The position numbers were made by a program, and so were the translations under genes. DNA of 64,000 nt from positions 8,345-72,344 of the forward strand of contig CAYMHI010000001.1 in the NCBI GenBank assembly GCA_964390265.1, in the 5' to 3' direction. The stretch comes from an uncultured Candidatus Saccharibacteria bacterium. GTDB taxonomy: Bacteria > Patescibacteriota > Saccharimonadia > CAILAD01 > BJGX01. This document shows, one piece after another, positions 1 to 64,000 of this stretch; the stretch's first letter is position 1; every line of letters starts with the position of its first letter. The notes below the pieces were generated by a model, which was not told the DNA's origin, searched no databases, and saw nothing but the letters and a program-made list of their open reading frames with translations.

Positions 1-1
1 A

Positions 2-1054
2 AAAGCTAGCTTCGCAACCGGTAGTACACTTCAGCCTCACAGCTTCTTTTTGGTAAGTACGAATAAGCCCAGCGATTTGACGTTAATTTCTGGAATGTCT
101 CAGACTGGTGGGGTGGTAGAGATTCGTGATGATAAGAACAGTGTTATGGATAGAGTGGGTTATGGTAATGCTTCGCTTTCAAACGGTAAACCAGCGGTAG
201 CAGTCCAGTCCGGAGAAAGTATGTATCGTCAATACGATTCTCCAAATACACAAATGATAAATACTGGTGATAATTTCTCAGATTTTTATATTGCCACCGT
301 TTTAACCCCAGGAGCGGTACCGGCAGTCGAGATAGAAGATACTAGCGAGCCAATTACATACCCTCCGTTAACAATTAATGAACTTTACCCCAACCCCGCG
401 AGCGATCAATCTGAAAGTTCTGATGAATACATTGAGCTTTATAATCCCAATAACTTTGACATCGATCTAAATGGGTGGCTTATAAAAGACGCCTCTGGCA
501 ATACCTTTGTAATAAAAAACAAAACTATTGCTGCCGGTAGTCATGCTGCAATTTATAGTAGTGAAACACACCTTTCACTTAACAACACAGGTGACACCAT
601 ACGATTGTATAGTCCTAACAATCAACTAGAAGACGAAACAGTTGATTATGGCGACGCTAAAGAAGGTTTGAGCTGGGGGTTGGTAGATGGTGCATGGGCC
701 TGGAACAACTCACCCACCCCTGCTGCACCAAATTCATCTGCCTATGTGCAAGTAGTAGCTACCAAACCCGTTGCTACCAAAACTACTAAGATAGCCAATA
801 AAACTACTGCCAAAAAACTAGCCATAGCTAAAAAAGCTAGCACCAAAAAAGCTAAAGCCAGTAAGCTCAGTGCAGCAAAAAAAGCACATGCTAGCACGGC
901 CACGCCAGCAGTTACTCAACAAGAGCTACAATCTAAGTTCGCCAATTTCTGGCCATGGTTGATGATTTTACTCGGAACAGCTACCATAGGTTATGGAATA
1001 TATGAATACAAGCCAGAAATCACTAACCTTTACTACCGATTTAAAAACAAGTGA
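2..1054 (+). CDS. Lamin-tail-domain (LTD) surface protein, 5'-partial. The reading frame is open from the window edge. It has a Lys/Ala-rich tail and a C-terminal TM anchor.
   Basis: The listed ORF begins with TTG at 50, but the frame is open back to nt 2. The LTD signature is ELYPNP..EYIELYNP..DLNGW.I. The C-terminus has a KTTAKKLAIAKKASTKKAKASK repeat followed by a hydrophobic anchor. Confidence 0.6.
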   Translation, partial: KASFATGSTLQPHSFFLVSTNKPSDLTLISGMSQTGGVVEIRDDKNSVMDRVGYGNASLSNGKPAVAVQSGESMYRQYDSPNTQMINTGDNFSDFYIATVLTPGAVPAVEIEDTSEPITYPPLTINELYPNPASDQSESSDEYIELYNPNNFDIDLNGWLIKDASGNTFVIKNKTIAAGSHAAIYSSETHLSLNNTGDTIRLYSPNNQLEDETVDYGDAKEGLSWGLVDGAWAWNNSPTPAAPNSSAYVQVVATKPVATKTTKIANKTTAKKLAIAKKASTKKAKASKLSAAKKAHASTATPAVTQQELQSKFANFWPWLMILLGTATIGYGIYEYKPEITNLYYRFKNK

Positions 1055-1075
1055 GACTATAGCCGCTAAACTAGC

Positions 1076-1472
1076 TATGGCCATAAAATCACCTCAACTT
1101 ATTGAGCTGGTGGGTGATTTGGGTGGTGGTAAAACTACATTTACCAAAGCTTTAGGCAAAGCACTTGGAGTAAAAAAGACTATTACCAGCCCAACTTTTA
1201 ATATCCATAGAGGCTATGACTTTGTTGGTGGTAGGTTGGAGCACTTTGATCTCTACCGGCTAGGTGATGACGAGATAGTACTCAATGAACTTGAAGATTG
1301 CTTAAAAGACAAAGGCTCAATTGTAGTAGTAGAGTGGGCTGCTAATTTTAAAGACATTTTGGCCAAAGATAGACTGATAATAGATTTTAAATATATAAAT
1401 GAAGAAACTAGGGAATTAAAAATTTTAGCAGTAGGTAAAAAAAGTTTAATGTTGTTGGATAAATTAAAATGA
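1076..1472 (+). CDS. tsaE: tRNA threonylcarbamoyladenosine biosynthesis ATPase TsaE (YjeE)
   Basis: Walker A motif GDLGGGKTTF and the conserved TSPTF motif. Start placed at ATG 1076 because the 993 start overlaps the upstream gene. Confidence 0.8.
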
Positions 1473-1861
1473 TACTTGCTATACGAACCGATAAAGCAAC
1501 TGCTGAGCTATCAATTTATGATAGCCAAGAAAAAGAAATAGATAGAGACGTTTGGCAAGCCGACAGAAAACTTGCCGATGAACTTTTGCCTCACATTCAA
1601 AACCTGTTATATAAAAATAACTTTGATCTACCTGATTTGTCAGGAATAATAATTTTTACTGGAGACGGTTCATTCACTGGCTTACGAATTGGTACAACCG
1701 TGGCTAATACCTTGGCATATTCACTGTCTATACCAATTGTGGAGGCCCGGGGCTCTGATTGGCTCAAGGCTGGATTCAAAAATCTGCTCAACTCTAAGCC
1801 CGGCAACTATGTGGTTCCTAAATATTCCAAAAAACCTAATATTACTAAGCCAAAAACTTGA
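1469..1861 (+). CDS. tsaB: TsaB/YeaZ-like protein, short form with the N-terminal half only
   Basis: ATGA start/stop overlap with tsaE. The sequence MILAIRTDKATAELSIY...IIFTGDGSFTGLRIG is typical of the TsaB N-domain. The protein is only 130 aa. Confidence 0.6.
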   Translation: MILAIRTDKATAELSIYDSQEKEIDRDVWQADRKLADELLPHIQNLLYKNNFDLPDLSGIIIFTGDGSFTGLRIGTTVANTLAYSLSIPIVEARGSDWLKAGFKNLLNSKPGNYVVPKYSKKPNITKPKT

Positions 1862-2031
1862 TTCTATTTGGCACAAGTATAATAATAGAATAAGTCAGAA
1901 GTTCCGAAGTTTTGATTACAAAACTCAAAATAAGTTTTTTAGAAATAATATAATAAGTATATAAATACAAACATAAACAACCTCACCAAATCGGTTGTTT
2001 TTGTGTAGTAGCTATAAAAAGGAGTGGTGTT

Positions 2032-3549
2032 ATGCAGATAGGAGTGTTACTTGCTGTTATTGTTGGAGCGGGGGCTTTGGGTTACGTATCTAATGTGGTT
2101 TTGACCAAGCAAAAAAGCGCCGAGGGAAAGGCCAAGGCCGACAAAATACTAGATGATGCCAAAGTTAAAGCGAAAGAAGATTTGTTGAAGGCTAAAGAAG
2201 AGGCACTAAAGATACAAACCGAGGCCAAAGAAGAAGAGAAGCAACGTCGCAATAGACTTGATGAGCAAGATAGGCGCGTAAGTGATAGAGAAAAATTACT
2301 AGATAGTAAACTAGAAACTTTAGAACGTCGCGCCGATGCAATGAAAAATGATGAAAAAGAAATTGAAGCTATTAAACAAGAGTTGCGAGATATACGTGCA
2401 AGACAAGTTGAGAATTTAGAGAAAATCGCTAAATTAAAGAAAAAAGAGGCCACTGAAAAATTAATGGCAATGACCGAAAAAGATATTAAGGCTGACTTGG
2501 TAGAATATATTGAAAAGCTCAAACGAGACGCAACTGAGAATGCCGACGAAGACGCTAAAGAAATTATGGCCGCCGCTATGGAGCGCATGGCTAGTAGTCA
2601 GGCTACAGAGCGTACTATTACTACTGTACCTATTACTAGCGACGAGGTAAAAGGCAGAATAATTGGCAAAGAAGGCCGTAACATTCAAACTTTTGAACGC
2701 CTAACTGGGGTAGATGTACTAATTGACGAAAGCCCTGGCGTAATTGTGCTTTCTGGCTTTGATCCTGTGCGCCGGCAAGTGGCGCGCGTTGCAATGGAAC
2801 AGCTAGTAAAAGACGGTCGTATTCACCCCGGTCGCATAGAAGAGTTGGTAGGTAAAGCTCAAAAAGAAATTGACCAAGACGTAAAAAAAGCTGGTGAAGA
2901 TGCTGCAAGAGAAGCCAAAGTGGTTGGTTTGCCACCAGAGATAAACAAACTTATGGGTCAGCTAAAATTTCGTACCAGTTTTTCTCAGAATGTACTGCAT
3001 CACTCCATAGAGATGGCACACTTGGCCGCTATGATTGCCGAAGAGATTGGAGCAGATGTTAAAATCAGCCGTACCGCCGCCTACCTGCACGATCTCGGCA
3101 AAGCCGTCAGCCACGAGATAGAAGGCAAGCATCACCACATTACCGGCGACATTATGCGCAAGGCTGGTTTTGATGAGGCTACTGTGCATGCGGCCGAGGC
3201 TCATCACGATGATATTGAAGCCACTACTCCAGAGGCTCTAATTGTGCGAGCTGTAGATGCACTAAGCGCTGGTCGGCCAGGTGCACGTGGTGATACTGCC
3301 GAGAATTTTGGCAAACGTATGACCGACTTAGAAAACGTTACCAAGGCTTTTCCTGGTGTAGAAAAAGTCTATGCTATGAGTGCCGGGCGTGAGATACGAG
3401 TATTTGTAAGTCCCGAAAACGTTGATGATCTTAGTGCTATTAAGTTGGCTCGTGATGTTGCCACCAAGATAGAGGCTACGCTAAAATATCCAGGTACCAT
3501 TAAGGTAAATGTAATTCGCGAAACCCGCGCTGTGGAGTTTGCTAAATAG
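2032..3549 (+). CDS. rny: Ribonuclease Y
   Basis: N-terminal TM helix, a long coiled coil, a KH domain (GKEGRNIQ) and an HD domain (HSIEMAHLAAMIAEE...LHDLGK). AGGAG RBS upstream. Confidence 0.9.
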   Translation: MQIGVLLAVIVGAGALGYVSNVVLTKQKSAEGKAKADKILDDAKVKAKEDLLKAKEEALKIQTEAKEEEKQRRNRLDEQDRRVSDREKLLDSKLETLERRADAMKNDEKEIEAIKQELRDIRARQVENLEKIAKLKKKEATEKLMAMTEKDIKADLVEYIEKLKRDATENADEDAKEIMAAAMERMASSQATERTITTVPITSDEVKGRIIGKEGRNIQTFERLTGVDVLIDESPGVIVLSGFDPVRRQVARVAMEQLVKDGRIHPGRIEELVGKAQKEIDQDVKKAGEDAAREAKVVGLPPEINKLMGQLKFRTSFSQNVLHHSIEMAHLAAMIAEEIGADVKISRTAAYLHDLGKAVSHEIEGKHHHITGDIMRKAGFDEATVHAAEAHHDDIEATTPEALIVRAVDALSAGRPGARGDTAENFGKRMTDLENVTKAFPGVEKVYAMSAGREIRVFVSPENVDDLSAIKLARDVATKIEATLKYPGTIKVNVIRETRAVEFAK

Positions 3550-3564
3550 TATGAAGGAACAAAA

Positions 3565-3837
3565 ATGACACATAGAGAATTAATTGAAGAACTAGCCGAT
3601 AGCGCCAATATTACTAAGCGTCAAGCCGAACGTACGCTTAATAAAATGAGTATGATAATTATGAGCGAAGTGAAGCACGGCCAAAAGGTTAATATTAATG
3701 GCTTTGGTACGTTTTACCTCGGCAAGCGAGCTGCTCGAGCCGGCATCAACCCTATGACAGGTGATAAAATTGATATTCCCAAAGTAATGATACCCAAGTT
3801 TAGATCTGGTAGTAGATTTAAAAAGATGGTTCGTTAA
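3565..3837 (+). CDS. hup: HU/IHF-family DNA-binding protein
   Basis: 90-aa protein with FGTF...RAARAGINPMTGDKIDIP, the HU arm motif. Confidence 0.85.
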   Translation: MTHRELIEELADSANITKRQAERTLNKMSMIIMSEVKHGQKVNINGFGTFYLGKRAARAGINPMTGDKIDIPKVMIPKFRSGSRFKKMVR

Positions 3838-3870
3838 ATATAGCAGCAAACTGGTTGTGGTGCGTCAAAA

Positions 3871-5145
3871 TTGAGTATAATAGCAAACATGAATACCTAC
3901 GTAGCCGATGAAAAAATAATTGATCAACTTACCAAGTTGCCCAAAGTAAGACTTACAATATTTCGTGATATTGAGATAAGCCAACAAGGGTTTGTACTAT
4001 TAAAGCTTTCCAAAAGAATACGCTCAAGCATCGTAGAAGATCTTGATAACGACGAGCTTATTGCGCTGCTAAACTATCTAGACCCCGACAAAGCTACCGA
4101 TATTATTCAAGAGCTCAAGCCCCATAGAGCCAAGAAAATCACCTCAGAGCTATCTGATACTGTTCGTGATAAGGTAGAGACTTTGCTGAGTTTTAACCCT
4201 CGTACTGCTGCCGGCCTAATGAATCTTGACTACGTAGAGATTGCGCCAAATATGCATTTTGAAGATGTATCGGCCAATATTATTGAGCACGAAAAACGAA
4301 CCGGCAAGTTCCCTTCAATACTAGTGGTAGACAACGGTAAATTGTTGGGTGAACTACCCGGGCACGAGCTGGCTTTGCATAGCGGCAAAGAAAAGGTAGA
4401 GAACTATATCAAAAGAGTACCGTCGGTGCACTTTGATAATGATGAACACAAGGTTGTGAACTCGTTTATAAAACACCCACACAATAAGGTGGTTGTACTT
4501 GCCGAAGACGAAAGTATTTTGGGCGTAATTCATTCTGACGACTTGCTAAATTTAATAGATAAACGAACAGCCAACGATCTATATGGTTTTGCTGGGGTAA
4601 ATAAAGAAGAGGATGCATTAGATGGGGTTGGTACCAAGGTGCGCAATAGATATCTTTGGCTAATGATAAACCTTGGTACGGCATTTTTAGCCGCCTCGGT
4701 TGTGGGTATGTATGAAGGTACTATCGCCAAGCTTACCTTGCTAGCTGTATATATGCCCATTGTAGCCGGTATGGGTGGTAATGCTGCTACTCAAACCTTG
4801 GCGGTTGCCGTACGTGGGTTGGTACTCAAAGAAATAGACTTGCGTCACGGTCTTAATTTTGCTGCTCGCGAGTTGGGCGCTGGTATTATAAACGGTATTA
4901 TCAACGGCGCCATCGTGGCACTGGTGGCAATAGTTATAAATAAAAACCCCATGCTAGGGTTGGTCTTAGCACTAGCTATGATTGGCAATCTAGTAATAGC
5001 CTCGGTATCTGGCGCAATTGTTCCGCTAATTATGAAAGCATTTGGCAAAGACCCAGCTACATCGGCAACAGTATTTATTACCACCTGCACCGATGTGGGC
5101 GGATTTTTTATATTCTTGAGTCTAGCGCAACTAATGCTAGTCTAG
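3871..5145 (+). CDS. mgtE: Magnesium transporter MgtE
   Basis: MgtE N-domain, a CBS pair and a C-terminal five-TM domain with the PIVAGMGGNAATQTLAV motif. The true start may be ATG at 3889. Confidence 0.85.
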   Translation: MSIIANMNTYVADEKIIDQLTKLPKVRLTIFRDIEISQQGFVLLKLSKRIRSSIVEDLDNDELIALLNYLDPDKATDIIQELKPHRAKKITSELSDTVRDKVETLLSFNPRTAAGLMNLDYVEIAPNMHFEDVSANIIEHEKRTGKFPSILVVDNGKLLGELPGHELALHSGKEKVENYIKRVPSVHFDNDEHKVVNSFIKHPHNKVVVLAEDESILGVIHSDDLLNLIDKRTANDLYGFAGVNKEEDALDGVGTKVRNRYLWLMINLGTAFLAASVVGMYEGTIAKLTLLAVYMPIVAGMGGNAATQTLAVAVRGLVLKEIDLRHGLNFAARELGAGIINGIINGAIVALVAIVINKNPMLGLVLALAMIGNLVIASVSGAIVPLIMKAFGKDPATSATVFITTCTDVGGFFIFLSLAQLMLV

Positions 5146-5251
5146 TTGGTTTGGTAGGTTGCTAGTAAAAATAATGATAGACAACAGTTAAATGCGCTTA
5201 TGATATAATCATTAGCATATATAACAACTACTAATAGGTACCAAAATAATT

Positions 5252-6574
5252 ATGAACGAAACAAGTGAAGAAAAAGTAGAAAAAGTAGCAGCAACCCCAG
5301 AGCTGAACGCTGCCGAAAAAGAAGTTGTAAAGTTTCTAGATGCCAGAATAGACGCAGAGCCAGAGAAAATGCGCAAATTAATGACCGAGAATTTTCAGGC
5401 TAACTATGATTTTTCAGTTTTAGACCCTCAAAAGCCTCAAAAAACTCAGCCGGTTTCATTTAGAATTATTAGAACTAGTAAAGAGGCCGGTAGTTTTTCG
5501 GTCACTGCTGAGATATTAAATGAAAATCAAAAGAGTCATAAACAAAAAACCATTAGCAAGATATATGATCTTACGAAAGACGCGGACTCCAAACAGCTCT
5601 TAATTAACTCCGAGAAAAACCTCAAATCAGATGTACCGTTTTATAAAAAACCTGTTTTCTGGATAGCCACAGTTATGGGATTGGCTGCTATTGCCGGGCT
5701 AGTATTTTGGGCTATAACCAGTCAAAAAACTACTCAAAATCAACAGTCTATTAAGGCCAACTGGCACCAAGTAGTAGATGGTGCAAAAGGGGTTGATGAT
5801 GCCGCGGCCAACGCTACTAAAGACCAGGCTGGTTATGACAATTACACCAAAAAGCTTAGCGACTACAAAAGCCTGGTTGGCGATGTTAAGTTTAGGGCCG
5901 ATCAACTCAAGCCTACTAGCGCCGACAAAGAAGACATTGCCAATTACAAAAATGCGCTTGTTAACTTAAATGATTATATATCGGAGGCGTCTAATCAAAG
6001 TAAGAATGTTGCTAGCCTTACTACTGCCGATTCATCTAAGCTAGATGATCTAGCTAATACGGCTGAGGCCGCTACCAATAAATTTCAAGATGGCGCTAAA
6101 TATCTAAGCGACAAAATGCCCACAGATATTTTTAACATTGGTGATGTACTGGCAAAGCAAAAAGATAAGCTCGATCAAGATAAACAGAAGGTGCAAGAAG
6201 CCCAAAACGCCGCCGCCGATGTGGTCGCCAAAGATGCTGCCAACAAAACCACAGTTACGAACAATATAACAACTTTTGAGCAAGGCTACATAGCCGGCAA
6301 TGAATCTGTAATGCGCCCAGTTATGACAGCTGGATTCCAAGGAGAATATAACTTCAACCAATTAACTCCCGAGCAACGTCAATATCAATACCCTAGCAGC
6401 TTTAGAATAATTAATGTTACTAAACAAGCCGATGGAACATACAAAGCTCAAGTAAATGTATTGTATAAATACACTGACAACCCCAACCAATATACCCAGG
6501 GTTATGAATACAGCGTAATTGGTCAAAATAATAAGTGGCTAATTAATAACGAAAAAACTGTTAGCGAATTTTAA
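5252..6574 (+). CDS. Hypothetical membrane-anchored protein
   Basis: Long ORF with one central TM helix and coiled-coil and low-complexity regions. No recognisable motif. Confidence 0.5.
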   Translation: MNETSEEKVEKVAATPELNAAEKEVVKFLDARIDAEPEKMRKLMTENFQANYDFSVLDPQKPQKTQPVSFRIIRTSKEAGSFSVTAEILNENQKSHKQKTISKIYDLTKDADSKQLLINSEKNLKSDVPFYKKPVFWIATVMGLAAIAGLVFWAITSQKTTQNQQSIKANWHQVVDGAKGVDDAAANATKDQAGYDNYTKKLSDYKSLVGDVKFRADQLKPTSADKEDIANYKNALVNLNDYISEASNQSKNVASLTTADSSKLDDLANTAEAATNKFQDGAKYLSDKMPTDIFNIGDVLAKQKDKLDQDKQKVQEAQNAAADVVAKDAANKTTVTNNITTFEQGYIAGNESVMRPVMTAGFQGEYNFNQLTPEQRQYQYPSSFRIINVTKQADGTYKAQVNVLYKYTDNPNQYTQGYEYSVIGQNNKWLINNEKTVSEF

Positions 6575-6593
6575 TATAAACAAGGAGATAATA

Positions 6594-6851
6594 ATGAGAC
6601 CACAGAATGAGCTCGTACCTGAAGACACTAGCGATGAAAAGTCGGTAGCCTACAGTAGGCTAGAAGAGGCCCTTGGCACTAGCTTGAAAGCATTTCAAAA
6701 AGTACGCGATGAAGTTATTGCATCGGGAGCCATGACTTCTGAGGAGGTAGATGATGCAAGGGCAAGTATAGTTGGCCATACTAAAGAAGAACGCCAAGCA
6801 GAGATTAGGGAGTGGATGAAAGCTGATTACGACGAGCAAATAGATCAATAG
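6594..6851 (+). CDS. Small acidic hypothetical protein
   Basis: ORF with AGGAG RBS (caaggagataataATG). Confidence 0.45.
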   Translation: MRPQNELVPEDTSDEKSVAYSRLEEALGTSLKAFQKVRDEVIASGAMTSEEVDDARASIVGHTKEERQAEIREWMKADYDEQIDQ

Positions 6852-6911
6852 AATAGTATAAAAAACTGTTAGCGAGTTTTCAACAAAACCTTAGCCGAAT
6901 TAGTAACTATA

Positions 6912-7151
6912 TTAAACCCCAGTAAAGTAGCTAGCTGGACTAAAAGCTATAAATGAAAGTAAATATAGTACTAAAAATAAAGAAATAACCATCGCAACCA
7001 CAGTGATAGTTATAGCCCTAGTTGAACTTTGTCTATCTTTAAGTAGCAACTTACTACAAATCAAAAATACTATTATAGGCACAAAAATTATCAAAACAGA
7101 TGTGACTATTAAATTGGAGATAATGGCATTATGCCAGCCTACATTATCCAT
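6912..7151 (-). CDS. Possible small two-TM membrane protein
   Basis: ORF with two hydrophobic helices. No clear RBS. Confidence 0.25.
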   Translation of the reverse strand: MDNVGWHNAIISNLIVTSVLIIFVPIIVFLICSKLLLKDRQSSTRAITITVVAMVISLFLVLYLLSFIAFSPASYFTGV

Positions 7152-7255
7152 TTATTAATAATATAACGGCTTAATACATTTTGCTACAGGTGAATAATTG
7201 AGACTAATTGCGTTAGTACTTAAACAAAAAGCCCACGCATGGGCTACTTGTTTTA

Positions 7256-7333
7256 TGGGGTGAGTGATGGGACTTGAACCCACGGCCTTCTGGACCACAA
7301 CCAGACGCTCTAACCAACTGAGCTACACCCACC
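7256..7333 (-). tRNA. tRNA-His (GTG), with encoded G-1 and CCA
   Basis: Cloverleaf read on the minus strand. Anticodon loop TTGTGGT. An extra 5' G is typical of tRNA-His. Confidence 0.85.
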
Positions 7334-7503
7334 TCGTCGAAAGTGTGCTAACACTATCGACAATAGAATATCTATTCGCCTACAGTTAACACACAACTTT
7401 CTCCTCTCGAATCACGAAACAACCAAGTGTTTATTTCATGATTCGGTTTAGAAAAAGATCAGATCTATACTTTTAGTTGGCGTTGCTATGCCTCAGCGTT
7501 ATA

Positions 7504-7580
7504 TGGTGCCCCCGGCAGGATTCGAACCTACGACCCTCGGTTTAGAAAACCGATGCTCTATCCAGCTGAGCTACGGGGGC
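7504..7580 (-). tRNA. tRNA-Arg (TCT)
   Basis: Minus strand sequence GCCCCCGTAGCTCAGCTGGATAGAGCATCGGTTTTCTAAACCGA...CGGGGGCACCA. Anticodon UCU. Confidence 0.85.
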
Positions 7581-7780
7581 GCGTCTTCGTCGGACAACCG
7601 TAGTGACTTACATACCTATTTTCGAAGATACAATTTTACTTATTCATGATTGTAAAATAACTGTCCTGAACTTATTGTAACAATAAAGTAGTGTGCAGGG
7701 TATAAATTTAACAATTGTGAATGGGCTGTCTTAACCGAATAAAATGTGCACATTTTATTCGAGGAGGAAAAGTATTGTAG

Positions 7781-7836
7781 TTAACAAACAAATAAGCAGA
7801 ACCCCAAAGTTGAAACTCTGCTTATTTGTTTGTATT
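7781..7836. repeat. Perfect hairpin with a 16-bp stem
   Basis: aacaaacaaataagcag / ctgcttatttgtttgt with an 18-nt loop, followed by a T-rich tract on the plus strand. Confidence 0.5.
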
Positions 7837-7890
7837 TATACAATACTTTGACGATGGGGCGGTGTTCTACGCTAAAGCTACGATACAACT

Positions 7891-7950
7891 TCCAGATTAA
7901 ACTTCACTCATGCATTCTTAATTTGAATAATTAAGCGTAGCGTGAGTGAA
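7891..7950. terminator. Strong hairpin with a stem of about 16 bp, immediately 3' of tRNA-Gly on the minus strand
   Basis: ttaaacttcactcatgc ... gcgtgagtgaagtttaa inverted repeat. Confidence 0.5.
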
Positions 7951-7956
7951 GTTTAA

Positions 7957-8031
7957 TGGAGCGGGTAGCGGGAATCAAACCCGCATCACCTGCTTGGAAG
8001 GCAGGAGTAATAATCATTATACGATACCCGC
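7957..8031 (-). tRNA. tRNA-Gly (TCC)
   Basis: Minus strand sequence GCGGGTATCG...CCTGCCTTCCAAGCAGG...CCCGCTCCA. Anticodon UCC. Confidence 0.85.
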
Positions 8032-8278
8032 ATATCTATAAAGTGCAATCGATTTGAAAGAACATAGCTTATTATACAAGATTTGTATATGCAGCGCTAT
8101 CTTGCAGACAATGTATATTACTCCAAATGTTAATATATTACAAGACAATAAAGTAACTAGCGCAACTCTAAATTAGAATAAAAGTAAATATTATATTCAA
8201 AACCGTTTATACTTGCTTTGGTAGTTGTTTGGGTGTTTAATAGTAGTTAAGAAATATATTTTAAAAAGGAGAATTAAA

Positions 8279-8674
8279 ATGATAAACGGAAAATTAAAAA
8301 AGCTAGCCGTAGTAGGTGGAGCAGCAGTATCAGCCTTGGTACCTACTCTTGCTCGTGCAGCTGACTACAGCTCAGACTACACCACTACAACAACCACTAC
8401 AGATGGCGCTGCCGCTGCAGGTATCGTAGGTGTGTCGCTACTATTTATGTTCTTGTGGTTTGCATTTGCAATATTTGCACTTGTGTACTGGATACTAATG
8501 CTAATTGACGTAATTAAACGTACCAATTGGGAAAACGAAAGCGACAAAACTCTATGGTTGCTAGTTGTAATATTGCTAGGCATACTAGGTGCATTGGTTT
8601 ACCGATTTGTAGTTGTTTCAAAACTAGGCAAAGCTAGCGCACAAAAAACTTCTACTCCAGCTGCTAAAAAATAA
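8279..8674 (+). CDS. Small secreted/membrane protein with a PLD-nuclease N-terminal-like (PLDc_N) membrane domain
   Basis: AAAGGAGA RBS. Signal peptide, a Thr run, then the WILMLIDVIKRTNWE..DKTLWLLVVILLGILGALVY motif. Confidence 0.55.
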   Translation: MINGKLKKLAVVGGAAVSALVPTLARAADYSSDYTTTTTTTDGAAAAGIVGVSLLFMFLWFAFAIFALVYWILMLIDVIKRTNWENESDKTLWLLVVILLGILGALVYRFVVVSKLGKASAQKTSTPAAKK

Positions 8675-8705
8675 ATAAATAAGTAAGTAAGTAAGTAACT
8701 TGTTT

Positions 8706-8740
8706 AAGAAGAGCCCTACACACTAAGGGCTCTTTTTTTA
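8706..8740 (+). terminator. Rho-independent terminator
   Basis: gagccctacacactaagggctc followed by a T8 run. Confidence 0.8.
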
Positions 8741-8787
8741 TAGCTATAATTATGCTAGTATAAACAGGTTAAATTTAGTAAAATAAT

Positions 8788-8864
8788 GCGCCCTTAGCTC
8801 AGCTGGATAGAGCGTCTGGCTTCGGACCAGAAGGCCGGGGGTTCGAATCCCTCAGGGCGCACCA
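8788..8864 (+). tRNA. tRNA-Arg (TCG)
   Basis: GCGCCCTTAGCTCAGCTGGATAGAGCGTCTGGCTTCGGACCAGA...GGGCGCACCA. Anticodon UCG. Confidence 0.85.
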
Positions 8865-8917
8865 TATAATTGAGTCTTGGCTAAAAGCCAATGACACAAT
8901 TATAAAGTATGATTTGA

Positions 8918-8998
8918 TGAGAGACCCAGGGTTCGGTGCAGTAAAGCGCGCAGTGTCAAAACAAATTAATTTGGTTTTGACCAAGCACTTTACCTTAA
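8918..8998 (+). ncRNA. Conserved element of about 80 nt, copy A. Candidate structured RNA or miniature inserted element.
   Basis: It is paralogous to 10735-10815. It shares the gatga.aga...ggttcggtg...gcgcag...CAAAAC-hairpin-GTTTTG...agcac pattern. Confidence 0.35.
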
Positions 8999-9012
8999 GA
9001 GGCGTAGCCGCT

Positions 9013-9030
9013 ATCCCTCAGGGCGCACCA
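9013..9030 (+). repeat. 18-nt direct repeat of the tRNA-Arg(TCG) 3' end (atccctcagggcgcacca). It looks like an att-like target duplication.
   Basis: Exact copy of positions 8847-8864, located 148 bp downstream. Confidence 0.7.
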
Positions 9031-9212
9031 CGTTATATTATGTTAGACGATATATTCTAGATGTTAGAATAAAATTAAAACTAAATTAATTAATCTTCTA
9101 GCAAATTGAATAAGCTTGCTTGTTCAATTGAAGAGGAGAATGACTTGCGAACGGTGAAAGTAATTATTTACAATAATTTCTGCAACAATCAGTAATCGTT
9201 CGACGACGACGA

Positions 9213-9288
9213 GGGTCTGTAGCTCAATTGGCAGAGCAGTTGCCTCTTAAGCAATTGGTTGTGGGTTCGAGTCCCACCGGACCCACCA
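9213..9288 (+). tRNA. tRNA-Lys (CTT)
   Basis: GGGTCTGTAGCTCAATTGGCAGAGCAGTTGCCTCTTAAGCAAT...GGACCCACCA. Anticodon CUU. Confidence 0.8.
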
Positions 9289-9374
9289 AGAAAGTATCTC
9301 AGCGAATGCTGGGATTTTTTCTTGGTAAAACATTAATTTAAAAAAAGCCTACCAAATAGGTAGGCAGAGATGAA

Positions 9375-10421
9375 CTATAAGTCGCCGGTACGACTAAAAA
9401 AGTGTTTCCATCTTGAGTCTGGAATAGGAGTAACGCTTGGGGAGTGCAAGAGGTTATGGCCCTCCAGAAGATACTCGATTATTGCCATGAGTATTGGCAC
9501 GCTATAGCCAGACTGTGCAAAGTGCTTAGCTCGCCTGTCATTGTCTATCTCTGGCATTAGATCATTACTTCGAGGTAATGGGTGCATAAGTATTGCATTG
9601 GGGCTCAACATTCGCATCACACTCTCATCGATGAAATAAGCAGACCCACCAGCTCCCACCCAGTAGAATACATCAGTGTCTAGAACCATCGAGTCGAGAT
9701 TGGTCGTTTCTTTGAATTCAATATCACTCAAATACAAATTCTCTCGCAACTCATCATCTATACGTGCACTTTCAAGTGATACAAATATGAAGCTGATATT
9801 TTCGAAGAGACACAATGCTAGAGCAAGGTTTCGCGCAGTTATATTGCGACGAAGATCGCCACCAATCACCACGCGCAAATTCTGTAGTCTACCCACTTCT
9901 CGATAGATAGTATAGAGATCTACTAGCGTTTGCAATGGGTCATCTGCTATATTGATCATTGCGGCACTACTATGGTGAGCCGAGAGCTCTAACTCTTTAC
10001 TTGGCGGCTGATTGACCGCAATAATGTGAGGCTTGTACTCACTCAGTGACTTTAGTAAATCAGATAAACTTTCATCTCCAGCGCTATCCACATCTATAAT
10101 ACTTATTCCCATTCTTTTGGCAGCGGTAAAGAGAGATGTTTGTGATCGAGGAGACGGGCAGTCTAGCAACGTGTAGAGTAAGTAGTCTCTATAAAGACTG
10201 GCACTGACTTGAGGGTTTGGTACGCGAAGTCCATAACCCAACTGCTGTACGTATATATCTACAGCGGCAAAAAGATCTAACAAGAATTGTTTGCTCAGCT
10301 GAGAGGTGCTTAGTATGTGACGTAGTTTGGTTGATTTCTTTTGCAAAGGAACAAACCTTTCAATATGTTTGGTCGAAAGAAGTTCGTTTGATATAGTAGG
10401 CCAACAGGTAGCAAAAGTCAA
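9375..10421 (-). CDS. Aspartate/ornithine carbamoyltransferase-like protein with a degenerate N-terminal carbamoyl-phosphate motif
   Basis: The C-terminal MHPLPRSNDLMPEIDND...F.QSG motif is a near-perfect match to the ATCase HPLPRVDEI...F.Q..G motif. The N-terminal STRTR motif is replaced by SPRSQT, and HPTQ is not recognisable. Confidence 0.6.
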   Translation of the reverse strand: MTFATCWPTISNELLSTKHIERFVPLQKKSTKLRHILSTSQLSKQFLLDLFAAVDIYVQQLGYGLRVPNPQVSASLYRDYLLYTLLDCPSPRSQTSLFTAAKRMGISIIDVDSAGDESLSDLLKSLSEYKPHIIAVNQPPSKELELSAHHSSAAMINIADDPLQTLVDLYTIYREVGRLQNLRVVIGGDLRRNITARNLALALCLFENISFIFVSLESARIDDELRENLYLSDIEFKETTNLDSMVLDTDVFYWVGAGGSAYFIDESVMRMLSPNAILMHPLPRSNDLMPEIDNDRRAKHFAQSGYSVPILMAIIEYLLEGHNLLHSPSVTPIPDSRWKHFFSRTGDL

Positions 10422-10616
10422 TGTGCAGGTTGAAAAATAACCAGTTTATTGGTATGGTTAGTAGCGTGATATAAGATTATTCTTATTTCTTTTCCCATCT
10501 ACAGTTCGTGAAACAATAGAATAGTTGTTTAGCGAACTGAGAGGAGAAATAATGCGAAAGTTATAGAATTAAATGTAATAATATTTAATTTGCCAATTGA
10601 AGCATTATTTGGACGA

Positions 10617-10693
10617 CGGGGTGTGGCGCAGTTGGCTAGCGCGCTTGGTTTGGGACCAAGAGGTCGAAGGTTCGAGTCCTTTCACCCCGACCA
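10617..10693 (+). tRNA. tRNA-Pro (TGG)
   Basis: CGGGGTGTGGCGCAGTTGGCTAGCGCGCTTGGTTTGGGACCAAG...CACCCCGACCA. Anticodon UGG. Confidence 0.85.
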
Positions 10694-10735
10694 AACTAAA
10701 ACACCCAACTTTTGTTGGGTGTTTTAGTTTGTATT
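10694..10735 (+). terminator. Perfect 17-bp hairpin 3' of tRNA-Pro
   Basis: aaactaaaacacccaac tttt gttgggtgttttagttt. Confidence 0.6.
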
Positions 10736-10815
10736 TGATGAAAGACGAGAAACCCGAGGTTCGGTGAACGAGGAGCGCAGACCAAAACCAAACCTGTTTA
10801 GGTTTTGAGCGAGCA
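10735..10815 (+). ncRNA. Conserved element of about 80 nt, copy B (paralog of 8918-8998)
   Basis: Alignable with copy A and contains the same CAAAACC...GGTTTTG hairpin. Confidence 0.35.
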
Positions 10816-10895
10816 CCACAGGCAGAAGGCGCCAGCCGTTGTCCTGGCGCTTTAGTAGACTTATGCTACAATTATTAGCATAAGTAATTTTACAA

Positions 10896-13589
10896 ATGGC
10901 AAACAAAAAAGACATTTTAATTAACTCACTACTTACTTTAGGTATACTTGTTGGCTTATTGGCGATTTATGCTGGTTTTAAGATGCACCCAGCTCAGCCA
11001 GCTCATGCCGCAACAACATACACAGTTACCAACGGTAATAATGCTGGTGCTGGTTCGTTGCGCCAAGCGATCACCGATGCCAATGCTAATCCTGGCGCTG
11101 ATATTATTGTTTTTAATGGAGCCCTTGTTATCCAGCCCACTAGCTCATTACCATCAATTACCGACCCGGTAGAAATAAATGGCTACACCGGCTCGCCCGG
11201 CGGTGCCACAGCCAACTCTGCAGCCAGCCCCAACCCATTCAATGGCACACTCACCGTTGAGCTCGATGGTCAGTTGGCGGCTGGTAGCGTACTTGGTTTA
11301 GGTTTTGAATCAGGCTCAGAGGGTTCATCGGTACGTGGGCTGGTGATTTATAATTTTTCTTTTAATGCTATTCAAGTAGCTCCTGGTTTTACTGGTAGCG
11401 GCCTAACCATAGCCGGTAACTACATTGGCACCAATGCAGCCGGTACTGTCGGCCAGGGCACTACGCTTAGCTCTGGCATTGGCCTGTTTGGTACCGGCGC
11501 ATCAAACATTACAGTCGGTGGCACAAACCCAGCAGATAGGAACATAATCTCTGGCAATGCTGGGGGGATTGGAGGCGGGGCAAACAGCAATGCTACCATA
11601 CAGGGCAATTATATTGGCTTAGCTGCCGATGGGACTACTGCCTTAGCAAATGCGGGTGGTGGCATTGTTTTTTATGCCGATACTACCAATGCAACCATTG
11701 GGGGCGCCACTACCTCGGCAGCTAATGTAATATCTGGCAATACATCGGGCTATGGCATATCTATTACGACTGCCGATGTCAACCACAATACTATAGCCGG
11801 TAACTTCATTGGCACTGATTACACAGGCGCTGTTGCCCGTGGTAATGCCAATGGCGGTATATTTATTGGCAGTGGTTCTGCATCTAATACTGTTGGTGGT
11901 ACTACGACCGGCGCTCGAAACCTTATCTCTGGCAATTCTAGTGCGGGTATATTTATTAATAGCGGAGGTACAAGCAACACCGTAGAAGGCAACTACATTG
12001 GTACCGATATAACTGGTGCTACAGCCCTAGCAAATGGCACAGGGGTAAGTATTTTAGGTGGGTCTAGTGGCAACACTATTGGCGGGGCAGATACCACTAC
12101 ACGCAATATTATTTCCGGTAACGGTGGTATGGGTTTGAGTATAGACACAAGTAATAGCAACACAGTAGCAAGTAACTACATTGGTGTTGATGTAACTGGT
12201 ACGGCTGACTTAGGTAATGGCGGTATTGGTGTAGCTATAAATAACTCAGCAAGTAGTAACACTATTGGCGGTACCACTGCTAGTGAACGCAACGTTATTT
12301 CTGGAAACGCAGATAATGGAGTGTACATATCTGGCACTGGCACAAATAATACAATCCTAGGTAATTATCTTGGTACCAATGCGAGTGGCTCAGCCGCAAT
12401 ACCCAATGATCAAAATGGCTTGTTTTATTTGGCAACAGGTACTGGCAATGTTCTGGGTGGACTTGCTGAAGGGTCTAGAAATATTCTTTCGGGTAATTCC
12501 AATTTTGGGGTGATATGTAGTAGTGGTGCCAACTTGAGTATTCAAGGAAATTATGTGGGGTTGAGTGCTGATGGCGCTACAACAATACCCAATGTTGGTG
12601 CTGGTAACAGTGCTAACATTGCTTTGACAGGATGTTCAAACATGATTATCGGTGGTTCTGCTACTGGTGCACGCAATGTTATATCTGGCAGCCTAGGGGC
12701 TGGGATATTAATGATTGCTGGCGGGAATAATACGGTGCAAGGTAACTACATTGGTACCAAAACTAGCGGTGAAGTCCAAAGTGGGTTTGGTAATAGTACC
12801 GCTGGTATTATTATAGCTTCTGCTTCTACGAATAACTTAATAGGCGGTGTAAATAGTGGTGAAGGCAACATAATAGCCGGTAATGGCGCAGGTGTTGCAG
12901 TTGGTGATATAGGAGGTATATTCTTAGCACAAAATAACTCTATCTTAGGCAATAGTATTCATGACAATAGCAGTGGTCCCCTGAGTAGCTTAGGAATAGA
13001 TTTACTGGGTAACACAAATGATTTCGTTACGTGGTCTTCCATTGGCGTTACCCCCAACGATGCTGGTGACCCCGACGTTACCTCTAATGTACTCATGAAC
13101 TTCCCAGTCATTCAATCAGTTACTTCTACCAATGGACAAGCCACAATAACGTATGACTTAGATATCAACGATGCCGAGCCTGGCGCTACTGGCTACCGCG
13201 TAGAGTTCTTTGCCAACGACTCTGCTGACCCCAGTGGTCATGGCCAAGGCCAAACCTACTTGGGAAGCGACACCGTTGCTGGTGATGTGAATGGTAGAAG
13301 CGCCACTCTTACGCTCCCAGCTGGCGTGGATGGTTCTAAATATGTTTCTGCCACCACTACCATGACCGATGCTAGTGATGATGGTTTTGGCCACACCTCT
13401 GAGTTTGCTGCTGACGTACAAGCTACTCTAGTGCCGGTATCTCCAACACCAACCCCAAGTCCAGCTGCCAATGTGTTGGCCACTACGGGCCTTAATCAAA
13501 ATAGAAGTAAATTAATTCTCGCAGCTATCGCACTGGTATTACTGGGTGGTACTGGGCTATACGTTGCTCGCCGTCAAAAACGAACTTAG
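10896..13589 (+). CDS. Large surface protein with right-handed parallel beta-helix repeats and a C-terminal LAxTG sortase sorting signal
   Basis: N-terminal signal/TM. Dozens of Gly/Asn/Thr-rich repeats with N.ISGN motifs. PT-rich linker (VSPTPTPSP). LATTG, a hydrophobic stretch and an RRQKRT tail. Confidence 0.8.
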   Translation: MANKKDILINSLLTLGILVGLLAIYAGFKMHPAQPAHAATTYTVTNGNNAGAGSLRQAITDANANPGADIIVFNGALVIQPTSSLPSITDPVEINGYTGSPGGATANSAASPNPFNGTLTVELDGQLAAGSVLGLGFESGSEGSSVRGLVIYNFSFNAIQVAPGFTGSGLTIAGNYIGTNAAGTVGQGTTLSSGIGLFGTGASNITVGGTNPADRNIISGNAGGIGGGANSNATIQGNYIGLAADGTTALANAGGGIVFYADTTNATIGGATTSAANVISGNTSGYGISITTADVNHNTIAGNFIGTDYTGAVARGNANGGIFIGSGSASNTVGGTTTGARNLISGNSSAGIFINSGGTSNTVEGNYIGTDITGATALANGTGVSILGGSSGNTIGGADTTTRNIISGNGGMGLSIDTSNSNTVASNYIGVDVTGTADLGNGGIGVAINNSASSNTIGGTTASERNVISGNADNGVYISGTGTNNTILGNYLGTNASGSAAIPNDQNGLFYLATGTGNVLGGLAEGSRNILSGNSNFGVICSSGANLSIQGNYVGLSADGATTIPNVGAGNSANIALTGCSNMIIGGSATGARNVISGSLGAGILMIAGGNNTVQGNYIGTKTSGEVQSGFGNSTAGIIIASASTNNLIGGVNSGEGNIIAGNGAGVAVGDIGGIFLAQNNSILGNSIHDNSSGPLSSLGIDLLGNTNDFVTWSSIGVTPNDAGDPDVTSNVLMNFPVIQSVTSTNGQATITYDLDINDAEPGATGYRVEFFANDSADPSGHGQGQTYLGSDTVAGDVNGRSATLTLPAGVDGSKYVSATTTMTDASDDGFGHTSEFAADVQATLVPVSPTPTPSPAANVLATTGLNQNRSKLILAAIALVLLGGTGLYVARRQKRT

Positions 13590-13652
13590 TAATTGAGCTG
13601 CACAACGCATCGATTTTGTAATTTTAATATTGCTTAGTGGTATAATAAATAT

Positions 13653-13871
13653 ATGGACGCAAACACATTTATCAATCAAAATATCTGGTGGATACTACTC
13701 TTGGCCATATGGAGTATTGGCTGGAAAGGTTGGGCTCTGTGGCGAGCTGCCAAACTCGATCAAAAAGTCTGGTTTGTAGTATTTATGATAGTTAATACCG
13801 CAGGCATATTAGAAATATTTTATATCTATTATTTCTCCAAACAAGGCACCAAAAAATCAGATTCAAAATAA
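13653..13871 (+). CDS. Small two-TM membrane protein
   Basis: 72-aa ORF with two Trp-rich hydrophobic helices, located between the sortase substrate and the sortase. Confidence 0.4.
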   Translation: MDANTFINQNIWWILLLAIWSIGWKGWALWRAAKLDQKVWFVVFMIVNTAGILEIFYIYYFSKQGTKKSDSK

Positions 13872-13921
13872 TTATTTGCTAAACGACCTATGCAAATTTG
13901 TGGTATAGGTTGCTCATACAT

Positions 13922-14527
13922 ATGAAAAAAAACAAACATTTAATTACTACCCCAGACGACACTAGTGACCGCCAGCACCCTGGGTTAAAAACTTTTTTAA
14001 GACTCGCCATTACAATTGTATCTGTCGGCTTTATTGCTGCCGGGATTTATTTGTTAGTTTTGCTATTTGGGCCCAAGTACTCATTTTATTTAAACAAAAA
14101 AATGCCCGAGATTACCGATCAAAACAGAGTGGTAGTGCTTGACCATGGCATAAATACCACCATCTACGAGGGTGGAGCTGAGGTGCTAGAAAACGGTGCT
14201 TGGCACCAATATCCTGAGCGGGGAAATCCTCAAATGGGAGGTAATTTTATATTGGCAGCACATAGCTTTTTGTGGGGCTACACGCCTAGTCAAATAATGA
14301 ATAAATCATTTTTTTACAACCTTGAGGACGTAAAAGTGGGCGATCAAATAACGGTGTATTGGAACAAACAAGCTTATAGCTATACGGCTACAGAAAAACT
14401 TCAGGTTAAACCCAACGATCCAGCAATATTGGAGCCTAGTGGCGAAGCAAAGCTTACTATGTACACTTGCACCGAGGCCGGTAGCGCCGATGGCCGCGTA
14501 GTGGTTATTGCTAAGCCAAATAATTGA
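13922..14527 (+). CDS. Sortase (LAxTG-specific, class-E-like transpeptidase)
   Basis: N-terminal TM. Conserved His in FILAAHSF. The TMYTCTEAG motif is the sortase TLxTC catalytic Cys. Conserved Arg in DGRVVV downstream. Confidence 0.75.
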   Translation: MKKNKHLITTPDDTSDRQHPGLKTFLRLAITIVSVGFIAAGIYLLVLLFGPKYSFYLNKKMPEITDQNRVVVLDHGINTTIYEGGAEVLENGAWHQYPERGNPQMGGNFILAAHSFLWGYTPSQIMNKSFFYNLEDVKVGDQITVYWNKQAYSYTATEKLQVKPNDPAILEPSGEAKLTMYTCTEAGSADGRVVVIAKPNN

Positions 14528-14662
14528 CCATCAATCTGTTGTGAGCGATAATAAGTTAATGAATAAATACACTCCATATTCATTTCGCGTATTACTATCA
14601 AAACTTAATTATTGCAGTCGAATGCAGTATGGAAAATTAAGCGTAGCTAGAGGCGAAGTTTA

Positions 14663-15973
14663 ATGAATAAAGTTACTCCACGGCGACCATCTGGATTTGT
14701 CGAGTATTTACCCACACAACAAGCCCAGCTACAAAGTGTGCTCGACACTATTCGTAGCGTATATGAAAAATATGGCTTTATGCCTATAGAAACACCGGCT
14801 GTGGAGTTGGCCGAGGTACTGCTAGCAAAGGGCGGTGGTGAAACCGAGCAAGAGGTTTATCGTTTTAGTAAAGGTGATAAAGAATATGCCTTGCACTACG
14901 ACCTAACTGTTCCACTAGCTCGATATGTGGCTGAGCACGAAAATGAACTGACCTTTCCATTTAGACGCTATCAAATGCAAAAAGTTTGGCGAGCCGAGCG
15001 CGCCCAAAAGGGTCGCTACAGAGAATTTTATCAATGCGATGCTGATATTATTGGTAGCTCTAGTACAGGACATGATGCCGAACTAGTTGCTCTTAGCGCC
15101 GATGTATTTAAGGCTCTAGGCCTTGGAGATTTTACAATTCGCATTAGCAATCGCAAATTGTTGAGCGGACTCATTGAGGCAATTGGGTTACAAGCTAAAA
15201 CAAGTGATATATTGCACGCCATAGACAAACTCGACAAAATTGGTGTCGAAGAAGTCACCAAGATGCTCAAAGACGCGGGTTGTGGCGATGACGATTCTAC
15301 TCAACTGATCGATTTTGTAAATATGGGCGGAGAAGGTGCAGATGTAATAAGCCAACTCGAAGGACTTTCGGTCGAAAACGAAACTTTTACTAGTGGCCTA
15401 AATGAAATTAAAGAGCTGGTGGCCCAAGTGCAAGCATTGGGTATTGATAGTCAAAATTATACAATTGATTTACGAATTGTCCGCGGGCTAGATTATTATA
15501 CTGGTACGGTTTATGAGACAACACTCAACAACCACCCCGAGTTTGGCTCGGTATTATCAGGTGGCCGTTACGACAACTTGGCAGAATATTATACCAAAAC
15601 TCATTTGCCAGGTGTGGGCGTATCGATTGGCTTAAGTAGACTGTTTGCCGCCGCACTTGAATATTATTTAATTGCCAAACAACCACAAATGGTGCAGGTA
15701 TATATTGTTAATTTTGGGGTTGGTGCGCGCGAGTGGGCCCTAAAAGTTGCTAGCGACTTTAGATCTGCCGGTGTAGCCACCCAGGTAGATTTAGAAGACA
15801 GCAAGGTAGATAAACAATTTAGGTATGCTGACAGACTGGGCGTACCATATACTATTGTAATCGGTGAAAACGAAGTGGCTGCCAAAAACGTTATTCTAAA
15901 AAACATGCTAAGGGGTGACCAAGAAACTTTGGCTATTGATGCCGCAATACTTCATTGTAAGAAATCGGTATAA
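14663..15973 (+). CDS. hisS: Histidyl-tRNA synthetase
   Basis: Class II aaRS motifs (FRRYQMQKVWRAERAQKGRYREFYQCD and GGRYDNL) and a C-terminal anticodon-binding domain. Confidence 0.9.
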   Translation: MNKVTPRRPSGFVEYLPTQQAQLQSVLDTIRSVYEKYGFMPIETPAVELAEVLLAKGGGETEQEVYRFSKGDKEYALHYDLTVPLARYVAEHENELTFPFRRYQMQKVWRAERAQKGRYREFYQCDADIIGSSSTGHDAELVALSADVFKALGLGDFTIRISNRKLLSGLIEAIGLQAKTSDILHAIDKLDKIGVEEVTKMLKDAGCGDDDSTQLIDFVNMGGEGADVISQLEGLSVENETFTSGLNEIKELVAQVQALGIDSQNYTIDLRIVRGLDYYTGTVYETTLNNHPEFGSVLSGGRYDNLAEYYTKTHLPGVGVSIGLSRLFAAALEYYLIAKQPQMVQVYIVNFGVGAREWALKVASDFRSAGVATQVDLEDSKVDKQFRYADRLGVPYTIVIGENEVAAKNVILKNMLRGDQETLAIDAAILHCKKSV

Positions 15974-16059
15974 ATTAAAACTTTGCAATAATATTAAGCT
16001 ACTGTATACTATTTGCAGATATTCGCACCTCACATCAACTCGATTGAAGGAGCTCAAAC

Positions 16060-16725
16060 ATGTCACCGGTAACTTCAAAACGTCAATATGTTGGCGCCAT
16101 GGATCATAGTAGTAGGCTGGCTCTAGTTGAAGAAATCAAACCGCTATATATGTGGTTTAGCCCAGATTCAACAGATTTGGATATTTTAATTAGACTTACA
16201 TACATGCCAAATGCAACCTGCACAACGCTAACCGAAGATGGCAGGTGCGTGGGCTTTATGATCTCGCATATTGAAAAGCATAAAAAATCCTTAGTGCTTT
16301 ACGTTAAGGGCGTGATTGTAGACGAACTATATAGATCGAGACACTATTTTCGTAAAATGCTTGAAGATGCGATAGAACTCTATCAACCAAACTACATCGC
16401 ACTTACCACGCAAAATCCCAGAGTTTATACGATGCTGGCAAAGATCTGTGGCGTAGAGAACGTGTACCCTCGCCACACTTATCCGCCTGGTTATGAGATT
16501 CTAGACCTTGCTCGTCAATTAATCTCTGGTGGCGCAACGAGCGGTGAGGTGGGTGACACAGAAATTCGTAACCTTGTGCTGAAGGGACACTATACCTCAT
16601 CTAGGCCCGAAGACAAGACATATATGTCTAGTGATATGACAAATGTAGATGGCTTTTTTGACAGCCAGCTTGGCCCTACCGATGGATTTTTGGTAATTGC
16701 CCGCTTCATTACGCCAGGTAGATAA
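16060..16725 (+). CDS. Hypothetical protein, possibly a GNAT-fold acyltransferase
   Basis: IVDELYRSRHYFRKMLEDAIE resembles GNAT motif A. This is a weak call. Confidence 0.35.
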   Translation: MSPVTSKRQYVGAMDHSSRLALVEEIKPLYMWFSPDSTDLDILIRLTYMPNATCTTLTEDGRCVGFMISHIEKHKKSLVLYVKGVIVDELYRSRHYFRKMLEDAIELYQPNYIALTTQNPRVYTMLAKICGVENVYPRHTYPPGYEILDLARQLISGGATSGEVGDTEIRNLVLKGHYTSSRPEDKTYMSSDMTNVDGFFDSQLGPTDGFLVIARFITPGR

Positions 16726-16849
16726 TACCTGGCTTTTTTATTGACAAAAAATAATTATTTGTTAGACTAGACATATTGTAGTACCCCTAAGTTATTAAAA
16801 CCTTTGATCTAGTTCTCTTAATTTAGTAAGAGGTTGGGGCTAGATCGCA

Positions 16850-17066
16850 CATTGTGCAAGGTAGCTTCTGCGTGAGTGGAGGTTCGGCACCCTCCGTTAT
16901 CATGGGGCAAACGACACAACTAGGCTTGTTCGTTAGAGTGCTTAAGACAAATCGTTTTAAGCAAGTAAGGTGGCACCGCGGAGATTCCCGCCCTTACCGT
17001 ACAATTATTTGTACTGCGAGGGCGGGGTTTTTATACCTGCACGTTCCTTCACAACTAGGAGAGTGA
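16850..17066 (+). promoter_or_regulatory. T-box riboswitch leader with antiterminator/terminator, probably tRNA-Trp-responsive
   Basis: aaGGTGGCACCGCGGag at 16967-16981 matches the T-box consensus GGUGGNACCGCGG exactly. Helices GTAAGG/CCTTAC and GCGG/CCGC flank the 7-nt bulge UGGCACC. The overlapping terminator CCCGCCC...GGGCGGGG plus T5 spans 16987-17032. The regulated ORF begins at 17068. Confidence 0.75.
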
Positions 17067-17067
17067 A

Positions 17068-18414
17068 ATGAGCAATCAACCCATTTCTTTGATTACACTT
17101 GCAGACGATCGACTTGCGAAGCAAAATGCTCGCGAGAAAGTTGCAGTTGGTTACGACCCAGTAACGCGCACTGGTCGCTACGCTGATCAACTTAAGCTGC
17201 TTGGCGAAATACCATATAGAGAACTAGATGCCAAAATAAAACGTGGCGAAAGCCTAACATTCGATGAGGCCTTTGTAGGGATGTGTTATGTGCTCTGCAC
17301 TACTAACGCGCACTTGCGACAGGTATTTGCTCCATTGATTGCCCAGGCATACGCTAGGCCGTATATAGGAGATTTTGAACTTTCGCTAGTAGGCACTGCT
17401 TTCATTTCTTCTATGGCTACCAAAGAAGCACTAACTAGTCTTAGCTGGCAAGAGATTGCAGGCTTTGTGGCTGCTGCTTCTATGGACACAGTTGTAGAAC
17501 TACAGTTTGATGAAGCAGTAGAAACCTGCGGAATGGGTGGCGACCGAGGCTATGCCCGTTTGCGAGGTAAGAAGACTATTAATGTTTCTACCCTAAGTGC
17601 AATAGTGCTTGCTGCCGCGGGTTTGCCAACGCTCAAGCACGGCTCTTATGGCAATACCACAAAAATCGGTAGTACTGAAGCAATTGAGATGTTTGGTGTC
17701 AATCCAAATTACACCTCGACAGATGAAGTGTATGCAAATTTCGCTAAAATTGGATTTTGCTATCTTGATGCTCACTGGTCAAAGACCATTCACGATTTGT
17801 CGCATCTACTTATGATGGAAACCATTAACCACATTGTTGGCCCAATGACTCCGCCAATTAGTCGTCGTACTAGGCTAACAAAACTCATTGGTGTCAACGA
17901 GAAGGTGCACCCCGAAGACATTACAAAGGCGTATGCCGAGCTGCATAGGCGAGGTGTTTACAACGTCGGTGGTGTAGTTGCTGTTTGTGGCCTTTCAGAC
18001 GGCTGGAGCCGGGTACATCACGACAGAGCATTTACCCGTAGATTTGGCATCCTCGACGAACTATCACCGTTTGGTAATATGATCGCCATTAGCTATGAAG
18101 ACCAAATACTGGGGTGTACGTATTTCGATCTAAGGACGTTGTGCGAAGTAGACCCGGATGAAATATTTGTAGAAAACAGCAGAGCCACACTAGAAATCGC
18201 CAACTCTGAGGCCATTTCGGGAGCAAACCCATCATTGGCACGCTACCTGGCAGCAAACGCTGCATTTGGCTACTATGCCTATATGTATTTGGGCAAGGAG
18301 CCCTCTACGCTGCGCGGCCTAGATGCCAATCTGCTTCATTCAGCATATAGTATCTGCCTGCATACAATATCGAGTGGTAAAGCTGTAGAATTTCTTCACT
18401 CTCTAGTACAGTAG
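17068..18414 (+). CDS. Anthranilate phosphoribosyltransferase-like protein (glycosyltransferase family 3, TrpD/TrpD2-like)
   Basis: ETCGMGGDRGYARLRGKKTINVSTLSAIVLAAAGLPTLKHGSYGNTTKIGSTEAIEMFG corresponds to the TrpD DTCGTGGD...KHGN...GS.D.LE core. Confidence 0.7.
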   Translation: MSNQPISLITLADDRLAKQNAREKVAVGYDPVTRTGRYADQLKLLGEIPYRELDAKIKRGESLTFDEAFVGMCYVLCTTNAHLRQVFAPLIAQAYARPYIGDFELSLVGTAFISSMATKEALTSLSWQEIAGFVAAASMDTVVELQFDEAVETCGMGGDRGYARLRGKKTINVSTLSAIVLAAAGLPTLKHGSYGNTTKIGSTEAIEMFGVNPNYTSTDEVYANFAKIGFCYLDAHWSKTIHDLSHLLMMETINHIVGPMTPPISRRTRLTKLIGVNEKVHPEDITKAYAELHRRGVYNVGGVVAVCGLSDGWSRVHHDRAFTRRFGILDELSPFGNMIAISYEDQILGCTYFDLRTLCEVDPDEIFVENSRATLEIANSEAISGANPSLARYLAANAAFGYYAYMYLGKEPSTLRGLDANLLHSAYSICLHTISSGKAVEFLHSLVQ

Positions 18415-18468
18415 TTGTGTCATAATGGCGACTGTTTTTTAGTCGCCATTTTATTTATAGTTATTATT

Positions 18469-19296
18469 ATGGAAAAGTTTAAAAAAATATTTAAAAAAGA
18501 TAAAAATGTGATTATTGGTGCACTGCACTTTGATCCTCTTTTGGGCTACAAAGATCACCCAGGCAAGTCTCAACTTGAACAAGATGCCATGGACGACCTT
18601 AATGCATTAATAGTCGGTGGTGTCGACGCAATTATTATTGAGAATAATTATGACTACCCACACAAGGAGAAGATTAGTTTAGAAAATCGCAAATACATGG
18701 TTGGGCTAGGCAAAAAAGTTGCCAGCAATTGCCAACTGCCAATTGGCGTGAGTGTGTTATGGAACGACTACGAGTCGGCATTTTATATCGCCAAAAAGAT
18801 CGGTGCTAAGTTTATTCGTGTACCCGTTTTTGTTGACGATGTAAAAACCAGCTATGGTAGTTTTTTGGCGAATCCCCAAAAAGTAACAAAAACAAGAAGC
18901 GATATGCGTGCGGATGATGTATTGATATTTGCAGATATTCAAGTCAAGCATGCTACCGTTTTACAACCCAGATCTATCGAGGTATCAGCGCAAGCCGCAA
19001 TAAATGCTGGCGCCGATGCAATAATTGTTACCGGAAACTGGACTGGAGAATCACCGGACGTAAGCGACCTCAAAAAAATTCACCACACAGCTAGTCAGTT
19101 TCCTATAATTATCGGCAGTGGTTTAAACGTAAGAAATGCGGTACGTTTACTTGGCTATTGCACCGGTGCGATTGTATCTACCTCTATTAAAGAAGGCAGG
19201 ACAAGGCGAAAAGAAGTTAATCTTAAAAGTTGGCATCAACGTATTAGTCCACAAAAGACTACCCAGCTAATGTTGAAAATAAAAAATCCCACCTAG
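18469..19296 (+). CDS. BtpA/SgcQ-family TIM-barrel protein (ribulose-phosphate-binding barrel superfamily)
   Basis: N-terminal VIIGALHFDPLLGY...DAIIIEN is typical of the BtpA family. The GGGAGA RBS is absent and spacing is weak. A hairpin at 18427-18447 precedes it. Confidence 0.5.
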   Translation: MEKFKKIFKKDKNVIIGALHFDPLLGYKDHPGKSQLEQDAMDDLNALIVGGVDAIIIENNYDYPHKEKISLENRKYMVGLGKKVASNCQLPIGVSVLWNDYESAFYIAKKIGAKFIRVPVFVDDVKTSYGSFLANPQKVTKTRSDMRADDVLIFADIQVKHATVLQPRSIEVSAQAAINAGADAIIVTGNWTGESPDVSDLKKIHHTASQFPIIIGSGLNVRNAVRLLGYCTGAIVSTSIKEGRTRRKEVNLKSWHQRISPQKTTQLMLKIKNPT

Positions 19297-19310
19297 TTTG
19301 AAACTAGGTG
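19285..19310 (+). terminator. Hairpin terminator after the BtpA-like gene
   Basis: cccacctagtttgaaactaggtggg. Confidence 0.6.
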
Positions 19311-19317
19311 GGCATTG

Positions 19318-19391
<74 letters not shown>

Positions 19392-19618
19392 GAGAGGAAA
19401 ACATCTAAATAGTTCTAGTGTACAGGCGAGTATCGTTGTCAAGTTGGGTTATTTGATGACTACAGACTTGCGCTCTATAGCTCTATTAATGTACGAAAAC
19501 AATTTTATCTTAATGCATACAATTTGTCAAGCATGTTTATGATTGCACAAATAATATTTTGGCTGTATAATCTATTCGACATCAGATCTTCTACGATAAC
19601 TCAAACGGAGGTAGCGCT

Positions 19619-19942
19619 ATGGGATCGGTCGTAATTGAACCTTGCAACAATCCACTTGCCAAGAACTTTGTTGTCGATTTCGTTATTTCAAACCGATGGG
19701 TTGAACATCTGGATAGCATACGTACCGAACACGAAAACGGTGCTGCGAAGTTTGACAGAATTGGTGAAGTTGGAACTAAAATAATCAAAGAGATATTCGC
19801 TTCATATAGCGATGAAAGCAAGCTGCTTTTGTTTATCTATCCCAGAAGGATACTGGTAGTTGTTAGTTTCGAAGAGCAGTGGCCAATGGTTGAAGCGCTG
19901 GTAACACGAGCTCTTGTAAATGGATCTCCTATACAATCTTGA
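19619..19942 (+). CDS. Hypothetical protein
   Basis: 107-aa ORF followed by a hairpin terminator (ctctagctgttatagctagag plus a T run). Confidence 0.4.
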   Translation: MGSVVIEPCNNPLAKNFVVDFVISNRWVEHLDSIRTEHENGAAKFDRIGEVGTKIIKEIFASYSDESKLLLFIYPRRILVVVSFEEQWPMVEALVTRALVNGSPIQS

Positions 19943-19984
19943 GAATTGATTGTGTACTCTAGCTGTTATAGCTAGAGTTTTTTA

Positions 19985-20012
19985 TTGACTTAGGGCGTGA
20001 TTCTAGTATAAT
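19985..20012 (+). promoter_or_regulatory. Sigma70-type promoter for trpS
   Basis: TTGACT, a 16-nt spacer and TATAAT. There is no T-box in the short leader. Confidence 0.6.
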
Positions 20013-20037
20013 CGCCAGTGACTTGCTTATTGGCAAG

Positions 20038-21066
20038 ATGAACCCTGACAAGAAAGGTAATAAAGTGGGAAGCACTGTGCTTTCAGGCATACGCGCAACA
20101 GGCCGGATGCATTTTGGGAATTTCGTAGGTGCAGTAGACAACTTTGTACGCTACCAAGCCAACCCAGAAAATACATGTATGTATTTCGTAGCTGACTTGC
20201 ATACGCTAACAACTCTTGAAGATCCAGAGGAACTTAGAAGAAATTTGGTTGAGATGGTAAAGGACTATTTGGCCGCGGGCCTTGATCCTGACAAATCAAT
20301 CATCTATGCTCAGTCAAGCATTCCAGAAATTCCTGAGTTGATGTTGCTCCTGGGTATGTTTCAACCTTTAGGCGAGCTACAACTAATCCCTACCTACAAA
20401 GATTTGGTGAAGAATAATCCCGACAGGATTACTCATGGCCTACTTTCTTACCCGGTGCTAATGGCGGCTGATATTTTGGGGCCCCAAGCCAACCTTGTCC
20501 CGGTCGGTAGCGACCAAAGTCCAAACGTAGAGCTTGCTCGCGATCTTGCGGTGAGGTTCAATAATCGATTTGGCACAACTTTTGCTGTGCCCGAAATGAT
20601 GAAAGAAATGGTAAAGGTACCTGGGCTGGATGGTCATAAGATGGGGAAGTCTTCCTCAGACAACGCTATCGGTATTGGCGATACTGCAGTAGAAATTCGC
20701 AGTAAATATCTCAAAAGAGGTATTACAGACACCAATAAAGCTCGTAAGAATGACCCTGGAGATCCATATAACGGATGTAAGTCGGTATATGCTGTACATG
20801 AGATGGTGACTGAGGGGGAGCGTGAAACTCGTACCATTGCCAATCTGTGCCGTAGTGGGCAAATTGGCTGCGTAGAATGTAAAAATATGTTGGTTGATGG
20901 TATTGCCGCAATTCTAGAACCATTCCAGCAGCGTAGAGCTGAGCTCGATAATCAGAACGACTACGTAACAGATGTTCTAGTAGAAGGTGGAAATGCTGCA
21001 CGAGCAGTAATTGCCCAAACGGTAGAAGATGTGCGTACAAAAATGGGGATCGTTAGATATGTCTAG
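20038..21066 (+). CDS. trpS: Tryptophanyl-tRNA synthetase with a Cys4 (probable 4Fe-4S) motif
   Basis: HFGN (HIGH-like) and KMGKS motifs and class I Trp/Tyr family length. Its C-x23-C-x6-C-x2-C motif is close to the Thermotoga TrpRS iron-sulfur motif C-x22-C-x6-C-x2-C. Confidence 0.85.
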   Translation: MNPDKKGNKVGSTVLSGIRATGRMHFGNFVGAVDNFVRYQANPENTCMYFVADLHTLTTLEDPEELRRNLVEMVKDYLAAGLDPDKSIIYAQSSIPEIPELMLLLGMFQPLGELQLIPTYKDLVKNNPDRITHGLLSYPVLMAADILGPQANLVPVGSDQSPNVELARDLAVRFNNRFGTTFAVPEMMKEMVKVPGLDGHKMGKSSSDNAIGIGDTAVEIRSKYLKRGITDTNKARKNDPGDPYNGCKSVYAVHEMVTEGERETRTIANLCRSGQIGCVECKNMLVDGIAAILEPFQQRRAELDNQNDYVTDVLVEGGNAARAVIAQTVEDVRTKMGIVRYV

Positions 21067-22228
21067 TCAAAACACTGAAATTAATTGGCGTGCCAAACTG
21101 TTACAAACAGGTGCAGATTTAGCCGTACTAGACTCACTACTTGTGGGTATTTATCTAAAAAGAGTTGAAGTTGCTCATAGAGTAATTCAGGCCAAGGTAG
21201 GTATAGCATTACAAGAAGGTGTTCAAGACGAACTTCCTTATGGGCCGCAAATATTCGCGCCCGATAGAGAAGACATGCGTCTAGACGTGGTAGCAGAATT
21301 GGCCAGAACGTATGGAGTTAACCCTAATTTTGCCAGAGCGATGGAGTATTGGTTGATAGATGAGGGCTGCAAGGTGCAGGCTGATTTTTTGCAGACAGGC
21401 AGAGTACGTCTTGAGCCAGCAACTCAAGACGAGATGCGCAGAAATCTCTTAGAGCTCACTGCACAAGTAGCTGATACATACGATGAAAGCTACGACGGTC
21501 TTTATCCGGCGACTCATGAGTACTTGCGCTATGAGAGCGATGTGTTGCATGCTTTGCTGTCTCAATTACCAAGTCGCCATTTGGCACTAGACTTGGGTTG
21601 TGCGACCGCTGGATTCACCCTAAAATACGCCGACAAGTTTGAAGATGTTGTAGCTGTAGATATTAGTCCAGATATGTGCAGAGTAGCTTCCGATAAAGTT
21701 GAGCATGCAGCTTCAAATATCACTGTCATCCAAGGAGATATTGAGTCAGATGCCTTTTGGGATCAGATTGCAAATAACTCTGTGTGTCTAGTGACTATGT
21801 CTTTTGGTACAGCCAGCGATGTAAGCGATATTGGCTACGTCATTCGGCAGATAGATAGAGTGTTACGTCGAGGCGGCAAAGCGTTACTTTCTTTCTACAA
21901 CAGAGATGCATTGGTCTATAGTTTTGACTTTCTACCTTGGCGAGCCTCGTTGGCTGCCGTGTTAGACCCTGGCCTTAAGACGCTGACCGTAAATACCACC
22001 TATGTCTTGTCGGCAAATGCATATTCTCCAGAAGAGATTTACGATATGAGAATGCCAAACTCGATTCACATCAAAACACTAACCACATTTCCGACACTAC
22101 TGCCAGTAGTGCCACCAGAGACGTGTAGTAACCCAGTGGTAGAAGAACGATTCTTGAAACTGGACCTTGAACGTGCTGCTGGAGGCGGCGAAGACGGTGC
22201 ATACATAGTATGTGTATTGTCTAAATAG
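21060..22228 (+). CDS. Two-domain protein with an unknown N-domain and a class I SAM-dependent methyltransferase domain. It is translationally coupled to trpS.
   Basis: ATGTCTAG overlap with the trpS stop. Motif I is LDLGCATAGFT and the post-I Asp is VAVDIS. Confidence 0.7.
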
Positions 22229-22233
22229 TATAA

Positions 22234-22262
22234 AAAAATAGCTAGATACAATTTTGTATCTA
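22234..22262. terminator. Bidirectional hairpin terminator between convergent genes
   Basis: tagctagatacaattttgtatctagct flanked by A/T runs. Confidence 0.6.
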
Positions 22263-22271
22263 GCTTTTATT

Positions 22272-23006
22272 TTATACATATACCTCTTGAACACTAGATG
22301 CGTAAAAACCTTGGTGTCCTTCGGTAGTGGCGTAGTTTGTGCCATTGATCAAAAAAGGGTGAACCGTTTGACCATCTAGTACAAAGGGCTGAAAGCTACC
22401 CGAAGTAATGGGTATATCTACATCAAGTGGAATTTTACCTCCAAAATGATAAATCTCACGTCGTTTTGGCTTACGTCGTTTATTGTTTAGTAACCCTACG
22501 ACAACTCTATGAACTATATCGACTGCGTGAACTGTTTGCGAGAAATCATAGCTAAACTCCAAGCCAACGCCAGAAGCAATGGCATCGATGGTTGCGCCGG
22601 CATTTTCGGGCATTTTGAAAATATGACTTGCATCTGTATGGTTTAAAATGCGCGCAACTTCTGGAGTATACGTAGATATAATTGGTGCGTAAGTATCTAG
22701 ACTAGACTCTGTAGTATGAATATCTATCATAAATCTAGTATGCATCATTAACTGGGTAATCTGGTGCGCTAGACAATGTTCAGAGTCACCATTAGGGTCT
22801 CCGGGGTAAATTCTATTGAGATTAGAATCTACTTGTCTTAACCCGAGCCTATAGGCCTCTTCATTGCAAAGTATAATGAGTAGCTCGGGATATTTTTCAA
22901 TATCGGCAAAATATCTATCAAATACTCTTTTGCCAAATACTTCATCTCCGTGAGTACAGCAGAGGATTGTAAGGGTTGGGTTGAGTGTGTTTCCTGCAAC
23001 GCGCAT
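22272..23006 (-). CDS. Succinylglutamate desuccinylase/aspartoacylase (AstE/AspA) family zinc deacylase
   Basis: CCTHGDEVFG matches the family HGNE zinc motif and has a conserved downstream His/Glu. Confidence 0.6.
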   Translation of the reverse strand: MRVAGNTLNPTLTILCCTHGDEVFGKRVFDRYFADIEKYPELLIILCNEEAYRLGLRQVDSNLNRIYPGDPNGDSEHCLAHQITQLMMHTRFMIDIHTTESSLDTYAPIISTYTPEVARILNHTDASHIFKMPENAGATIDAIASGVGLEFSYDFSQTVHAVDIVHRVVVGLLNNKRRKPKRREIYHFGGKIPLDVDIPITSGSFQPFVLDGQTVHPFLINGTNYATTEGHQGFYASSVQEVYV

Positions 23007-23109
23007 TACATGTCCTTGTGTTGAGGGCTATGACTGCTCGAGTATAAAATAACCTACTCCTATATGTCAAATTAAGATAATAACTAAAAAGCGTGTTAAA
23101 ATAATACCT

Positions 23110-24519
23110 ATGAAATCAAACGAATTTGAATATTTACTACGCAGCAATACAAGTAAGAAAACAATTGCAACTCGCAAAGACGATTTTGCTCAGTGGTACC
23201 AAGATGTTATAAGCGTTGCCGACTTGGCCGAGAATGGCCCTAGCAAAGGCAGTATGATTATTAAGCCTTATGGATATGCAATTTGGCAAAACATTCAGGC
23301 TGAGCTTGATAAGCGAATTAAAGCAGTGGGCGTTCCGAATATGTATTTTCCGTTGCTTATACCAGATGGTTTATTGCAAAAAGAAGCTAGCCACATTGAG
23401 GGTTTTGCACCCGAGGTTGCAGTTGTAACACACGCTGGCGGTAAAGAGCTAGAAGAAAAACTCATTGTGCGCCCCACTAGCGAAACTATAATGTACGATA
23501 GTTTTTCGCGCTGGATACAAAGTTATCGCGACTTACCACTGCTTACCAATCAATGGGCCAATGTAGTGCGTTGGGAGCTGCGCCCAAGATTATTTTTACG
23601 TAGCACAGAGTTTTTGTGGCAAGAGGGCCACACAGCGCATGCTTCTGCGCAAGAAGCCGATGATTTTGCCAAAAAAATATTAGAGCTCTACAAAGACGTA
23701 GCCGAGAATGTTTTGGCTATTGCTACTGTGGCTGGAGAAAAAACTGAAGCTGAGAGATTTGCAGGTGCAGCCAAAACTTACACCTTAGAGCCAATGATGC
23801 AAGACGGTAAAGCGCTGCAGTTTGCTACCTCGCACAATCTGGGCGATAACTTTGCCAAAGTATTTGATATCAAATATTCTGATGAGAACGGAAATCAAAA
23901 AGCAGTTTGGCAAACAAGTTGGGGTATGAGTACGCGCTCAATTGGCGGTCTAATAATGAGCCATAGCGACGACAAGGGTCTGGTATTACCACCCAATATT
24001 GCGCCTCTAAAAGTTGTTATTACTACAGTTGGGCCATTAGATAATGATGTAGTGAAAAAAGCTAATGCAATTACTGAAGATATTGAACAGACCACTTTGG
24101 TAGATGCGCGCGAAATAAGTCCTGGTGAAAAATTCTATGCTCACGAAAAACGCGGAGTACCAATTAGAGTAGAAATTGGTCCACGCGATATCAAAGAAAA
24201 CCAAGCCATATTGGTGTTAAGAGATACGGGTGAAAAAATTACTGTAGCACTAAGTGATTTAACCAAAGAAGTAACTTCACAACTTGCAGCTATGCAGAAT
24301 CGTTTATTTAGCGCTACTCAAGAAAGGCTCAAACAAAATACTGTCGTAGCCAAAGACGAAGCCGAAGCGATTGAAGCCGTAAAAAATGATAAATTTGCCC
24401 GCGTAAGTTTTAGGGTTGATACTACTACCGAAGAGCGGCTAAAAAAAGATCACGGTATCACGGTACGTTGTTACCCTTTCGATAGTGAGGGTTCAACAAT
24501 TCTTGCCAAGACTTATTAG
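23110..24519 (+). CDS. proS: Prolyl-tRNA synthetase, archaeal/eukaryotic type
   Basis: Class II motifs, no INS editing domain, a C-terminal zinc-binding domain, and 469 aa. Confidence 0.85.
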   Translation: MKSNEFEYLLRSNTSKKTIATRKDDFAQWYQDVISVADLAENGPSKGSMIIKPYGYAIWQNIQAELDKRIKAVGVPNMYFPLLIPDGLLQKEASHIEGFAPEVAVVTHAGGKELEEKLIVRPTSETIMYDSFSRWIQSYRDLPLLTNQWANVVRWELRPRLFLRSTEFLWQEGHTAHASAQEADDFAKKILELYKDVAENVLAIATVAGEKTEAERFAGAAKTYTLEPMMQDGKALQFATSHNLGDNFAKVFDIKYSDENGNQKAVWQTSWGMSTRSIGGLIMSHSDDKGLVLPPNIAPLKVVITTVGPLDNDVVKKANAITEDIEQTTLVDAREISPGEKFYAHEKRGVPIRVEIGPRDIKENQAILVLRDTGEKITVALSDLTKEVTSQLAAMQNRLFSATQERLKQNTVVAKDEAEAIEAVKNDKFARVSFRVDTTTEERLKKDHGITVRCYPFDSEGSTILAKTY

Positions 24520-24524
24520 TAGCA

Positions 24525-24815
24525 ATGAGTAAGAACTTTATTAAATTAAAAGAAGACTTTGTTTGTGAGAAGTGTGGGCAAAAGGTTGAAGGTACTGGTT
24601 ATACCAACCACTGTCCAAATTGTTTATGGTCGCGTCACGTCGATATACAGCCCGGCGATAGAGCAAGTGAGTGTTGTGGCATGATGCGTCCTAGCCTAGA
24701 ATACGTAAAAGGTAGTGAGTACACACTCAAACATACTTGCGTAAAATGCGGGCACGCAAAGATTAATAAGGCTAGCAAAAACGATGATATTAATAAGATA
24801 ATTGAACTAAAATAG
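24525..24815 (+). CDS. RNHCP-domain zinc-ribbon protein
   Basis: YTNHCPNCLWSRH plus CEKCG and CVKCGH Cys pairs. Confidence 0.6.
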   Translation: MSKNFIKLKEDFVCEKCGQKVEGTGYTNHCPNCLWSRHVDIQPGDRASECCGMMRPSLEYVKGSEYTLKHTCVKCGHAKINKASKNDDINKIIELK

Positions 24816-24837
24816 ACTTTAATTTAACAGGTAAAAC

Positions 24838-26124
24838 ATGAAACACACGGTTGAAATATTACAGCTTAAAGGCGGCAGTAAATTTTTATTAGTAAATGCC
24901 CCCGGCGCCTCGGGTTTTTTGATGAGTACTTTTGTTCGAGGTGGTACCAAGTATACTCCAAAAGACAAATTTGAAATTGCACACCTACTAGAACATTTGG
25001 CCTTTAATGGTACCAGTCAGCTACCAAGCAAAATGGAGTTTGCCTACGAGGTAGAAAAAGACGGCGCCTACACTAATGCCACAACCTCAGACAACACCAT
25101 TAATTATATATATGAATCTTCGATTAAAGAGTATAAGCGCATAGTCGATATTGCCTGTGGTCAGCTAAGCTCGCCTGTTTTTAATCAAAAAGACTTAGAG
25201 AGCGAAAAAGAAGTTATAAAAAGCGAACTTTCGCGCAAACTTACTACAGACAGATCGCGCTGTGGTTATAATGGCGTCTACTTAAAGCTTGCCAAACATT
25301 CTTTACCAATTTCTAAGCGAATAGAAACTCTTCAAAATATTAATCTGCAGGATATTAAGAACTATCACAAAAAATATCATGTACTAAAAAATTTAACAAT
25401 CATTGTAGCAGGAGACTTCACTACTAATTCTAAAAAAGATTTAATAGATAAGCTAAACAACAATTTGGCTAGCATGCCTGTAGGCCTAGAAACGCCCTAT
25501 AAAAATACTATAAATTTGTCGGCAGTAAAAACTATTAGTGTTCAAAAACCTAAGTTTGATGGCCAAACCAACATGAGTTTTGACTTATTGCAGCCCAAGT
25601 ATGATATGTCTGTAGATGCAGCTATGCGGGTATTGAGAATAATGTATGGTGTGGGGGAGTTCTCAAGATTACACGACAAAGCTAGATCGGCTGGGTTGAG
25701 TTATGGAGTTTCGGTAGGTTATAGCCTAACCAAAGAGATAAGTACATTTGGCTTCTCGGATCAAACAGAAGACGCCAAGGCTTTTGCCCTGTATGAACTC
25801 TGCTTGCGCGAGCTCAACGCCATACTTAACGGTAATTTTACTCAAAAAGAATTTGATAGAGCAGTGGGTTTTATTCGTGGTCGTTTTGAACGCAGCTATG
25901 ATAGAGCTGAAGAGTTGGGTTATTACTATGAAGATATTTTTATAGATGGCGATGAGTTAATTGGGCCTGATGAATTTGTGGGCTTAATAAACAAACTCAA
26001 ACCAGCCGACATTGTGGCACTAAATAAAACCTTTGTTAAAAAAGGAAGCTGGATACTTTCGCTAGTTGGTAACAACATTAATAAGTCGGCTTATAAAAAA
26101 GTAACTGAAAAATATTTTGGTTGA
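24838..26124 (+). CDS. M16-family (pitrilysin-like) zinc peptidase
   Basis: HLLEHLAFNGT inverted zincin HxxEH motif. Confidence 0.75.
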   Translation: MKHTVEILQLKGGSKFLLVNAPGASGFLMSTFVRGGTKYTPKDKFEIAHLLEHLAFNGTSQLPSKMEFAYEVEKDGAYTNATTSDNTINYIYESSIKEYKRIVDIACGQLSSPVFNQKDLESEKEVIKSELSRKLTTDRSRCGYNGVYLKLAKHSLPISKRIETLQNINLQDIKNYHKKYHVLKNLTIIVAGDFTTNSKKDLIDKLNNNLASMPVGLETPYKNTINLSAVKTISVQKPKFDGQTNMSFDLLQPKYDMSVDAAMRVLRIMYGVGEFSRLHDKARSAGLSYGVSVGYSLTKEISTFGFSDQTEDAKAFALYELCLRELNAILNGNFTQKEFDRAVGFIRGRFERSYDRAEELGYYYEDIFIDGDELIGPDEFVGLINKLKPADIVALNKTFVKKGSWILSLVGNNINKSAYKKVTEKYFG

Positions 26125-26186
26125 ACAATATTTGAACAAATAGAAATTTCACATTTAAGCTTATTCAATCTATAATAAAGTTAACA

Positions 26187-27344
26187 ATGAAAGCTACAAA
26201 CAATATAAAACATGCAAGCGACCCATTTACCTATCAGTCCCTTGCTAAACTAAACTATAAAACTCCGTTTCTTATTATCGATACTGATAGACTGGCAAAA
26301 CGGTACAAGGAGTTTAATACATATTTAAAGAGAGTGAATTTGCACTATGCTGTTAAGTGCAACCCAGATATTGGTGTACTCAAGAAACTTAATGATTTGG
26401 GGTCGGGGTTTGAAGTTGCGTCTTACAATGAGTGTAGTGCGCTCGAAAATATTGGAGTAAATACTTCAAAAATAATTTATAGTGCACCAGTAAAACCAGC
26501 TGACGATATTAAAAAGGCGTACAAAGCCGGCGTGAGTAGATTTGCAGTTGATTGCTTTAGCGAAGTAGAAAAAGTGGCAAAAAATGCTCCTGGCTCAAAA
26601 GTATATGTGCGTGTTGCTGTGAGTGATTTAGGCTCTAAATGGCCACTTTCACAAAAATTTGGGGCTCCGCCACGCGAGGTAATTGAACTAATGGAGTATG
26701 CTAAGTCGCTGTGTTTACAAACGTATGGACTTACCTTTCATATCGGTTCACAATCTACCGAAACCAATAGCTGGGATTTTGCTCTTCAAACCATTGGAAA
26801 CTTAATGGATGAGCTTACTCAAAAGGGAATCAAAATAGAAATGGTTGATATCGGTGGTGGTTTCCCTGCCAAATATACCGAAGACGTACCAGAGCTTGAC
26901 GAAATTTCGTTGGTTATTAAAAAAGCTATTAAAAAACACTTACCATACGAAGTTAAGATTATTGCAGAACCAGGGCGCGGCTTGGTAGCCGAAGCTGGCT
27001 TAATTGTGTCTTCAGTATTGAGCCGGACTATAAGAGGCAATAAAAACTGGCTTTATTTAGATATTGGCGCTTACAATGGTCTGATAGAAACCACTTCAAC
27101 CCAGGGATCACTCGTTTACCCCATTAGATCATCAAAAGATAACTCTAAGGATGGTAAGTCTAAACTGAGTTATGTAATTACGGGTCCTACTTGTGATAGT
27201 CTCGACACTATGTTTGGAGGTGTACAGCTTGCAAAAAACCTCGCAATAGACGACCATATATATATTGGCTCAGCGGGTGCTTACACGTTGAGCTACGCAT
27301 CTTCATTTAATGGTTTTAAGCCACCAAAAGTCTACTATGTTTAA
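26187..27344 (+). CDS. Ornithine/lysine/arginine decarboxylase (fold-III PLP, eukaryotic-ODC-like)
   Basis: HYAVKCNPD (PLP-Lys motif), GGGFP and GPTCDSLD motifs. Confidence 0.8.
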   Translation: MKATNNIKHASDPFTYQSLAKLNYKTPFLIIDTDRLAKRYKEFNTYLKRVNLHYAVKCNPDIGVLKKLNDLGSGFEVASYNECSALENIGVNTSKIIYSAPVKPADDIKKAYKAGVSRFAVDCFSEVEKVAKNAPGSKVYVRVAVSDLGSKWPLSQKFGAPPREVIELMEYAKSLCLQTYGLTFHIGSQSTETNSWDFALQTIGNLMDELTQKGIKIEMVDIGGGFPAKYTEDVPELDEISLVIKKAIKKHLPYEVKIIAEPGRGLVAEAGLIVSSVLSRTIRGNKNWLYLDIGAYNGLIETTSTQGSLVYPIRSSKDNSKDGKSKLSYVITGPTCDSLDTMFGGVQLAKNLAIDDHIYIGSAGAYTLSYASSFNGFKPPKVYYV

Positions 27345-27352
27345 GGAGTGTC

Positions 27353-28573
27353 ATGAGTGAACCAAACGGCCTAGATGGCCAAGCTGAACCTACTGAAGAA
27401 CGTAAGGGATTAGAACCATTAGAACCAAAGCAGCCTAAGCAATTAGACTGGAGTGAATATCGCAAAATTGCCGACCAAAAAGCTATTGGTGTTCGAAAAG
27501 TTGGATTGCTAGATGAAAAGCAAGCTATACAGGCATTAAGTGATGAGCGCACTATTACCATACCGACCGAAATTGGCGATATACCAATCTTTACCCCTAT
27601 TGAATATGCCTCGGGTTTTGATGTCGATAGAGCTACTGGAATTGCCCGAAATCACACAATGGGGCAAGTTGAAGCACTTTATTACTTTTGTGTGCCACCA
27701 AATTTACTCGCGGAAGAAACTCACTACCAAATAATTGTTGACAACCTCAAGAGGCTTAGCAGTCATCAAGTAGGGATTTACTTTGATTTTGTCGAAAATG
27801 ATCCAAAGTCTAGAGATGAACTGTTGGCTCTCTTAAGCAAGACCGGGGTTGACTACAGCGAAATTGCTTTGCACGATGGCCGATCAGAACATGGCGATCG
27901 AGACGTATCTATTAATTTTTATAGATGCGTAACTTCGCGAACAGAAATGAAACCTACAGATCTCCCCAACATAGATATCTATGAAGCTTATACAAGGGCA
28001 TGTGAAATGGGTGAATTCGAATATATGCCAAGAGATGGAGCAGCAATACTAAAAGGTAGTGAGCTACAAGTTGATTTAGTTGAAAAGCTATGGGAGATAT
28101 ATCAAAATCGTTTTGAATGGCTTGGTGAGAATCATCCCATTTCAATGGAGGACGAGAAAGATCAATTTATCGAAGCACTAAAAGATAACAATACTACGCT
28201 TAGTATATTTTTTAAAGATGGTGAGCCAGTGTGCTGGACGTATTTCACAACCAACACAGAAGCTGAATACTGGCTCAATAAATCATTTATTCAAAAACAT
28301 ATTGAGCCTGGTACTGAACTACTATTCTTTCCAGGTATAGTTGCTAAAAAGATCGATGATATGGCTGGTTTTTCTGAACCTACGCTGAAGTTGGCTGCGC
28401 AAATGATTGGTCGTACTAGCCGAGACTATACAGTAATGTTTGAAAATACTGGTGTATCGGAGGAGTATATACCTAGGCTCGTCAAAGAATATGCCGATTC
28501 CTCTGAAACAATAACAGTAGATTTACCAGTTAAGATAGATAACACTTTATATGGACTGGTAATAACCAACTAA
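27353..28573 (+). CDS. Hypothetical protein, probably co-transcribed with the decarboxylase
   Basis: 8-nt gap after the decarboxylase stop, followed by a bidirectional terminator. No recognisable motif. Confidence 0.5.
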   Translation: MSEPNGLDGQAEPTEERKGLEPLEPKQPKQLDWSEYRKIADQKAIGVRKVGLLDEKQAIQALSDERTITIPTEIGDIPIFTPIEYASGFDVDRATGIARNHTMGQVEALYYFCVPPNLLAEETHYQIIVDNLKRLSSHQVGIYFDFVENDPKSRDELLALLSKTGVDYSEIALHDGRSEHGDRDVSINFYRCVTSRTEMKPTDLPNIDIYEAYTRACEMGEFEYMPRDGAAILKGSELQVDLVEKLWEIYQNRFEWLGENHPISMEDEKDQFIEALKDNNTTLSIFFKDGEPVCWTYFTTNTEAEYWLNKSFIQKHIEPGTELLFFPGIVAKKIDDMAGFSEPTLKLAAQMIGRTSRDYTVMFENTGVSEEYIPRLVKEYADSSETITVDLPVKIDNTLYGLVITN

Positions 28574-28606
28574 TAGCCAAGGTTTACTTGGCTTTTTTAT
28601 ATATAA
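28572..28606. terminator. Bidirectional terminator
   Basis: agccaaggtttacttggct plus T7. Confidence 0.6.
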
Positions 28607-29516
28607 CTTTATATTTTTTTAAAAAGTCAGTGGGGTGTTTTCGTTCTTTACTAGTTCGGAGGCCCTGGATACCCAAATCTGGTTCAAAGTTCAATTTTGT
28701 AATATTATCCATCGCTAATTTTTTACATGCCTCTATAAATAAAAAGCTATGGATATGTTCGTACTTCATATTACCCTTAGTAAAATGACATGTTGCAAAA
28801 TCATCTCTACCAAGCTCGCAAATAAAAAATCCAATTGGCTTGTCCTTTTCTTTAATAATAAATCCCCACGGAGTAATGAAATTATCTGGTAAATAATGAA
28901 ACATCTTATTAATTGCAATAAACTCGTAGTCAAACTCCCTAGGGTCGGGTTTGGACTGGAGCCAGTCGTCAAAAATTATTTTGATGTCACGGTATGTTTC
29001 ACTATCAAATTTTGTAATTGGATATGTGCTAATCTTTTTACCGTAAGCTTCGTAAAAGTTGTTATACTCCCTACGGAGACCTTCCTTCTTATTGCCCGCC
29101 AAATCTACAAATTCGTCTGTAGAATAGATATAGTCAAAATCATCTCTAATGGGTTCAACATCAAAGACTTTGTCGATGTCAGTTATTGAGCTTTCTGGTA
29201 CATATCGTAAAAAATCATTATTTAAATGTTCTTGGCTATAATCAATTAATTTAGTTATAGTATCTTCTTTCAGGTTATCACCCAAGAAACTCAAAAAATG
29301 ATTTTTATCATCAGTATAATCTGTGAATTTAACTACTAAGTTATTATTTAGTTTCGAAACCTCCAGCTTGTTATCAGTGTTCCAGCAGTATAGGTTACCA
29401 AGTGAGTAGTCGTGATATGGTGGATACTTAGCTGTAAGTTCAATAATATCATCCCTCATCTCTAAAGATAATTTAGAGAAACTAGGGAAGTTTGGAATTG
29501 TATGTATTGCCGTCAT
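28584..29516 (-). CDS. DUF2156-like protein (MprF/LPG-synthase C-terminal domain fold, putative aminoacyl-tRNA-dependent transferase)
   Basis: The pattern SLGNLYCW...FLSFLGD...DYIYSTDEFVDLAGNKKEGLRREYNNF resembles the DUF2156 signature (lGdP, DYiY, L.G.k.k.lR...N.f). Confidence 0.45.
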   Translation of the reverse strand: MTAIHTIPNFPSFSKLSLEMRDDIIELTAKYPPYHDYSLGNLYCWNTDNKLEVSKLNNNLVVKFTDYTDDKNHFLSFLGDNLKEDTITKLIDYSQEHLNNDFLRYVPESSITDIDKVFDVEPIRDDFDYIYSTDEFVDLAGNKKEGLRREYNNFYEAYGKKISTYPITKFDSETYRDIKIIFDDWLQSKPDPREFDYEFIAINKMFHYLPDNFITPWGFIIKEKDKPIGFFICELGRDDFATCHFTKGNMKYEHIHSFLFIEACKKLAMDNITKLNFEPDLGIQGLRTSKERKHPTDFLKKYKVIYKKAK

Positions 29517-29581
29517 AATAAGTAATATAGTTATATAATAGCTTAAGAGTAACTTAGATTATATAATTAAAGCAAATCCTT

Positions 29582-31789
29582 ATGAACAACCTATACATAA
29601 TTCAATCGCTAGCATATCTACCAATTATTATCGGCATTAGTATTATTGGTATAATTGCCCTAATACGCCAAAAAGGCAAGGGCGTGGGTTATTTTGGCGT
29701 AATGTCAATCATGATCGCAATTTGGCTTACTTGGCAGTCGCTGGCTCAACTTAATATTGGTGCATATACAGACTTGATAATGTTACGTTTAGCTAGTGCT
29801 ACATCGGTATTTCTTGGTATGTTTTTTGTGCTTTTTATGCGCGATTACACAAATAAAACGAAGCGAAAAATTATTTTAATAGTTTACGGCGTATCCGCAT
29901 CAATCCTTTTCGTGCTAAATCTAACTAGTCTGGGAATTACCAATGTTACGGTTAATGAATCCGGCTTAACCATAAATGACGTAGGTATATTTTACTACGT
30001 CAGCCTAATGGTGGTTGTGGCGTTTTTTATTTACGGCTTTGTAATACTAATAATCGACACAAAAAAACGTGTTAAATCGGATCGAACAGCAAATTATTAT
30101 ATATTTATAGGTTTTGCTCAAGCAGTAATAATTACTGTTTTAACAACTACACTTTTGGCGCCATACCCTGCCTCCCAGATACTTATTCCAATTTCACTAT
30201 TTATCTTAACTCTGTTAACGGCCTTAGCAATTATAAGGCATAGACTTTTTGACATTCGCCTGGTTGCAGTCCGTGCGCTTACCTACCTTCTTTCTATAGG
30301 GCTGTTAGCTACAGTATATGCATTTATAGCATTTAACTTAGCAAATATATTTATAGAAAATTGGAGTGTAAGCCTTAAAGAATCTTTTTACGCCTTACTA
30401 GCAGTTATTTTAGCTCTTACATTTGCCCCAATTAAAAAATTCTTTGAGCGCGTTACAAATAGAATATTTTTTAGAGACCAGTACGACTCGCAAGCTCTAA
30501 TAAACAAAATTGGTCGTATACTAGCAAGCGAGATAGATCTCGACAAGGTTTCGCACCAAGTAATAAACGAGCTCTGCACTCAAATCAAAATAGAGAAAGC
30601 CGAGATAGTGGTGTTTGGCGAGAAACAACTATTTTATGAAAACAATGTTTTTAAATCTACCAAAGACAATATTGGTCAAAAAGAGTTGCGTAAGTTGGGC
30701 CGTACTATGTTAGTGCGCGACGATCAGCAATCGACTGAGCGTAAAGACTTAATGCAGAAATACGGAATAAGTGTTAGCTTAGCATTGCGTACCAGCGAGA
30801 GGTTTATTGGTTATCTACTTCTAAGCGACAAAAAAAGCGGTGACATATACAGCTCAGAAGACATTAATGTACTAAAAATAATTGGTAGCGAATTAAGTGT
30901 AGCTATTCAAAACGCCCTTAGCTATAAAGAAATACAACTATTTAACGAAACTTTGACAGAAAAAGTACGCCAACGCACCGCTCAGCTTAAGAGCGCAAAC
31001 GATCAGCTGCATTTACTCGACCAAGCCAAAGATGAATTTATATCTATGGCCTCTCATCAGTTGCGTACACCACTTACAACTGTAAAGGGCTATGCTAGTA
31101 TGTTAGACGAGGGCGACTTTGGTAAGCTCACTCGTGAACAGCGCGAAAAGGTTGAACTAACCCTTGATGGCGCCAATAGAATGGCTCGCCTCATAGACGA
31201 TCTTCTAAACGTAAGTAGAATGGATGCTAATAGGTTCTTTTTGGAAGTGACTGAGGTAGATATCGTTAAGGTAGTGGCAGAGGAGATACAGCAACTTCAG
31301 TCTATGGCCGAGAGTAAAAAAGTGGCTATTGAATATACGCCACCAAGTGAAAAAATACCAACCATACGTTTAGACGAAAACAAAACTCGCCAAGTAATAA
31401 TGAATTTGGTAGATAATGCAATTCACTACAGTCAGCCACCGCTTGGTGGTGGCGAAGCCAACGTTAGCCTAAAAGCTAATGATAAAAACATTGAATTTGT
31501 AGTGCGCGATAACGGAATAGGCGTACCAGCCGATGTGCAAAAAAAACTATTTACCAAGATGTTTAGAGCCAATAATGCCAAGGCTGCTCGACCCGATGGA
31601 ACGGGCCTAGGTCTATATTTGGTAAAAAGAGTTATTGAGGATGAAGGTGGCGAGATAATTTTTGAGAGTGTTGAGGGCAAGGGTAGTACCTTTGGTTTTA
31701 AGTTGCCGCTAGCCGGAGTGCCAAAAGAAGTAGAAGAGAAAAGTCGTAAAATTGCTACCAAGGTAGCCGCTACTCAGAAATCAGAATAA
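29582..31789 (+). CDS. Sensor histidine kinase with a multi-TM N-terminal sensor domain. No adjacent response regulator.
   Basis: Eight or more TM helices, then the HisKA H-box ASHQLRTPLTTVKGY and HATPase N/G boxes (DNAIHYS, DNGIGV, GTGLGL). Confidence 0.85.
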   Translation: MNNLYIIQSLAYLPIIIGISIIGIIALIRQKGKGVGYFGVMSIMIAIWLTWQSLAQLNIGAYTDLIMLRLASATSVFLGMFFVLFMRDYTNKTKRKIILIVYGVSASILFVLNLTSLGITNVTVNESGLTINDVGIFYYVSLMVVVAFFIYGFVILIIDTKKRVKSDRTANYYIFIGFAQAVIITVLTTTLLAPYPASQILIPISLFILTLLTALAIIRHRLFDIRLVAVRALTYLLSIGLLATVYAFIAFNLANIFIENWSVSLKESFYALLAVILALTFAPIKKFFERVTNRIFFRDQYDSQALINKIGRILASEIDLDKVSHQVINELCTQIKIEKAEIVVFGEKQLFYENNVFKSTKDNIGQKELRKLGRTMLVRDDQQSTERKDLMQKYGISVSLALRTSERFIGYLLLSDKKSGDIYSSEDINVLKIIGSELSVAIQNALSYKEIQLFNETLTEKVRQRTAQLKSANDQLHLLDQAKDEFISMASHQLRTPLTTVKGYASMLDEGDFGKLTREQREKVELTLDGANRMARLIDDLLNVSRMDANRFFLEVTEVDIVKVVAEEIQQLQSMAESKKVAIEYTPPSEKIPTIRLDENKTRQVIMNLVDNAIHYSQPPLGGGEANVSLKANDKNIEFVVRDNGIGVPADVQKKLFTKMFRANNAKAARPDGTGLGLYLVKRVIEDEGGEIIFESVEGKGSTFGFKLPLAGVPKEVEEKSRKIATKVAATQKSE

Positions 31790-31814
31790 ACAGTATAGTG
31801 TATAATACTATACT

Positions 31815-32219
31815 ATGAAGTGCTCATATTATTTTAACCCAATTAATGCGTCTGACATATTTGAATATTTTCAAATAGATTTTAAGTTTGAAGACTTGCT
31901 TTTGATTGGATATGAGCATGTTACTCCAGATAGTGCACTTGCTTTGTATAAAAACCAACATCGGTTCTATGTCTTGTATCTAGAAGATTACGTGACTAGC
32001 TTAGAAGCTGTAAAAAAAATTATCGATACAATTTATCATGTTGATGTTAAACGTTTTTTATCAGTAAAAACTCCTGATGAAAAATCTGTTAAAACTGAGG
32101 ATTTTCATATGTATAATAAATTTAACGAAGGGAACTATGCTTTTCTAGTAGAGGTAGCACCTCGAAAAGATACCTTAAACGAGTTTTTATTAACAGAAAC
32201 TAGCTCATCAAATAACTAG
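31815..32219 (+). CDS. Hypothetical protein
   Basis: AT-rich 134-aa ORF. Confidence 0.4.
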   Translation: MKCSYYFNPINASDIFEYFQIDFKFEDLLLIGYEHVTPDSALALYKNQHRFYVLYLEDYVTSLEAVKKIIDTIYHVDVKRFLSVKTPDEKSVKTEDFHMYNKFNEGNYAFLVEVAPRKDTLNEFLLTETSSSNN

Positions 32220-32305
32220 AATTATATTGAATTTGTAGTCTAAGTATGTAATAATGGCACCTTATTTGGGGAATACCTAAACGTACATACAACAAAGGAA
32301 GGCAA

Positions 32306-33004
32306 ATGAGCACTTTTGCTGATTTGAAGCCACTGGCCGAGGAGCGAGAAAGACTCTGGGGAGTAAAATCTGAAGCAAAAGAAGGACACGATAGATCTTG
32401 GGAAAATCTTACCTCTCTTCAAAAAAGCTATGGACCAAGAATTGATAGTTTAAACCTTGAGCACGACAGGGTATACGAGGATATGCGTCAAGCTTTCGAA
32501 CGAGCCTCAAGTGCTTACTCAAGTGGCGATCATACCGGTGCTTCTAGCTACTCAAGCGAAGGTAGGTCGTTAAAGGCAAAGTTACCAGGCTTGGTTGCCG
32601 AACGAAGAGCATTAATTGCCGAATTAAGATCAGCTCAAAGCAAACATAAAGAGTGGCGAGCGTATCTAAAGGCATGCAATGAGGCTTTTTATGCTGCCAA
32701 GCAGAGATACGACAACGCCTGGAAACAATTTAAGAGTGAACAGCAGGCATATGTTAGAAATGCCGGTGTAGATACCCATGGTGAAGATTTATACATCAAA
32801 TCTAGAGAAGATGGCAATACCGACATCTTTTTTGGTGGATATGACGGCCCTGAAGGTGAAGGCCACGGCCATATAATAATTGGACCATACGGCAACCTAA
32901 TTTATATTCGTGAGGCAGAAAAATATATGCCCAATACTACACCAGGTAAAGCTGGTTACCACGAACGTGTAATATTCGACGAATTAAGGGGTATAAGAAA
33001 TTAG
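32306..33004 (+). CDS. Hypothetical protein with a coiled-coil N-region and a Gly/His-rich C-domain
   Basis: AAAGGAAGG RBS. C-terminal FFGGYDGPEGEGHGHIIIGPYG. Followed by a hairpin terminator at 33010-33045. Confidence 0.5.
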   Translation: MSTFADLKPLAEERERLWGVKSEAKEGHDRSWENLTSLQKSYGPRIDSLNLEHDRVYEDMRQAFERASSAYSSGDHTGASSYSSEGRSLKAKLPGLVAERRALIAELRSAQSKHKEWRAYLKACNEAFYAAKQRYDNAWKQFKSEQQAYVRNAGVDTHGEDLYIKSREDGNTDIFFGGYDGPEGEGHGHIIIGPYGNLIYIREAEKYMPNTTPGKAGYHERVIFDELRGIRN

Positions 33005-33076
33005 ATTGATGCTACTTAGAGATAAGTAGCATTTTTATTTTAAGCATTTAAAAATGTAGCTACACTAATAAAATAT

Positions 33077-34276
33077 TTAAATACTAAGACGCACCGACTT
33101 GGTCATTAGCACTTCAAGTCCTGGCAGTTTTTTACCAGCAAGCAACTCTAGACTTGCTCCGCCGCCGGTAGATACAAAACTAAAATGTTCAGCTAACCCC
33201 TCTGTGTCTACAAACGCGGCCGTATCGCCACCGCCCACTATAGTTTGAGCATCGGAGCTTATCATGGCATGGGCCAGACTTTCGCTAGCTATAGCAAAGG
33301 CCGGCAGCTCTGCTATACCCATAGTTCCATTCCAAAAGACTGTTTTGCTTTGCGAAACATTTTTATTAAACACCTTCATAGTATCGGGGCCTATATCGAG
33401 CGCCATGTCACCGGGCTCTAATTTGTCAATATCAACCACTCGTCCTTTTTGGCGCGCATCAACCTTTTTGGCAACGACTAAATCGGTGGGTAATACTAGT
33501 TTTACGCCGTGTCTTTTTGCAGAGTTGATAATAGTGAGGGCATCTTTAATGTTGCTTTTTTCTACTTTACTACTACGTAGACTGTACCCCTGAGCTACTA
33601 AAAAATTATTGGCCATGGCACCACCAATTAGTAAGGTGTCTACGTGTTTGAGCAGTTCTCTTAGTACGTCTATCTTGTCGCTTACTTTAGCACCACCAAT
33701 TATTGCGGTATATGGGTGTGCGGGCTTGTTCATTAACATACTAAACATCTCATACTCTTTTTGCACCAATTTACCTGCGGCGTGGGGAATAAGTTTTGGT
33801 ACTCCAACCGTACTAGCATGCGCCCTGTGCACAGTGGCAAAGGCATCATCAATATAAAATTCAGCTAAGGCTGCTAATTGTTTTGCGAAATCTTTATTAT
33901 TAGATTCTTCGCCTGGATGAAAACGCAAGTTTTCGAGCAACATAATATCGCCTGGTCGCAAATAACCAGCAGTTTTATCAACCTCTTCACCTACGCAATC
34001 ATCTAAAAAAATAACATCACGATTAAGTAGACGAGGCAAGAGCTTGGCTACTGGCCGTAAGCTCATACTTTCCACACGCTTGCCGTTTGGCCTTCCGTTG
34101 TGGCTCGCCAAAATAATTGAGCAGTTTCTTTCTAGCAAATATTTGATTGTAGGCAGGCTAGAGATTACCCTAAACTCATCAATTATTTTTCCGTCGGTTA
34201 CTACATTGTAATCTACCCGTAAAAATACTTTTTTATTTTCTATATCAACATTATCAAGCGTAAGCAATTTGTTCAT
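33077..34276 (-). CDS. pgk: Phosphoglycerate kinase
   Basis: ILASHNGRP, GGGAS and other PGK motifs. Confidence 0.9.
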   Translation of the reverse strand: MNKLLTLDNVDIENKKVFLRVDYNVVTDGKIIDEFRVISSLPTIKYLLERNCSIILASHNGRPNGKRVESMSLRPVAKLLPRLLNRDVIFLDDCVGEEVDKTAGYLRPGDIMLLENLRFHPGEESNNKDFAKQLAALAEFYIDDAFATVHRAHASTVGVPKLIPHAAGKLVQKEYEMFSMLMNKPAHPYTAIIGGAKVSDKIDVLRELLKHVDTLLIGGAMANNFLVAQGYSLRSSKVEKSNIKDALTIINSAKRHGVKLVLPTDLVVAKKVDARQKGRVVDIDKLEPGDMALDIGPDTMKVFNKNVSQSKTVFWNGTMGIAELPAFAIASESLAHAMISSDAQTIVGGGDTAAFVDTEGLAEHFSFVSTGGGASLELLAGKKLPGLEVLMTKSVRLSI

Positions 34277-34309
34277 ATCAATAGTTTAGCATATCGCTCA
34301 GATTATTAA

Positions 34310-34840
34310 TTATTCTCTTTGTTGCTCAGGTTCTAATAAATAGGATAATTGAGTTAATGCTCTACCCAGCTGTAGTGTAGACCGACCCTTAATTATGTCA
34401 TCAGACAGTTTAGCAATATTTTCTATGGATTCTGTTATATTAAACCAATTAATGAGATTGAATATGTGCGTAGGTACTTTTACTTTTGGTGAGCCATCAA
34501 CTATAGTCTTCTCAACCCTAGCTAGCTCTCCGCCATCTATACACCAGGTGGGAACTGACGTCCCCTCGTGAGTTGTAAATGAAGTTAATATTCCCTTGTC
34601 GCTGCCTTCCTGCGAGAGCCTTAGATATTCTTGCCATTGAGTATGACTACTGTCCACAAACGGCTGTAGTACTTTTCTTGCTTGTGTTGTGGCCAGTAAA
34701 AGCTGCTCTCTTAACTCTTGAGTCAATATTACATCTCGTCCAAAATATTTGCCTGGTTCTGAGGCTAATTGGGTGAGTTCTCTAAGCTGTTGTCTATCCA
34801 GCTCTTTCTCGTTGGTTGGTGTAGGCTCGTTAGGTGGCAC
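34310..34840 (-). CDS. Hypothetical protein
   Basis: 176-aa ORF downstream of pgk. Confidence 0.4.
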   Translation of the reverse strand: MPPNEPTPTNEKELDRQQLRELTQLASEPGKYFGRDVILTQELREQLLLATTQARKVLQPFVDSSHTQWQEYLRLSQEGSDKGILTSFTTHEGTSVPTWCIDGGELARVEKTIVDGSPKVKVPTHIFNLINWFNITESIENIAKLSDDIIKGRSTLQLGRALTQLSYLLEPEQQRE

Positions 34841-34945
34841 AATAATATCTTATATCTAAACTATATCATAATGCCCTATGCTCAAAATAGTTTAGCTTCA
34901 AGGCTTAATATTTAGTCTAACAAAAACATTCATTATAAATGCAGT

Positions 34946-35020
34946 TGGTGACCCCAAGGGGATTCGAACCCCTGTTGCCAGGATGAAAACCTGGTGTCCT
35001 AACCCCTAGACGATGGGGCC
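34946..35020 (-). tRNA. tRNA-Glu (TTC)
   Basis: Minus strand sequence GGCCCCATCGTCTAGGGGTTAGGACACCAGGTTTTCATCCTGG...GGGGTCACCA. Confidence 0.85.
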
Positions 35021-35146
35021 ATCAACTAAACTCATAACGTGATTAACAGATAGAATCATACCATATTACCAATTCTAACTCAAGGCTTTATTGAAAGGCA
35101 TCTTTACTTATAGTATAGTAAGCGTAAGAATTAAAAAAGGATAGTT

Positions 35147-35422
35147 ATGACAGCTGAGGGCCCGCCAGAAATACCTAAAAAAGCGCAAATAGCTCAACTA
35201 AGAGAGTTTGGTTACGAACCAAATAATCCCGTAGACGAAACAACTCGCGCACGGCTTAACTTAGACTTGTCGGATACTCCGCCACCTATTGTGCCCGATG
35301 GAAGTGTTGCTATTGAGCCGCTCAGCAACTCCGTTAAACCTATGGCTGTAGATAATACGGCTAAAGAACCGCCCTATGACTGGCAAGAAAACGATCCGGA
35401 TCTCGCTAATGACAAACCCTAA
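35147..35422 (+). CDS. Small acidic hypothetical protein
   Basis: 91-aa ORF with an AAAGGA RBS. Confidence 0.4.
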   Translation: MTAEGPPEIPKKAQIAQLREFGYEPNNPVDETTRARLNLDLSDTPPPIVPDGSVAIEPLSNSVKPMAVDNTAKEPPYDWQENDPDLANDKP

Positions 35423-35531
35423 GACTCAGGTGTTACCAAAAATATTTCTGATTCCGCATAAAAGCCACAATTAATAATAGTTATCGAGTAAACCCCTAGA
35501 AACTTGCTTGTGCTTGAAGTATAGTTAAGTA

Positions 35532-37064
35532 ATGAGCATAGATGCATCGAAATTCAAAAAAACTAAAATAATTGCCACCATTGGCCCTGCCAGCGAAGAC
35601 AAGGTGGAGCAGCTTTTACAAGCGGGTGTAAACGGAGTAAGACTAAATTTTAGCCACAATACCCACGCTTGGCATAAATCGGTACTTGTTAATGCACGAA
35701 AAGCGGCCAAAAAGCTTGACCGTTCAGTAGCCGTTATCCAAGATCTACAGGGCCCCAAAATCCGCCTTGGCATATTACCACAGGGCGGTGTTGAGCTTAA
35801 GGCTGGCCAAAAACTCACCTTTTGCTTTAACAACAAATGTGAAGACGGTCATTTGCCAATTCAGTTTGATTTTTCGCATATCATCAAAAAAGGCCAAAGA
35901 ATATTTTTACGTGACGGTACGGTGGAGACCCAGATACTCGATATTAGAGACAAACTGGTAGAAGTAGAGGTAAAAAACTCTGGTAAGGTATCTAGCAACC
36001 ACGGTGTAAACTTGCCCGATACCGTTTTTGATTCAAAAACTATCCTCACCCCCAAAGACAAAAAAGATCTAGAGTTTGCCTACACCAACGATGTAGACTA
36101 CGTGGCACTTAGTTTTGTTCAAACCGCTCAAGATATACTATATTTAAAAGAACTGCTTAAAAAAAATGGCAGCCCAGCCCGGATCATTGCCAAAATAGAG
36201 ACCAAAGTTGCTACTCAAAATTTAGACGAAATAATTGCTGCGGCCGATGTAGTTATGATTGCTCGCGGCGACTTGGCTATAGAAACTAGCAATGAAGATG
36301 TGCCACTCATTGGTCGCGAAATTATCCAGCGCTCTAGGGCCTATAAAAAACCAGTAATTATGGCTACACAAATGTTAGAGAGTATGATTGCTAGTCCTCA
36401 GCCCACTCGGGCCGAAGTAAATGATATTGCCAGTGCCGTAAGTTTGGGAGTGAGCTGTGTAATGCTCAGCGGTGAAACTGCCGCAGGCCAGTACCCTTTG
36501 CAGACAGTTCAACTCATGAAGCGCGTAATTCTAAAAAGTGAAGGTTATTACTCTAGAAACAGATTAGAAATAGATGTTGTTCCAGATGTAGGCGGTGAGT
36601 CGGTGCAGATGCCGGTTGAGTACGAACAGCGCGTAGGAAAAGTTAATAGATTTATTACTGCATCACGTAAGCTACTTAAAAGTGTAAATAATGCCGGCAA
36701 ACTTGCTACAAATGACGCCCAAACCAGCGTAAGCCTTGCGGCAATAACCCTGGCCGAACAAGTTGGCGCCAAGATTATCTTGGCCGAAACACTTACAGGC
36801 TCAACAGCTTTATCAATTGCAGCCTTACGTCCGCCCATGCCGATGATTATTGCCTCACCATCAGAAAAGGTATGCAATCAAATGGCGTTGGTTTGGGGAG
36901 GTAAACCCTATTTGGTACCCAAAAAGCATCATATTAGTGGGGGTGTGATTAAAAAGCTTGTAAACAAAAAAAACTTGCAAACGGGTGACTGGGTAGTGTT
37001 GGCTTTTGGTACTCACGCCAGTGTAGTTGGCGGAACCGACACAGTTAGATTGATAGAAATTTAA
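35532..37064 (+). CDS. pyk: Pyruvate kinase
   Basis: KIIATIGPAS, the MIARGDLA motif and a C-terminal regulatory domain. Confidence 0.9.
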   Translation: MSIDASKFKKTKIIATIGPASEDKVEQLLQAGVNGVRLNFSHNTHAWHKSVLVNARKAAKKLDRSVAVIQDLQGPKIRLGILPQGGVELKAGQKLTFCFNNKCEDGHLPIQFDFSHIIKKGQRIFLRDGTVETQILDIRDKLVEVEVKNSGKVSSNHGVNLPDTVFDSKTILTPKDKKDLEFAYTNDVDYVALSFVQTAQDILYLKELLKKNGSPARIIAKIETKVATQNLDEIIAAADVVMIARGDLAIETSNEDVPLIGREIIQRSRAYKKPVIMATQMLESMIASPQPTRAEVNDIASAVSLGVSCVMLSGETAAGQYPLQTVQLMKRVILKSEGYYSRNRLEIDVVPDVGGESVQMPVEYEQRVGKVNRFITASRKLLKSVNNAGKLATNDAQTSVSLAAITLAEQVGAKIILAETLTGSTALSIAALRPPMPMIIASPSEKVCNQMALVWGGKPYLVPKKHHISGGVIKKLVNKKNLQTGDWVVLAFGTHASVVGGTDTVRLIEI

Positions 37065-37106
37065 ATAGACTCACTGCAGACAAGCAAGATTAAGTCGAGT
37101 ATAATA

Positions 37107-37889
37107 ATGCTTATGAATATTCCTAAAAAGTTAATTGTTGGCAACTGGAAAATGAACACTACTATCGCTGAAGGTTCGGTGCTTTTTAACAATTTGCGAA
37201 AGGATATTGGTGACTTGGCAGATTGTGATATTGTATTGTGCCCACCGGCAACTCACTTATTTTCATTACATAGAGAGTTGATATCAAATAAAACCAAAAC
37301 TAGTTTTAAACTAGGCGTACAAAATATTAGTGAGCACGAAATGGGCCCTTATACAGGCGAGATATCGGCGAGTATGGTTAAGGAGTTGGTAGATTACGTA
37401 ATAGTAGGTCATTCTGAACGCCGAAAATATTTCAACGAGACTGATAAAACCGACAGTCAAAAACTAGGTATTGCTATGCGGCATGGCTTGCGGCCAATTT
37501 TATGCGTGGGCGAAACTAAGCAAGAACGAGGTGATGGCCAAGCCAAGCAGGCTGTACTCGATCAACTCAATACTGCATTACGCGGTGTAACAGAAAAAGA
37601 ACTCAAGGATTTGGCTATAGCTTATGAGCCGGTTTGGGCAATCGGCACCGGCAATTTTGCCAAACCAGCGGTAGTAGAAGAGATGATAATGTTAGTACGT
37701 AACACGTTGGCTCAGACCTACGGACGTATAGCTAGTACCCATGTGCGGGTGCTTTATGGAGGCAGTGTCTCAGCTCAAAACACCAAAGCTTATTTGAACT
37801 TGCAGGGTGTAGATGGCTTATTTGTAGGCGGAGCCAGCCTAAACCACAATCAATTTAGCGCAATTGTAAAAGCTGCAACATCGGTCTAA
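37107..37889 (+). CDS. tpiA: Triosephosphate isomerase
   Basis: VGNWKMN, VGHSERR, AYEPVWAIGTG and YGGS motifs. Confidence 0.9.
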   Translation: MLMNIPKKLIVGNWKMNTTIAEGSVLFNNLRKDIGDLADCDIVLCPPATHLFSLHRELISNKTKTSFKLGVQNISEHEMGPYTGEISASMVKELVDYVIVGHSERRKYFNETDKTDSQKLGIAMRHGLRPILCVGETKQERGDGQAKQAVLDQLNTALRGVTEKELKDLAIAYEPVWAIGTGNFAKPAVVEEMIMLVRNTLAQTYGRIASTHVRVLYGGSVSAQNTKAYLNLQGVDGLFVGGASLNHNQFSAIVKAATSV

Positions 37890-37953
37890 TACTCTAGCAA
37901 TTTAAACCTACACGAGCTATAATAATCTCTATTAATTTAACAAGAAAGAAAAT

Positions 37954-38481
37954 ATGTCTCTACTAGATATTCCTTATGGCGAAAATGCGCCAAAAATTGT
38001 CAATACTGTAATAGAAAACCCCAAAGGTAGTCGGCTCAAGATAGAGTTTGAGCGCGAGCTGGGTAATTTTGTACTCGACAGAGTGCACCAAACTCACTTA
38101 GGTAGCCCGAGCGACTATGGTTTTATACCTTCTACTTTAGACGAAGATGGCGATGCGCTCGATATGCTACTTATTAGTGATGACCCTATGCCGATGGGAT
38201 TAATTGTGCCGACTCGCGTAATTGGCGTAATGTACATGGTAGATAGTGGCGAAGTTGATAACAAACTTATTGGTGTACCTAGCGATGATAAGCACTATGA
38301 TGATATAAAATCTTTAGACGACATTGCTGAACACTGGAAACACGCCGTACGCCATTATTTTGAACACTACAAAGACTTAAAGGGTGATGTAGTAGAGATT
38401 AAGGGTTTTGCTGGCTACGATGAAGCTAAGGTTATTTTTGAAGAGTGCGTAGAACGCTACAACCAAGAGTTTAAAAAATAA
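37954..38481 (+). CDS. ppa: Inorganic pyrophosphatase (family I)
   Basis: DGDALD, typical length and Asp-rich motifs. Confidence 0.85.
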   Translation: MSLLDIPYGENAPKIVNTVIENPKGSRLKIEFERELGNFVLDRVHQTHLGSPSDYGFIPSTLDEDGDALDMLLISDDPMPMGLIVPTRVIGVMYMVDSGEVDNKLIGVPSDDKHYDDIKSLDDIAEHWKHAVRHYFEHYKDLKGDVVEIKGFAGYDEAKVIFEECVERYNQEFKK

Positions 38482-38507
38482 CCCTTCATTGTAGAAGAGT
38501 TAAATAA

Positions 38508-38969
38508 CTACTCTTGTGGTCTAACGGCAAGGAGAATATCGTAATTGCCATTTACCAGACTGGCATTGTGTGTTACGGCCTGCACTTGAGCGTAGGCTCC
38601 AGTAGTCAGGCCATCTTGGTCGCGCAGTGCCCGTGAGTGTGTCTGTCCTCGCCTGAGCCTACTCAGTCTTAAGCGGCGCTCACTGCCGTTGTGGGCTTGC
38701 ATGAAGTGAATAAGTAGTCTGTGTTCGGCAACAGCTAGCGAAACATGAGCAAATAGAGTTAACTGCCAGTGCTCTACTGATGGATCGAATGGGCAAACGT
38801 ATTGCACAACCGGCCAGGGGCAGGTGATGCGTTCCTCGTCTCTGACTTGGTAGGTCAAGGCTTTCTCCTTTGGCGTAGTGATTAGGTGCTGCGCTATATA
38901 GTACCATTTATTAGCACTATTTACAATTATTTTGCTGCGCCTATCTGTAGTACAATAAGCGTATGACAC
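38508..38969 (-). CDS. Uncertain ORF in an anomalously GC-rich segment (about 55 percent). It is either a foreign small gene or non-coding.
   Basis: 153-aa ORF whose start would overlap the divergent pcrA start by 7 nt. Composition is atypical for the window. Confidence 0.25.
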   Translation of the reverse strand: MSYAYCTTDRRSKIIVNSANKWYYIAQHLITTPKEKALTYQVRDEERITCPWPVVQYVCPFDPSVEHWQLTLFAHVSLAVAEHRLLIHFMQAHNGSERRLRLSRLRRGQTHSRALRDQDGLTTGAYAQVQAVTHNASLVNGNYDILLAVRPQE

Positions 38970-41119
38970 AAGTTTTAGATAGTTTAAACGAAGAGCAGCG
39001 CGAGGCGGTATTAGCTACCGAGGGGCCAGTCTTAATGCTAGCAGGTGCTGGTAGTGGAAAAACTAAAACCCTCACCCATCGTCTGGCGTATTTAGTACAA
39101 GAAAAAAAGGTCGACCCAGCAAATATCTTGGCGGTAACTTTTACCAACAAAGCCGCCGGCGAGATGCGCCGTAGAGTAGCAAGAATATTAAAGTTCGATG
39201 AAGACAATACCCAGTATATGCCATTCTTAGGTACCTTTCACTCAATAGCAAATAAAATTTTACGACGCGAGGCTGCGCAGATTGGTTACAGTAGCAATTT
39301 TATTATTTACGATTCAACCGATAGTCATGCACTTATCAAAAAGATTATCAAAGACCTTAAGCTTGATGAAAAACAAATTACCCCCAATGGCGTGGCCAAT
39401 GTAATATCGAGCGCCAAAAACGAACTCATTGGCCCGGGTGAATACAAACGCTTTGCGACTGGACGACTCCAAGAGGTAGCTGCCGATATATACCCTCGCT
39501 ACCAGCTCGAGCTACAAAAGGCCGAGGCTATGGATTTTGATGATCTAATTATGAAATTAACGATAATGCTCGAGGAGCAAAAAGAAATTAGAGACAAATA
39601 TCAGCATCAGTTTCAATACATAATGGTAGACGAGTACCAAGACACAAACCATGCTCAATACAAACTTATTCAAATACTTGGTTCACAACATCAAAATGTC
39701 TGTGTAGTAGGCGATGACTGGCAAAGCATTTACTCATGGCGGGGCGCTAATTACGAAAATATATTAAACTTTGAAAAAGATTATCCCGAGGCCAAAATAG
39801 TTAAACTTGAGCGTAATTACCGCAGTACCCAGACCATTCTAGATGCTGCCGGAGCAGTGATAAGTAAAAACTCGGCCCGCTCAGACAAAAAGCTTTGGAC
39901 CGACGCCACACAGGGTGAAAAAATTCAAGCTGTGTCGGTGCGAGATGAGCTAGAAGAAGGGCGCTATATTGTCCATACTATTCAAGAGGTAATTAAACTC
40001 AACCCACGCCTAAGCTTGCACGACTTTGCTGTACTTTACCGCACCAATGCCCAGTCGCGCAGCTTAGAAGAATCATTTCTGCGTTATGGTCTTGCCTATC
40101 AAATAATTGGTGGGGTAAGGTTTTATGAACGTAAAGAAATTAAAGATACCTTGGCCTATTTGCGCTTTATATTTCAACCCAATGACCAAGTTAGCCTATA
40201 CAGAATTATCAATCTGCCGCCGCGCGGCTTGGGTGAAAAAAGTTTACAAACCTTCTTTGACTACTCAGCCAAATTTGAGCTGCCCATACTCGAGGCTATG
40301 GCGCAAGCCAACAAGATAGAAGGCCTAAGTGCCAAGGCAACATCTAGCCTGGCCCAGTTTGCTACCACTATAGTTGGCCTGCAAGACCAAATTGGTACTC
40401 TGGTAGTTAGCGAGTTTATAGAGGCCGTGCTAAAGCGCACTGGTTACCTAGAATATTTAGACGACGGTACTATTAGTGCTAGCGAGCGAGTAGGAAACGT
40501 TCGCGAGCTACTAAGTGTAGCAAAAGCCTATAACAATCTAAGCCTAGAAGAATTCTTAACAGAGATAAGCCTAATATCAGATCTTGATAGTCTGCGTGAT
40601 AGTAACGGCGCAGTTACGTTAATGACTCTGCACTCTGCAAAGGGGTTAGAGTTTGACACCGTCTTTATGGTTGGTTTAGAGGAAGGTATATTCCCACACA
40701 GCCGTACGTTTTTTGAACCCAGTGAACTTGAAGAAGAGCGGCGACTTTGTTACGTGGGTATGACGCGAGCCAAGCATAGATTATATATGCTAAGTGCTAA
40801 TGCCAGACTTTTGTACGGTACCACCCAGCATAATGTTCCCTCGCGGTTTTTATCTGAAATACCTGCCGATTTAATTAGCCACAGCGGAAAGATAGATACA
40901 CAATTTCATGGATCACAAAGTAGCGTAGATAACACCAGTGCTTTTGACGACGAGCCATTTGTTGAAATACCACAACTCAAGCCTGGCGATAAAGTTCACC
41001 ACGCAACTTTTGGCAACGGCTCGGTTATAAAAATTGATGAGCTTGAGGCTAGTATAAATTTTAAATCGGTAGGTCAAAAAACTCTCAATCTTAACTTTGC
41101 TAATGTGACCAAACTTTGA
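38963..41119 (+). CDS. pcrA: ATP-dependent DNA helicase PcrA/UvrD
   Basis: GAGSGKT Walker A, DEYQDTN, the UvrD-family motifs and the C-terminal Tudor-like tail. Confidence 0.9.
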   Translation: MTQVLDSLNEEQREAVLATEGPVLMLAGAGSGKTKTLTHRLAYLVQEKKVDPANILAVTFTNKAAGEMRRRVARILKFDEDNTQYMPFLGTFHSIANKILRREAAQIGYSSNFIIYDSTDSHALIKKIIKDLKLDEKQITPNGVANVISSAKNELIGPGEYKRFATGRLQEVAADIYPRYQLELQKAEAMDFDDLIMKLTIMLEEQKEIRDKYQHQFQYIMVDEYQDTNHAQYKLIQILGSQHQNVCVVGDDWQSIYSWRGANYENILNFEKDYPEAKIVKLERNYRSTQTILDAAGAVISKNSARSDKKLWTDATQGEKIQAVSVRDELEEGRYIVHTIQEVIKLNPRLSLHDFAVLYRTNAQSRSLEESFLRYGLAYQIIGGVRFYERKEIKDTLAYLRFIFQPNDQVSLYRIINLPPRGLGEKSLQTFFDYSAKFELPILEAMAQANKIEGLSAKATSSLAQFATTIVGLQDQIGTLVVSEFIEAVLKRTGYLEYLDDGTISASERVGNVRELLSVAKAYNNLSLEEFLTEISLISDLDSLRDSNGAVTLMTLHSAKGLEFDTVFMVGLEEGIFPHSRTFFEPSELEEERRLCYVGMTRAKHRLYMLSANARLLYGTTQHNVPSRFLSEIPADLISHSGKIDTQFHGSQSSVDNTSAFDDEPFVEIPQLKPGDKVHHATFGNGSVIKIDELEASINFKSVGQKTLNLNFANVTKL

Positions 41120-41236
41120 TCTTAATGCGAACACAAATAGTCCGCTAGTCAAGATTGACAGCCCAAAGCATAAGAGAGTACAATACTTATCAGGTAAAAA
41201 ACAAAAACATTTTTTAGTAATAAACTTAAAAGTTTT

Positions 41237-42448
41237 GTGAGGCAAATTATTTTACCCAAGCTGCGTGTGAGCGATATTCAGAGAGCTACACATAAAACAA
41301 CAATAGCAAAATCAAATATTGTAAAATCAAAGCCATACACAATCAAAAGAGGACTGATTGTTGCAGGGCTTATTTTTATTTTTATGACACTTAGTTTTAA
41401 TTGGTCTCACGATCAATTTACTAGCAATACTACCGCACTAGCTAGTGATCAGAACTTGGTATCTGTTTACTATGACGGACAAAATAAAACCGTCGCAACT
41501 TCAGCTACAACCGTGGGAGAGGCTCTTGATAAAATGGGTATAAAGCTACAAAAGGGTGATGTCGTCGAGCCAGCGTTAAACGAGTCTATAACTATGGGCG
41601 TTACCAATGTAAATGTGTATAGAGCCTACACCTATCAAATAAGTGATGGCAACAAAGACATTACAGTAACATCTGGCTATCGTACACCCAAAAAAGTGAT
41701 AGAACAGGCCGGGATAAAAATATACCCCGAAGATATTGTTGAATCTGAGAGAGTAGATGAGTTTGTTCAGAGCGAATCGGTTGGGCAACAATTAGTAATA
41801 AAACGCGCAACTCCAGTCACAGTTGTGTTGGCTGGTAAAACTTTTGAGTTTAGAACTCACGCCAAAACCGTCGCAGAACTTATTGAAGAAAAACGACTCG
41901 ATGTAAACGCAAGTGACGGCATTAATATACCTATCTACAGCAAGCTCGAGCCAGGAATGAAAATAATTGTAAGTCAAACCTCTCAAAGGCTTGTTTCTGT
42001 AGAGTCGGTAATTGCACAAACCACAGTTAACCAAACTGACGAAACAAAACCCGTGGGTTATAGTGCCGTTGTAGACCCAGGTAGTCCAGGTAAGAAAGTT
42101 ACTAGCTACTTAGTAACCGAAAGTGATGGGGTTGAACAATCTAGAAGTTTATTTGAAGAGAAAATTACTGTCGAGGCCAAACCCAAAGTGGTTGTTAATG
42201 GTCCGGCAGCACTAAATTCTAACGGCTGGGAACAGCTCAGAATGTGTGAATCGGGTAACAATTACGCAAACAAGCGTAACCCTAAGTATCGCGGAGCTTA
42301 CCAATTTGATTTCTCTACCTGGAATAATTATGGTGGTTACTACGACCCTGCAGATGCTCCACCAGCTGTACAAGACGCAAAGGCTTTAGCTACCTATAAA
42401 GCTCGCGGTGCAAGCCCGTGGCCACTGTGTGGCCGGTATCTTAAGTAG
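41237..42448 (+). CDS. RpfB-like protein (DUF348, G5 and resuscitation-promoting-factor transglycosylase domains)
   Basis: TM anchor. C-terminal WEQLRMCESGNNYANKRNPKYRGAYQFDFSTW Rpf catalytic motif. Confidence 0.75.
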   Translation: MRQIILPKLRVSDIQRATHKTTIAKSNIVKSKPYTIKRGLIVAGLIFIFMTLSFNWSHDQFTSNTTALASDQNLVSVYYDGQNKTVATSATTVGEALDKMGIKLQKGDVVEPALNESITMGVTNVNVYRAYTYQISDGNKDITVTSGYRTPKKVIEQAGIKIYPEDIVESERVDEFVQSESVGQQLVIKRATPVTVVLAGKTFEFRTHAKTVAELIEEKRLDVNASDGINIPIYSKLEPGMKIIVSQTSQRLVSVESVIAQTTVNQTDETKPVGYSAVVDPGSPGKKVTSYLVTESDGVEQSRSLFEEKITVEAKPKVVVNGPAALNSNGWEQLRMCESGNNYANKRNPKYRGAYQFDFSTWNNYGGYYDPADAPPAVQDAKALATYKARGASPWPLCGRYLK

Positions 42449-42593
42449 AAGCTAGACGTTTGATGCCCCATGTTAGTTTAAAAATCTATCATTCCTACAA
42501 CGTTATGTGAACAAGACCAAACAGATTACTATAAAAGCCCCACTGCATAAAATGTTGAAGTTAAACACTATAAAGACTTTTTTGCTATGATTA

Positions 42594-43406
42594 GTGTATA
42601 TGCAAAAAAAGAGTTACTCTAGTAATAAAACTAAGAAATCACTTGGTCAACATTGGCTGTTTGATAAGCCTACCCTACAAACTATAGTTGATACGGCTGG
42701 TATAAATGCAGATGAGGCCATATTGGAGATAGGGCCTGGTCGTGGTTCGCTTACCGAGCTACTGGCACAAAAAGCCAAACAGGTTTTTGCAATAGAAAAA
42801 GACACCGACTTAATTTCTGGCTTAAAAACTATTTTTGCATTGCAAAAAAACGTCCAGATAATTGAGGACGATATACTAGGCTTCAATTTAACTAAGCTAC
42901 CCAAAGACTACAAAGTAGTTGCCAACATACCCTACTACCTTACCTCGGCCCTTATTAGGACACTACTAGAAAGCACTAATCCGCCAAGCTCCATGACCCT
43001 ACTTATTCAAAAAGAAGTAGCCCAGAGTATTGTTGCCGAGCCAGGCCAAATGTCTGTATTGGCTATTAGCGTTCAGTTATATGCAAGGCCACAAATAATT
43101 TCAATAGTTACCAAAGATAAATTTCATCCGCCACCCAAAGTAGACTCAGCAATTATTAGTATTGTACGGCAAAACAAACTAACCATAGATGTGAACCCTG
43201 CTAAATTTATGCGTCTGGTAAAAGCTGGTTTTTCTCAAAAACGCAAAACGCTTCGTAATAGCCTCTCAGGTGGCTTACATATTAGTGGTGCTGAAGCCGA
43301 AGCATTACTTACTAGCGCCAAAATCGCATTTACTACTCGAGCTCAAGAGTTGAGCCTATCTCAGTGGAAGAACCTATACGATCAATTTGTAACTAATTAT
43401 TCTTAA
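42594..43406 (+). CDS. rsmA: 16S rRNA (adenine1518/1519-N6)-dimethyltransferase RsmA/KsgA
   Basis: LGQHWL...EIGPGRGSLT and NIPY motifs. Confidence 0.85.
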   Translation: MYMQKKSYSSNKTKKSLGQHWLFDKPTLQTIVDTAGINADEAILEIGPGRGSLTELLAQKAKQVFAIEKDTDLISGLKTIFALQKNVQIIEDDILGFNLTKLPKDYKVVANIPYYLTSALIRTLLESTNPPSSMTLLIQKEVAQSIVAEPGQMSVLAISVQLYARPQIISIVTKDKFHPPPKVDSAIISIVRQNKLTIDVNPAKFMRLVKAGFSQKRKTLRNSLSGGLHISGAEAEALLTSAKIAFTTRAQELSLSQWKNLYDQFVTNYS

Positions 43407-43448
43407 GTAGTAACTGTTATAACAAAATCAGATGAGGCTTATGCTAAA

Positions 43449-45419
43449 ATGTATAGTATGAAATTTAGAGAGGCATTTGGCCGCCTAACCTGGTTGGCGC
43501 TCATCACATTTATTGGTGTAAGTATATTATTATTTGGGCTACCGACTAAGTTAAATGCAGCAGAGGAGTTTAGTTATGATGTTGCAGCAGTGTACCACGT
43601 TCAAACAGACTCCACCACTCGAGTAGAAGAAACCTATACTGTTACCAACAATGTAGATAATCGCTATCTTGAAGGTATACAACTCTCGGCCCCTGTAGAT
43701 GATACCAAAAACGTATCAGTTGAATATGCCGATGGCACCAACATACCATTTACCACAGAGCTTAAAAAATCTGAGAGTCAAGGCTATAGCTACAATTACA
43801 CCGAAATAAAGATACAATTTAGCAGGTCAAATAATGGTCGTGGAGCTAAATGGAAATTTATTGTCAGCTACGATACCAACAAGCTTGCCGAATCCAAAGG
43901 CAGCGCACACACCGTCAGTGTTCCTGCCGTGCCACAAGACAACACTAGCGAATACTCTATTACACTCTATGTGCCACAAGAATTTGGTGTTATGCATACC
44001 ACTGGCGTAGAGCCAACAAGTCTGGGTGGCTCACGTGGTGAATCGGTGTATAGATACGACAATAAATCACTGTTAAAAAAGTCCTCTCTATTAGTTTTTG
44101 GTGACAGCACCATATATGAGGTAAATTTTAAGTATCCACTCAATAATGATTCTAGTTTTACTGCTAGTATGACTATTACATTACCGCCCAATACCTCTGG
44201 TCAACAGATATATATCAAAAATCTAGATCCTCAACCCAAATCAACGCGTTTAGATGGTGATGGCAACGTAATTGCTCAATACGATGTTCCGGCGCGCACC
44301 AAAATCACGGTAAATGCCGATGTAGTGGGTTTGATAAGTTATATAGACTACAATCTCTCAGCTAGTGGCACCAAAGCCGATATTCCAAAAGACTTGGTAG
44401 CAACCTACACTAGCTCGCAACAGTATTGGCCAGCCAATGACCCGTCAATTGTCGCCAAAGCCCGGGAGTTAACCAAAGATAAAAAAACTGTTGCCGACCA
44501 AGTAAAGGCTATTAATGATTATGTAGTATCTAAGCTAAGCTACAACAATGAGAAAATTAAATATAATATTCGCCAAGGGGGTCTTAAAGCTCTACAAAAC
44601 CCCACGAATGTAGTCTGCCTGGAATATTCAGACTCCACCATTAGCTTGCTGCGAGCCGCCGGAATACCTGCGCGCATGCCAATTGGCTATGGTTATTCAG
44701 GCAGCCTTAAGCAATCCAACTCTGTCAATGATTCGCTGCACTCTTGGGTGCAAGCCTATGTGCCCAATATTGGCTGGATGAATATTGACCCTACCTGGAA
44801 TGAAAAATTTGATAATTTTGGTTCGAGCGACCTTGATCACTTTACTTTTGCTTTGTGGGGAGTGAGCGACAACACGCCAGCACCAGTTATGCAGAACGGC
44901 AAAGATACCAACTATCAGTACGAGGATACTACTATTGCCTACAAAAGTACGCCACCGGTTTTGCAACCAAGTAGTAAAATGACCGTTCAAAAATGGGTGT
45001 TGTTACCGTTCGTAGGGCTAACCAAGTTTGATGTGGTAGCTCCAAGTACTACAGCAGGCGATAACTATATTATCACTACCAGACAAGGCACCCAAAAAGA
45101 CACTATAGAGCTTGGGTCGCTTGCACCAGCCCAAAGTCGTAGTCGTGCAGTTTTTATCGTGGGTGCTGCGGCGTGGGGAAGTGTGAGTGCCGATTTTACT
45201 CAAAGCGGAAACGCATCGGTAATACTAGCCAGCACCAAAGTAAATGCCCAGAGCTGGCCAATGTGGTTACTACTGATTGTGACAGCTGGAATAGTTACGC
45301 TATTTCTGATACAATCCAATTTACGAAAAAAACACAAGCTTAGTAAAATAACCGCCAAGCCAGTACCGACCATTAAAACCGCACCAGAGGAAAGCAGCAG
45401 TGAAAAACCCACCAAATAA
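43449..45419 (+). CDS. Transglutaminase-like domain membrane/surface protein
   Basis: Signal/TM. Cys-His-Asp core (VCLEYS...HSWVQAYVPNIGWMNIDPT). C-terminal TM. Confidence 0.7.
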   Translation: MYSMKFREAFGRLTWLALITFIGVSILLFGLPTKLNAAEEFSYDVAAVYHVQTDSTTRVEETYTVTNNVDNRYLEGIQLSAPVDDTKNVSVEYADGTNIPFTTELKKSESQGYSYNYTEIKIQFSRSNNGRGAKWKFIVSYDTNKLAESKGSAHTVSVPAVPQDNTSEYSITLYVPQEFGVMHTTGVEPTSLGGSRGESVYRYDNKSLLKKSSLLVFGDSTIYEVNFKYPLNNDSSFTASMTITLPPNTSGQQIYIKNLDPQPKSTRLDGDGNVIAQYDVPARTKITVNADVVGLISYIDYNLSASGTKADIPKDLVATYTSSQQYWPANDPSIVAKARELTKDKKTVADQVKAINDYVVSKLSYNNEKIKYNIRQGGLKALQNPTNVVCLEYSDSTISLLRAAGIPARMPIGYGYSGSLKQSNSVNDSLHSWVQAYVPNIGWMNIDPTWNEKFDNFGSSDLDHFTFALWGVSDNTPAPVMQNGKDTNYQYEDTTIAYKSTPPVLQPSSKMTVQKWVLLPFVGLTKFDVVAPSTTAGDNYIITTRQGTQKDTIELGSLAPAQSRSRAVFIVGAAAWGSVSADFTQSGNASVILASTKVNAQSWPMWLLLIVTAGIVTLFLIQSNLRKKHKLSKITAKPVPTIKTAPEESSSEKPTK

Positions 45420-46830
45420 TACATTCTATGTAACGACCTCAATCCCATACGTGAACGACAAGCCACATATTGGACATCTCTTAGAATTTATACAAGCCGA
45501 CGTCTTAGCTCGCTACCACCGCGGCATAGGTGACGATACTTTTTTATTGACTGGTACCGATGAGCATGGCCAAAAGATATTTGAAGCGGCTCAAAAAGCT
45601 AATGTAGACACCAAGACTTTTGCCGCCAAAAACTCAGAGCTATTTTTGGAAATGGCTAAGCTAGCGGGAATGTCTAACGATTACTTTGTTCGTACCACAG
45701 ATCAACGTCACAAAGATGCGGCTCAAAAAATATGGCAAGCTTGCCAAAAGGATATTTATAAAGGCACATACTCGGGATTATATTGCACTGGTTGCGAGCA
45801 GTATTACACACAACGAGAAAGCGTTGATGGTAACTGCCCAATCCACCATACTAGCTTAGAAAATTTAGAAATGGAAAGTTACTTTTTTGCTTTGAGTAAG
45901 TATCAATCAGAAATATCCAGACTAATTGAAAATAACGAGCTACAAATAATTCCCCAAAAGCGTCGTAATGAAATGGCTCAATTTGCCAAAAATCTTGAAG
46001 ATGTAAGTATTTCAAGGCCCAAAACTGCTCTTAAATGGGGGGTGGAGGTGCCGGACGACCCCAGCCATGTCATGTATGTGTGGTTTGATGCACTCACCAA
46101 CTACATATCGGCTGTTGGCTATAGCGATGACACCAAGATGTTTGATAATTTCTGGCCTGCCGATGTTCATATAATTGGAAAAGACATAGCGCGCTTTCAC
46201 TGCCTACTTTGGCCCGCCATGCTTTTGAGTGCCGGTTTGCAGCCTCCAAAAAAAGTATATATTCACGGTTTTATACAAAGCGGAAATCAAAAAATGAGTA
46301 AAAGTCTAGGGAATGTTATTGACCCAAAAGAATACATGAATAAGTATGGGGTTGATCCTCTTCGTTATTATTTACTTAGATATATTCCATATGATAACGA
46401 TGGCGATTTCACCGACGAGCGATTTGTGGAGATGTACAATTCAGACTTAGCCAACAACCTTGGTAACTTGGTGGCACGTACTGCTACTATGCTTTCTAAA
46501 TATTGCGGGGGCAAGTTTAATCGAGTTGAAACAATACAAATTAGTGGCCTTGAAGACGATATTGCTGACTGCGCATTTAATAAATATTTAGATAAACTAT
46601 TTAATCGACTAGATAGTCTTAATGCAGCAATTGAACAAAACAAACCATGGGAAATGATAAACAACGATAAATCCAAAACCGAAGAGTTTTTGAGTAGCCT
46701 AGCTTGCGAGATCGATGTCATTGCTAACAAGCTAAGACCATTTATGCCAAGCACTGCCGATAAAATTACTCAAACTTTTAAACACGATCAAGTAGATTTG
46801 TCAGTGGGCAATCTTTTTCCCAGACTATAA
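45400..46830 (+). CDS. metG: Methionyl-tRNA synthetase (short form)
   Basis: HIGH (PHIGHLL) and KMSKS (QKMSKSLGN) motifs, with the zinc knuckle CTGCEQYY...CPIHH. Confidence 0.9.
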   Translation: MKNPPNNTFYVTTSIPYVNDKPHIGHLLEFIQADVLARYHRGIGDDTFLLTGTDEHGQKIFEAAQKANVDTKTFAAKNSELFLEMAKLAGMSNDYFVRTTDQRHKDAAQKIWQACQKDIYKGTYSGLYCTGCEQYYTQRESVDGNCPIHHTSLENLEMESYFFALSKYQSEISRLIENNELQIIPQKRRNEMAQFAKNLEDVSISRPKTALKWGVEVPDDPSHVMYVWFDALTNYISAVGYSDDTKMFDNFWPADVHIIGKDIARFHCLLWPAMLLSAGLQPPKKVYIHGFIQSGNQKMSKSLGNVIDPKEYMNKYGVDPLRYYLLRYIPYDNDGDFTDERFVEMYNSDLANNLGNLVARTATMLSKYCGGKFNRVETIQISGLEDDIADCAFNKYLDKLFNRLDSLNAAIEQNKPWEMINNDKSKTEEFLSSLACEIDVIANKLRPFMPSTADKITQTFKHDQVDLSVGNLFPRL

Positions 46831-46851
46831 ATATGCTTAGGAGAATTATAA

Positions 46852-47283
46852 ATGAATAAAGATAAAATATATCAATTTATTAAATCAGAAAAATACGCCG
46901 TAATTTCATCTATTAACAACGCCAGTCATCCTGAGTCTGCTTTGGTGGCATTTTCAGAAAAAGAAGAGCTCGAGATAATTTTCGCTAGCAATGATAGTAG
47001 CCGTAAAATTCAAAATATTTTACTCAACCCTAATGTATCGCTTGTAATTGGCTTTGGCAAAGACCATCTTACTAGCGTACAAATAGAGGGAACGGCAAGA
47101 ATATTAAAATTAGAAGACGCCGAAGAGTATGTAGAGCTTCACACTCAAAAACAGCCTGAATTTAAAGAGTTAATTCATTATGAAGGTGAATGTGTAGTAG
47201 TACTCACTCCTTTTTGGGCTCGTTACACAAACTATTCTAGTAAAACACCAGAAATATTTGAGGAATATTACGGTGCTGATTGA
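46852..47283 (+). CDS. PNPOx-like FMN-binding split-barrel protein
   Basis: 143 aa in the general-stress-protein-26 / pyridoxamine-phosphate-oxidase-like pattern. Confidence 0.6.
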   Translation: MNKDKIYQFIKSEKYAVISSINNASHPESALVAFSEKEELEIIFASNDSSRKIQNILLNPNVSLVIGFGKDHLTSVQIEGTARILKLEDAEEYVELHTQKQPEFKELIHYEGECVVVLTPFWARYTNYSSKTPEIFEEYYGAD

Positions 47284-48064
47284 TAGTCACGCCCATATTC
47301 ATTTTGATGATTATAGCCAAGAAATCCTAAATGTTTTAGACAATGCCAAACAAGTTGGTATTGAGGCGATTATTACTGTAGGGACTAATCAAGACGACTC
47401 ACAAAAGGCAATCGATTTTGCCCTCAACGCCAATACCGTTGCTGTGGCAAAACCAATTAAGTTATATGCCACAGCCGGTATACATCCGCACGATGCAAGC
47501 AATGGACGAGAGGGATTTGAGTATATAAAAGTATTAATTGAAAATAAAAAATATAAAGATGTTTTGGTAGCCATTGGTGAATGTGGCCTAGACTATTTTA
47601 AGAATCTATCGTCTAAGCACGATCAAACAAAAATGCTTGAGTGGCAACTTGAGCTGGCAATGGAGTATAATTTGCCGGTTGTTTTTCATGTCCGCGATGC
47701 TTGGCAAGATTATTTTGCTATTCTCAAAAACTACCCAGACATTCGGGGAGTGATACATAGTTTTACTGGTAGCTCAAGCGAGATTGAGCAAGCTTTGCAA
47801 TATAATTTGTACTTTGGCCTTAACGGTATAGTCACTTTTACCAAAGATTTTGCACAGCTAGAAGCTATCAAAAATATTCCCAACCAAAAGATATTGTTAG
47901 AAACCGACTGTCCATTTTTGACACCTGTGCCGCATCGAGGTAAGCGAAACGAGCCAAGCTACCTATCGGTAATAGGTAAATTTTTGGCCGAACTTAAAAA
48001 TGAAGACTATACTGAATTGACTACGCAATTTACTGCCAACACCAAGGAGTTATTTAGTATATGA
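47258..48064 (+). CDS. tatD: TatD-family metal-dependent deoxyribonuclease
   Basis: DSHAHIHF, GECGLDY and HVRDA motifs. Confidence 0.85.
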   Translation: MRNITVLIDSHAHIHFDDYSQEILNVLDNAKQVGIEAIITVGTNQDDSQKAIDFALNANTVAVAKPIKLYATAGIHPHDASNGREGFEYIKVLIENKKYKDVLVAIGECGLDYFKNLSSKHDQTKMLEWQLELAMEYNLPVVFHVRDAWQDYFAILKNYPDIRGVIHSFTGSSSEIEQALQYNLYFGLNGIVTFTKDFAQLEAIKNIPNQKILLETDCPFLTPVPHRGKRNEPSYLSVIGKFLAELKNEDYTELTTQFTANTKELFSI

Positions 48065-49206
48065 ACCACAGAATTTATTTAGATTATGCCGCCTCTACAC
48101 CTACAGACAGGGCGGTGGTTCAAGCAATGCATGCAGCCGAAAATAACTTTGCCAACCCCAGTGCGCAATATGCTTCAGCCCGAGAAGCTGCCAAAATGAT
48201 TTCTATAGCCAGAAAGCAAATAGCTACATTCTTTGGAGCCAACAGCGAGGAGATAGTTTTTACCAGTGGTGCTACAGAATCTAATAATTTAGCAATTTTA
48301 GGTGTAGCGCGTGCCAGCAAAAAAGGTCAAATAATTTCTATTGCTACTGAGCACGCCTCTGTGAGAGAGCCACTGCGCCAACTCGCCAAAGAAGGCTATG
48401 AAGTTTTATGGTGTAAAATTGACGGTAATGGGCGAATCAGCTTAACTGAATTTGAGAAGCTACTTAATTACGATACTATTTTGGTAACTGTTAATTATGC
48501 TAGCAGCGAGATAGGTACTGTTCAACAAATAGCTAAACTTTCTAAAATAATTAAACGCCATGAACAATCTAATGGCACTAAGGTGGTGTTTCATACCGAT
48601 GCCAGCGCAGCTGCACCAATTTTAAATTGTGATGTTAGCCGTCTAGGTGTTGATCTTATGACGGTAGGTGGATCAAAAATATATGGCCCCAAAGCTATTG
48701 GGCTTCTGTATGTGAAGCGTGGCACCCAAATCAGCCCGATAATATTTGGAGGCAAACAAGAGGGTGGTGTGCGTTCTGGCAATCAAAACACCGCTCAAAT
48801 TATTGGGCTGGCTAAAGCCATACAAATAGTAACAAGCAAACACAAACAAGACTCTGATAATTACCGCGAACTCTACACCAATTTGATGCACAATTTAAGC
48901 TTTGACATTGAGTTGATAGAAAACGGACACCCCAAAGATAGAATATTTTCAGTTTGTAGTTTTTGTATCAAGAATGTTAACGGTGAAGACGTGGTAGCTT
49001 ACCTAGATGCAGCCGGCTTTGAGGTAGCGACGGGTGCGGCCTGCGAGGCATCTAGCCATCAGCCTAGCCCGGCGTTACTAGCCATAGGAAGATCAAAGCA
49101 AGAGGCCAATGGTAGCTTGAGGGTTTCGTTTGGTCGCTCTACCAACCACAAAGACATCGATAATTTCTGTAAAAGTCTCAAAAATACCTTAAATGCGTTA
49201 AAATAG
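48061..49206 (+). CDS. Cysteine desulfurase (class V aminotransferase, IscS/NifS-like)
   Basis: YLDYAASTP, a PLP-Lys region (GGSKIYGPKAIGLLYV) and a Cys loop (ATGAACEAS). Confidence 0.85.
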   Translation: MNHRIYLDYAASTPTDRAVVQAMHAAENNFANPSAQYASAREAAKMISIARKQIATFFGANSEEIVFTSGATESNNLAILGVARASKKGQIISIATEHASVREPLRQLAKEGYEVLWCKIDGNGRISLTEFEKLLNYDTILVTVNYASSEIGTVQQIAKLSKIIKRHEQSNGTKVVFHTDASAAAPILNCDVSRLGVDLMTVGGSKIYGPKAIGLLYVKRGTQISPIIFGGKQEGGVRSGNQNTAQIIGLAKAIQIVTSKHKQDSDNYRELYTNLMHNLSFDIELIENGHPKDRIFSVCSFCIKNVNGEDVVAYLDAAGFEVATGAACEASSHQPSPALLAIGRSKQEANGSLRVSFGRSTNHKDIDNFCKSLKNTLNALK

Positions 49207-49216
49207 GTAGCGAGAT

Positions 49217-49807
49217 ATGAAAAAGTTTTCTATTACTTTATTAGTCATTATTAGTGTATTGGTATTATTTGCCACCGTTATATTTTTTGGGCTAGGATTT
49301 TTCTTAAGCCCACAAAGCACTCCAAGCAAGGCCGATGCTATTGTAGTTGTAAGTGGTGGCCAAACTACTACTCGTGCAGAAAAGGGTATTGAGCTTTATC
49401 GCCAAAAACTGGCCGATTATATAATATTTTCTGGAGCAGCCAAAGATGATGGGCCAAGTAATGCCACTGCTATGCAAGCTCAAGCTATAGCTGGTGGTGT
49501 GCCTGTGGAGTCAATTCTTACCGATATAGACTCACAAAACACCTATCAAAACGCCGTCAACACCAAGCGATTATTGCAAGATATAAAGGCCAAGGAAATT
49601 ATTTTAGTTACTAGCCCGTATCATCAAAGACGTACACACGATACTTTCGCAGCGGTATTGGGCAAGGATTATCAAATAGAAAACGTTAGTTCCACCGATG
49701 ATCGCTGGAGTAAATCGCAATGGTGGAAGACTGAATTTGGAAAAAACATTTCACTTAGTGAACTACAAAAACTATTCTACATTTACACTACAGGCAATTA
49801 TCAATGA
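49217..49807 (+). CDS. DUF218 / YdcF-ElyC-like membrane-anchored protein
   Basis: TM, then ADAIVVVSGG...ILVTSPYHQRR. Confidence 0.65.
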   Translation: MKKFSITLLVIISVLVLFATVIFFGLGFFLSPQSTPSKADAIVVVSGGQTTTRAEKGIELYRQKLADYIIFSGAAKDDGPSNATAMQAQAIAGGVPVESILTDIDSQNTYQNAVNTKRLLQDIKAKEIILVTSPYHQRRTHDTFAAVLGKDYQIENVSSTDDRWSKSQWWKTEFGKNISLSELQKLFYIYTTGNYQ

Positions 49808-50844
49808 AAAAAGTATTTGTAGGCCTTTCTGGCGGAGTAGATAGTGGCGTAGCCGCAGCTCTGCTCAAGCAATCAGGCTACGATGTAGTAGGTGTCTACA
49901 TGAAAAATTGGAGCCGAGATATTGCCGGACACAAGTGCCCATGGGCCGAAGACTTGGCCAGTGCTCGCAGCGTGGCTGCGCACTTGCAAATTCCATTGCG
50001 AGTGTATGATTTTGAGAAAGAATATTTTAACCAAGTTACTCAATATATGCTGGCTACCTACAAAAAAGGTCAGACTCCCAACCCCGATATTATGTGTAAC
50101 TCACAAATAAAATTTAATGTATTTTTAAAACGATGCCTTAGTGAAGGGGCCGATTATATTGCTACCGGTCATTATGCCACCCTAAAAAAAGGTCATTTAC
50201 AAAAAGCCGCCGACCATTCCAAAGACCAGACATACTTTTTGTATAGAATTAATCCTAGCGTAACAGATAAAATAATTTTTCCACTAGGCGATATTACCAA
50301 AGCCAATGTACGTAAGTTAGCAAAAGATTTTAATCTACCCAATTATGATAGGCCAGACTCACAAGGTCTTTGTTTTGTTGGTAATATACCACTTAATGAT
50401 TTTTTAAGTGAATTTATTAAACCCGCAAAGGGCGATATTATTGATGATAATGGAAAAATTATAGGTCAGCATAGCGGCGCATTTAGTTATACATTGGGGC
50501 AGCGACACGGTCTTGGAATAGGTGGTGGTAAACCATATTATGTATATAGAATTGATACCAAAGAAAATATTGTTTATGTGACTACCAACGAAGATTCGCC
50601 GCTACTCAACAAAAATGAATTTAGTATTAGCGATTGTGTATGGTGGCAGAACATGGATGCCAAAATCTTTAGTCTACAAGTTCGAGTTCGCTATAGAAGC
50701 AAACTCAAAAAGTGTAAATTAGTAAAAATCAAAAAAGATAAATGGAACGTTGTACTCGACAAATCAGAGCGGGCAATAGCACCGGGCCAATCGGCGGTTT
50801 TTTATGATGGCGACAAAGTAGTTGGCGGTGGGATAATTCAGTAG
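49804..50844 (+). CDS. mnmA: tRNA-specific 2-thiouridylase MnmA
   Basis: VGLSGGVDSGVAA PP-loop and catalytic Cys residues. Confidence 0.9.
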   Translation: MKKVFVGLSGGVDSGVAAALLKQSGYDVVGVYMKNWSRDIAGHKCPWAEDLASARSVAAHLQIPLRVYDFEKEYFNQVTQYMLATYKKGQTPNPDIMCNSQIKFNVFLKRCLSEGADYIATGHYATLKKGHLQKAADHSKDQTYFLYRINPSVTDKIIFPLGDITKANVRKLAKDFNLPNYDRPDSQGLCFVGNIPLNDFLSEFIKPAKGDIIDDNGKIIGQHSGAFSYTLGQRHGLGIGGGKPYYVYRIDTKENIVYVTTNEDSPLLNKNEFSISDCVWWQNMDAKIFSLQVRVRYRSKLKKCKLVKIKKDKWNVVLDKSERAIAPGQSAVFYDGDKVVGGGIIQ

Positions 50845-50846
50845 TG

Positions 50847-51683
50847 TTAATGTTTGCGAATACGCCAAGATGAGCGCATCTCTTGAACCTCATCTAATTC
50901 AATTTCTGATATTAACAATTTTTCGCGGTTGTGTTTTATAACTTTCATAGGGCCCACAAAAGGACTACAAATTTGTGAATAACCTAGTAAATAATCCTCG
51001 CGTTTAGTTGTTTTGAAATGTTTTGCAGCATTAGTAAAAACAAAGAATACTTCGTTTTCAAATGACCTAGCTGGCACCAGATATTTTATAGCAACAAGCT
51101 CATCATTGTGATGATACTTTTTTAGCGAGGAAGCATAGGCGGTAGAGTACTTGCTCCAGAATGCTGGCGAAAAGATTATTTTTGCACCCATATTTGCCAT
51201 TGTGCTGGTCACTTCGGGGTATAGAATATCGCGACATATTTGAATGCCTACTAGACCGAATTCTGTTTCTAATACCGTATGTTTATTTCCAGGTGAAGAC
51301 GATTCAGAACCCGGCACTGGGTGTCGCTTGGCGTAACTACCAACAACTCGTCCATTTTTATCAAATAAATAACAAACATTATGAAGCAATGCGCTTTTAG
51401 CATCTACCTCCATAACTGTACCGGCTACACAGTATATTCTATATTTTTTGCACAGTTGGGCTACCTCGGTTTTTACAAACTTTGCAACTTCATTAGGTGA
51501 ATCCTCATCATAACCAGGTCCTACCCAGCACTCTTCGGGTAAGCAGATGAAGTCACATTTGTGCTTGGCAGCGCGGGCGAAGTATTTGGCAATTTTTTCA
51601 CAGTTAGTTTTTAGTTCACCAGGGGTTATACTAAGCTGTGCTATAGCTATTTTAACTTTCATATTATTCTTATTGTACAACAC
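50847..51683 (-). CDS. Carbon-nitrogen hydrolase family (nitrilase/amidase-like)
   Basis: Catalytic-triad context (E in ICLPE, K, and C in GIQICRD). Confidence 0.75.
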   Translation of the reverse strand: MLYNKNNMKVKIAIAQLSITPGELKTNCEKIAKYFARAAKHKCDFICLPEECWVGPGYDEDSPNEVAKFVKTEVAQLCKKYRIYCVAGTVMEVDAKSALLHNVCYLFDKNGRVVGSYAKRHPVPGSESSSPGNKHTVLETEFGLVGIQICRDILYPEVTSTMANMGAKIIFSPAFWSKYSTAYASSLKKYHHNDELVAIKYLVPARSFENEVFFVFTNAAKHFKTTKREDYLLGYSQICSPFVGPMKVIKHNREKLLISEIELDEVQEMRSSWRIRKH

Positions 51684-51959
51684 AATATTTGCTTATACTA
51701 AATAGTACTGATGAAATGCTTATGTTATAATAAAAACATGAATTCATTAGAATTTCACAAAAATAAAAACACAGCTACCCTACCTACCCAAAAAAATAAG
51801 GCTTTGGTTGATTTTTATCATATCCTACCAATCGTGAAGCGCAATCCAGACAATAATTTGGATAAATATGATAAACATCAACCCAGCTATTTTATAGTGG
51901 ATAGCCGGGTTAGTGCCAAAAAACCCATTAGCTTACATCTGTCAGTTTAAATTTCCAGT

Positions 51960-52661
51960 ATGGATCCACAACAACAACCAATTCAAACAGAAGGCCCCGA
52001 CCCATATCTTCAAGCTCAAAATGTAGGCGGTGGTTATAGTAATACACGCAAGATTGTTTTTATTTTTATTGCAGTTATTTTTGCCGTAGGTATGGTGGGC
52101 GCAGCAATGTATTATAACTACCAAAATACCCAGCTAAAAAAACAAGTATCTTCATTGCAGGGGCAAGTGGACGAGCTGCAAACCACCAATAAAAACCTTG
52201 AAGAGGCCGCTCAGAAGGTAGTGGCTGGCACAACGCAGGTTGCTCAAACTTCACAGTTTTACGATATTAAAGAGTTTGGAGTGCGCTTTAAGAAAAGCGC
52301 TGATCTGCTTGAGCCCATCGGGGTAGTCAATACTAGCTTGGGTACCTCGGGCTTTTCATCGCAAGGCCTAATGAACGCCGCTTTTGTAGCCGACTCCAAG
52401 GTAAACTCAACCTCTAGCTGTAGCCCCAACAACAGTCCACTAGGTGGTATTAGTCGAGGTAAAACCGGGCAAACTTTTCAATCAACTACGTTTGATAAGG
52501 CGCAGGGAGCGATAAAAATTGGTGAGTTTTATTATGTTTTAATAACTCCCCAAAGCACCTGCTCACAAGATACCACCGCCCAGGCTATATCTACCAAGCA
52601 AGTCGCCGCATTCAAAACCGCATTTAGTACCTTAGAGGCTATACCTAGCACCACCAATTAA
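51960..52661 (+). CDS. Bitopic membrane protein with TM, coiled coil and a Cys-pair C-domain
   Basis: It is paralogous in architecture to the next gene. Confidence 0.5.
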   Translation: MDPQQQPIQTEGPDPYLQAQNVGGGYSNTRKIVFIFIAVIFAVGMVGAAMYYNYQNTQLKKQVSSLQGQVDELQTTNKNLEEAAQKVVAGTTQVAQTSQFYDIKEFGVRFKKSADLLEPIGVVNTSLGTSGFSSQGLMNAAFVADSKVNSTSSCSPNNSPLGGISRGKTGQTFQSTTFDKAQGAIKIGEFYYVLITPQSTCSQDTTAQAISTKQVAAFKTAFSTLEAIPSTTN

Positions 52662-52678
52662 TTATAATAAGGAGAATT

Positions 52679-53251
52679 ATGGAAGAACAAATTAACCAAC
52701 CCGCCCCTCAACCCAACTCAATGATGCCACCTAGCGAGCCCAAGAGTAGTAAAGTCTGGATGATCGTGGCTATTGTAGCAATAATTGCCTTGGTAGCCGT
52801 TAGCGCGTTCGGCTACTACAAATGGCAACAATATCGCACCAAGGTAGGCAACTTGGGCGCCGAAATAAATAGCTTAAAAAGCGATATTGCTCAAAAACAA
52901 GCCGCAACCAGCGACAAAAATGTAGTACTTGGCCTTGCTAAAGCCAGCTGTGAATCGCAAAAGAACTTTACATTTATACTCGGCACAGTTGGTACCAATA
53001 AAGACCAGGTAGAATTCTCAAGCGACAACAACTCAGCGCGCCTTGTGGCTAGCTGTCAGACCGGCACTACAGCTGTTCCGGGGAGCAGCAAAACTTATGT
53101 TTTCAAAAAAGCCAATGGTAGCTGGGCACTAGTTATCACAACAGCTTCACCTATTACTAAGGCTGAAGGCGAAAAATACAATCTACCTACTGCCTGGTAT
53201 CAATCTAGCGCGGCACCTACTACTACAAATCCAACTACACCAACCAACTAA
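52679..53251 (+). CDS. Bitopic membrane protein, paralog-like of the preceding gene
   Basis: AAGGAGA RBS. TM, coiled coil and a two-Cys C-domain. Confidence 0.5.
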   Translation: MEEQINQPAPQPNSMMPPSEPKSSKVWMIVAIVAIIALVAVSAFGYYKWQQYRTKVGNLGAEINSLKSDIAQKQAATSDKNVVLGLAKASCESQKNFTFILGTVGTNKDQVEFSSDNNSARLVASCQTGTTAVPGSSKTYVFKKANGSWALVITTASPITKAEGEKYNLPTAWYQSSAAPTTTNPTTPTN

Positions 53252-53293
53252 GATATACTAGAAGATAGCCGTAAAAAATGTTATAATTTCTGC

Positions 53294-55114
53294 ATGACAA
53301 CAGCAGAAATTCGAACGAAATTCTTAAAATATTTTGAAGAAAAAGACCATGCCGTTATACCTAGTGCACCAGTGGTGCCCGAGCACGACCCCACGGTACT
53401 GTTTACCACAGCAGGCATGCATCCTTTGGTGCCGTATCTTTTGGGTCAACCGCATCCACAAGGCAAGCGCTTAGTCGATAGTCAAAAATGTATCCGCACT
53501 ACCGATATTGAAGAGGTGGGCGACGCCACGCACCTCACATTCTTTGAAATGTTGGGAAATTGGAGCTTAGGAGATTATTTTAAATCTGAGTCAATACCAT
53601 GGAGTTGGGAGTTTTTAACTAGCTCAGATTGGCTTGGGTTAGACCCGCAAAAAATATACGTATCGGTCTACGAAGGTGATGGTGAAGTTCCTAAAGACGA
53701 CGAGTCTATTTCACTTTGGATACAACAGTTTAAAAAAGTCGGAATCGATACTAAAGAAGGCGAGCGTATTTTGGCTCTGGGGCGCGACGACAACTGGTGG
53801 GAGCAGGGTGGCGTAGAGACTGGCCCGGCTGGCCCCGATACCGAGATTTTCTACTATTTAGGAAAAGAAAATAATCCTAAATTTGATACCGAAAATCCTG
53901 ACTTTGTAGAAGTATGGAACAACGTTTTTATGGCTTATCAGCGTCAAGCAGACGGTAGCTATACCGAGCTAAAAAATAAAAATGTCGATACCGGCATGGG
54001 CATGGAAAGAATTGCCGCTGTTATGCAGAGTGTAGATAATGTTTACGATACCGATGTGCTCAAGCAAATTAAAGAATCGGTTGAGGCTTATGCCGTAGAA
54101 ACTCACAAGGCAATTTTTACCGAAACCAGCCCAGAATCGGCACTTAGGGCTACCCGAATAATAACTGATCATACTCGGGCCATAACCTTCATGGCTGCCG
54201 ATGGTGTAGTGCCAGGCAATAAGGACCAGGGTTATGTTATGCGCCGACTTGCGCGTCGAGCAATTAGAGAAGCGTTAATTTTAGGTATTCACCAGGGTTT
54301 GTTTGAGCGTATCGCCCCCAGAGTAATAGCATTATACGAAGACGTTTATACCGAGCTACAAAATCCTTCAACAATAATGGATGTATTACGTAGAGAAGAA
54401 AATGTTTTTCGCCAAACTCTCACTCGCGGGTTGAAAGAGTTTGATAAAATGCTACGTGACAAAAAAGACCTTTCTGGTCAAGACGCATTCACACTCTATG
54501 ATACATATGGTTTCCCTAAAGAACTCAGCCTAGAAGAAGCCAAACGTCAAAATGTTGCTGTGTCGGCGAGTTTTGAAGACGACTTTGCCAAAGCTATGGA
54601 AATTCAAAAACAACGTAGTCGGACTGCCACGGCAGGACAGTTTAAGGGCGGCTTATCCGATCATTCAGAAATAGTTACTCGCTATCATACTGCCACTCAT
54701 TTAATGTACCAAGCCTTGCGTGAAGTGTTGGGTGATCACGTTATGCAACGCGGTAGCAATACTACTGCCGAGCGCATGCGGTTTGATTTTTCGCATCCAG
54801 AGAAAGTCACACCAGAGCAAATCAAGCAAATTGAAAAGATTGTAAACGATGTCATCGCCCAAGACTCGCCTTTAAGCTTTGAAGAGCTACCCAAAGACGA
54901 AGCTTTTGCACAAGGAGCTTTGGGTGCTTTTGGTGAAAAATATCCTGATGTCGTTAGGGTTTATACTGTTGGCGATCCAAAAGGAGAGTATTTTAGTAAA
55001 GAAATATGCGGTGGCCCACACGTGACTCATACTGGTGAGATTGGTAAGTTTAAGATAATCAAAGAAGAGTCTAGCTCGGCCGGCGTACGACGTATAAAAG
55101 CTGTGATAGAGTAA
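53294..55114 (+). CDS. alaS: Alanyl-tRNA synthetase, short form lacking the C-Ala domain
   Basis: N-terminal AlaRS catalytic core (FTTAGM, WGGP-like) and editing-domain HxxxH / CxxxH (HTATHLM...CGGPHV). 606 aa. Confidence 0.85.
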   Translation: MTTAEIRTKFLKYFEEKDHAVIPSAPVVPEHDPTVLFTTAGMHPLVPYLLGQPHPQGKRLVDSQKCIRTTDIEEVGDATHLTFFEMLGNWSLGDYFKSESIPWSWEFLTSSDWLGLDPQKIYVSVYEGDGEVPKDDESISLWIQQFKKVGIDTKEGERILALGRDDNWWEQGGVETGPAGPDTEIFYYLGKENNPKFDTENPDFVEVWNNVFMAYQRQADGSYTELKNKNVDTGMGMERIAAVMQSVDNVYDTDVLKQIKESVEAYAVETHKAIFTETSPESALRATRIITDHTRAITFMAADGVVPGNKDQGYVMRRLARRAIREALILGIHQGLFERIAPRVIALYEDVYTELQNPSTIMDVLRREENVFRQTLTRGLKEFDKMLRDKKDLSGQDAFTLYDTYGFPKELSLEEAKRQNVAVSASFEDDFAKAMEIQKQRSRTATAGQFKGGLSDHSEIVTRYHTATHLMYQALREVLGDHVMQRGSNTTAERMRFDFSHPEKVTPEQIKQIEKIVNDVIAQDSPLSFEELPKDEAFAQGALGAFGEKYPDVVRVYTVGDPKGEYFSKEICGGPHVTHTGEIGKFKIIKEESSSAGVRRIKAVIE

Positions 55115-55174
55115 AATACCTCGAAGAATCTTATATGTAGGTGTATAATAAAAGTAATATAAATAGGAGCCCAA

Positions 55175-55924
55175 ATGCCAGAAGAAGCCAAAGAAGTAAA
55201 ACAAGATGATACTAAACAGCCCGAGGTAGCAACACCTGCTACACCTCAAAAAACCAACACACTCTCTGTAGTCGGCCTTATAATGGCTTTTGTTATTCCT
55301 ATTGTTGGGTTTGTTTGCTCAATTATTGGGCTATCACAGGTTTCTAAGCGCAACGAAAAAGGCAAGGGTTTGGCAGTTGCAGGGCTTATTATCTCAATAT
55401 TTAATATGTTCGTTACTCTAGTGATTATTATTATCATTATAGCTGCCGCCGCGAGTTCAAAAATTACTCTTGAGAGCTTTACCAATGCCAGCCCTAAATA
55501 TACTATTCAGTACCCCAAAGGCTGGACACGCGAGGCCGAAAATCAAGACGGTGCTCAGGGTTATATATTCAAGGACGCTACCAGCGACAACACCGGCAAA
55601 GTATACGGACAAACTGAGATTATATATGTACCAGCTCCAGCAAATGGCTATAAGTCAGATGTGCTCAATGCTATTCGAGACAGTATTAAGTCTAAATACA
55701 ATGGTACGGTGGTTAATTACGAATCGCGCGATACCATAAACGGCAACGAAGCATTGCGCTTAATAATTACCTACAACGGTGAGAACGGTAAAATAAAAGC
55801 TAAGATAACTATTCTCAAAAAGCCAGATAATTCGGTATTTACTTTAGTAACACAGTCGCCTATAGAAAATTACGATAAATATCAAAATGCCTTTGACGAA
55901 ATTCACAACACTTTTCAGCCCTAA
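55175..55924 (+). CDS. DUF4190-like membrane protein with a C-terminal soluble domain
   Basis: Two TM helices with Gly-rich GLI..G..S.IG segments. Confidence 0.5.
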   Translation: MPEEAKEVKQDDTKQPEVATPATPQKTNTLSVVGLIMAFVIPIVGFVCSIIGLSQVSKRNEKGKGLAVAGLIISIFNMFVTLVIIIIIIAAAASSKITLESFTNASPKYTIQYPKGWTREAENQDGAQGYIFKDATSDNTGKVYGQTEIIYVPAPANGYKSDVLNAIRDSIKSKYNGTVVNYESRDTINGNEALRLIITYNGENGKIKAKITILKKPDNSVFTLVTQSPIENYDKYQNAFDEIHNTFQP

Positions 55925-55961
55925 TAAAAAACTCCTAGCGTTGTTGCTAAGAGCAAATAAC

Positions 55962-56498
55962 TTAAGCCTTCACCAATCTATAATGTTCTCTTAAGAGTTT
56001 GTTGTCTCTATAATGGATCGAAATAAACTTTCTATTATTTATGACAATACCTATAGACCGGTCTAATGCCGACAAAGACATATTGTATAAGCGGAATGAT
56101 AATAGCTTGCAATTACCACTACAGCTATTGTGGCCAGTGAATAAGAGAGAAACATTAACAGATGATTTAGTAAATCTTTTAATTCTAAACACATTATTCG
56201 TTTTAAAATTAAAGCCTAAGAAAAGGTCATCGACCAAATATACTAGATCAAATCTACTTGCATATACGCCGACGCATTTCATCTCAACAATCTTAGAGGT
56301 GTCTAAGTTAAGGGCTTTTGAAATTACACTAGGCAAAAGCTTACGAAATGTTTCAAGGGCTATCTGGTTCTTTGCTATACGTTTTTTTTCACGGCGACGT
56401 TTCTTGCGCTCTTTACGTGAATTATAAAGTATATCTTCGGCTTGTCTGGCCCTTTTTATCCTATTAGCTTCTAGTTGCGTTGAGAGCGACATGGTCAC
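55962..56498 (-). CDS. Hypothetical basic protein in an AT-rich segment
   Basis: N-terminal RKERKKRRREKKR tract. GC is roughly 33 percent. Confidence 0.4.
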   Translation of the reverse strand: MTMSLSTQLEANRIKRARQAEDILYNSRKERKKRRREKKRIAKNQIALETFRKLLPSVISKALNLDTSKIVEMKCVGVYASRFDLVYLVDDLFLGFNFKTNNVFRIKRFTKSSVNVSLLFTGHNSCSGNCKLLSFRLYNMSLSALDRSIGIVINNRKFISIHYRDNKLLREHYRLVKA

Positions 56499-56628
56499 TT
56501 CCTCTAAGGTACGTTGGTCACAAGGTATATTACTATAATAATTTACTCAAGTAAATAAATCATCAAAGCTAGCCGAAACTATCACTTTATTCGGTTTTAA
56601 AACTTTTTAGCCCTAGATAATAATAAAG

Positions 56629-56802
56629 CTACTTTTTATCTACCATTGAGACGGCGGCCATAAGTAAAAAGCCTACACCCATACCTATAAATAACCCAAC
56701 TGCAATGGCATTGAGTAAAAAGCCTACGCCCATACCAATAAACATAGCACCCACAAATACTACGCCACCCATTGCTTGAGTTTTAGATTCTTTTTTTGCC
56801 AT
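56629..56802 (-). CDS. Unlisted 57-aa glycine-zipper membrane protein
   Basis: Hand-translated as MAKKESKTQAMGGVVFVGAMFIGMGVGFLLNAIAVGLFIGMGVGFLLMAAVSMVDKK. An AAAGGAG RBS sits 5 nt upstream. It contains an internal FIGMGVGFLL duplication. Confidence 0.6.
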   Translation of the reverse strand: MAKKESKTQAMGGVVFVGAMFIGMGVGFLLNAIAVGLFIGMGVGFLLMAAVSMVDKK

Positions 56803-57006
56803 ACCACTCCTTTACTTAATTAACCTCATTATAGCTTATGTTTGGGTAAATTAAAAACCCCGAATAATATTCGAGGCTAGAATGTAGCGCGTTCTGCAAT
56901 AAACTTGACGGCTTTTTAACTTCTTTGCCGTGGAAAACACCCCGTGCCAATGGGTCAACTGTTTGGTTAGCTTCATTTAAATATATACCAATTATAATTT
57001 TTATAA

Positions 57007-58083
57007 CTATGGCAATACTAGGGCGTTACGTTCACGCAGTAACGTATAGCGATTTTGCAAACTTTGCTGAACTCCACCCACTGTAGTTACAGCTGTAGAA
57101 AAGCCTGCTTTTTTTACAATACCGATAGTTGAGGCATTGTATCGGCCATAGGGATACGCAAAAGTAGTAATTTTAATGCCGAGTTCGTTCTCAAGTACAT
57201 TTTTACTATCGACTATTTGTCTTTGCTGATCGGCCACAGATAGCCCCACCAAGTTTGGGTGATCGATAGTGTGGGCACCTATCTCAGCCACTCCCGAGCC
57301 TACCAATTTTCGTATGTCGCCCCAATTCATATAACTGTCACCGCAGGTTTTATTGTTGCGTAATATGCCTATGCACCATTTACTACTTTCGCCGCCAATA
57401 ATTAAATAGTAGGTAGCTTTCATACGATGTGCCCTAAGTGGAGCTATAGTATCTAGTTGTTCTGAGAAACCATCATCAAATGTAATCACTACCGGTTTTG
57501 GGGGCAAACTATATTTACCATCAAAAAAACTAGCCAACTCGGCCATACTAATAGTGGTGTAGCCTTTCGATGTAAGCGCATCAAGTTGAGCATTAAAATT
57601 TGCTGGTGGCTTATGAAAGAGCAATATTGGTACGGTGGCTGTTTTGACTGGCGGTGTTGGGTTAGGCTGAATAACGGGAAGTTTTTCATTAAGTTTTTGA
57701 GTAGCAGCAATTTCTTGAAGTTTAGAATTGGCTTGTTTTATCTCAGGAGCATAAAGCTCTGTAAACAATATGGCGAGTTCGTAATTGCCCTGTGATACAA
57801 AACTATCCAATTCCATTAGATTTGAATAAACAAGAGACTGATTGACCAAATTGCTTTTAGTGGTTTGTTGAAATTCAAAAACTTGTGCAGATTCTTCTTT
57901 TAGATTAGTTAGCTTAGTACTAGAAATTTCTCCCAGCTGACTCTGTCTGATAGAATAGCTGTTTTTATAATTAATATTGTAAGCCTGCCAAACACAATAA
58001 ACTAAAAATATTAGGGCGAAAGTCCCTATAATATTTGCAGTATATCTGATTTTACGATTTTTATTATTTGTGGGGGTATTCAT
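57007..58083 (-). CDS. Polysaccharide deacetylase (NodB homology domain), membrane-anchored
   Basis: VVITFDDG and HTIDHP motifs. Confidence 0.8.
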   Translation of the reverse strand: MNTPTNNKNRKIRYTANIIGTFALIFLVYCVWQAYNINYKNSYSIRQSQLGEISSTKLTNLKEESAQVFEFQQTTKSNLVNQSLVYSNLMELDSFVSQGNYELAILFTELYAPEIKQANSKLQEIAATQKLNEKLPVIQPNPTPPVKTATVPILLFHKPPANFNAQLDALTSKGYTTISMAELASFFDGKYSLPPKPVVITFDDGFSEQLDTIAPLRAHRMKATYYLIIGGESSKWCIGILRNNKTCGDSYMNWGDIRKLVGSGVAEIGAHTIDHPNLVGLSVADQQRQIVDSKNVLENELGIKITTFAYPYGRYNASTIGIVKKAGFSTAVTTVGGVQQSLQNRYTLLRERNALVLP

Positions 58084-58160
58084 AGAAATTTAAATAACAA
58101 ATGGATAAAACTCAAGTAGCTATTATACAGTAAGCCAAGGAGTTATTTAAGAATTAATGC

Positions 58161-59063
58161 TTAAGGTAAAAGCATGGCGTCACGCACCCTTAGCAAGATG
58201 AATCGATTATTTGAGCTTTGCAAATATCCACTAATAGTTGTAACGGCAGACCTAAAACCTACTTGTTGGGCAAGCTGTGCGACGCTACTATCGAAACTAC
58301 CGTATGGATACGCCAATGTTGTAATCTTGGTATTGAGTTCTTTCTCGAGATATCTTTTATTTTCTAGCATTTCGCTAGTTTGTTCGTCGGTCGATAAAGA
58401 AGCAAGATCGGCATGATTGGTAGTGTGGGCCCCAATCTCAATTAATCCAGACCTAGCAAGCATTTTTACTTGTTCTATATTTAAATAATCATCACCACAA
58501 CTCGTGTTTGTACGTGTGATGCCAATGCAGTATTGAGAACCCGGGCCACCGGTTATTAAGTAAAAGGTAGCTTTCATGTTTCTAGATCTAAGCATCTCAT
58601 AAGCCTGCAGCTGGTCGCCGTAGCCATCATCGAAGGTTATCACTACCGGCTTAGCTGGTAAATTAACCATGCCATCAAAGTAGTCGGCCAGTTGGAGCAT
58701 AGAAACGCTAGTATAGCCCTTAGCCATTAGTGCATCTAGCTGGGCAGGAAGATCGGCTGGCGTCTTGTGGTACATCAATATTGGTATGGGCTGAGGTTGA
58801 GAGGCAAGGTTGAGTATATCTATCGATGGATTCGCTTTGGCCGCTACAGTTGGTGGAGCATTATTAACCAATGTTCCCTGTTCTGTTGGTGGAGAACCAA
58901 TCTTTAAAAAGGCTCGAGTGTTCTGCGTTTGTATTTGTACAAAAAATAAAGCGCTGAATAATATTAGCAGCGGCACCACCAGCTTACTTAATTTGCCAAA
59001 CCTACTCGGAGTAATTCTTTGCATTGCTATAGTATATAGCAATGATTTTATATAAACTAGCAA
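58161..59063 (-). CDS. Polysaccharide deacetylase, tandem paralog
   Basis: VVITFDDGY and HTTNH motifs. Confidence 0.8.
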   Translation of the reverse strand: MLVYIKSLLYTIAMQRITPSRFGKLSKLVVPLLILFSALFFVQIQTQNTRAFLKIGSPPTEQGTLVNNAPPTVAAKANPSIDILNLASQPQPIPILMYHKTPADLPAQLDALMAKGYTSVSMLQLADYFDGMVNLPAKPVVITFDDGYGDQLQAYEMLRSRNMKATFYLITGGPGSQYCIGITRTNTSCGDDYLNIEQVKMLARSGLIEIGAHTTNHADLASLSTDEQTSEMLENKRYLEKELNTKITTLAYPYGSFDSSVAQLAQQVGFRSAVTTISGYLQSSNNRFILLRVRDAMLLP

Positions 59064-59093
59064 AAAAACTATTAAATTGAGCTATGTGCCTAG

Positions 59094-60599
59094 TTAAGTA
59101 CTGGCCGGTGGGGCTGGGTTAGGTGGTGTGGTAGAGCTTGCAGTATTGGCCGACATATTATTTGTATTGTTCAAAGGTGAAGCCGGAGGATTGTAAAAAG
59201 GCGCTGGTTGGCTGGGCGCAGCATTTGCTGCTGGCGTACTATTGGGTGGAACATAGGCTGAAGAGTACGATGGTGTAGTTGGTGTTATCGGCTCGTAGTT
59301 AGAGGCTACTGGTGATTTTTGGTTGGCCATAGGTGCAGTGACAACATTAGAGCTGCCGGCTTGCTTTTGGTTGGCATCAAGATCAGCTTCTATCTCAAGT
59401 AAACGATTGTATTTAGCCACTCGCTCACCTCTAATAGGAGCACCTAGCTTTAGACCCATAGCGCCCACCCCGTAAGCCAAGTCGGCTATGAGCGAGTCGT
59501 TGGTTTCGCCGCTTCGTTGGCTAATAATCACTTTGGCCTTGCTGGCTCTGGCGGCATTTATAGCATCAAAAGTTTCACTAAATGTACCTACTTGGTTGGG
59601 TTTAATAATTATTCCATCAAACAGTTCATCGGCCTGCAGCTGCTCAATTTTGGCTTTATTGGTAACGGTAAAATCATCACCAATTATCAAAAACGGCTTG
59701 TTTTGCCCCTTCATACTTTTTATTATCTCGGTACCTTCGAGATCGTTTTCGGCAAACGGGTCTTCTATAGAGTAAATATTAAATTTGGTGTTCCAGCTCT
59801 CATAAAGTTTTAACAGGTCTGAAGCGTGTAGACTTTGAGTTTCAATATTATACATACCGTCTTTATAAAAAGTATTGGCTGCCGCAGCCAGAGCTATATC
59901 AAACTTATTGCTCATTTTGTTATTAAGCTGCGAAAGAGCTTCTAAAATAACCTCGGTGCTGGTTCCTACCGGCGCCAAACCTCCTACATCGCCCACTAAG
60001 GTAGCTGACGGACCATAGAGATTTTGCATGACAGTGCGTATGGTGTGGTATACCTCATAAATGGTAGAAATCGCCGCACTAGGTGAATTTACCTGAGGCA
60101 CTACCATATACTCTTGTATATCAAGTCCGGGGGCATGCATGCCACCACCAATAATATCGGCAAAGAGGCGCGGAAATTCTGGACTGGTTTGGTTATGCTC
60201 GGCAATATACTGCCAGAGCGGTTTTTCACTCACTAGTGCTGAGAGTTTGAGATACGCTCCTGAGAGCGCCAAAAGAGTATTGGCACCAAGGTTTTCTTTG
60301 CGTTCTGAGCCATCAAGAGCTATTAACAGTTCGTCAAAATCTTTCTGTTCATCTAGCGGGTAGCCAATAAACTTAGGAGAAATGACAGTGTTTATTACAC
60401 CAATACAACCCTGCACGCCATTACCAGCGAAAGGTCCTTCGCCATCACGTTTTTCTGCTGCCTCGGTAAGCCCAAGGCTGGCGCTGGCTGGAGCAGCAAA
60501 ACTTGCCTTGAGACCATTGTCTGAGTACATCATAACTAGCAGAGTAGGTTCGCCGCGCGAATCGAATATTTGGTAAGGAGTAATTTTTTTAATAGTCAT
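59094..60599 (-). CDS. eno: Enolase with a Pro/Ala/Ser/Thr/Asn-rich C-terminal extension of about 75 aa
   Basis: The enolase fold is evident (SRGEPT... catalytic region). The C-terminal low-complexity tail is unusual. Confidence 0.85.
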   Translation of the reverse strand: MTIKKITPYQIFDSRGEPTLLVMMYSDNGLKASFAAPASASLGLTEAAEKRDGEGPFAGNGVQGCIGVINTVISPKFIGYPLDEQKDFDELLIALDGSERKENLGANTLLALSGAYLKLSALVSEKPLWQYIAEHNQTSPEFPRLFADIIGGGMHAPGLDIQEYMVVPQVNSPSAAISTIYEVYHTIRTVMQNLYGPSATLVGDVGGLAPVGTSTEVILEALSQLNNKMSNKFDIALAAAANTFYKDGMYNIETQSLHASDLLKLYESWNTKFNIYSIEDPFAENDLEGTEIIKSMKGQNKPFLIIGDDFTVTNKAKIEQLQADELFDGIIIKPNQVGTFSETFDAINAARASKAKVIISQRSGETNDSLIADLAYGVGAMGLKLGAPIRGERVAKYNRLLEIEADLDANQKQAGSSNVVTAPMANQKSPVASNYEPITPTTPSYSSAYVPPNSTPAANAAPSQPAPFYNPPASPLNNTNNMSANTASSTTPPNPAPPAST

Positions 60600-60796
60600 A
60601 TCAAATGGTGATTTGTTATTAGATTATTATACCATAAGTGTTTTATCAAAATAAGCTATGTTTGACACACCACTAAGTTATATAAGATTTTACTATAATG
60701 CTTATGTATATGTCAAAAAGTACTGACAAATGCTTGTGGAAAAGATATGCAAAAAGTTGTCAATAAAACGTAACATAAACACATATAATAAAATAC

Positions 60797-60817
60797 TCCA
60801 ATCTAACAGATTGGAGG
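60797..60817 (-). terminator. Hairpin terminator after the CDP-alcohol phosphatidyltransferase gene
   Basis: ctccaatctaacagattggag, then a T-rich tract on the minus strand. Confidence 0.55.
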
Positions 60818-60822
60818 TATGT

Positions 60823-61725
60823 TTATGAGGCTGGTCGCTCAAGCCTTAGAATATTTGATTTGGGTCGTTTGCTGCTTCGAAAAGCGGGGTTGAGCTTGAT
60901 CATCAGATTCATCCAGGCGATGGCCATATATTCTTGCCGGTGCCAGCCCAGGCTCTTGTCGCCAAAACTACGAGCGGCAAAGAGCATGATGGCCATTAGC
61001 AAAATTGCTGTGGGGTCGGTTGGAAAATGCACGAGGCCTATCCAGCCAATCACGCAAGCTACAATTTGCAAGTTGAATTTTACCTTCCCGGCAGTAGAAG
61101 CCCCAGGGTCGCTAAATTCTGGTGCGTAGCCTTTGACTTCACTTAGTAGTTTGCGAAACGGCCCAACCGAGAGCCGAATAAGTTTGAGCTCAACGTGCAA
61201 ACACCACAATGCCAGGCTAAAGGCTACCAAGCAAAAAGCCGGCGAGTATTCAAAGAAGCTACTGATGCAATAGGTCAAAACTATGCAGGTAAAGCAGAAC
61301 TTGTCAGATGCGGGGTCGAGCCGACTACCAAACTCTGACACGGCATCGAGGTCGCGAGCACAAGGCCCATCGATTGCATCTAGCGCCTGTATTAGCAGCA
61401 TGACTACAAACCAACTCGAAGCTTGGCTGTTTTGCCCATTGTAGATATTGATGAAAAGATAGTAGCAGACATACACGGTTGCTGGTATTCTAAACCAGCT
61501 CATAGCGTTAGGTAGTTGCTTGACGGTTTTTACCAGCCAGGTCTGGTGAGTTTTTTGACCCATCCAAATTAGGCCGAGCGCCCACCAGTTGACCAGTAGT
61601 TTGGCAATTACTTCAAAGACAAACTTAAATGCCTTGACCGGTTTGGGGTCGCGACCATGCAGACTCGGAAAGTACAGCAGTCGAGCTGTCACAATGATCC
61701 CTTTCAATTGATAGGTACAAAACAT
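60823..61725 (-). CDS. CDP-alcohol phosphatidyltransferase family membrane protein
   Basis: DAIDGPCARDLDAVSEFGSRLDPASD matches D.xDG.xAR...G...D...D. Confidence 0.75.
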   Translation of the reverse strand: MFCTYQLKGIIVTARLLYFPSLHGRDPKPVKAFKFVFEVIAKLLVNWWALGLIWMGQKTHQTWLVKTVKQLPNAMSWFRIPATVYVCYYLFINIYNGQNSQASSWFVVMLLIQALDAIDGPCARDLDAVSEFGSRLDPASDKFCFTCIVLTYCISSFFEYSPAFCLVAFSLALWCLHVELKLIRLSVGPFRKLLSEVKGYAPEFSDPGASTAGKVKFNLQIVACVIGWIGLVHFPTDPTAILLMAIMLFAARSFGDKSLGWHRQEYMAIAWMNLMIKLNPAFRSSKRPKSNILRLERPAS

Positions 61726-61798
61726 TAACTAGTATACCGAGTTTATTGTGGGGCGCAACCCTGGTACAATGTAGCATAAGGACTTATGTATCAAACTT

Positions 61799-63079
61799 AT
61801 GAAATTACCCGGCTTCAAATCTAAGAAAAAAACTGGCCAATACCTGGTGTCGCTTGATATTGGCACCGAGTATGTAAAAGCTCTAATTGGCCAGGTGAAA
61901 GACCATACCGACCATACTGGTAAAACCTATCAGGCTGTAGAGATAATCGGTGTTGGCCGTCAACGCCAACGACTTACCGACATGGCTGGCGGCGCAGTTA
62001 CTGACATTTCTGGTGTTGTAGAGAATTGCGACGCCGCCCTCAGCCGAGCCGAAGAGACAGCCAATGTGGTGGCCAAAGACGCCGTGCTAGGCATTGCTGG
62101 CGAATTGGTAAAAGGCGGTACTACTAGCGTAAGTTATCGCCGGGCTAGGCCCGAAATTAAAATCGACCAAGCTGAACTCACCGATATTATTGAACGTATT
62201 CAAAAGCAAGCTTTTGAAGATGTTAAAAAGCAACTTAGCTGGGAGACAGGCAAACGTGAGCTTGAGGTCAAGCTAGTTAATGCTGCCGTAGTAGATGTGC
62301 ACATTGACGGCTACAGAGTGACTAACCCTGTAGGGTTTCAGGGTAAAGACGTTACTATTCAAATATTTAATGCCTTTGCACCCATGGTGCACTTAGGCGC
62401 ATTACAAACCGTGGCGGCTGATTTAGATCTTAATTTAATAAATATTGCCGCTGAGCCTTTTGCAGTAGCTAAAAGTGTGGGGGCCGACGACAGTACTGAG
62501 TTTAGCGCCGTTTTTATAGATATTGGTGGTGGAACCAGCGATATTGCTGTGGTGAATAACGGTGGGGTAGAGGGCACCCAAATGTTTGCCATTGGTGGGC
62601 GCAGTTTTACCAAACGAATTAGCGCTAGTCTGGGGGTTAATTATAATCAAGCCGAAGATCTCAAGCTAGATCACACCGCCGGAAAACTAAGCGACAGACA
62701 AGAAAAAGACGTCACAGATGCCCTTAAGAGCGATGTGGAGACCTGGCTAAGCGGCGTAGAGCTTGCCCTTGGTGAGTTTGAAAGTATTGAGCATTTGCCC
62801 AATAGAATACTGTTGTGTGGTGGCGGTTCGGCTCTTCCCGAAATTAAGCACGCGCTTACCGGTAGTGACTGGTATAAAGGCTTGCCTTTTACCCGTAAAC
62901 CTACCATAGATTTTATACACCCCTCGCAAGTTAATAGAGTTATTGATACTACCGGCCAGCTGACCAGCCCGCAAGACATTACCCCGATGGGTCTGGCCAA
63001 CTTAGGCCTTGATATCATTGGCTCGCAGAGTGCAGGCGAGAATGTGCTACAAAGGTTGAGCAGGACACTATCTTTATAG
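61799..63079 (+). CDS. ftsA: Cell division protein FtsA (actin-like ATPase)
   Basis: SLDIGTEYVKALIG, FIDIGGGTSDIAVV and other actin-fold phosphate motifs. Confidence 0.8.
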   Translation: MKLPGFKSKKKTGQYLVSLDIGTEYVKALIGQVKDHTDHTGKTYQAVEIIGVGRQRQRLTDMAGGAVTDISGVVENCDAALSRAEETANVVAKDAVLGIAGELVKGGTTSVSYRRARPEIKIDQAELTDIIERIQKQAFEDVKKQLSWETGKRELEVKLVNAAVVDVHIDGYRVTNPVGFQGKDVTIQIFNAFAPMVHLGALQTVAADLDLNLINIAAEPFAVAKSVGADDSTEFSAVFIDIGGGTSDIAVVNNGGVEGTQMFAIGGRSFTKRISASLGVNYNQAEDLKLDHTAGKLSDRQEKDVTDALKSDVETWLSGVELALGEFESIEHLPNRILLCGGGSALPEIKHALTGSDWYKGLPFTRKPTIDFIHPSQVNRVIDTTGQLTSPQDITPMGLANLGLDIIGSQSAGENVLQRLSRTLSL

Positions 63080-63238
63080 TTTATAGATTATTATGCTGTA
63101 TCTTTTTAAAAGCCGGCAATTAATAATTTGATCAATTAAGATTTACAATACTAGTCACACCAAAACGCTCATGTTGGTTATTTGTAACGAAAGGAGCACT
63201 GCAAGCTTAAGCCAATTGCGGTATAATAATTAAAGATT

Positions 63239-64000
63239 ATGCCCGAAAACACCCACCCAGATGTAATATATTTAGAAGCCGACTCAGAAATAACCGAGGC
63301 GATAGATAAGCTCAAAGCCAGCCACGGTGAAGAGGTACGATTAGCTGTACCTGCTCGCAGCACTATGCTGCAAAGTGCAGTGAATCTTAAGCTACTCAAA
63401 AAGGCCGCCACCAGCAGTCACAAAAAGCTCGTACTAGTTAGTACCGACAAAGCCACTGCCAGCTTGGCTGCTGGGCTAGGAATATTGCTAGCCCACAATG
63501 TAAAGGCTGAGGCCGGTGTGCCCGATGCGCCAATTGCCCAACCAGCCGCGGCTAGCCATGAGCCGGTGGTATTAGAGCAAGAAAAACCAGCCGAGACAGG
63601 CTCAGAGTCTCCATCCAAGCCTAGTAAGTTATCTAGCAAAAGTGGGAGTTTTGAGAAAAAACATATTTCGCTAACCGACGACGACGAGCCCACAACCGAA
63701 GAAACCAAAAAACTTAGCCGTATAGAAAAACGAGCTGCCAAAAAAAATGAGCCCAAGGTACCTAATTTTATGGGTCTTAATAAAAAAATTGCCATTTTTG
63801 CCGGTGCAGCCCTAGTATTACTACTACTTATTCTGGCCTATGTATTCTTGCCGACCGCCAAAATAACACTACTCGCCAAGGCCGTTAAAACACCCGTAAA
63901 TGTCAAATTCACTCTCGATGCTGGTACTAAAAAATCTGATTACGAAAACGGCTTACTAGCGGCCGATCAAATAAGTACTACTAAAGACTTAAGCGCCCAA
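63239..64000 (+). CDS. 3'-partial hypothetical membrane protein. It runs off the window and is absent from the ORF track.
   Basis: Open frame from ATG 63239 to the window end with no stop. Lys-rich linker then a TM helix (IAIFAGAALVLLLLILAYVFL). The antisense ORFs listed here are likely spurious. Confidence 0.5.
   Translation, partial: MPENTHPDVIYLEADSEITEAIDKLKASHGEEVRLAVPARSTMLQSAVNLKLLKKAATSSHKKLVLVSTDKATASLAAGLGILLAHNVKAEAGVPDAPIAQPAAASHEPVVLEQEKPAETGSESPSKPSKLSSKSGSFEKKHISLTDDDEPTTEETKKLSRIEKRAAKKNEPKVPNFMGLNKKIAIFAGAALVLLLLILAYVFLPTAKITLLAKAVKTPVNVKFTLDAGTKKSDYENGLLAADQISTTKDLSAQ

What the first reader, a model, noticed from the sequence alone, without database searches (positions are those of the whole stretch)
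8788..10815. tRNA island with a degenerate ATCase-like gene, a tRNA 3'-end duplication and paired structured elements
The 18 nt atccctcagggcgcacca at the 3' end of tRNA-Arg(TCG) recur exactly 148 bp downstream at 9013-9030. This is the signature of site-specific insertion into a tRNA gene with a target or att duplication. The 148 bp between them hold a conserved element of about 80 nt, at 8918-8998. Its paralog at 10735-10815 follows tRNA-Pro and a perfect 17-bp hairpin terminator. Between the two copies lie tRNA-Lys and a 348-aa gene on the opposite strand. Its C-terminus is unmistakably aspartate/ornithine carbamoyltransferase (MHPLPRSNDLMPEIDND), but its carbamoyl-phosphate STRTR motif has decayed to SPRSQT. 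This is either an inactivated or neo-functionalised ATCase homolog, carried on what looks like a small tRNA-associated mobile or recombined segment. No integrase is present, so the island is either a remnant or is mobilised in trans.
Basis: partly seen in the sequence, partly recalled or inferred. Interest (0 to 1): 0.65.

Follow-up and report, generated by a model that had tools for sequence, protein, structure and literature searches.

The report
Small insertion elements behind tRNA genes
The two look-alike segments behind tRNA-Arg and tRNA-Pro belong to a widespread family, absent from the RNA-family library, of about 150-base non-coding elements that sit directly after tRNA genes of Patescibacteria and are followed by a repeat of the tRNA's last 18 bases; the ATCase-like gene between them is an ordinary chromosomal gene that has lost its catalytic residues but is still kept by selection.

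Summary
The 18-mer ATCCCTCAGGGCGCACCA occurs twice (chance expectation 0.01). A close relative (L001) has the empty site: tRNA-Arg is followed directly by the sequence that follows the second 18-mer here.

The two elements are real paralogs. Related Saccharibacteria carry further copies behind tRNA-Lys and tRNA-Arg(TCT), and each copy is present in some genomes and absent in others. A pattern scan of metagenomes gave 31 more distinct copies behind tRNAs of nine isoacceptor types, eleven types in all.

Every copy has the same plan:
- the tRNA;
- a terminator hairpin;
- a more or less decayed antisense copy of the tRNA 3' part;
- a GAACC/GGTTC hairpin;
- a conserved core of about 75 nt with a strongly covarying hairpin, ending in GCCGCT;
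- a repeat of tRNA positions 59-76.

No Rfam family matches. No recombinase lies in the window or recurs near the copies. Best reading: a non-autonomous, tRNA-end-specific insertion element that duplicates its target. The enzyme is unknown.

The ATCase-like gene is not cargo. It is syntenic in relatives whose orthologs keep all catalytic motifs. This lineage lost them, yet dN/dS is 0.095.

The parts
8788..8864 (+). tRNA-Arg(TCG). Its last 18 nt (8847-8864, tRNA positions 59-76) are the first copy of the repeat.
   Evidence: ARAGORN and Rfam tRNA model, 71.6 bits; 18-mer search.
8865..8904 (+). el1 hairpin X. It starts right after CCA: outer stem TATAATTG/CAATTATA, inner stem TTGGC/GCCAA. It takes the place of a terminator for the tRNA.
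   Evidence: Read from the sequence. It is absent from the empty site in L001. Every family member has such a hairpin at this place.
8905..8934 (+). el1 linker with a decayed antisense relic of a tRNA 3' part (..GATGAGAGA..) and the short hairpin P1 (GAGACC cag GGTTC).
   Evidence: Alignment with other copies. In well-kept family members this stretch is a clear antisense copy of the tRNA 3' part.
8935..9012 (+). el1 conserved core. It runs GGTG .. extended stem 8941-8993 with apical hairpin P2 (GTCAAAAC 8955-8962 / GTTTTGAC 8974-8981) .. AGAGGCGTAGCCGCT, and ends at 9012.
   Evidence: Covariance model R1, 52.3 bits; covariation of P2; coordinates.
9013..9030 (+). Second copy of tRNA-Arg positions 59-76 (direct repeat), followed by the native downstream sequence.
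   Evidence: L001 has one copy only, and its flank aligns from 9013 onward.
9213..9288 (+). tRNA-Lys(CTT). It carries no element here; L021 has a family member (el3) behind it.
9375..10346 (-). ATCase-like gene, 323 aa from TTG at 10346 (the longest ORF reaches 10421). It has the ATCase fold domains, has lost the catalytic residues, and is under purifying selection. It is not part of the elements.
   Evidence: Pfam; alignment with orthologs that keep the motifs; PDB alignment; dN/dS 0.095; synteny.
10617..10693 (+). tRNA-Pro(TGG), target of el2.
10694..10729 (+). el2 hairpin X (AACTAAAACACCCAAC tttt GTTGGGTGTTTTAGTT), an intrinsic-terminator-like hairpin.
   Evidence: It is conserved in L001 and L021.
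10730..10762 (+). el2 antisense relic of the tRNA-Pro 3' part (TGTATTTGATGAAAGACGAGAAACC, compare TGGTCGGGGTGAAAGGACTCGAACC) and hairpin P1 (GAAACC cga GGTTC).
   Evidence: Read from the sequence; family comparison.
10763..10840 (+). el2 conserved core with P2 (CCAAAACC 10782-10789 / GGTTTTG 10801-10807), ending in GCCGTT at 10840.
   Evidence: Model R1, 66.2 bits.
10841..10850 (+). Remnant (GTCCT) of the repeat of tRNA-Pro positions 59-76. The rest is replaced by GGCGC, which pairs with 10829-10835 of the core to form a new hairpin followed by TTT. The full repeat gTCCTTTCACCCCGACCA is present in L001, and in L021 with 2 mismatches.

Best explanation
The two elements are copies of one family of small (about 150 nt), protein-less insertion elements that are specific for the 3' end of tRNA genes in Patescibacteria.

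A copy begins right after the encoded CCA with a terminator-like hairpin, so the tRNA keeps a terminator. Next comes a relic of an antisense copy of the tRNA 3' part. Then comes a GAACC/GGTTC hairpin whose 3' strand looks like the T-stem 5' strand plus the start of the T-loop. A conserved core of about 75 nt with a covarying hairpin follows and ends in GCCGCT. After that come tRNA positions 59-76 a second time, and then the original downstream DNA.

Inferred mechanism. The element is moved in trans by an enzyme not encoded next to it. That enzyme recognises what all tRNA genes share (the T-arm and the distance to the 3' end) and joins the element in such a way that the 18 bp from T-loop position 59 to CCA end up on both sides, as a target duplication. 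The tRNA stays intact. The downstream copy is free to decay, as it has here behind tRNA-Pro. The 18-nt repeats also allow clean loss.

Shown: the architecture, the family, its tRNA linkage, the presence/absence differences, and the covariation.
Inferred: that the repeat is made at insertion rather than brought along; the direction of each event (gain or loss); and the enzyme.

The ATCase-like gene is a separate matter. It is a resident gene that lost catalysis but is retained.
For: - Empty site. In L001 (88-92% nucleotide identity) tRNA-Arg is followed at once by the sequence that follows the second 18-mer in the window.
- The same plan at other tRNAs of related Saccharibacteria. Copies lie behind tRNA-Pro (window, L001, L021, L028; absent in L019, where the original terminator follows once a separate island is set aside), behind tRNA-Lys (L021 only) and behind tRNA-Arg(TCT) (L028 only, perfect 18-nt repeat).
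- Metagenome copies. There are 31 further distinct copies. In those with a detected upstream tRNA, that tRNA ends 57-93 nt before the GGTTCGG motif and its last 18 nt match the repeat. The types are Pro, Val(TAC), Val(GAC), Ser, Arg(TCG), Arg(TCT), Asn, Gln, Met and Asp. Position 59 (A or G) follows the local tRNA in 19 of 22.
- Target switching. One core subtype (the Saccharibacteria type) occurs at seven different tRNAs, each with its own matching repeat. Cores group by host lineage, not by tRNA. This is easy if the repeat is made from the target and hard if the element must carry the right tRNA end.
- Conserved structure. All 15 pairs of P2 show changes on both sides: 149 double-change cells against 56.8 +/- 7.6 in shuffles (0 of 500), and 30-47 in slid controls. 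The T-stem-like helix between the bases before TTCGG and repeat positions 61-65 is 78.5% paired with 3 covarying pairs (permutation P = 2e-4).
- No ORF is conserved between el1 and el2 (read). No Rfam family matches.
- Precedent for a long target duplication set by a tRNA T-arm: the A. boonei casposase (PMC5137440).
Against: - No enzyme was found. There is no recombinase, transposase, Cas1 or reverse-transcriptase domain among 51 ORFs of the window, and none recurs within 5 kb of 35 copies.
- The element has no terminal inverted repeats (by inspection), unlike transposons that make target duplications.
- Paralogs within one genome are only 57-74% identical. No recent hop is documented, and every presence/absence difference could be a loss through the 18-nt repeats.
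- In the 'long' subtype the antisense and sense partial copies match the local tRNA well beyond the 18 nt. A simple staggered cut does not explain that.
- Whether the folded form is RNA or single-stranded DNA, and on which strand, is unresolved: 57 G-U against 43 A-C cells, and a weak energy bias.
- GGTTCGG and GCCGYTRTCC are invariant among the metagenome copies by construction of the search pattern.
Confidence: 0.55

Rival explanations
1. Scars of classical integrative elements (tyrosine or serine integrase). An island integrated by attP x attB recombination inside the tRNA 3' end and brought its own copy of positions 59-76. Later nearly all of it was deleted, leaving the two attP arms (hairpin X, and the antisense part plus core) between attL and attR. 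The result would be an integrase-less, cis-mobilisable remnant.
For: - A displaced tRNA 3' fragment marking an island end is the textbook signature (Islander abstract, PMC4383910, seen).
- 148 nt is about the size of an attP.
- Islands with large serine recombinases do sit at the very same tRNA-Pro in L001 and L019.
- tRNA-Asn in L082 and L031 is followed by arrays of gene segments separated by family members, as in tandem accretion.
Against: - The serine-recombinase islands have different junctions (repeats of 6-8 nt: CCCGACCA, CGACCA) and lie between the tRNA and the element, or occur without it (L019). They are separate insertions.
- Independent deletions would not leave the same ~150-nt plan at eleven tRNA types.
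- An attP must carry the right tRNA end, yet one core subtype sits at seven tRNAs, each with a matching repeat.
- No integrase was found near any of 35 copies.
Confidence: 0.2
2. A host-useful structured RNA gene. The element is transcribed (by read-through from the tRNA or on its own) into an RNA of about 130 nt. Its 3' domain mimics a tRNA T-arm with an expanded T-loop, followed by the acceptor 3' strand and CCA. The RNA would act as a tRNA mimic, for example as a decoy or regulator for enzymes that handle tRNA 3' ends. Its spread would be secondary. This reading is not exclusive of mobility.
For: - Conserved core with a strongly covarying hairpin.
- T-stem-like pairing that follows the local tRNA.
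- Apical loops of P2 are repeatedly G(CUUG)C, a stable RNA tetraloop (established knowledge), in four variants.
- In the window and in L028 the lost repeat behind tRNA-Pro is replaced by a hairpin plus T-run right at the element's end, as if a transcript ended there.
Against: - No promoter-like site beyond chance lies upstream, and a terminator hairpin stands between the tRNA and the element.
- There is no strand bias in wobble pairs.
- The consensus fold of seven copies is weak (-8.3 kcal/mol).
- The element is dispensable: it is absent at each site in some close relatives.
- The antisense part decays.
- No expression data are available.
Confidence: 0.12
3. A retro-element-like origin. The 18 nt are exactly the stretch of a tRNA (59-76, up to A58) that reverse transcriptases copy from a tRNA primer, as in a retroviral primer-binding site. 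The antisense copy that begins TGG right after hairpin X would be a primer-binding site. A cDNA carrying tRNA-derived ends would enter the tRNA gene by recombination, as described for Neurospora mitochondrial retroplasmids (own knowledge).
For: - The repeat runs from position 59 to the mature 3' end CCA at all four Saccharibacteria sites and in most metagenome copies.
- In well-kept copies an antisense copy starting with TGG follows the hairpin (L059, L079, L032).
- There is a purine run (GGAAAAGG / GGAGAAGG) shortly before the repeat.
Against: - The antisense copies run past position 58 to about 40-44, so there is no stop at A58.
- In the Saccharibacteria copies the antisense part was not re-made at the new tRNA (el1 keeps an el2-like relic).
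- All tRNA genes here encode CCA, so the decisive test (CCA in the repeat but not in the gene) is not possible.
- No reverse transcriptase was seen nearby. Group II introns are reported absent from Patescibacteria (PMC13011429).
Confidence: 0.07
4. A guide RNA of an RNA-guided system (omega-RNA or crRNA-like). The core would be a scaffold and the 18 nt after GCCGCT a guide matching the tRNA gene, with TTCGA (T-loop 54-58) as the adjacent motif. The guide would serve homing or retention of an IS200/IS605-like or Tn7-like element.
For: - The layout is scaffold first, then 18 nt that always match the neighbouring target.
- In the intact tRNA the match is preceded by the invariant TTCGA.
Against: - No TnpB, IscB, Cas12 or TnpA gene lies near any copy or in the window.
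- The 18 nt take part in a conserved T-stem-like pairing, which is not expected of a free guide.
- IS200/IS605 insertion makes no duplication and would split the tRNA.
- A nuclease guide against an essential tRNA gene would be self-targeting.
Confidence: 0.04

Closest known systems
Genomic islands and prophages integrated in tRNA genes (tyrosine-integrase type, as catalogued in Islander), and their integrase-less derivatives (cis-mobilisable elements, CIMEs)
   Same: The target is the 3' part of a tRNA gene. The tRNA stays intact. A displaced or duplicated 3' fragment of about 18 nt marks the far end. Tandem arrays build up at one tRNA. Some copies carry no recombinase.
   Different: The element is only about 150 nt with no gene. 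The same plan and a conserved, covarying core recur at eleven tRNA types. It has an antisense copy of the tRNA 3' part and a T-arm mimic. One core subtype sits at seven tRNAs, each with a matching repeat, which an element-borne att core does not explain.
Casposons (Cas1-type integrase). The Aciduliprofundum boonei casposon targets the tRNA-Pro 3' end (PMC5137440).
   Same: The target duplication is long and of fixed length (15 bp there, 18 nt here). It is placed at the 3' end of a tRNA gene, and the T-loop region just upstream acts as the recognition segment.
   Different: Casposons are large and carry cas1 and polB. They have terminal inverted repeats, and their duplication overlaps the tRNA by only 5 bp. 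Here there are no inverted ends and no Cas1 in the window or near the copies, and the duplication lies wholly inside the tRNA.
MITEs and other miniature non-autonomous transposons
   Same: Small, non-coding and repeated. They are flanked by a direct repeat of target DNA, are polymorphic between relatives, and depend on an enzyme in trans.
   Different: There are no terminal inverted repeats. The repeat is 18 nt rather than 2-10 bp. The element is strictly tied to one position of tRNA genes and to one orientation.
Integron attC sites and cassette arrays; single-stranded folded attachment sites (CTX phage / Xer)
   Same: Imperfect palindromes whose structure is conserved more than their sequence. 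In L082 and L031, gene segments are separated by family members next to one fixed site (tRNA-Asn). The inverted copy of the target could fold with the direct copy into a mimic of the target duplex.
   Different: No IntI or Xer-type recombinase was linked to the copies. The crossover point is unknown. Copies without any cassette are the rule.
Primer-binding sites of retroviruses and LTR retrotransposons
   Same: The same 18 nt of a tRNA (positions 59-76) are involved, present in sense and, after the hairpin, in antisense starting with TGG.
   Different: There is no reverse transcriptase and there are no LTRs. The antisense copies extend beyond 18 nt. This is a bacterial chromosome context.
Aspartate carbamoyltransferase catalytic chain (PyrB), for the gene between the elements
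   Same: Both Pfam domains match, and the best solved relatives are ATCases (2rgw, 1.9e-34). The HPLP motif and the overall layout are kept.
   Different: STRTR is SPRSQ, R-H is N-Q, H-P-T-Q is D-P-L-Q, K-Y-G-R-T is R-R-N-I-T, and T-R-x-Q is V-G-A-G. There are deletions at the 80s and 240s loops. The syntenic orthologs in L019 and L021 keep all of these motifs.

Membership tests
tRNA-integrated genomic island (integrase type) | Intact tRNA gene plus a displaced or duplicated 3' fragment of it as a direct repeat at the far end | tested here: met
   18-nt repeats at tRNA-Arg(TCG), Pro, Lys and Arg(TCT).
tRNA-integrated genomic island (integrase type) | Integrase gene inside the element | tested here: not met
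   The 148 nt have no conserved ORF. There is no recombinase domain among 51 window ORFs and none near 35 copies.
tRNA-integrated genomic island (integrase type) | The repeat is brought by the element (attP core) rather than made from the target | tested here: inconclusive
   One core subtype at seven tRNAs with matching repeats argues against it. No excised form or fresh insertion was seen.
Casposon | Cas1-type integrase and family B polymerase genes | tested here: not met
   None in the window or in neighbourhoods of the copies. The whole genomes could not be searched.
Casposon | Terminal inverted repeats | tested here: not met
   The ends are TATAATTG.. / AACTAAAAC.. on one side and ..AGCCGCT on the other, and are not complementary (by inspection).
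Casposon | Fixed-length target duplication next to a recognition segment | tested here: met
   The repeat starts at tRNA position 59 and ends at CCA in all four Saccharibacteria sites and in most metagenome copies. The T-loop lies directly upstream.
MITE | Terminal inverted repeats and a short target duplication | tested here: not met
   There are no inverted ends, and the repeat is 18 nt.
Any Rfam RNA family | Match to a curated covariance model | tested here: not met
   Only tRNA reaches threshold in the window. Nothing plausible appears at E up to 10 over el1 and el2 or over a well-kept copy in L059.
Structured RNA or DNA element (generic) | Helices supported by compensatory changes | tested here: met
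   P2 has 15 of 15 pairs with double changes, and 0 of 500 shuffles reach the observed covariation. The strand and the kind of molecule are not resolved.
Aspartate/ornithine carbamoyltransferase superfamily | Both domains (carbamoyl-phosphate binding and Asp/Orn binding) | tested here: met
   PF02729 at 3.7e-13 and PF00185 at 3.8e-10, both above their cut-offs.
Catalytically active ATCase | STRTR, R105/H106, H134/Q137, R167, R229/Q231 (E. coli numbering; own knowledge of the family) | tested here: not met
   Aligned against orthologs and M. jannaschii ATCase: SPRSQ, NQ, D-PLQ (only Q kept), I in place of R167, and G/G in place of R229/Q231.

The most novel reading that the evidence does not exclude
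The family is a new kind of tRNA-end recombination module of Patescibacteria. Its folded form mimics the tRNA gene's own T-arm/acceptor duplex (or the tRNA itself) and so programmes its own insertion. It would serve as the boundary and attachment site of integron-like gene-cassette arrays at tRNA genes (as in L082 and L031). It would be moved either by a host enzyme or through a tRNA-templated, reverse-transcription-like step that copies exactly positions 59-76.
Probability: 0.15. Interest if true: 0.9.

Novelty: new variant of a known kind. Interest (0 to 1): 0.72.

Why it matters
tRNA genes are the classic landing sites of islands and phages. The known players, however, are large and bring their own integrase.

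Here a tiny, protein-less element with a conserved structured core occupies the same site at many different tRNAs across Patescibacteria. These organisms have minimal genomes, where such passengers are unexpected. If the 18-nt repeat is made at insertion, there must be an unrecognised enzyme that reads tRNA genes as targets with a fixed ruler.

The elements also supply extra copies of tRNA ends, where further islands and gene segments pile up. This may be a main route of gene gain in these reduced genomes.

There are practical consequences too. The elements create partial tRNA copies that can mislead tRNA and island annotation. The covariance model built here can be used to map them.

The ATCase-like gene is a clean example of an enzyme fold kept under selection after loss of catalysis.

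Tried and rejected
- First DNA patterns. ACCCNNGGTTCGGNG..GCGCAG gave only high-GC coding false positives in viral contigs. With ..CAAAAC added it found nothing in genome or metagenome contigs, so the pattern was too strict. The pattern that worked was derived after seven copies were in hand.
- Search by protein in the species-representative genomes gave only two relevant loci.
- Coding potential. el1 has a 47-aa ORF, but el2 has a stop after 9 codons in the same register, and there is no protein-level similarity. Rejected.
- Consensus folding of seven copies was weak. Single-sequence folds of el1 and el2 were no better than shuffles (z = -1.07 and 0.12). Covariation became clear only with 46 copies aligned to a model.
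- Strand assignment from wobble pairs (57 G-U against 43 A-C) and from folding energy (23 of 37, p = 0.035) was inconclusive.
- Link to the serine-recombinase islands of L001 and L019. They have different junctions, the core is not in the islands, and L019 has an island but no element. Rejected as the element's own recombinase.
- The similarity between island right ends and the element's end (AGCC..TGT) was judged too short to count.
- ORFs of at least 100 aa within 5 kb of 35 copies were clustered. Only lineage-specific ordinary genes recur. Pfam on the inserted segments of L031 and L082 gave NUDIX, SAICAR synthase and LexA-like domains, but no recombinase.
- Promoter scan: nothing beyond chance upstream of the elements.
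- Six literature searches ran and two more failed on a term-format error. None found a description of such elements. This does not prove that none exists.
Full report
**1. The observation**

The window is a piece of a Candidatus Saccharibacteria chromosome. It has 41% G+C, and the closest named HisRS homolog is from that group. It holds a cluster of six tRNA genes.

ATCCCTCAGGGCGCACCA occurs exactly twice, at 8847-8864 and 9013-9030. Dinucleotide shuffles expect 0.01 matches even with two mismatches allowed. The first copy is positions 59-76 of tRNA-Arg(TCG): the last two T-loop bases, the T-stem 3' strand, the acceptor 3' strand, the discriminator and CCA.

The 148 nt in between (el1) and the stretch after tRNA-Pro (el2) share blocks of 83-84% identity at identical spacing. 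The 18-bp hairpin after tRNA-Pro, tRNA-Lys and the minus-strand ORF are all as described.

**2. An empty site exists**

The ATCase-like protein has few relatives (14). One, 90% identical, lies on a 48.6-kb contig (L001) that is collinear with the window at 88-92% nucleotide identity. There tRNA-Arg(TCG) is followed directly by the sequence that follows the second 18-mer in the window. The 148 nt plus one 18-mer are missing.

**3. el2 has the same ends**

In L001 the ortholog of el2 ends in gTCCTTTCACCCCGACCA, which is positions 59-76 of tRNA-Pro, followed by a terminator. In L021, an NCBI Saccharibacteria genome with HisRS 76% identical, the same repeat has two mismatches. In the window and in L028 only GTCCT is left. 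The next bases, GGCGC, pair with the end of the core to give a hairpin plus T-run.

L019 lacks el2. Once a separate island is set aside, tRNA-Pro there is followed by the original terminator.

**4. More targets in close relatives**

- L021 has a third copy behind tRNA-Lys, ending in gTCCCACCGGACCCAtCA.
- L028 has a fourth behind tRNA-Arg(TCT), with a perfect 18-nt repeat ATCCTGCCGGGGGTACCA.
- The window, L021 and L019 lack the corresponding copies.

In all four cases the repeat starts at position 59, and position 58 (A in the tRNA, T in the element) does not match. Pairwise identity of the cores is 89% between the orthologs (window and L001) but 43-74% between paralogs.

**5. A widespread family**

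Early patterns failed. With seven copies in hand, the pattern GGTTCGGYG N50-75 AGGC N3-4 GCCGYTRTCC returned 67 metagenome stretches. Of these, 35 match a profile of the seven copies (E down to 5e-26), and all 35 are on low-GC, Patescibacteria-like contigs. The rest are high-GC coding false positives.

Where the upstream tRNA is on the contig, it lies on the same strand, ends 57-93 nt before the GGTTCGG motif, and its last 18 nt match the bases after GCCGCT. The types are Pro, Val(TAC), Val(GAC), Ser(CGA), Arg(TCG), Arg(TCT), Asn, Gln, Met and Asp. Seven repeats are perfect and the others partly decayed. With tRNA-Lys that makes eleven isoacceptor types. There are 31 distinct new copies.

Neither the window copies nor a well-kept copy match any Rfam family.

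**6. Anatomy**

All copies share this order:
- tRNA;
- a long, nearly perfect hairpin X that abuts CCA;
- a stretch that in well-kept copies is an antisense copy of the tRNA 3' part starting TGG (L059: 37 aligned positions, reaching into the anticodon-stem region; also L079, L033 and L032);
- a hairpin P1 (GAACC..GGTTC), short in the Saccharibacteria type and long with an inner hairpin in the other type;
- the core;
- the repeat.

The bases just before TTCGG behave like the T-stem 5' strand. They pair with repeat positions 63-65 more than expected (1.97 of 3 against 1.32 in permutations; P = 2e-4 on 23 distinct combinations). In the long type they equal the local tRNA, including variable-loop bases. 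So the 3' half of the element looks like the tRNA's T-arm and acceptor 3' strand, with the ~75-nt core sitting in the T-loop between positions 57 and 59.

A covariance model finds 47 copies in the held loci. On that alignment:
- The central hairpin P2 has double changes in 15 of 15 pairs: 149 cells against 56.8 +/- 7.6 in shuffles, 0 of 500, and far above all slid controls.
- The T-stem-like helix is 78.5% paired with three covarying pairs.
- The helix closing the core (GGYG with CGCU) is 98.8% paired but nearly invariant.

Caveat: the alignment was fitted to the model, and many copies are related.

Which strand folds, and whether as RNA or DNA, is open.

**7. What moves it**

Nothing nearby. 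No recombinase, transposase, Cas1 or reverse-transcriptase domain occurs among 51 ORFs of the window. No such family recurs within 5 kb of 35 copies.

L001 and L019 carry islands with large serine recombinases at tRNA-Pro. These have their own junctions (8-nt and 6-nt repeats of the tRNA terminus). They sit between the tRNA and el2, or occur without it. They show that the tRNA terminus is a hot spot. They do not explain the element.

**8. Choice of mechanism**

The key argument is target switching. The Saccharibacteria-type core occurs at Pro, Val (two types), Ser, Arg (two types) and Lys, each time with the local 18 nt. Cores group by host lineage, not by tRNA.

An element that brings its own tRNA end (att-type recombination) would produce a chimeric tRNA at a new target, and the far repeat would be that of the old tRNA. 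Neither is seen. A mechanism that duplicates the target explains all copies.

The A. boonei casposase shows that an integrase can use the T-loop region as a recognition segment and make a fixed, long duplication at a tRNA 3' end (PMC5137440). But the element has no inverted ends, and no Cas1 was found.

Other points remain open:
- The antisense and sense partial tRNA copies of the long type are not explained by a staggered cut. They suggest either a folded attachment site that mimics the target, or a copying step that uses the tRNA or its gene as a template.
- The 18 nt equal the stretch that reverse transcriptases copy from tRNA primers (own knowledge). However, the antisense copies pass position 58, and el1 did not renew its antisense part. 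I rank this reading low.
- Because paralogs are old (57-74% identity), every presence/absence difference could also be a loss.

**9. The ATCase-like gene**

It lies between tRNA-Lys and tRNA-Pro, on the opposite strand, in the window, L001, L019, L021 and L028. The orthologs in L019 and L021 (41% identical) keep STRTR, RH, HPTQ, KYGRT, TRxQ and HPLP. The window and L001 proteins have SPRSQ, NQ, D-PLQ, RRNIT and VGAG, with two deletions. The same picture appears against M. jannaschii ATCase.

Still, dN/dS between the window and L001 is 0.095, like HisRS at 0.106. So this is a resident gene that changed or lost its enzymatic role and is maintained. It is not cargo and not a pseudogene.

**10. 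Verdict**

The interesting part is not a tRNA island with an ATCase relic. It is a family of tRNA-end-specific miniature elements, absent from Rfam and not found in the literature searches, with a conserved structured core, common in Patescibacteria. Its mode of movement is unknown.

Noticed in passing
L001 5297-9659 (island; recombinase gene 8053-9717) and L019 2417-6270 (recombinase gene 2359-4215): Two different islands with large serine recombinases (554 aa and 618 aa) are inserted exactly at the 3' terminus of tRNA-Pro in relatives of the window genome. They are bounded by short repeats of the tRNA end (CCCGACCA, CGACCA). The window has no island there.
   Followed up: partly
L082 about 2080-9620 and L031 about 230-4430 (minus strand of both loci): tRNA-Asn is followed by an array of gene segments (NUDIX, SAICAR synthase, unknowns) separated by family members. 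L082 has 3.2 kb (two segments) more than L031, bounded by the repeat TGACCTGTAYGCTGAGCCAA, a diverged copy of the tRNA-Asn 3' end. It looks like an integron-like cassette array at a tRNA gene.
   Followed up: partly
window 7399-7450 (minus strand), 9094-9150, 10500-10549: About 60-100 nt upstream of tRNA-His, tRNA-Lys and tRNA-Pro there is a shared motif: a hairpin with differing sequence followed by GA(G/A)AGGAGAA. The other tRNAs of the window lack it. The function is unknown (a leader or processing signal?).
   Followed up: no
L002 6122-7081: A 31%-identical homolog of the ATCase-like protein that keeps the catalytic motifs lies in a phage-like setting: T4-type RNA ligase, an SNF2 helicase with an intein and LAGLIDADG domain, and a DNA methyltransferase.
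   Followed up: no
window 10896-13589: An 897-aa predicted surface protein has internal repeats with a period of about 189-195 nt (11406-12000) and a weak NosD/beta-helix match. It is next to DUF5652 and sortase genes. L021 and L019 lack this gene, whereas L028 has the window's version of the upstream region.
   Followed up: no
L028 1-80 compared with window 10841-10920: L028 has the canonical ATCase type (95% identical to L021), but the sequence downstream of el2 is nearly identical to the window's. This suggests recombination between lineages around the tRNA-Pro site.
   Followed up: no
L080 1600-2360 and L083 530-1360 (in the orientation of the element): Small single-gene insertions (an 83-aa ORF; a ~190-aa ORF, seen as the downstream part of a longer frame read through the tRNA) lie between tRNA-Asn and a family member. 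Each ends in a short copy of the tRNA terminus (CCGGAGCCA, GAGCCA). L080 also has a degenerate second family member directly behind the tRNA.
   Followed up: partly

Follow-up and report, generated by a model that had tools for sequence, protein, structure and literature searches.

The tRNA cluster and its two elements

The window, by which we mean the whole 64-kb stretch of DNA analyzed here from an uncultured Saccharibacteria bacterium, contains six tRNA genes within a span of 4 kb. A first-pass annotation had described two paralogous elements of about 80 nt in this region, at 8918-8998 (copy A) and 10731-10815 (copy B), each downstream of a tRNA gene. Both copies were found there, copy A starting 54 nt past tRNA-Arg(TCG) and copy B 38 nt past tRNA-Pro(TGG) (Table 1). 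Their homology was assessed by a single-sequence nhmmer search of the 64-kb window, in which the query was the orthologue of copy B (denoted B′) from a related genome, L002. Copy A was recovered at E = 5.2e-6, and the similarity between A and B is thus not due to chance. The blocky pattern of conservation that had been noted was borne out: a 23-nt block at 83% identity and a 19-nt block at 84% identity lie at a common offset of 1828 nt, and the order and spacing of the shared blocks are alike in the two copies. The homology reaches ≈9012 in A and 10842 in B, past the ends originally assigned, and two features had been overlooked. The block CCC..GGTTCG corresponds to the 5′ half of a tRNA T-stem followed by the start of the T-loop, and an exact 18-nt repeat of the 3′ end of tRNA-Arg lies behind copy A. 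No third copy was detected in the 64-kb window by pattern searches, nhmmer or a covariance model. (A near-match at 2097, with one mismatch, is located inside the RNase Y coding region and is a chance match.) Protein coding was rejected, since the sole ORFs, of 48 aa over A (+) and 63 aa over B (-), are on different strands, and the two copies differ by a 7-nt indel.

Table 1. Features of the two elements and their tRNA genes in the window, and copies of the module in other Saccharibacteria assemblies.
Feature	Sequence	Position	Strand	Remarks
tRNA-Arg(TCG)	window	8788-8864	+	ARAGORN and Rfam; target gene of element A
Left direct repeat ATCCCTCAGGGCGCACCA	window	8847-8864	+	exact 18-nt repeat
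Mini-element A, 166 nt	window	8865-9030	+	absent from relative L002
Left-end long hairpin of A	window	8865-8904	+	-16.9 kcal/mol; directly after tRNA CCA
Conserved upstream block GATGAGAGACC, with T-stem 5′ mimic CAGGG and TTCG	window	8916-8935	+	
77-nt insert of copy A	window	8936-9012	+	J1, P3, internal loop, P4, J2, P5
P3 of copy A	window	8945-8949 with 8985-8989	+	
P4 hairpin of copy A	window	8953-8962 with 8974-8982	+	
P5 hairpin of copy A	window	8998-9003 with 9007-9012	+	
Right direct repeat ATCCCTCAGGGCGCACCA	window	9013-9030	+	exact copy of tRNA-Arg 3′ end, identical to 8847-8864
tRNA-Lys	window	9213-9288	+	ARAGORN and Rfam
tRNA-Pro(TGG)	window	10617-10693	+	ARAGORN and Rfam; target gene of element B
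Left-end hairpin of B	window	10692-10731	+	18-bp stem, then T run
Module B	window	10744-10842	+	upstream block, T-stem 5′ mimic, insert
T-stem 5′ mimic CGAGG and TTCG of module B	window	10755-10763	+	
77-nt insert of module B	window	10764-10840	+	
Remodelled right end of element B	window	10826-10853	+	
Copy-B orthologue	L002			at tRNA-Pro
Copy	L026			after tRNA-Pro; right repeat lost
Copy	L058			at tRNA-Asp
Copy	L098			after tRNA-Ser(GCT); 18-nt repeat
Copy	L107			after tRNA-Asp; insert 93 nt, rearranged
Two copies	L126			after tRNA-Asp; 17-18-nt repeat present three times
Copies	L138			after tRNA-Pro and tRNA-Lys; 18-19-nt repeats with 1-2 mismatches

The left repeat of element A comprises tRNA positions 59-76, that is, the end of the T-loop, the 3′ half of the T-stem, the 3′ strand of the acceptor stem and the CCA. 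Because the block at 8865-9030 is bounded by exact 18-nt repeats, it looks like an insertion that duplicated the tRNA end. The relative L002 (ENA ERZ27258478), whose ATCase is 90% identical to that of the window and whose gene order is alike, lacks exactly this 166-nt block: its tRNA-Arg CCA runs straight into a trailer that aligns without gaps (131/150 positions) to the window from 9031 onwards. This precise presence/absence difference, with a gapless empty site in L002, confirms that element A is an insertion. With its perfect repeats and perfect helices, copy A looks intact, and it represents a recent gain or loss relative to L002. The hairpin that opens the element occupies the slot that in other elements is filled by a hairpin of an A-tract, a GC stem and a T-tract, resembling a two-way terminator. 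The internal loop of the insert is GCA/AA in this copy, and 9013-9030 together with 8927-8935 make up the split T-arm mimic of element A.

In the window, copy B is a fossil in decay, and its right repeat is gone. The left-end hairpin is terminator-like, as judged from its long stem and T run, and two mismatches in P4 are a sign of decay. At the right end, GTCCT alone is left of the tRNA-Pro end repeat, and AAGGCGCCAG..CTGGCGCTTT forms a terminator-like hairpin. The L002 orthologue keeps the full repeat GTCCTTTCACCCCGACCAA and is a 164-nt unit with 19-nt repeats of the tRNA-Pro end on either side; it is separated from the tRNA-Pro gene by an inserted 4.4-kb element that encodes a large serine recombinase. 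The three layouts at tRNA-Pro, in the window, L026 and L002, could have arisen by differential loss and accretion.

Between tRNA-Lys and tRNA-Pro, the minus strand of the window (9375-10421) carries an aspartate/ornithine carbamoyltransferase-like gene, for which 5.8 billion proteins yielded just 13 homologues at E ≤ 1e-10, mostly ≈30% identical. On the contig of a distant ATCase homologue, L003, a SNF2-family helicase gene (2098-5517, +) is interrupted by an intein with a LAGLIDADG endonuclease domain and is adjoined by a T4-type RNA ligase gene. At 10896-13589 (+), the window encodes an 897-aa secreted or anchored protein with a DNA repeat period of ≈189-195 nt, and a DUF5652 gene and a sortase gene are located downstream. 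This protein has 914 aa in L002 and is absent in L136 and L138.

Copies in other Saccharibacteria and the module they share

Further copies were sought by pattern scans of collections of species-representative genomes and metagenomes, followed by nhmmer and covariance model searches of the fetched sequences. The search for additional copies that the first-pass annotation had proposed yielded at least nine, in seven other Saccharibacteria assemblies, all of them after or at tRNA genes (Table 1). The matches listed from the genome-collection scan were mostly chance matches from GC-rich genomes, the true copies among them came from Saccharibacteria records only, and the copy counts are lower bounds. 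L138 was reached via HisRS homologues. It had also been asked whether copies always follow tRNA genes: in 275 kb of related DNA, all 11 matches to the covariance model adjoin a tRNA gene and none is dispersed, a count to be read with the fact that the scan patterns required GGTTCGG, so that copies away from tRNA genes could escape. Five tRNA species serve as targets (Arg, Pro, Asp, Ser and Lys), and the tRNAs beside the 11 copies are intact and score normally. The six repeat-bounded units measure 166, 164, 170, 172, 166 and 162 nt.

The most elaborate arrangement is that of L126, in which the tRNA-Asp gene is followed by a 170-nt mini unit, a repeat, a 3157-nt cargo island and another repeat. 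At the far end of the island there is a second, diverged module, which immediately precedes the third copy of the tRNA end. The island has four ORFs, one of which scores as NUDIX (Pfam), and the rest have no recognised function; no recombinase was found among the four, and the GC content of the island does not differ from that of its flanks.

In two more distant relatives, L144 and L145, the Arg-Lys-Pro cluster is compact, with neither modules nor tRNA-end repeats, and judging from this comparison the compact arrangement is likely to be the ancestral state. When five related genomes are compared site by site, the window alone has an element at Arg and L138 alone has one at Lys. Four of the genomes have one at Pro, and the module subtypes there differ: L138 has an A-like module at tRNA-Pro, whereas in the window this subtype is at tRNA-Arg. 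Decay is visible in both L138 copies, as in window copy B, the signs among the three being a mismatched P4 and a lost or mutated right repeat. In the same genome, a GNAT acetyltransferase gene (6515-6958, +) lies between tRNA-Arg(TCG) and tRNA-Lys, where the gap in relatives is 14-183 nt; no flanking tRNA-end repeat is visible by eye.

The copy in L058 has a layout unlike the others. Here, tRNA-Asp positions 1-57 are present as a complete copy, the module sequence starts within its T-loop, and this tRNA-Asp copy with its insert is located upstream of the intact tRNA-Asp gene. When the 81-nt insert was deleted from the sequence, ARAGORN called a tRNA-Asp, with a weakened acceptor stem and no CCA. 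Past the intact tRNA-Asp gene of L058, by 29 nt, there is also a 13-nt copy of the tRNA-Asp 3′ end, GTCGAGCCCGCCA (3280-3250, -), which marks a very short remnant, bounded by repeats, at this hot spot. L107 contains a second 3′ fragment of tRNA-Asp, GAGATCGCCGGTTCG...ATCCGGTC...GTCGGGCCCGCCA (≈1560-1415, -), in which a different insert, of 59 nt, occupies the same position in the T-loop. By eye, this insert has interleaved complementary segments (GGACT/AGTCC and GCTTGCA/TGCAAGC), and the fragment has an extra 28-nt hairpin between the 3′ half of the T-stem and the acceptor strand. More than one family of T-loop inserts may therefore exist.

The units have a common layout, consisting of a long hairpin directly after the CCA, a short spacer, a GA(A)ACC..GGTTC motif, which makes a small inverted repeat (P0) in most copies, and the module. 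Predicted energies of the left-end hairpins range from -16 to -27 kcal/mol across the units, and in most copies the A-tract, GC stem and T-tract have the form of a two-way intrinsic terminator. In every copy, the module comprises the 5′ half of a T-stem with TTCG, the insert, one or two T-loop bases and the tRNA 3′ end, with the insert splitting the T-loop mimic after G57. The cassette closes with 17-19 nt that exactly reproduce tRNA positions 59-76, and direct repeats of the tRNA end therefore lie on both of its sides. The 5′ half of the T-stem tracks the target tRNA, being GGG at Arg and Ser, AGG at Pro and CGG at Asp. In the split T-stem, covariation with the target tRNA is seen at the inner three pairs; pair 12-125, for example, is AU in four cases, CG in three and GC in three.

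The insert is 77-81 nt long, except in L107 (93 nt). Segmentation by hand of nine copies gave the order J1, P3, internal loop, P4, J2 and P5. P3 has 5 bp around a conserved A.A mismatch, and in the nine-copy segmentation the internal loop has GCA on its 5′ side and GA on its 3′ side. P4 has 8-12 bp in a hairpin of 28-32 nt, and P5 has 5-7 bp. The junctions and the internal loop have conserved nucleotides (TTCGGYG, AGCGCA and GAGCAY), while the helices vary in sequence and keep their pairing. P3 has undergone two independent G-C to A-T double changes. The stem CAAAAC/GTTTTG, correctly recognized in the first-pass annotation as a kept outer stem around a variable enclosed part, makes up P4 in most copies and is replaced in the second module of L126 by AAAGCAAATG/CATTTGCTTT. 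P5 occurs as GGC/GCC, GGTGGC/GCCACC, GCAAGC/GCTTGC and TCCGCC/GGCGGA, all of which pair. Cognate arms scored 18.9 (P4) and 10.7 (P5), compared to 10.1 and 4.2 for non-cognate arms, and no non-cognate arm pair reached the cognate mean.

The consensus fold was evaluated in an alignment of 11 copies, which are few and related and were fitted to the covariance model itself; in this alignment, 84.5% of cells have standard pairs (shuffled mean 73.0%), 14 pairs are changed on both sides (shuffled mean 6.8) and the covariation score is 0.299 (shuffled mean 0.123), none of which was reached by any of 500 shuffles. When the partners were slid by 1-3 columns, 30-51% of cells paired. The helices thus covary in the consensus-folding check that had been suggested for them, and the compensatory changes across divergent copies point to selection on the hairpins. 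Folded as single sequences, the 80-nt spans first described were unimpressive (z = -0.45 and +0.22), and the structure of the module emerged only from comparison of the copies.

Probable miniature integrative cassettes and alternative readings

The copies probably represent the conserved end-module of miniature, gene-less integrative cassettes of 162-172 nt, which enter the 3′ ends of tRNA genes in Saccharibacteria and are moved by a recombinase acting in trans. The terminal sequence of a miniature tRNA-targeting element had been among the candidates put forward originally, and it is the one favored by the tRNA-end repeats, the 166-nt indel, the units of similar size at five tRNAs and the tandem arrays. 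The repetition of one architecture at five tRNAs argues for a discrete unit rather than random decay, and the comparison between genomes suggests that the cassettes are mobile. Integration could start from a circular form carrying a copy of the tRNA end, which would recombine with the tRNA gene inside the 18-nt segment of identity. This would restore the tRNA and leave the module and the displaced tRNA end at the far side. The catalyst would be a site-specific recombinase supplied in trans, either a tyrosine integrase or a large serine recombinase. The structured module may have a role in attachment, presumably as an arm of the attachment site that acts at the DNA level, possibly as folded single strands like those of integron attC. 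The L058 layout could reflect a crossover 5′ of the insert, on its other side, which takes an extra assumption.

A more far-reaching version of the cassette model, which we think doubtful, is that the attachment site is defined by structure, as folded single-stranded DNA or via RNA, and that its two flanks, the T-stem 5′ half and tRNA positions 59-76, as copies taken from the target, program which tRNA 3′ end the gene-less 165-nt cassette enters. If the flanks do set the target, this would offer a simple route to retargeting, by which the cassettes could switch targets through swapped T-arm flanks; the whole would then amount to an integron-like cassette system on the tRNA genes of CPR bacteria, with its recombinase encoded elsewhere.

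No recombinase gene was found in the elements, including the 3.16-kb island, and neither a motif scan nor tblastn detected a tyrosine or serine recombinase in the 64-kb window. The sole tyrosine recombinase seen is a XerC/D-like protein in L058, encoded outside any island. No autonomous parent element carrying the module was found in viral, phage and plasmid collections: pattern scans of IMG/VR gave chance matches in coding regions only, and BLAST searches against GenBank phages and PLSDB plasmids returned nothing. Large serine recombinases are encoded in L002 (8053-9717, +, with tRNA-Pro at 9660-9736, -) and in L136 (2359-4215, -, with tRNA-Pro at 2340-2416, +). The two proteins, of 554 and 618 aa, are 34% identical and belong to different elements inserted at precisely the same tRNA-Pro junction; the L002 element is the one that was sized, at ≈4.4 kb. 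Both ORFs cross the junction, their last 18 codons being the antisense strand of the tRNA, so that integrated and excised forms would encode different C-termini. The two recombinases are candidate enzymes for the cassettes; the elements that carry them are themselves without the module.

The original view that the elements look like structured RNA rather than protein stands as far as protein coding is concerned; that they must be RNA does not follow, as the two strands fold alike (mean z of -2.7 for the tRNA-sense (+) strand and -2.8 for the antisense (-) strand in seven independent copies). It is rather unlikely, in our estimate, that the module is a structured non-coding RNA, either an sRNA in the tRNA trailer or a mimic of the tRNA 3′ end involved in processing, regulation or as a decoy, for which the tRNA-end repeats would be part of the function and not scars of recombination. 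A functional RNA would also show the covariation of P3, P4 and P5; the conserved loop nucleotides, the fold on the tRNA-sense strand (z from -1.4 to -3.6) and the position of the module downstream of the tRNA on the same strand fit as well. However, the antisense strand folds equally well, and of the 171 helix pairs 167 are Watson-Crick and only four are G-T (G-U in RNA). Furthermore, the module sits between the left-end hairpin and the original terminator of the tRNA trailer, so that in nearly every copy a strong terminator-like hairpin parts it from the tRNA and another one comes after it; in the 3.16-kb island, a further terminator precedes the module. No sigma-70-like promoter scores upstream of either window copy. 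Rfam gave no match on the modules at gathering thresholds (hammerhead and other small ribozymes, group I intron, tmRNA and sRNAs), nor at E up to 10 in the window and up to 0.1 at five related loci, and the first-pass annotation had been right to dismiss a hammerhead. An RNA function would also leave unexplained the clean indel, the uniform repeat-bounded unit and the presence of a module at the far end of the 3.16-kb island. Folding of both strands, the near absence of pairs other than Watson-Crick, the flanking terminator-like hairpins and the promoter result all favor a role in DNA, and a recombination-site arm, perhaps in folded single strands, is the interpretation that we favor for the module.

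If the units were inert scars, that is, the leftover attL and attR arms of larger decayed islands, immobile and with a functionless module, this would account for the lack of a recombinase in cis and for the state of window copy B and of both L138 copies; CIME-type decay with subsequent accretion has been documented as a way in which tandem arrays arise (PMC5704250). We consider this improbable, since independent decay at five tRNA genes would not yield one architecture of 162-172 nt each time, the compensatory changes in the helices imply selection, and copy A, with its perfect repeats and helices, is a recent gain or loss by comparison with L002. Still less probable is that the 77-81-nt insert alone is the mobile unit, a single-strand miniature transposon of the IS200/IS605 type (PATE) that entered 3′ of TTCG in the T-loop and whose subterminal hairpins are recognised as single-stranded DNA. 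The insert does always follow TTCG, with no target duplication; its hairpins covary with almost exclusively Watson-Crick pairs and fold on both strands; in L058, it sits inside an otherwise complete tRNA-Asp copy, and in L107 a different insert was found at that position. Against this, homology between copies at different tRNAs reaches ≈25 nt upstream of TTCG, the copies in the 275 kb searched are never dispersed, no TnpA/TnpB-like gene was seen, and the 18-nt tRNA-end repeats would remain unexplained. An intron in the T-loop of a tRNA gene or pseudogene, or a simple local duplication, can hardly be credited. Patescibacteria are rich in tRNA introns (PMC13011429), and the L058 copy is called as a tRNA-Asp once its insert is removed. 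Yet the known introns are group I introns in the anticodon loop (PMC13011429), for which the insert is too small, and no intron or ribozyme family matched. Removal of the insert in silico gave no tRNA for A and B′, which lack the acceptor 5′ strand, the D arm and the anticodon arm and are therefore not tRNA genes. Local duplication, the fallback named in the first-pass annotation in case neither further copies nor covariation came to light, is excluded by the copies at other tRNAs in seven other assemblies.

Relation to known integrative systems

Among known systems, the closest are islands that integrate at tRNA genes and those of their derivatives that lack an integrase (CIMEs), including tandem accretion, and the cassettes are an unusually small variant of the tRNA-targeting genomic island. 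A CIME retains attL and attR and has lost its genes for integration and transfer (PMC5704250); the mini units likewise have repeats at both ends and no genes, and the function of these sites is putative. Islands and cassettes have in common the site at the tRNA 3′ end, direct repeats of 17-19 nt, restoration of the tRNA, presence or absence among relatives, and arrays that share a repeat (L126 and L002). In contrast to tRNA islands, which have their own integrase, the mini units are gene-less; the cassettes also differ in their size of only 162-172 nt, in having one architecture at five tRNA species and a covarying module in a split T-arm, and in that neither a parent nor an integrase was found for them.

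Integron attC cassettes are the nearest functional analogy. In both cases the candidate site is defined more by structure than by sequence, and empty and cargo-bearing units alike end in a module, arranged head-to-tail beside a fixed anchor. Here, however, the anchor is a tRNA 3′ end instead of attI, there is no IntI or other tyrosine recombinase nearby, and the cassettes share a repeat of 18 nt. While attC is one long imperfect palindrome with R and L boxes (R''-L''/L'-R'), the module consists of two local hairpins within a T-arm mimic.

The ssrA islands of Dehalococcoides reportedly use a serine recombinase and form tandem arrays at the 3′ end of the tmRNA gene, with short repeats between the islands. 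These ssrA-specific genomic islands integrate at the 3′ end of a small-RNA gene (PMC3146451). The large-serine-recombinase elements at the tRNA-Pro junction in L002 and L136 are comparable; the mini units differ in that they have no recombinase, and the serine-recombinase elements found here lack the module. With MITEs and PATEs, the cassettes share their small and uniform size, the lack of genes, the presence of several copies per lineage and, presumably, movement in trans. Unlike these, they lack terminal inverted repeats, with a hairpin at one end and a copy of the tRNA end at the other, and make no short target duplication; they are found strictly at tRNA ends, and their repeat consists of 17-19 nt of the tRNA. 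The self-splicing group I introns of Patescibacteria interrupt functional tRNAs at position 35/36 (PMC13011429). They occur in the same phylum and likewise interrupt a tRNA-like sequence, whereas the insert described here has 77-81 nt and is located in the T-loop of a non-functional tRNA 3′ fragment.

A literature search for integrative elements at tRNA genes in Saccharibacteria or CPR bacteria returned nothing specific, and the mobile DNA of these bacteria is poorly charted. Our results indicate that the tRNA 3′ ends in these tiny genomes are active hot spots of gain and loss: mini units, a 3-kb island and two serine-recombinase elements distinguish relatives from one another within a single small tRNA cluster. 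A unit of ≈165 nt that is essentially an attachment site alone, but retains covarying structure and occurs at five tRNA species, would rank among the smallest integrative elements described. In practical terms, copies of tRNA ends and mimics of T-arms can mislead the annotation of both tRNAs and islands.

A separate observation was made in the serine-recombinase element of L002, which contains a full-length match to the Rfam LOOT RNA (RF03000; 81 bits, E = 8e-14) at 7863-7978 (-), between a TM2-domain gene and the recombinase gene.

Follow-up and report, generated by a model that had tools for sequence, protein, structure and literature searches.

Class E sortases, represented by SrtE1 and SrtE2 of S. 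coelicolor, SrtA of A. oris and SrtF of C. diphtheriae, come from Actinobacteria and have predicted substrates of the LAxTG type. They carry a single N-terminal membrane anchor, a His-Cys-Arg triad and a tyrosine in the β3/β4 loop. Their role is of the housekeeping type, with the gene lying among housekeeping genes. Class A enzymes, such as SrtA of L. monocytogenes and S. pyogenes, have the same architecture and a general role in anchoring diverse surface proteins, and they use LPxTG. CpSrtD of Clostridium perfringens (PDB 4d70) is a class D enzyme that is reported to prefer LPQTGS. Phe92 of CpSrtD is the analogue of SrtE1 Tyr229, and the β3/β4-loop tyrosine has been proposed to select alanine at P3 (PMC5148588). 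That sortases are common in CPR has been known before: more than half of the CPR genomes encode a sortase family (PMC6744442). This inventory statement was all that our search for Saccharibacteria or CPR sortases, LAXTG and LPXTG found in the literature outside subscription-only papers. Among possible sortase clients, CSLREA-type parallel beta-helix surface proteins are widespread in Planctomycetes, Chloroflexi and elsewhere. Cultured Saccharibacteria live attached to Actinobacteria. Genetic screens have revealed that extracellular glycan-binding proteins are essential for this lifestyle in cultured Saccharibacteria (PMC10633639).

Here we describe a locus within a 64-kb stretch of DNA (the window) whose sortase shares with class E the predicted LAxTG substrate, the single N-terminal anchor, the triad, and the housekeeping-type role and genomic setting; by sequence alignment, it also has a tyrosine at the putatively equivalent loop position. 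It differs in belonging to a clade from Saccharibacteria in which the tyrosine is not conserved. We consider it very probable that a Saccharibacterium here has a sortase locus of the housekeeping type, in which an LAxTG clade enzyme is predicted to anchor a beta-helix rod covalently to the cell wall. The sequence-only reading of the locus stood as regards the three genes, the sorting signal and the catalytic residues. Its assignment of the sortase to class E and its proposal of an accessory factor did not.

Gene layout and sorting signal

ORF calling recovered the three co-directional genes on the + strand at the positions first read from the sequence. The first (10896..13589) encodes a secreted surface protein of 897 aa with a beta-helix, which is predicted to be the substrate of the sortase. 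The second (13653..13871) encodes a 72-aa Trp-rich small membrane protein, and the third (13898..14527) the sortase, with an N-terminal membrane helix and a catalytic barrel. The sortase has 209 aa if read from TTG; gene callers and homologs make ATG 13922 the more likely start, which gives 201 aa. The upstream edge of the locus (10617..10731, + strand) consists of a tRNA-Pro (10617-10693; ARAGORN and Rfam) and, following it, a hairpin with an 18-bp stem (10692-10731) from the terminator-like scan. Between the three genes, that scan gave no + strand site resembling a terminator; within the span, its sole + strand match (11325-11346) was a weak stem of 8 pairs near the start of the beta-helix gene. 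Since both promoter and terminator scans of the locus gave background levels, the operon structure is read from spacing and strand only. The attribution of the DNA to Saccharibacteria agrees with the origin of the sortase relatives, as nearly all of the 79 genome loci that carry them are Saccharibacteria MAGs.

The C terminus of the 897-aa protein reads ...VPVSPTPTPSPAANV-LATTG(861-865)-LNQNRSK-LILAAIALVLLGGTGLYVA(873-891)-RRQKRT. The cell-wall sorting signal (13431..13586, + strand) was delimited from the sequence, the conservation among 24 homologs and the AlphaFold2 (AF2) model. It begins with a Pro/Thr-rich stalk (residues 846-860) that is disordered in the model. LATTG (nt 13476-13490) comes next and is followed by the polar spacer, a transmembrane (TM) segment (nt 13512-13568; AF2 helix 867-896) and the basic RRQKRT tail (nt 13569-13586). 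No other real ORF in the 64-kb window combines pentapeptide, TM segment and basic tail in a credible way. Two other regular-expression matches were rejected: a central-metabolism-like tail and, nested antisense to it, an ORF of 109 aa. In the 24 aligned homologs, A862, T864 and G865 were invariant, and every tail (24/24) consisted of [LIV]AxTG, a TM segment and basic residues. Among the top 120 homologs, 28 carried a sorting signal, with alanine at position 2 in all 28. The claim of a complete LAxTG-type signal was thus borne out, with both the motif and the hydrophobic tail retained in orthologs.

The beta-helix passenger

A protein identical to the 897-aa protein is present in NCBI/Logan (P0062). 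Its first 38 residues (10896..11009, + strand) form a predicted Sec signal peptide, as read from a KK n-region, a hydrophobic core and an AHA|A cleavage site. Residues 2-30 are helical in the AF2 model, A38 hardly varies among the 24 homologs, and the N termini are similar in all full-length ones. Residues ~40-705 (11013..13010, + strand) form a right-handed parallel beta-helix, as indicated by repeat positions, DSSP pattern, Foldseek matches and homolog names. The model (pLDDT 85.2, pTM 0.82) displays regular short strands across this region, which contains eight super-repeats of ~63 aa (GNYIGT...N.IGG...RN.ISGN). All 18 PDB matches found by Foldseek at E<=1e-3 were right-handed parallel beta-helix proteins. 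The thresholds of the family models were missed: in Pfam, NosD scored 23.4 (cutoff 23.6) and Beta_helix 14.8 (cutoff 25.9), and NCBIfam returned no family at E<=1, CSLREA (TIGR04214) included. Many homologs carry NosD and Beta_helix domains in precomputed annotation. The model, its PDB matches and the super-repeats confirmed the beta-helix call. "Giant" overstates a protein of 897 aa. Behind the beta-helix lies an all-beta Ig/FN3-like domain (residues 738-845; 13107..13430, + strand), which was delimited from AF2 strands. FN3/Ig-type Foldseek matches appeared at ranks 47-50, and the YRVEFFAN...TSEF module of this domain is conserved in homologs.

The closest described relatives, among more than 7,900 homologs at E<=1e-3, bear the names parallel beta-helix or CSLREA-domain protein. 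They share with the window protein the (C/G)SLRxAI N-terminal cap, the GNYIGT / RN.ISGN super-repeats, an NDxxDxD...NFPV linker and the C-terminal Ig-like TATATD..TSEF domain. The window protein reads GSLRQAI at the CSLREA-like cap, where the consensus of the 24-sequence alignment is CSLRxAI, so that glycine replaces the eponymous cysteine; its kinship with CSLREA-domain proteins is one of overall homology. The Saccharibacteria-type relatives are shorter (~900-1100 aa) and end in LAxTG, a TM segment and a basic tail, whereas most other CSLREA-type homologs have no LAxTG anchor or have other anchors, one of them a T9SS C-terminal domain.

The passenger shares its fold with carbohydrate-binding or carbohydrate-modifying proteins. 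Its most plausible role is to bind, or possibly to cleave, a glycan at the surface of the host or partner cell. Alternatively, it would not serve passively as an adhesin or spacer but would degrade or modify polysaccharides of the host envelope while anchored to the wall, as a lyase, epimerase or depolymerase. Each significant fold match in the PDB is a carbohydrate-active beta-helix, including the AlgE4 and AlgG epimerases, phage tailspike depolymerases, chondroitinase B and capsule lyases, and glycan-targeting extracellular proteins are essential in Southlakia (PMC10633639). However, these matches have low TM-scores (0.1-0.23 on the query) and identities of 8-15%, and no catalytic family HMM matched. 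Moreover, the eight super-repeats are near identical and lack the irregular loops of which a catalytic groove is usually built, and we recognized no such groove in the passenger's very regular repeats. We regard an enzymatic passenger as somewhat unlikely, and glycan binding as the preferred reading.

Class and substrates of the sortase

The third gene product belongs to the sortase superfamily (Pfam PF04203 / MEROPS C60). It scored 69.3 bits against PF04203 (cutoff 26.6) and has the eight-stranded beta-barrel fold. The catalytic residues reported from the sequence were recovered as His122 (nt 14261-14263), Cys191 in the TMYTC motif (nt 14468-14470) and Arg200 (nt 14495-14497), all on the + strand and all invariant in 34 homologs and 75 locus-encoded sequences. 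The protein ends right after strand 8 and has neither a C-terminal TM segment nor a lid region. Both features are typical of class C sortases. A class C (pilus) system was rejected: the enzyme scored 35.0 bits against the class C HMM (cutoff 160), has no lid or C-terminal TM segment and is paired with a substrate without a YPKN-like motif.

The sequence-only reading had placed the enzyme in class E. If so, it would be a genuine, divergent class E sortase with ancestry and substrate recognition in common with the SrtE enzymes of Actinobacteria, SrtA of A. oris and SrtF of C. diphtheriae. The curated class E HMM (NCBIfam NF033747) was marginally the best class model, both for the window sortase (38.2 bits) and for the 34 family members (best E 2.6e-15, compared to 9.9e-15 for class D). 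The match ran from profile positions 79-204 to residues 81-206 with zero net indel. The neighboring substrates are LAxTG proteins, and Tyr105 (nt 14210-14212, + strand) in the β3/β4 loop aligned with Phe92 of CpSrtD in a HMMER sequence alignment with a one-residue gap. However, the class E score is four-fold under the cutoff of 160, and all 34 family members fell far below it. It is also indistinguishable from the class C score and from those of the curated class D models NF033746 (35.6 bits, cutoff 165) and NF058671 (31.8 bits, cutoff 140); the class A NCBIfam models gave no match at E<=1. When the family profile was compared with solved structures, CpSrtD ranked first (62.6 bits), followed by class A (43.7 bits) and class C (42.8 bits), with the class E structures 5utt (33.4 bits, rank 19) and 5cuw (31.2 bits, rank 28) behind. 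No class E structure was among the Foldseek top 50 for the sortase. The hallmark tyrosine is not conserved either, as residue 105 varies among members (31 F, 26 Y, 6 K, 5 H and 3 W), and members with Phe or Val also pair with LAxTG. Membership in class E is accordingly quite unlikely. The sortase is instead part of a discrete clade of Saccharibacteria enzymes, which does not fit into any of the curated classes A to F. With class A enzymes, it shares ~21-23% identity. CpSrtD resembles it in size and topology and has an aromatic residue at the position equivalent to Tyr105. CpSrtD, the closest solved relative in the profile search, reportedly fails to process LAETG (PMC5148588), in contrast to the LAxTG neighbors of the clade and counter to the main reading.

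We surveyed 79 genome loci with this sortase family (677 ORFs) using the same tail detector and a shuffled-tail control. The survey detected 38 cell-wall sorting signal proteins in 29 of the 79 loci, compared to 0.0 with shuffled tails. At motif position 2, these proteins had Ala (29), Pro (4), Val (3) or Ser (2). Of the 35 such proteins in a first-pass scan, 22 lay within 400 bp of the sortase and 28 shared its strand. The CSLREA-type beta-helix family of the 897-aa protein was the commonest neighbor family (20 loci, 32 proteins), and the LAxTG-linked sortases were dispersed throughout the family tree. The signal counts, the predominance of Ala and the [LIV]AxTG tails of the 24 homologs make LAxTG specificity of the family well supported by genomic association. 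Because the linked substrates are overwhelmingly LAxTG proteins, the clade enzyme would work like class E without being one. An adjacent substrate was seen in only 29 of the 79 loci. The closest relatives, L001 and L003, have the sortase next to a relative of the 72-aa protein and no beta-helix gene, which indicates that the substrate-sortase pairing is not obligatory. Several genomes carry two or three paralogous sortases (L003/L005 on one contig; L021/L054/L068 in one MAG).

Residue 105 covaried with substrate P3 in the raw table: aromatic residues or His were paired with 29 Ala to 1 Pro, and Lys with 0 Ala to 3 Pro (Fisher p=7e-4). In the family tree, the three Lys105 cases form one clade and the two Trp105 cases another, and Val105 enzymes also pair with LAPTG, so the covariation is a lead, not a result. 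As a tentative extension, less probable than not, the Saccharibacteria enzymes may be an unnamed sortase class equidistant from A, C, D and E that came to LAxTG specificity, or kept it, independently of the class E enzymes of Actinobacteria. The P3 preference would then be tuned by residue 105 (Tyr, Phe, His or Val for Ala; Lys for Pro; Trp for Ser or Val), and the main clients would be beta-helix glycan-binding rods mediating epibiont-host contact.

The small membrane protein and the anchoring model

The 72-aa protein is a member of Pfam DUF5652 (76.6 bits, cutoff 23.4; profile positions 8-69 of 71). It is a near full-model match that nothing sets apart from the family, which has no consistent link to sortases. 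The protein had been proposed as an accessory factor. It could be a dedicated accessory or regulatory membrane partner in a three-component system, as short gaps, with no terminator-like site in them, separate its gene from the substrate gene on one side and the sortase gene on the other. The adjacency to a sortase persists in L001, L003 (where the same tRNA-Pro lies immediately 5' of the DUF5652 gene), L010 and the metagenome loci L082-L085, down to ~43% identity to the window sortase in L010 among the genome loci. Against this, DUF5652 was found in only 3 of 76 genome sortase loci using a sensitive HMM. Of the 80 DUF5652 metagenome loci that were kept, 53 had at least 800 bp downstream, and only 4 of the 80 had a sortase beside it. 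In L002, substrate and sortase are directly adjacent with no DUF5652 between them, and the closest DUF5652 relative (L081, 79% identity) has no sortase nearby. The position of DUF5652 at the locus is conserved only in close relatives. On this co-occurrence we rejected the accessory role, which we consider very unlikely; the DUF5652 protein is probably unrelated to the sortase system.

According to our model, the Sec pathway would export the 897-aa protein, and the C-terminal TM segment and RRQKRT tail would hold it in the membrane. The membrane-anchored sortase would then cut LATT|G via Cys191, with His122 and Arg200 assisting, and a peptidoglycan-precursor amine would resolve the acyl-enzyme intermediate. 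The predicted product is a rigid beta-helix rod of ~660 residues with an Ig-like domain, covalently displayed on the short Pro/Thr stalk. That the C-terminal segment is a mere membrane anchor, or that the sortase polymerizes its substrates into a pilus-like fiber, would suit the paralogous sortases of several genomes, but is extremely unlikely given the strict A, T and G conservation of the pentapeptide, unexpected for a TM anchor, the missing class C-type C terminus of the sortase and the absence of a pilin YPKN-type motif from the substrate.

Covalent wall anchoring remains our preferred reading. Overall, the locus contains an ordinary pair of sortase and substrate, with the enzyme coming from an unclassified clade, and a sortase beside its substrate is routine biology. 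Judged from sequence, this locus and its ~30 counterparts argue that a clade-specific sortase may covalently anchor a recurrent family of beta-helix rods via LAxTG. The clade offers an independent lineage in which the structural explanation proposed for how sortases tell Ala from Pro can be tested. The survey also yields a defined list of candidate attachment proteins, all of which should be stripped together from the epibiont surface by deleting or inhibiting the sortase.

Organization of the locus

Three co-directional open reading frames (ORFs) span positions 10896 to 14527 of the + strand, at the coordinates given by the sequence-only reading. They encode an 897-aa protein (10896 to 13589), a 72-aa membrane protein (13653 to 13871) and a sortase (13898 to 14527). 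The intergenic gaps measure 63 bp and 26 to 50 bp, and a terminator-like scan revealed no + strand sites between the three genes. The locus is flanked by tRNA-Pro and a strong hairpin (10617 to 10731) on one side and by hisS (14663 to 15973) on the other; the wider surroundings are housekeeping (RNase Y, MgtE, a tRNA cluster and aminoacyl-tRNA synthetases).

Recognizable Shine-Dalgarno sequences are absent from all three genes. A GTGGTATA(A/G) element occurs at 13637 to 13646, 7 nt 5' of the ATG of the 72-aa protein, and again at 13900 to 13909, 13 nt 5' of the sortase ATG; these elements may be internal promoters producing leaderless or short-leader mRNAs. A perfect 10-bp inverted repeat at 10859 to 10885 (ACTTATGCTA and TAGCATAAGT, 7-nt spacer) lies 11 bp 5' of the start codon of the 897-aa protein and overlaps an extended -10-like element, TGCTACAAT. 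An operator and an RNA hairpin are both possible readings of this repeat.

Other neighbors were also recorded. At 9375 to 10421 (- strand) lies a gene whose product is a diverged relative of aspartate/ornithine carbamoyltransferases (OTCace_N, 50 bits; OTCace, 40 bits), in a genome from which most biosynthesis would be expected to be missing; the position of the gene is kept in the related locus L003. Two + strand ORFs, at 5252 to 6574 (440 aa) and 16060 to 16725 (221 aa), had no Pfam match at an E value of ≤1e-5. Homologs of the 440-aa protein occur in L003 and in two metagenome loci (L081 and L084), with a conserved C terminus (...YKAQVNVL.KYTDN.NQYTQGY.YS).

A beta-helix protein with a sorting signal

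NCBI has an identical copy of the 897-aa protein on a contig of 102 kb. The protein begins with a signal-peptide-like N terminus (KK, a hydrophobic core and AHA|A), followed by a CSLREA-like cap (GSLRQAI; CSLRxAI is the consensus among homologs), eight super-repeats of about 63 aa, a linker of low confidence in the AlphaFold2 (AF2) model, an all-beta domain (residues 738 to 845) likened by structure matches to FN3/Ig folds, and a C-terminal end consisting of a Pro/Thr stalk, LATTG (861 to 865), a transmembrane (TM) helix and RRQKRT. With the Pfam beta-helix models, the protein scored just below threshold. Nevertheless, the AF2 model (pLDDT 85, pTM 0.82) bore out the proposed parallel beta-helix, as all significant structural matches were right-handed parallel beta-helices (AlgE4 and AlgG epimerases, phage tailspikes and polysaccharide lyases).

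The family is very large, with >7,900 matches labeled as parallel beta-helix or CSLREA-domain proteins. A sortase-type signal ends 28 of the 120 best homologs, mostly the shorter ones of about 900 to 1,100 aa, and motif position 2 is Ala in all 28. The signal is retained in orthologs: A862, T864 and G865 are invariant in 24 aligned homologs, so the loss of conservation that would have counted against the sequence-only reading is not seen. In five long homologs from outside Saccharibacteria (P0069, P0074, P0109, P0112 and P0120), a short [YF][LM]P[ILV][IV][LV][KR] tail replaces LAxTG (e.g., ...RIFLPIVVKG and ...VYLPIILKNH). The tail may represent another type of sorting tag, possibly one not yet described.

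A Saccharibacteria-specific sortase clade

The 209-aa sortase ORF scored above the Pfam Sortase threshold (69.3 bits); homologs and gene calls agree on a likely start at ATG 13922, giving 201 aa. His122, Cys191 (in TMYTC) and Arg200 are invariant across 34 homologs. The AF2 model (pLDDT 89.4) comprises a long N-terminal membrane helix and a sortase barrel, the chain stopping directly after the last strand.

The enzyme had been read as class E, an assignment that did not hold. It passed none of the curated class models tested (class E, 38.2 bits against a cutoff of 160; class D, 35.6 against 165; class C, 35.0 against 160), and over all 34 family members the E, D and C scores were about equal, every one far under cutoff. 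When the family profile was searched against all PDB sequences, Clostridium perfringens SrtD (class D) came first (62.6 bits), followed by class A (43.7) and class C (42.8), with the class E entries 5utt (33.4) and 5cuw (31.2) behind; none of the Foldseek top 50 was class E. We conclude that the sortase belongs to a Saccharibacteria-specific clade and cannot be filed under class E. The window comes from a Saccharibacterium, and relatives of its sortase, at 79 species-level genome loci, are nearly all from Saccharibacteria metagenome-assembled genomes. A complete HMMER search against 1.84 billion representatives returned 174 proteins at E≤1e-30 versus 11,595 at E≤1e-3; the clade is a discrete one of modest size. 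Two or three paralogs occur together in several genomes (L003/L005, L001/L008 and L021/L054/L068), and some of these paralogs are also flanked by beta-helix substrates. One 2,016-aa representative (P0281) has its sortase domain at the extreme C terminus (residues 1835 to 2015), reflecting either the fusion of a substrate to a sortase or a merged gene call. In another branch (L056, L057, L059 and about 12 to 15 more loci) the sortase lies just downstream of hrcA-grpE-dnaK-dnaJ; at least two housekeeping neighborhoods of the sortase are thus conserved, one hisS-linked, as in the window, and one linked to the chaperone operon.

We scanned ±6 kb around the 79 sortase loci for a pentapeptide, TM segment and basic tail, using 20 rounds of shuffled tails as the control. 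The scan identified 38 proteins across 29 loci (shuffled tails, 0.0), with Ala (29), Pro (4), Ser (2) or Val (3) at motif position 2. In a first-pass scan, LADTG, LANTG and LAPTG were most frequent; 22 of 35 signal-bearing proteins lay no more than 400 bp from the sortase, and 28 shared its strand. After clustering of all neighbors, the top family was the same beta-helix family as in the window (20 loci, 32 proteins), and LAxTG-linked sortases were dispersed across the entire family tree. By genomic association alone, the predicted LAxTG preference of the clade is well supported.

Kattke et al. proposed that class E enzymes select Ala at P3, motif position 2, through a Tyr conserved in their beta3/beta4 loop, SrtE1 Tyr229, the counterpart of CpSrtD Phe92 (PMC5148588). 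HMMER aligned Tyr105 of the window sortase to CpSrtD Phe92. Across the clade this position is F (31), Y (26), K (6), H (5) or W (3). Partners of Tyr, Phe and His enzymes had Ala in 29 cases versus Pro in 1, three Lys enzymes accompanied LPxTG and two Trp enzymes LS or LV motifs. The Lys105 cases form one clade, as do the Trp105 cases, and LAPTG partners occur with Val105 enzymes too. We regard the apparent covariation as a testable lead, not as evidence.

Variable neighbors and proposed function

The 72-aa protein, a clear DUF5652 (Pfam) member, had been suggested as an accessory factor, which its distribution speaks against. Even by a dedicated HMM, it adjoins only 3 of 76 sortase loci (L001, L003 and L010). 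Conversely, of the 80 DUF5652 metagenome loci kept from 323 confirmed matches, only 4 had a sortase, and 53 of the 80 extended far enough downstream to show one. In L002, substrate and sortase adjoin directly without DUF5652. The adjacency is lineage-specific synteny, with a functional link being unlikely. A gene inside the tRNA cluster (8225 to 8674, + strand) encodes a 149-aa membrane protein with a PLDc_N domain (33.5 bits). Homologs of this protein lie near DUF5652 in L003, L082 and L084 and, as two tandem copies, in L081; the protein, the tRNAs and DUF5652 thus make up a block that is conserved independently of the sortase.

In L001 and L003, where the sortase is 66 to 67% identical to that of the window, the order is tRNA-Pro, DUF5652, sortase, small lipoprotein and hisS, without the beta-helix gene; in L002 it is beta-helix gene (product ending in LALTG), sortase and hisS. 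The hisS-linked sortase is thus conserved, and the substrate gene next to the sortase is variable. In the two closest genomes (L001 and L003) the substrate gene is missing at the site orthologous to 10617 to 13652, and it looks like a variable insertion beside tRNA-Pro. The GC content of its region is slightly higher (0.45 versus about 0.41), which may only reflect Gly/Ala/Thr-rich composition.

Canonical sorting of the 897-aa protein is the most likely process. The protein would be exported via Sec and retained by its TM segment and basic tail; Cys191 would then cleave LATT|G and transfer the product onto an amine of a peptidoglycan precursor, so that a rigid rod of about 660 residues is displayed. 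Our best guess is that this passenger binds host glycan, because its fold neighbors are carbohydrate active and extracellular glycan-binding proteins are essential in Southlakia (PMC10633639). That it acts as an enzyme is a serious alternative.

The sortase-substrate locus itself belongs to a known kind of system. More than half of CPR genomes have been reported to encode a sortase family (PMC6744442), and the proteins of the locus are already deposited under generic names. Among the papers open to our literature search, none tied Saccharibacteria to a distinct sortase class, to LAxTG signals or to beta-helix clients. The more interesting part is the clade-level pattern, an unclassified sortase with a class E-like motif and recurrent beta-helix clients, which would need phylogeny and biochemistry to establish.

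Follow-up and report, generated by a model that had tools for sequence, protein, structure and literature searches.

The window, meaning the whole 64-kb stretch of DNA that was analysed, has a G+C content of 41% and carries five aaRS genes together with genes for glycolytic enzymes, RNase Y, and a sortase. Every named close relative of its PGK belongs to Candidatus Saccharibacteria (77, 60, 57, and 56% identity), in agreement with the Saccharibacteria/CPR host proposed in an earlier, sequence-only reading of this DNA. No canonical trp gene was found among the approximately 35 annotated ORFs of the window, and CPR/Saccharibacteria have been reported to be without de novo amino-acid pathways (PMC12815258; bioRxiv 10.1101/2022.03.25.485537). 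The locus described here consists of the following features:

16741..16768, + strand: sigma-70-like promoter, TTGACA, 16-nt spacer, (TG)TAGACT (consensus match only, 10/12 hexamer positions, extended -10 TG)
16796-17032, + strand: T-box leader, predicted to be Trp-specific and transcription-attenuating (Rfam RF00230 and our own covariance model R1)
17068..18414, + strand: TrpD-like phosphoribosyltransferase, 448 aa, predicted first regulated gene (ATG at 17068, SD GGAG at 17058-61)
18469..19296, + strand: BtpA/SgcQ-family protein, 275 aa from its ATG, predicted second regulated gene
19317..19391, - strand: tRNA-Trp, anticodon CCA, G73, CCA not encoded, predicted ligand of the switch

The terminator of an upstream GNAT gene (16713-16733) ends just before the promoter, and transcription probably starts just 3' of the promoter, as judged from its sequence.

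A cmsearch with RF00230, the check proposed in the sequence-only reading, returned a match at 16795-16998 covering the complete model (positions 1-219) at 42.7 bits, with E-values of 3.3e-8 on 501 nt and 4.3e-6 on the entire window. In a scan by E-value threshold this was the sole RF00230 T-box within the 64 kb. Rfam sets the gathering score of RF00230 at 93 bits, a value chosen for curation that marks no biological feature; because 42.7 bits falls below it, a default gathering-threshold scan of the window missed the leader and returned eight tRNAs and nothing else. Scored with R1, the leader reached 181 bits. Since the RF00230 match extends to 16795, the leader begins at about 16796, roughly 50 nt farther upstream than position 16850, where it had been placed before. 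A chance match was ruled out by the E-values and by covariation among relatives.

Relatives were collected by scanning species-representative genomes and metagenomes for the TrpD-like protein, which gave 143 loci. A regular expression for the T-box core recovered 56 distinct leaders upstream of the TrpD-like gene and missed about a quarter of the covariance-model set; the core is conserved in related genomes. Model R1 (206 positions, 55 pairs) was built from 14 leaders with the architecture of the window, and it located a leader in 79/133 CPR sources, exactly one per locus, always on the + strand and upstream of the TrpD-like gene. Pairing was evaluated in a model-guided alignment of 23 leaders (A4), which replaced a MAFFT alignment (A3) in which Stem III and three sequences were mis-registered. 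In A4, 94.6% of cells were paired, compared with 39-48% when the 3' partners were slid by 1-3 columns; pairing percentages from A4 are somewhat inflated because it was aligned to the model's own structure, and the slid-partner control argues that this upward bias is small. Forty of the 55 pairs changed on both sides, none of 500 shuffles reached any observed measure, and the same compensations were visible in the raw MAFFT alignment. The elements of the leader, with pairing percentages that carry the same slight inflation, are:

16800..16862, + strand: Stem I, short variant (RNA fold and covariation)
16800-04 / 16858-62, + strand: Stem I P1, ACCUU/AAGGU, 89.6% paired
16806-13 / 16839-46, + strand: Stem I P2, GAUCUAGU / GCUAGAUC, 97.7% paired, 8/8 pairs changed on both sides
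16814-20 / 16827-33, + strand: Stem I distal hairpin P3, UCUCUUA/UAAGAGG, 6-nt loop, 98.7% paired
16834..16838, + strand: specifier loop UUGGG, 3'-side internal loop of Stem I
16835-16837, + strand: specifier codon UGG (Trp), followed by purine G16838; UGG invariant in all related leaders
16847..16857, + strand: inserted hairpin P4, GCAC-AUU-GUGC, 100% paired, 4/4 pairs changed on both sides
16864..16883, + strand: Stem II, GCUUCUGC / GUGGAGGU, loop GUGA, 98.4% paired, 5/8 pairs changed on both sides
16885..16907, + strand: Stem IIA CGG/CCG and IIB pseudoknot; IIA invariant, pseudoknot covarying
16890-93 / 16904-07, + strand: IIB pseudoknot, loop CCCU with GGGG, 82.7% paired
[quoted passage not shown]
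16910..16934, + strand: linker hairpin AACGA/UCGUU, 94.5% paired, 5/5 pairs changed on both sides
16935..16962, + strand: conserved purine-rich AGAGUG, then Stem III GCUUAAGAC / GUUUUAAGC (Rfam alignment)
16965..16997, + strand: antiterminator (discriminator), 94-95% paired (two helices), isolated fold -11.4 kcal/mol
16965-70 / 16992-97, + strand: antiterminator helix A1, GUAAGG/CCUUAC
16971-77, + strand: T-box bulge UGGCACC, 7 nt; UGGC (16971-74) is complementary to the tRNA 3' end GCCA
16978-81 / 16988-91, + strand: antiterminator helix A2, GCGG/CCGC
16986..17032, + strand: intrinsic terminator, fold -28.7 kcal/mol

Folding yielded the Stem I with a specifier loop that the sequence-only reading had suggested looking for. 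This Stem I is unusual at both ends. At its tip, the distal platform (AG bulge and distal loop, which dock the tRNA elbow) was not found in the window and just the 7-bp hairpin P3 is present, with a loop of 6 nt that is not conserved among relatives; in the RF00230 alignment, 86 model positions are skipped and spanned by 50 nt. The distal platform is typical of transcriptional T-boxes, and not universal among them. At the base, P4 lies between P2 and P1 on the 3' strand and forms a three-way junction that occupies the canonical GA/K-turn site of T-boxes. The 5' UGA is kept there, but its G and A pair Watson-Crick with U and C, and no GA (K-turn) motif was found at the base of the window's Stem I, where the 3' strand carries P4. 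A reading of the base as a K-junction with G·A pairs retained was considered, and it fits poorly to the Watson-Crick register, which is backed by covariation. The short Stem I recurs in two relatives (L071 and L072), there with the UGA/GA K-turn present and P4 absent. The description of the leader as a canonical T-box was therefore mistaken: Stem I is without its distal platform, the K-turn has been replaced, and the Rfam score does not reach half of the gathering threshold.

The remainder of the decoding domain follows the known plan. Stem II carries the conserved motif UGC-NNNA-GUG, and the window has Stem II, the Stem IIA/B pseudoknot, and the F-box, elements that are present in most T-boxes and absent in glyQS. 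The pseudoknot was 82.7% paired, compared with at most 55% when slid, and all five of its pairs changed on both sides; the outermost pair forms in just 6/23 sequences. The linker hairpin is conserved in the window's CPR class and is a 26-nt insertion relative to the Rfam model. Stem III was 74.8% paired across the 23 leaders of A4, where its alignment is imperfect because stem lengths vary. In the antiterminator, the T-box core GGTGGCACCGCGG (= GGUGGCACCGCGG) was located at 16969-16981, and the longer stretch AAGGUGGCACCGCGG at 16967-81 contains the conserved 7-nt UGGNACC bulge. Every statement that had been made about the letters of this core, of helices A1 and A2, and of the bulge was confirmed, and the covariation check proposed for the two helices came out in their favor (94-95% paired across the 23 leaders).

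The RF00230 E-values, the R1 score, covariation, and a segment common to antiterminator and terminator (described below) all support the claim of a T-box with an antiterminator/terminator switch. Three observations had been named in advance as capable of counting against it, namely the lack of a significant RF00230 hit, the lack of a Stem I with specifier loop, and a core not conserved in related genomes; each was examined, and none does.

The reading that survives best beside a working switch, and it is very unlikely, is that the leader is the relic of a decayed T-box, with switching lost and the operon either constitutively terminated or constitutively read through. Decay does occur in the family: L003/L004 and L012 keep the decoding domain and have lost the UGGNACC discriminator, and because L003 is the closest-but-one relative of the window, the switch can decay in this very lineage. 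The truncated Stem I and low Rfam score of the window would suit such a history. Against it, every functional element is intact in the window and matches its tRNA, and these elements persist, with compensatory changes, in the nearest relative (L001). All helices covary, the antiterminator included, which points to purifying selection on the fold.

Across the CPR, Stem I varies widely within this one regulon. The full-length, Uhrbacteria-type form, in which the platform is present, occurs in L038, L040, L042, L044, L045, L110, L118, and L121; other forms in the regulon are the window's type, the WWE3 type, and hairpins whose terminal loop holds the specifier, for example GGGG-AGAAUGGG-CCCC. The Rfam gathering score was reached by 2/20 CPR leaders (94.8 and 94.3 against 93), both with a full-length Stem I. 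As the threshold misses the other 18 of the 20 leaders tested, annotation pipelines mostly will not show CPR T-boxes. A full-text search of openly accessible papers found no description of T-boxes in CPR, Patescibacteria, or Saccharibacteria. The CPR leaders are a single Trp-specific, vertically conserved regulon, and they extend the range of T-boxes to Saccharibacteria, Paceibacteria, WWE3, Uhrbacteria, and Gottesman-/Microgenomates-type lineages. No T-box was found on the window's five aaRS genes in scans with R1 and RF00230.

The output of the switch was assessed from the alternative folds. In the terminator stem, CCCGCCCUUAC, which also supplies the 3' strands of the antiterminator, pairs with GGGCGGGG; its parts are CCCGCCC at 16987-93, GGGCGGGG at 17020-27, and a U5 run at 17028-32. 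Antiterminator and terminator are mutually exclusive since both use the segment 16987-16998, and the folding energies (-28.7 vs -11.4 kcal/mol) favor the terminator by default. The sequence-only reading had described a terminator overlapping the 3' half of the antiterminator and ending about 35 nt before the ATG at 17068, and this description holds. A hairpin with a U-run was found 30-45 nt past the antiterminator in 76/77 non-redundant leaders, and the SD lies outside both alternative folds; these two findings indicate transcription attenuation.

They also weigh on the possibility that the leader is a translational T-box acting by SD sequestration, as in the actinobacterial class with a short Stem I. 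A short Stem I offset by Stem II and IIA/B is described as a hallmark of translational T-boxes (PMC11297988), and the window shows this combination, with no elbow contact. A strong G+C hairpin with U5 placed 35 nt before the start codon, an SD that neither fold includes, and the hairpin and U-run of 76/77 relatives all argue against that output, and the translational reading is rated a little lower still than the relic.

Specificity was read from the specifier loop and from the tRNA. Aligned specifier-loop readings were GUUGGGG (window), AUUGGGC, GCUGGGU, AAUGGGC, AGUGGUC, AUUGGAC, GUUGGAA, and GAUGGAG, in which UGG is the sole triplet kept unchanged through all six Stem I architectures. On the 3' side, the pair closing the loop (A4 columns 19-84) covaries (GC 12, UG 6, AU 5), and the reading frame of the specifier is therefore fixed. 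According to the '+0' frame rule of TBDB, the specifier lies 2-4 nt from the end of the specifier bulge (PMC7778990); given the covarying closing pair, UGG followed by one purine sits at exactly this position. The same UGG and purine align with the end of the curated specifier-loop region in L038, a leader that passes the Rfam gathering score. The tentative assignment of UGG made from the letters was borne out by this position and by its invariance in related leaders. Codon and purine thus stand at the 3' end of the specifier loop, and the codon is complementary to the tRNA-Trp(CCA) of the host.

The gene for this tRNA lies 2.3 kb from the leader, and its acceptor strands GGGGGUG/CACCCCC are followed by G73. 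A bulge C had been taken to predict a tRNA with G73, and the C does pair with G73 of the local tRNA-Trp. At the variable bulge position, 51 leaders have C and 21 have U, and tRNA-Trp genes encoded alongside carry G73 in 11 C-type loci, the window included. A mix of C and U opposite G73 is listed in TBDB as a known signature of Trp T-boxes (PMC7778990). One locus (L030), with A73 against a bulge C, is a real exception. Apparent discriminator mismatches at L049 and L080 look like off-by-one tRNA boundaries.

On the same evidence, a T-box for another amino acid is about as improbable as a translational one. The triplets GGG (Gly), UUG (Leu), and GUU (Val) overlap in the window's loop GUUGGGG, and without the closing pair U16813-G16839 it is GGG that would take the +0 frame. 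That closing pair covaries, however, and UGG alone is constant across the loops of the leaders. The bulge C requires G73, which tRNA-Trp has; in bacteria, U73 is the known discriminator of tRNA-Gly and A73 that of tRNA-Leu and tRNA-Val. The context is likewise linked to Trp, with a TrpD-like gene downstream and trpS and tRNA-Trp adjacent. The last alternative, that ORF 16854-17066 codes for a 70-aa protein, has next to no chance of being correct: a frame with a GTG start is open in the window, but it has no Pfam match, it is not conserved (stop-free stretches in L001, the nearest relative, do not exceed 36 codons), and its substitutions are compensatory changes of RNA pairs, so that the earlier assignment of this ORF to the leader stands.

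The first gene downstream belongs to a family of approximately 450-aa proteins found across the CPR. Its product matches Glycos_transf_3 and matches TIGR01245 (trpD) weakly, at 92.1 bits against a cutoff of 199; the label TrpD-like given earlier is thus appropriate, whereas a TrpD equivalog it is not. Its alignment partners among solved structures are genuine TrpD proteins. The PRPP/Mg motifs GTGGD (here GMGGD), NxST, KHG, and DE(V/L)SP are kept and are invariant in the protein alignment A1, which was aligned to 1gxb. On the acceptor side, replacements are invariant in the family: KHGNR has become KHGSY and G-R-T-x-F-N has become M-E-T-I-N-H, with the R of GxRTxFN aligned to an invariant E (alignment to S. 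solfataricus TrpD). We take the residues of KHGNR and GxRTxFN to be acceptor-site positions, as in TrpD structures. Compared with TrpD (TIGR01245; PDB 1gxb, 1zvw), the TrpD-like protein has the same Glycos_transf_3 family and the same PRPP/Mg motifs; it differs in an N-terminal extension of about 110 aa, in the replaced acceptor-side residues, and in a gene that lies outside a trp operon. The BtpA-family protein gave no sequence match in the PDB, and an in-frame TTG at 18415 would extend it to 293 aa.

The BtpA-family gene comes next after the TrpD-like gene in 56/67 loci, and trpS was found within 3 kb in 34 of the 67. In several loci, TrpD-like, BtpA, and TrpRS (trpS) genes follow one another in this order on one strand, in the same directed gene string. 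Recurrent neighbours include a PfkB kinase, an IU-nucleoside hydrolase, an AstE/AspA-like hydrolase, a membrane protein, a PLP decarboxylase, an M20 peptidase, a HAD phosphatase, and a Trp_repressor-family protein. Of these, the genes for the PfkB kinase, the nucleoside hydrolase, and the HAD phosphatase often accompany the TrpD-like/BtpA pair. No TrpD-like/BtpA fusion was found among the fetched loci; a 98%-identical strain, however, has a Gln codon where the stop would separate the two genes, giving a fusion protein of 752 aa. A search of openly accessible papers found none on the BtpA/TrpD pair. The sequence-only reading had considered a target other than an aaRS gene worthy of attention; this is not remarkable, since Trp T-boxes of Firmicutes are well known on trp biosynthesis and transport genes (PMC7778990, PMC9382623).

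Taken with its sequence elements, their covariation, their conservation in CPR, and the matching tRNA, the segment 16796-17032 is very probably a tRNA-Trp-responsive T-box that controls read-through into the two-gene operon at 17068-18414 and 18469-19296. By analogy with the established T-box mechanism, the leader would bind the tRNA, sense its charge, and set read-through as follows. The decoding module, made up of the short Stem I, Stem II, and the IIA/B pseudoknot, would bind the anticodon CCA of tRNA-Trp through UGG at 16835-37. The G73-C-C-A end of an uncharged tRNA would then pair with the bulge UGGC at 16971-74 and stabilise the weak antiterminator (-11.4 kcal/mol), allowing RNA polymerase to pass the terminator site. 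With a charged tRNA, or with none, CCCGCCCUUAC would go into the stronger terminator (-28.7 kcal/mol) and transcription would stop at the U5 of 17028-32. The operon would in this way be switched on when tryptophan is short. Because neither an elbow platform nor a clear K-turn is present, it is uncertain whether tRNA capture is fast enough for co-transcriptional control.

If the operon follows the usual T-box logic, the TrpD-like/BtpA pair should raise the supply of charged tRNA-Trp, and the switch would label two conserved CPR genes as induced by uncharged tRNA-Trp. With such a physiological label, in bacteria whose hosts are thought to supply amino acids, the role of these genes becomes directly testable. 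The mechanism belongs to a known family; what is new is the lineage (within the literature searched), the Stem I variant, and the target operon. Two wider readings may also hold, a possibility offered tentatively and with the balance somewhat against it: the CPR TrpD-like/BtpA pair would be an unrecognised route of tryptophan supply, and the leader would represent a distinct structural class of T-box. The first, if true, would imply that bacteria without de novo amino-acid pathways obtain tryptophan by salvage, or by partial synthesis out of a host-derived precursor, through a PRPP-dependent transferase with a remodelled acceptor pocket and a phosphate-binding barrel enzyme. The second, if true, would describe a transcriptional T-box that does without elbow docking, has a three-way junction where the K-turn would be, and captures tRNA co-transcriptionally by a different kinetic route. 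Among the orthologous leaders of this regulon, Stem I can be anything between full-length and a bare hairpin, always coupled to a terminator, and the CPR leaders thereby offer a natural test set for what transcriptional T-boxes need of Stem I.

Compared with Class I transcriptional T-boxes of Firmicutes (B. subtilis tyrS and glyQS; RF00230), the window likewise has a codon and a purine at the 3' end of the Stem I loop, a UGGN bulge suited to pairing with NCCA, and mutually exclusive antiterminator and terminator folds. Like tyrS, the window also has Stem II, Stem III, and a IIA/B pseudoknot with its F-box; glyQS lacks Stem II. The window differs from this class in having no distal AG bulge or distal loop, in a three-way junction with a covarying hairpin in place of the K-turn, in an extra conserved linker hairpin, and in an RF00230 score (42.7 bits) that lies below the gathering score of 93.

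Translational T-boxes of Actinobacteria, for example Mycobacterium tuberculosis ileS, were reportedly described by Sherwood in 2015, and we know of no three-way junction described at the base of Stem I in actinobacterial T-boxes. They resemble the window in a shortened Stem I without elbow contact and in decoding by Stem I, Stem II, and IIA/B (PMC11297988). They sequester the Shine-Dalgarno sequence, whereas the window has an intrinsic terminator; they also differ in amino acid (Ile, not Trp) and in phylum. With a short Stem I that has no platform, followed by a terminator, the leader thus joins a decoding module that resembles the translational T-boxes of Actinobacteria to a transcriptional output.

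The Trp T-boxes of Firmicutes, found on trp operons, trpS, and the trpX transporter gene, share with the window the UGG specifier and a bulge C or U opposite G73, and they control genes that raise tryptophan supply (PMC7778990, PMC9382623). The window differs from them in its CPR/Saccharibacteria host and in its target, which is an uncharacterised TrpD-like/BtpA pair and not trpEGDCFBA, trpS alone, or a transporter.

Five aminoacyl-tRNA synthetase genes are spread across the window, which also holds the following features (window coordinates):

14663, 20023, 23110, 45400 and 53294: aminoacyl-tRNA synthetase genes for His, Trp, Pro, Met and Ala, respectively
7256-10693, both strands: six clustered tRNA genes (His, Arg, Gly, Arg, Lys, Pro)
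18424-18450: hairpin with a 9-bp stem, AUGGCGACU...AGUCGCCAU, and a U-rich tail
21029-22228: gene that overlaps the trpS end and codes for a weak chorismate-mutase-like domain (CM_2) joined to a SAM methyltransferase

No T-box was found at any of the five synthetase genes, and T-box use within this segment is restricted to the TrpD-like operon. The tRNA-Trp gene (19317-19391) does not encode its CCA end. Two window ORFs, 5252-6574 (440 aa) and 27353-28573 (406 aa), had no Pfam match at an E value of 1e-5 or better.

Among the loci that were checked, a single clear mismatch to the rule that the variable bulge base pairs with tRNA base 73 was observed, at L030, where an apparent A73 in tRNA-Trp (6228-6300) is set against a C in the T-box bulge (T-box at 2560-2763). 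The leaders of three other loci (L003, 5730-5990; L004; L012, 2672-2960) retain Stem I with UGG, the P4 hairpin inserted at its base, Stem II and the IIA/B pseudoknot element; the UGGNACC discriminator is absent from all three, which carry a plain terminator only. These leaders may be decayed or rewired T-boxes. At L003 the BtpA partner is also missing beside the TrpD-like gene.

Many of the metagenome-assembled genome records that contain the CPR-specific module together with the T-box bear the title 'uncultured Gammaproteobacteria' or 'uncultured Pseudomonadales' (L011-L013, L021, L022, L029, L035, L037, L040 and others), and two are titled Woesearchaeota. These titles probably reflect taxonomic mislabels or mis-binned contigs.

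The TrpD-like stop codon (18412-18414) and the BtpA ATG (18469) are 54 nt apart; the hairpin at 18424-18450 lies between them, and the same stem is present in the nearest relative, L001 (3328-3352). Possible roles for it are internal attenuation, processing or stabilisation. Across this junction (18412-18469; P0123) the two ORFs share a reading frame and are divided by one TAG, which is replaced by a Gln codon in a strain 98% identical, giving a 752-aa TrpD-like/BtpA fusion protein. In some members of the family the TrpD-like domain is fused to a C-terminal HAD-phosphatase domain (L019, L029, L055, L096 and L147; ORFs of 705-726 aa), an arrangement which suggests that the phosphoribosylated product is dephosphorylated.

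The CM_2 match in the 21029-22228 product scored 24.7 bits, under the cutoff, and the CM_2/SAM methyltransferase gene recurs close to the module in about 10 loci; a chorismate-mutase-like domain is odd in an organism without an aromatic amino-acid pathway. Near the TrpD-like/BtpA module of L069 (1598-1909) and six other loci lies a small protein of the Trp_repressor family (YerC/YecD-like; Pfam E value of 1e-19), which may regulate Trp at a second, protein-based level.
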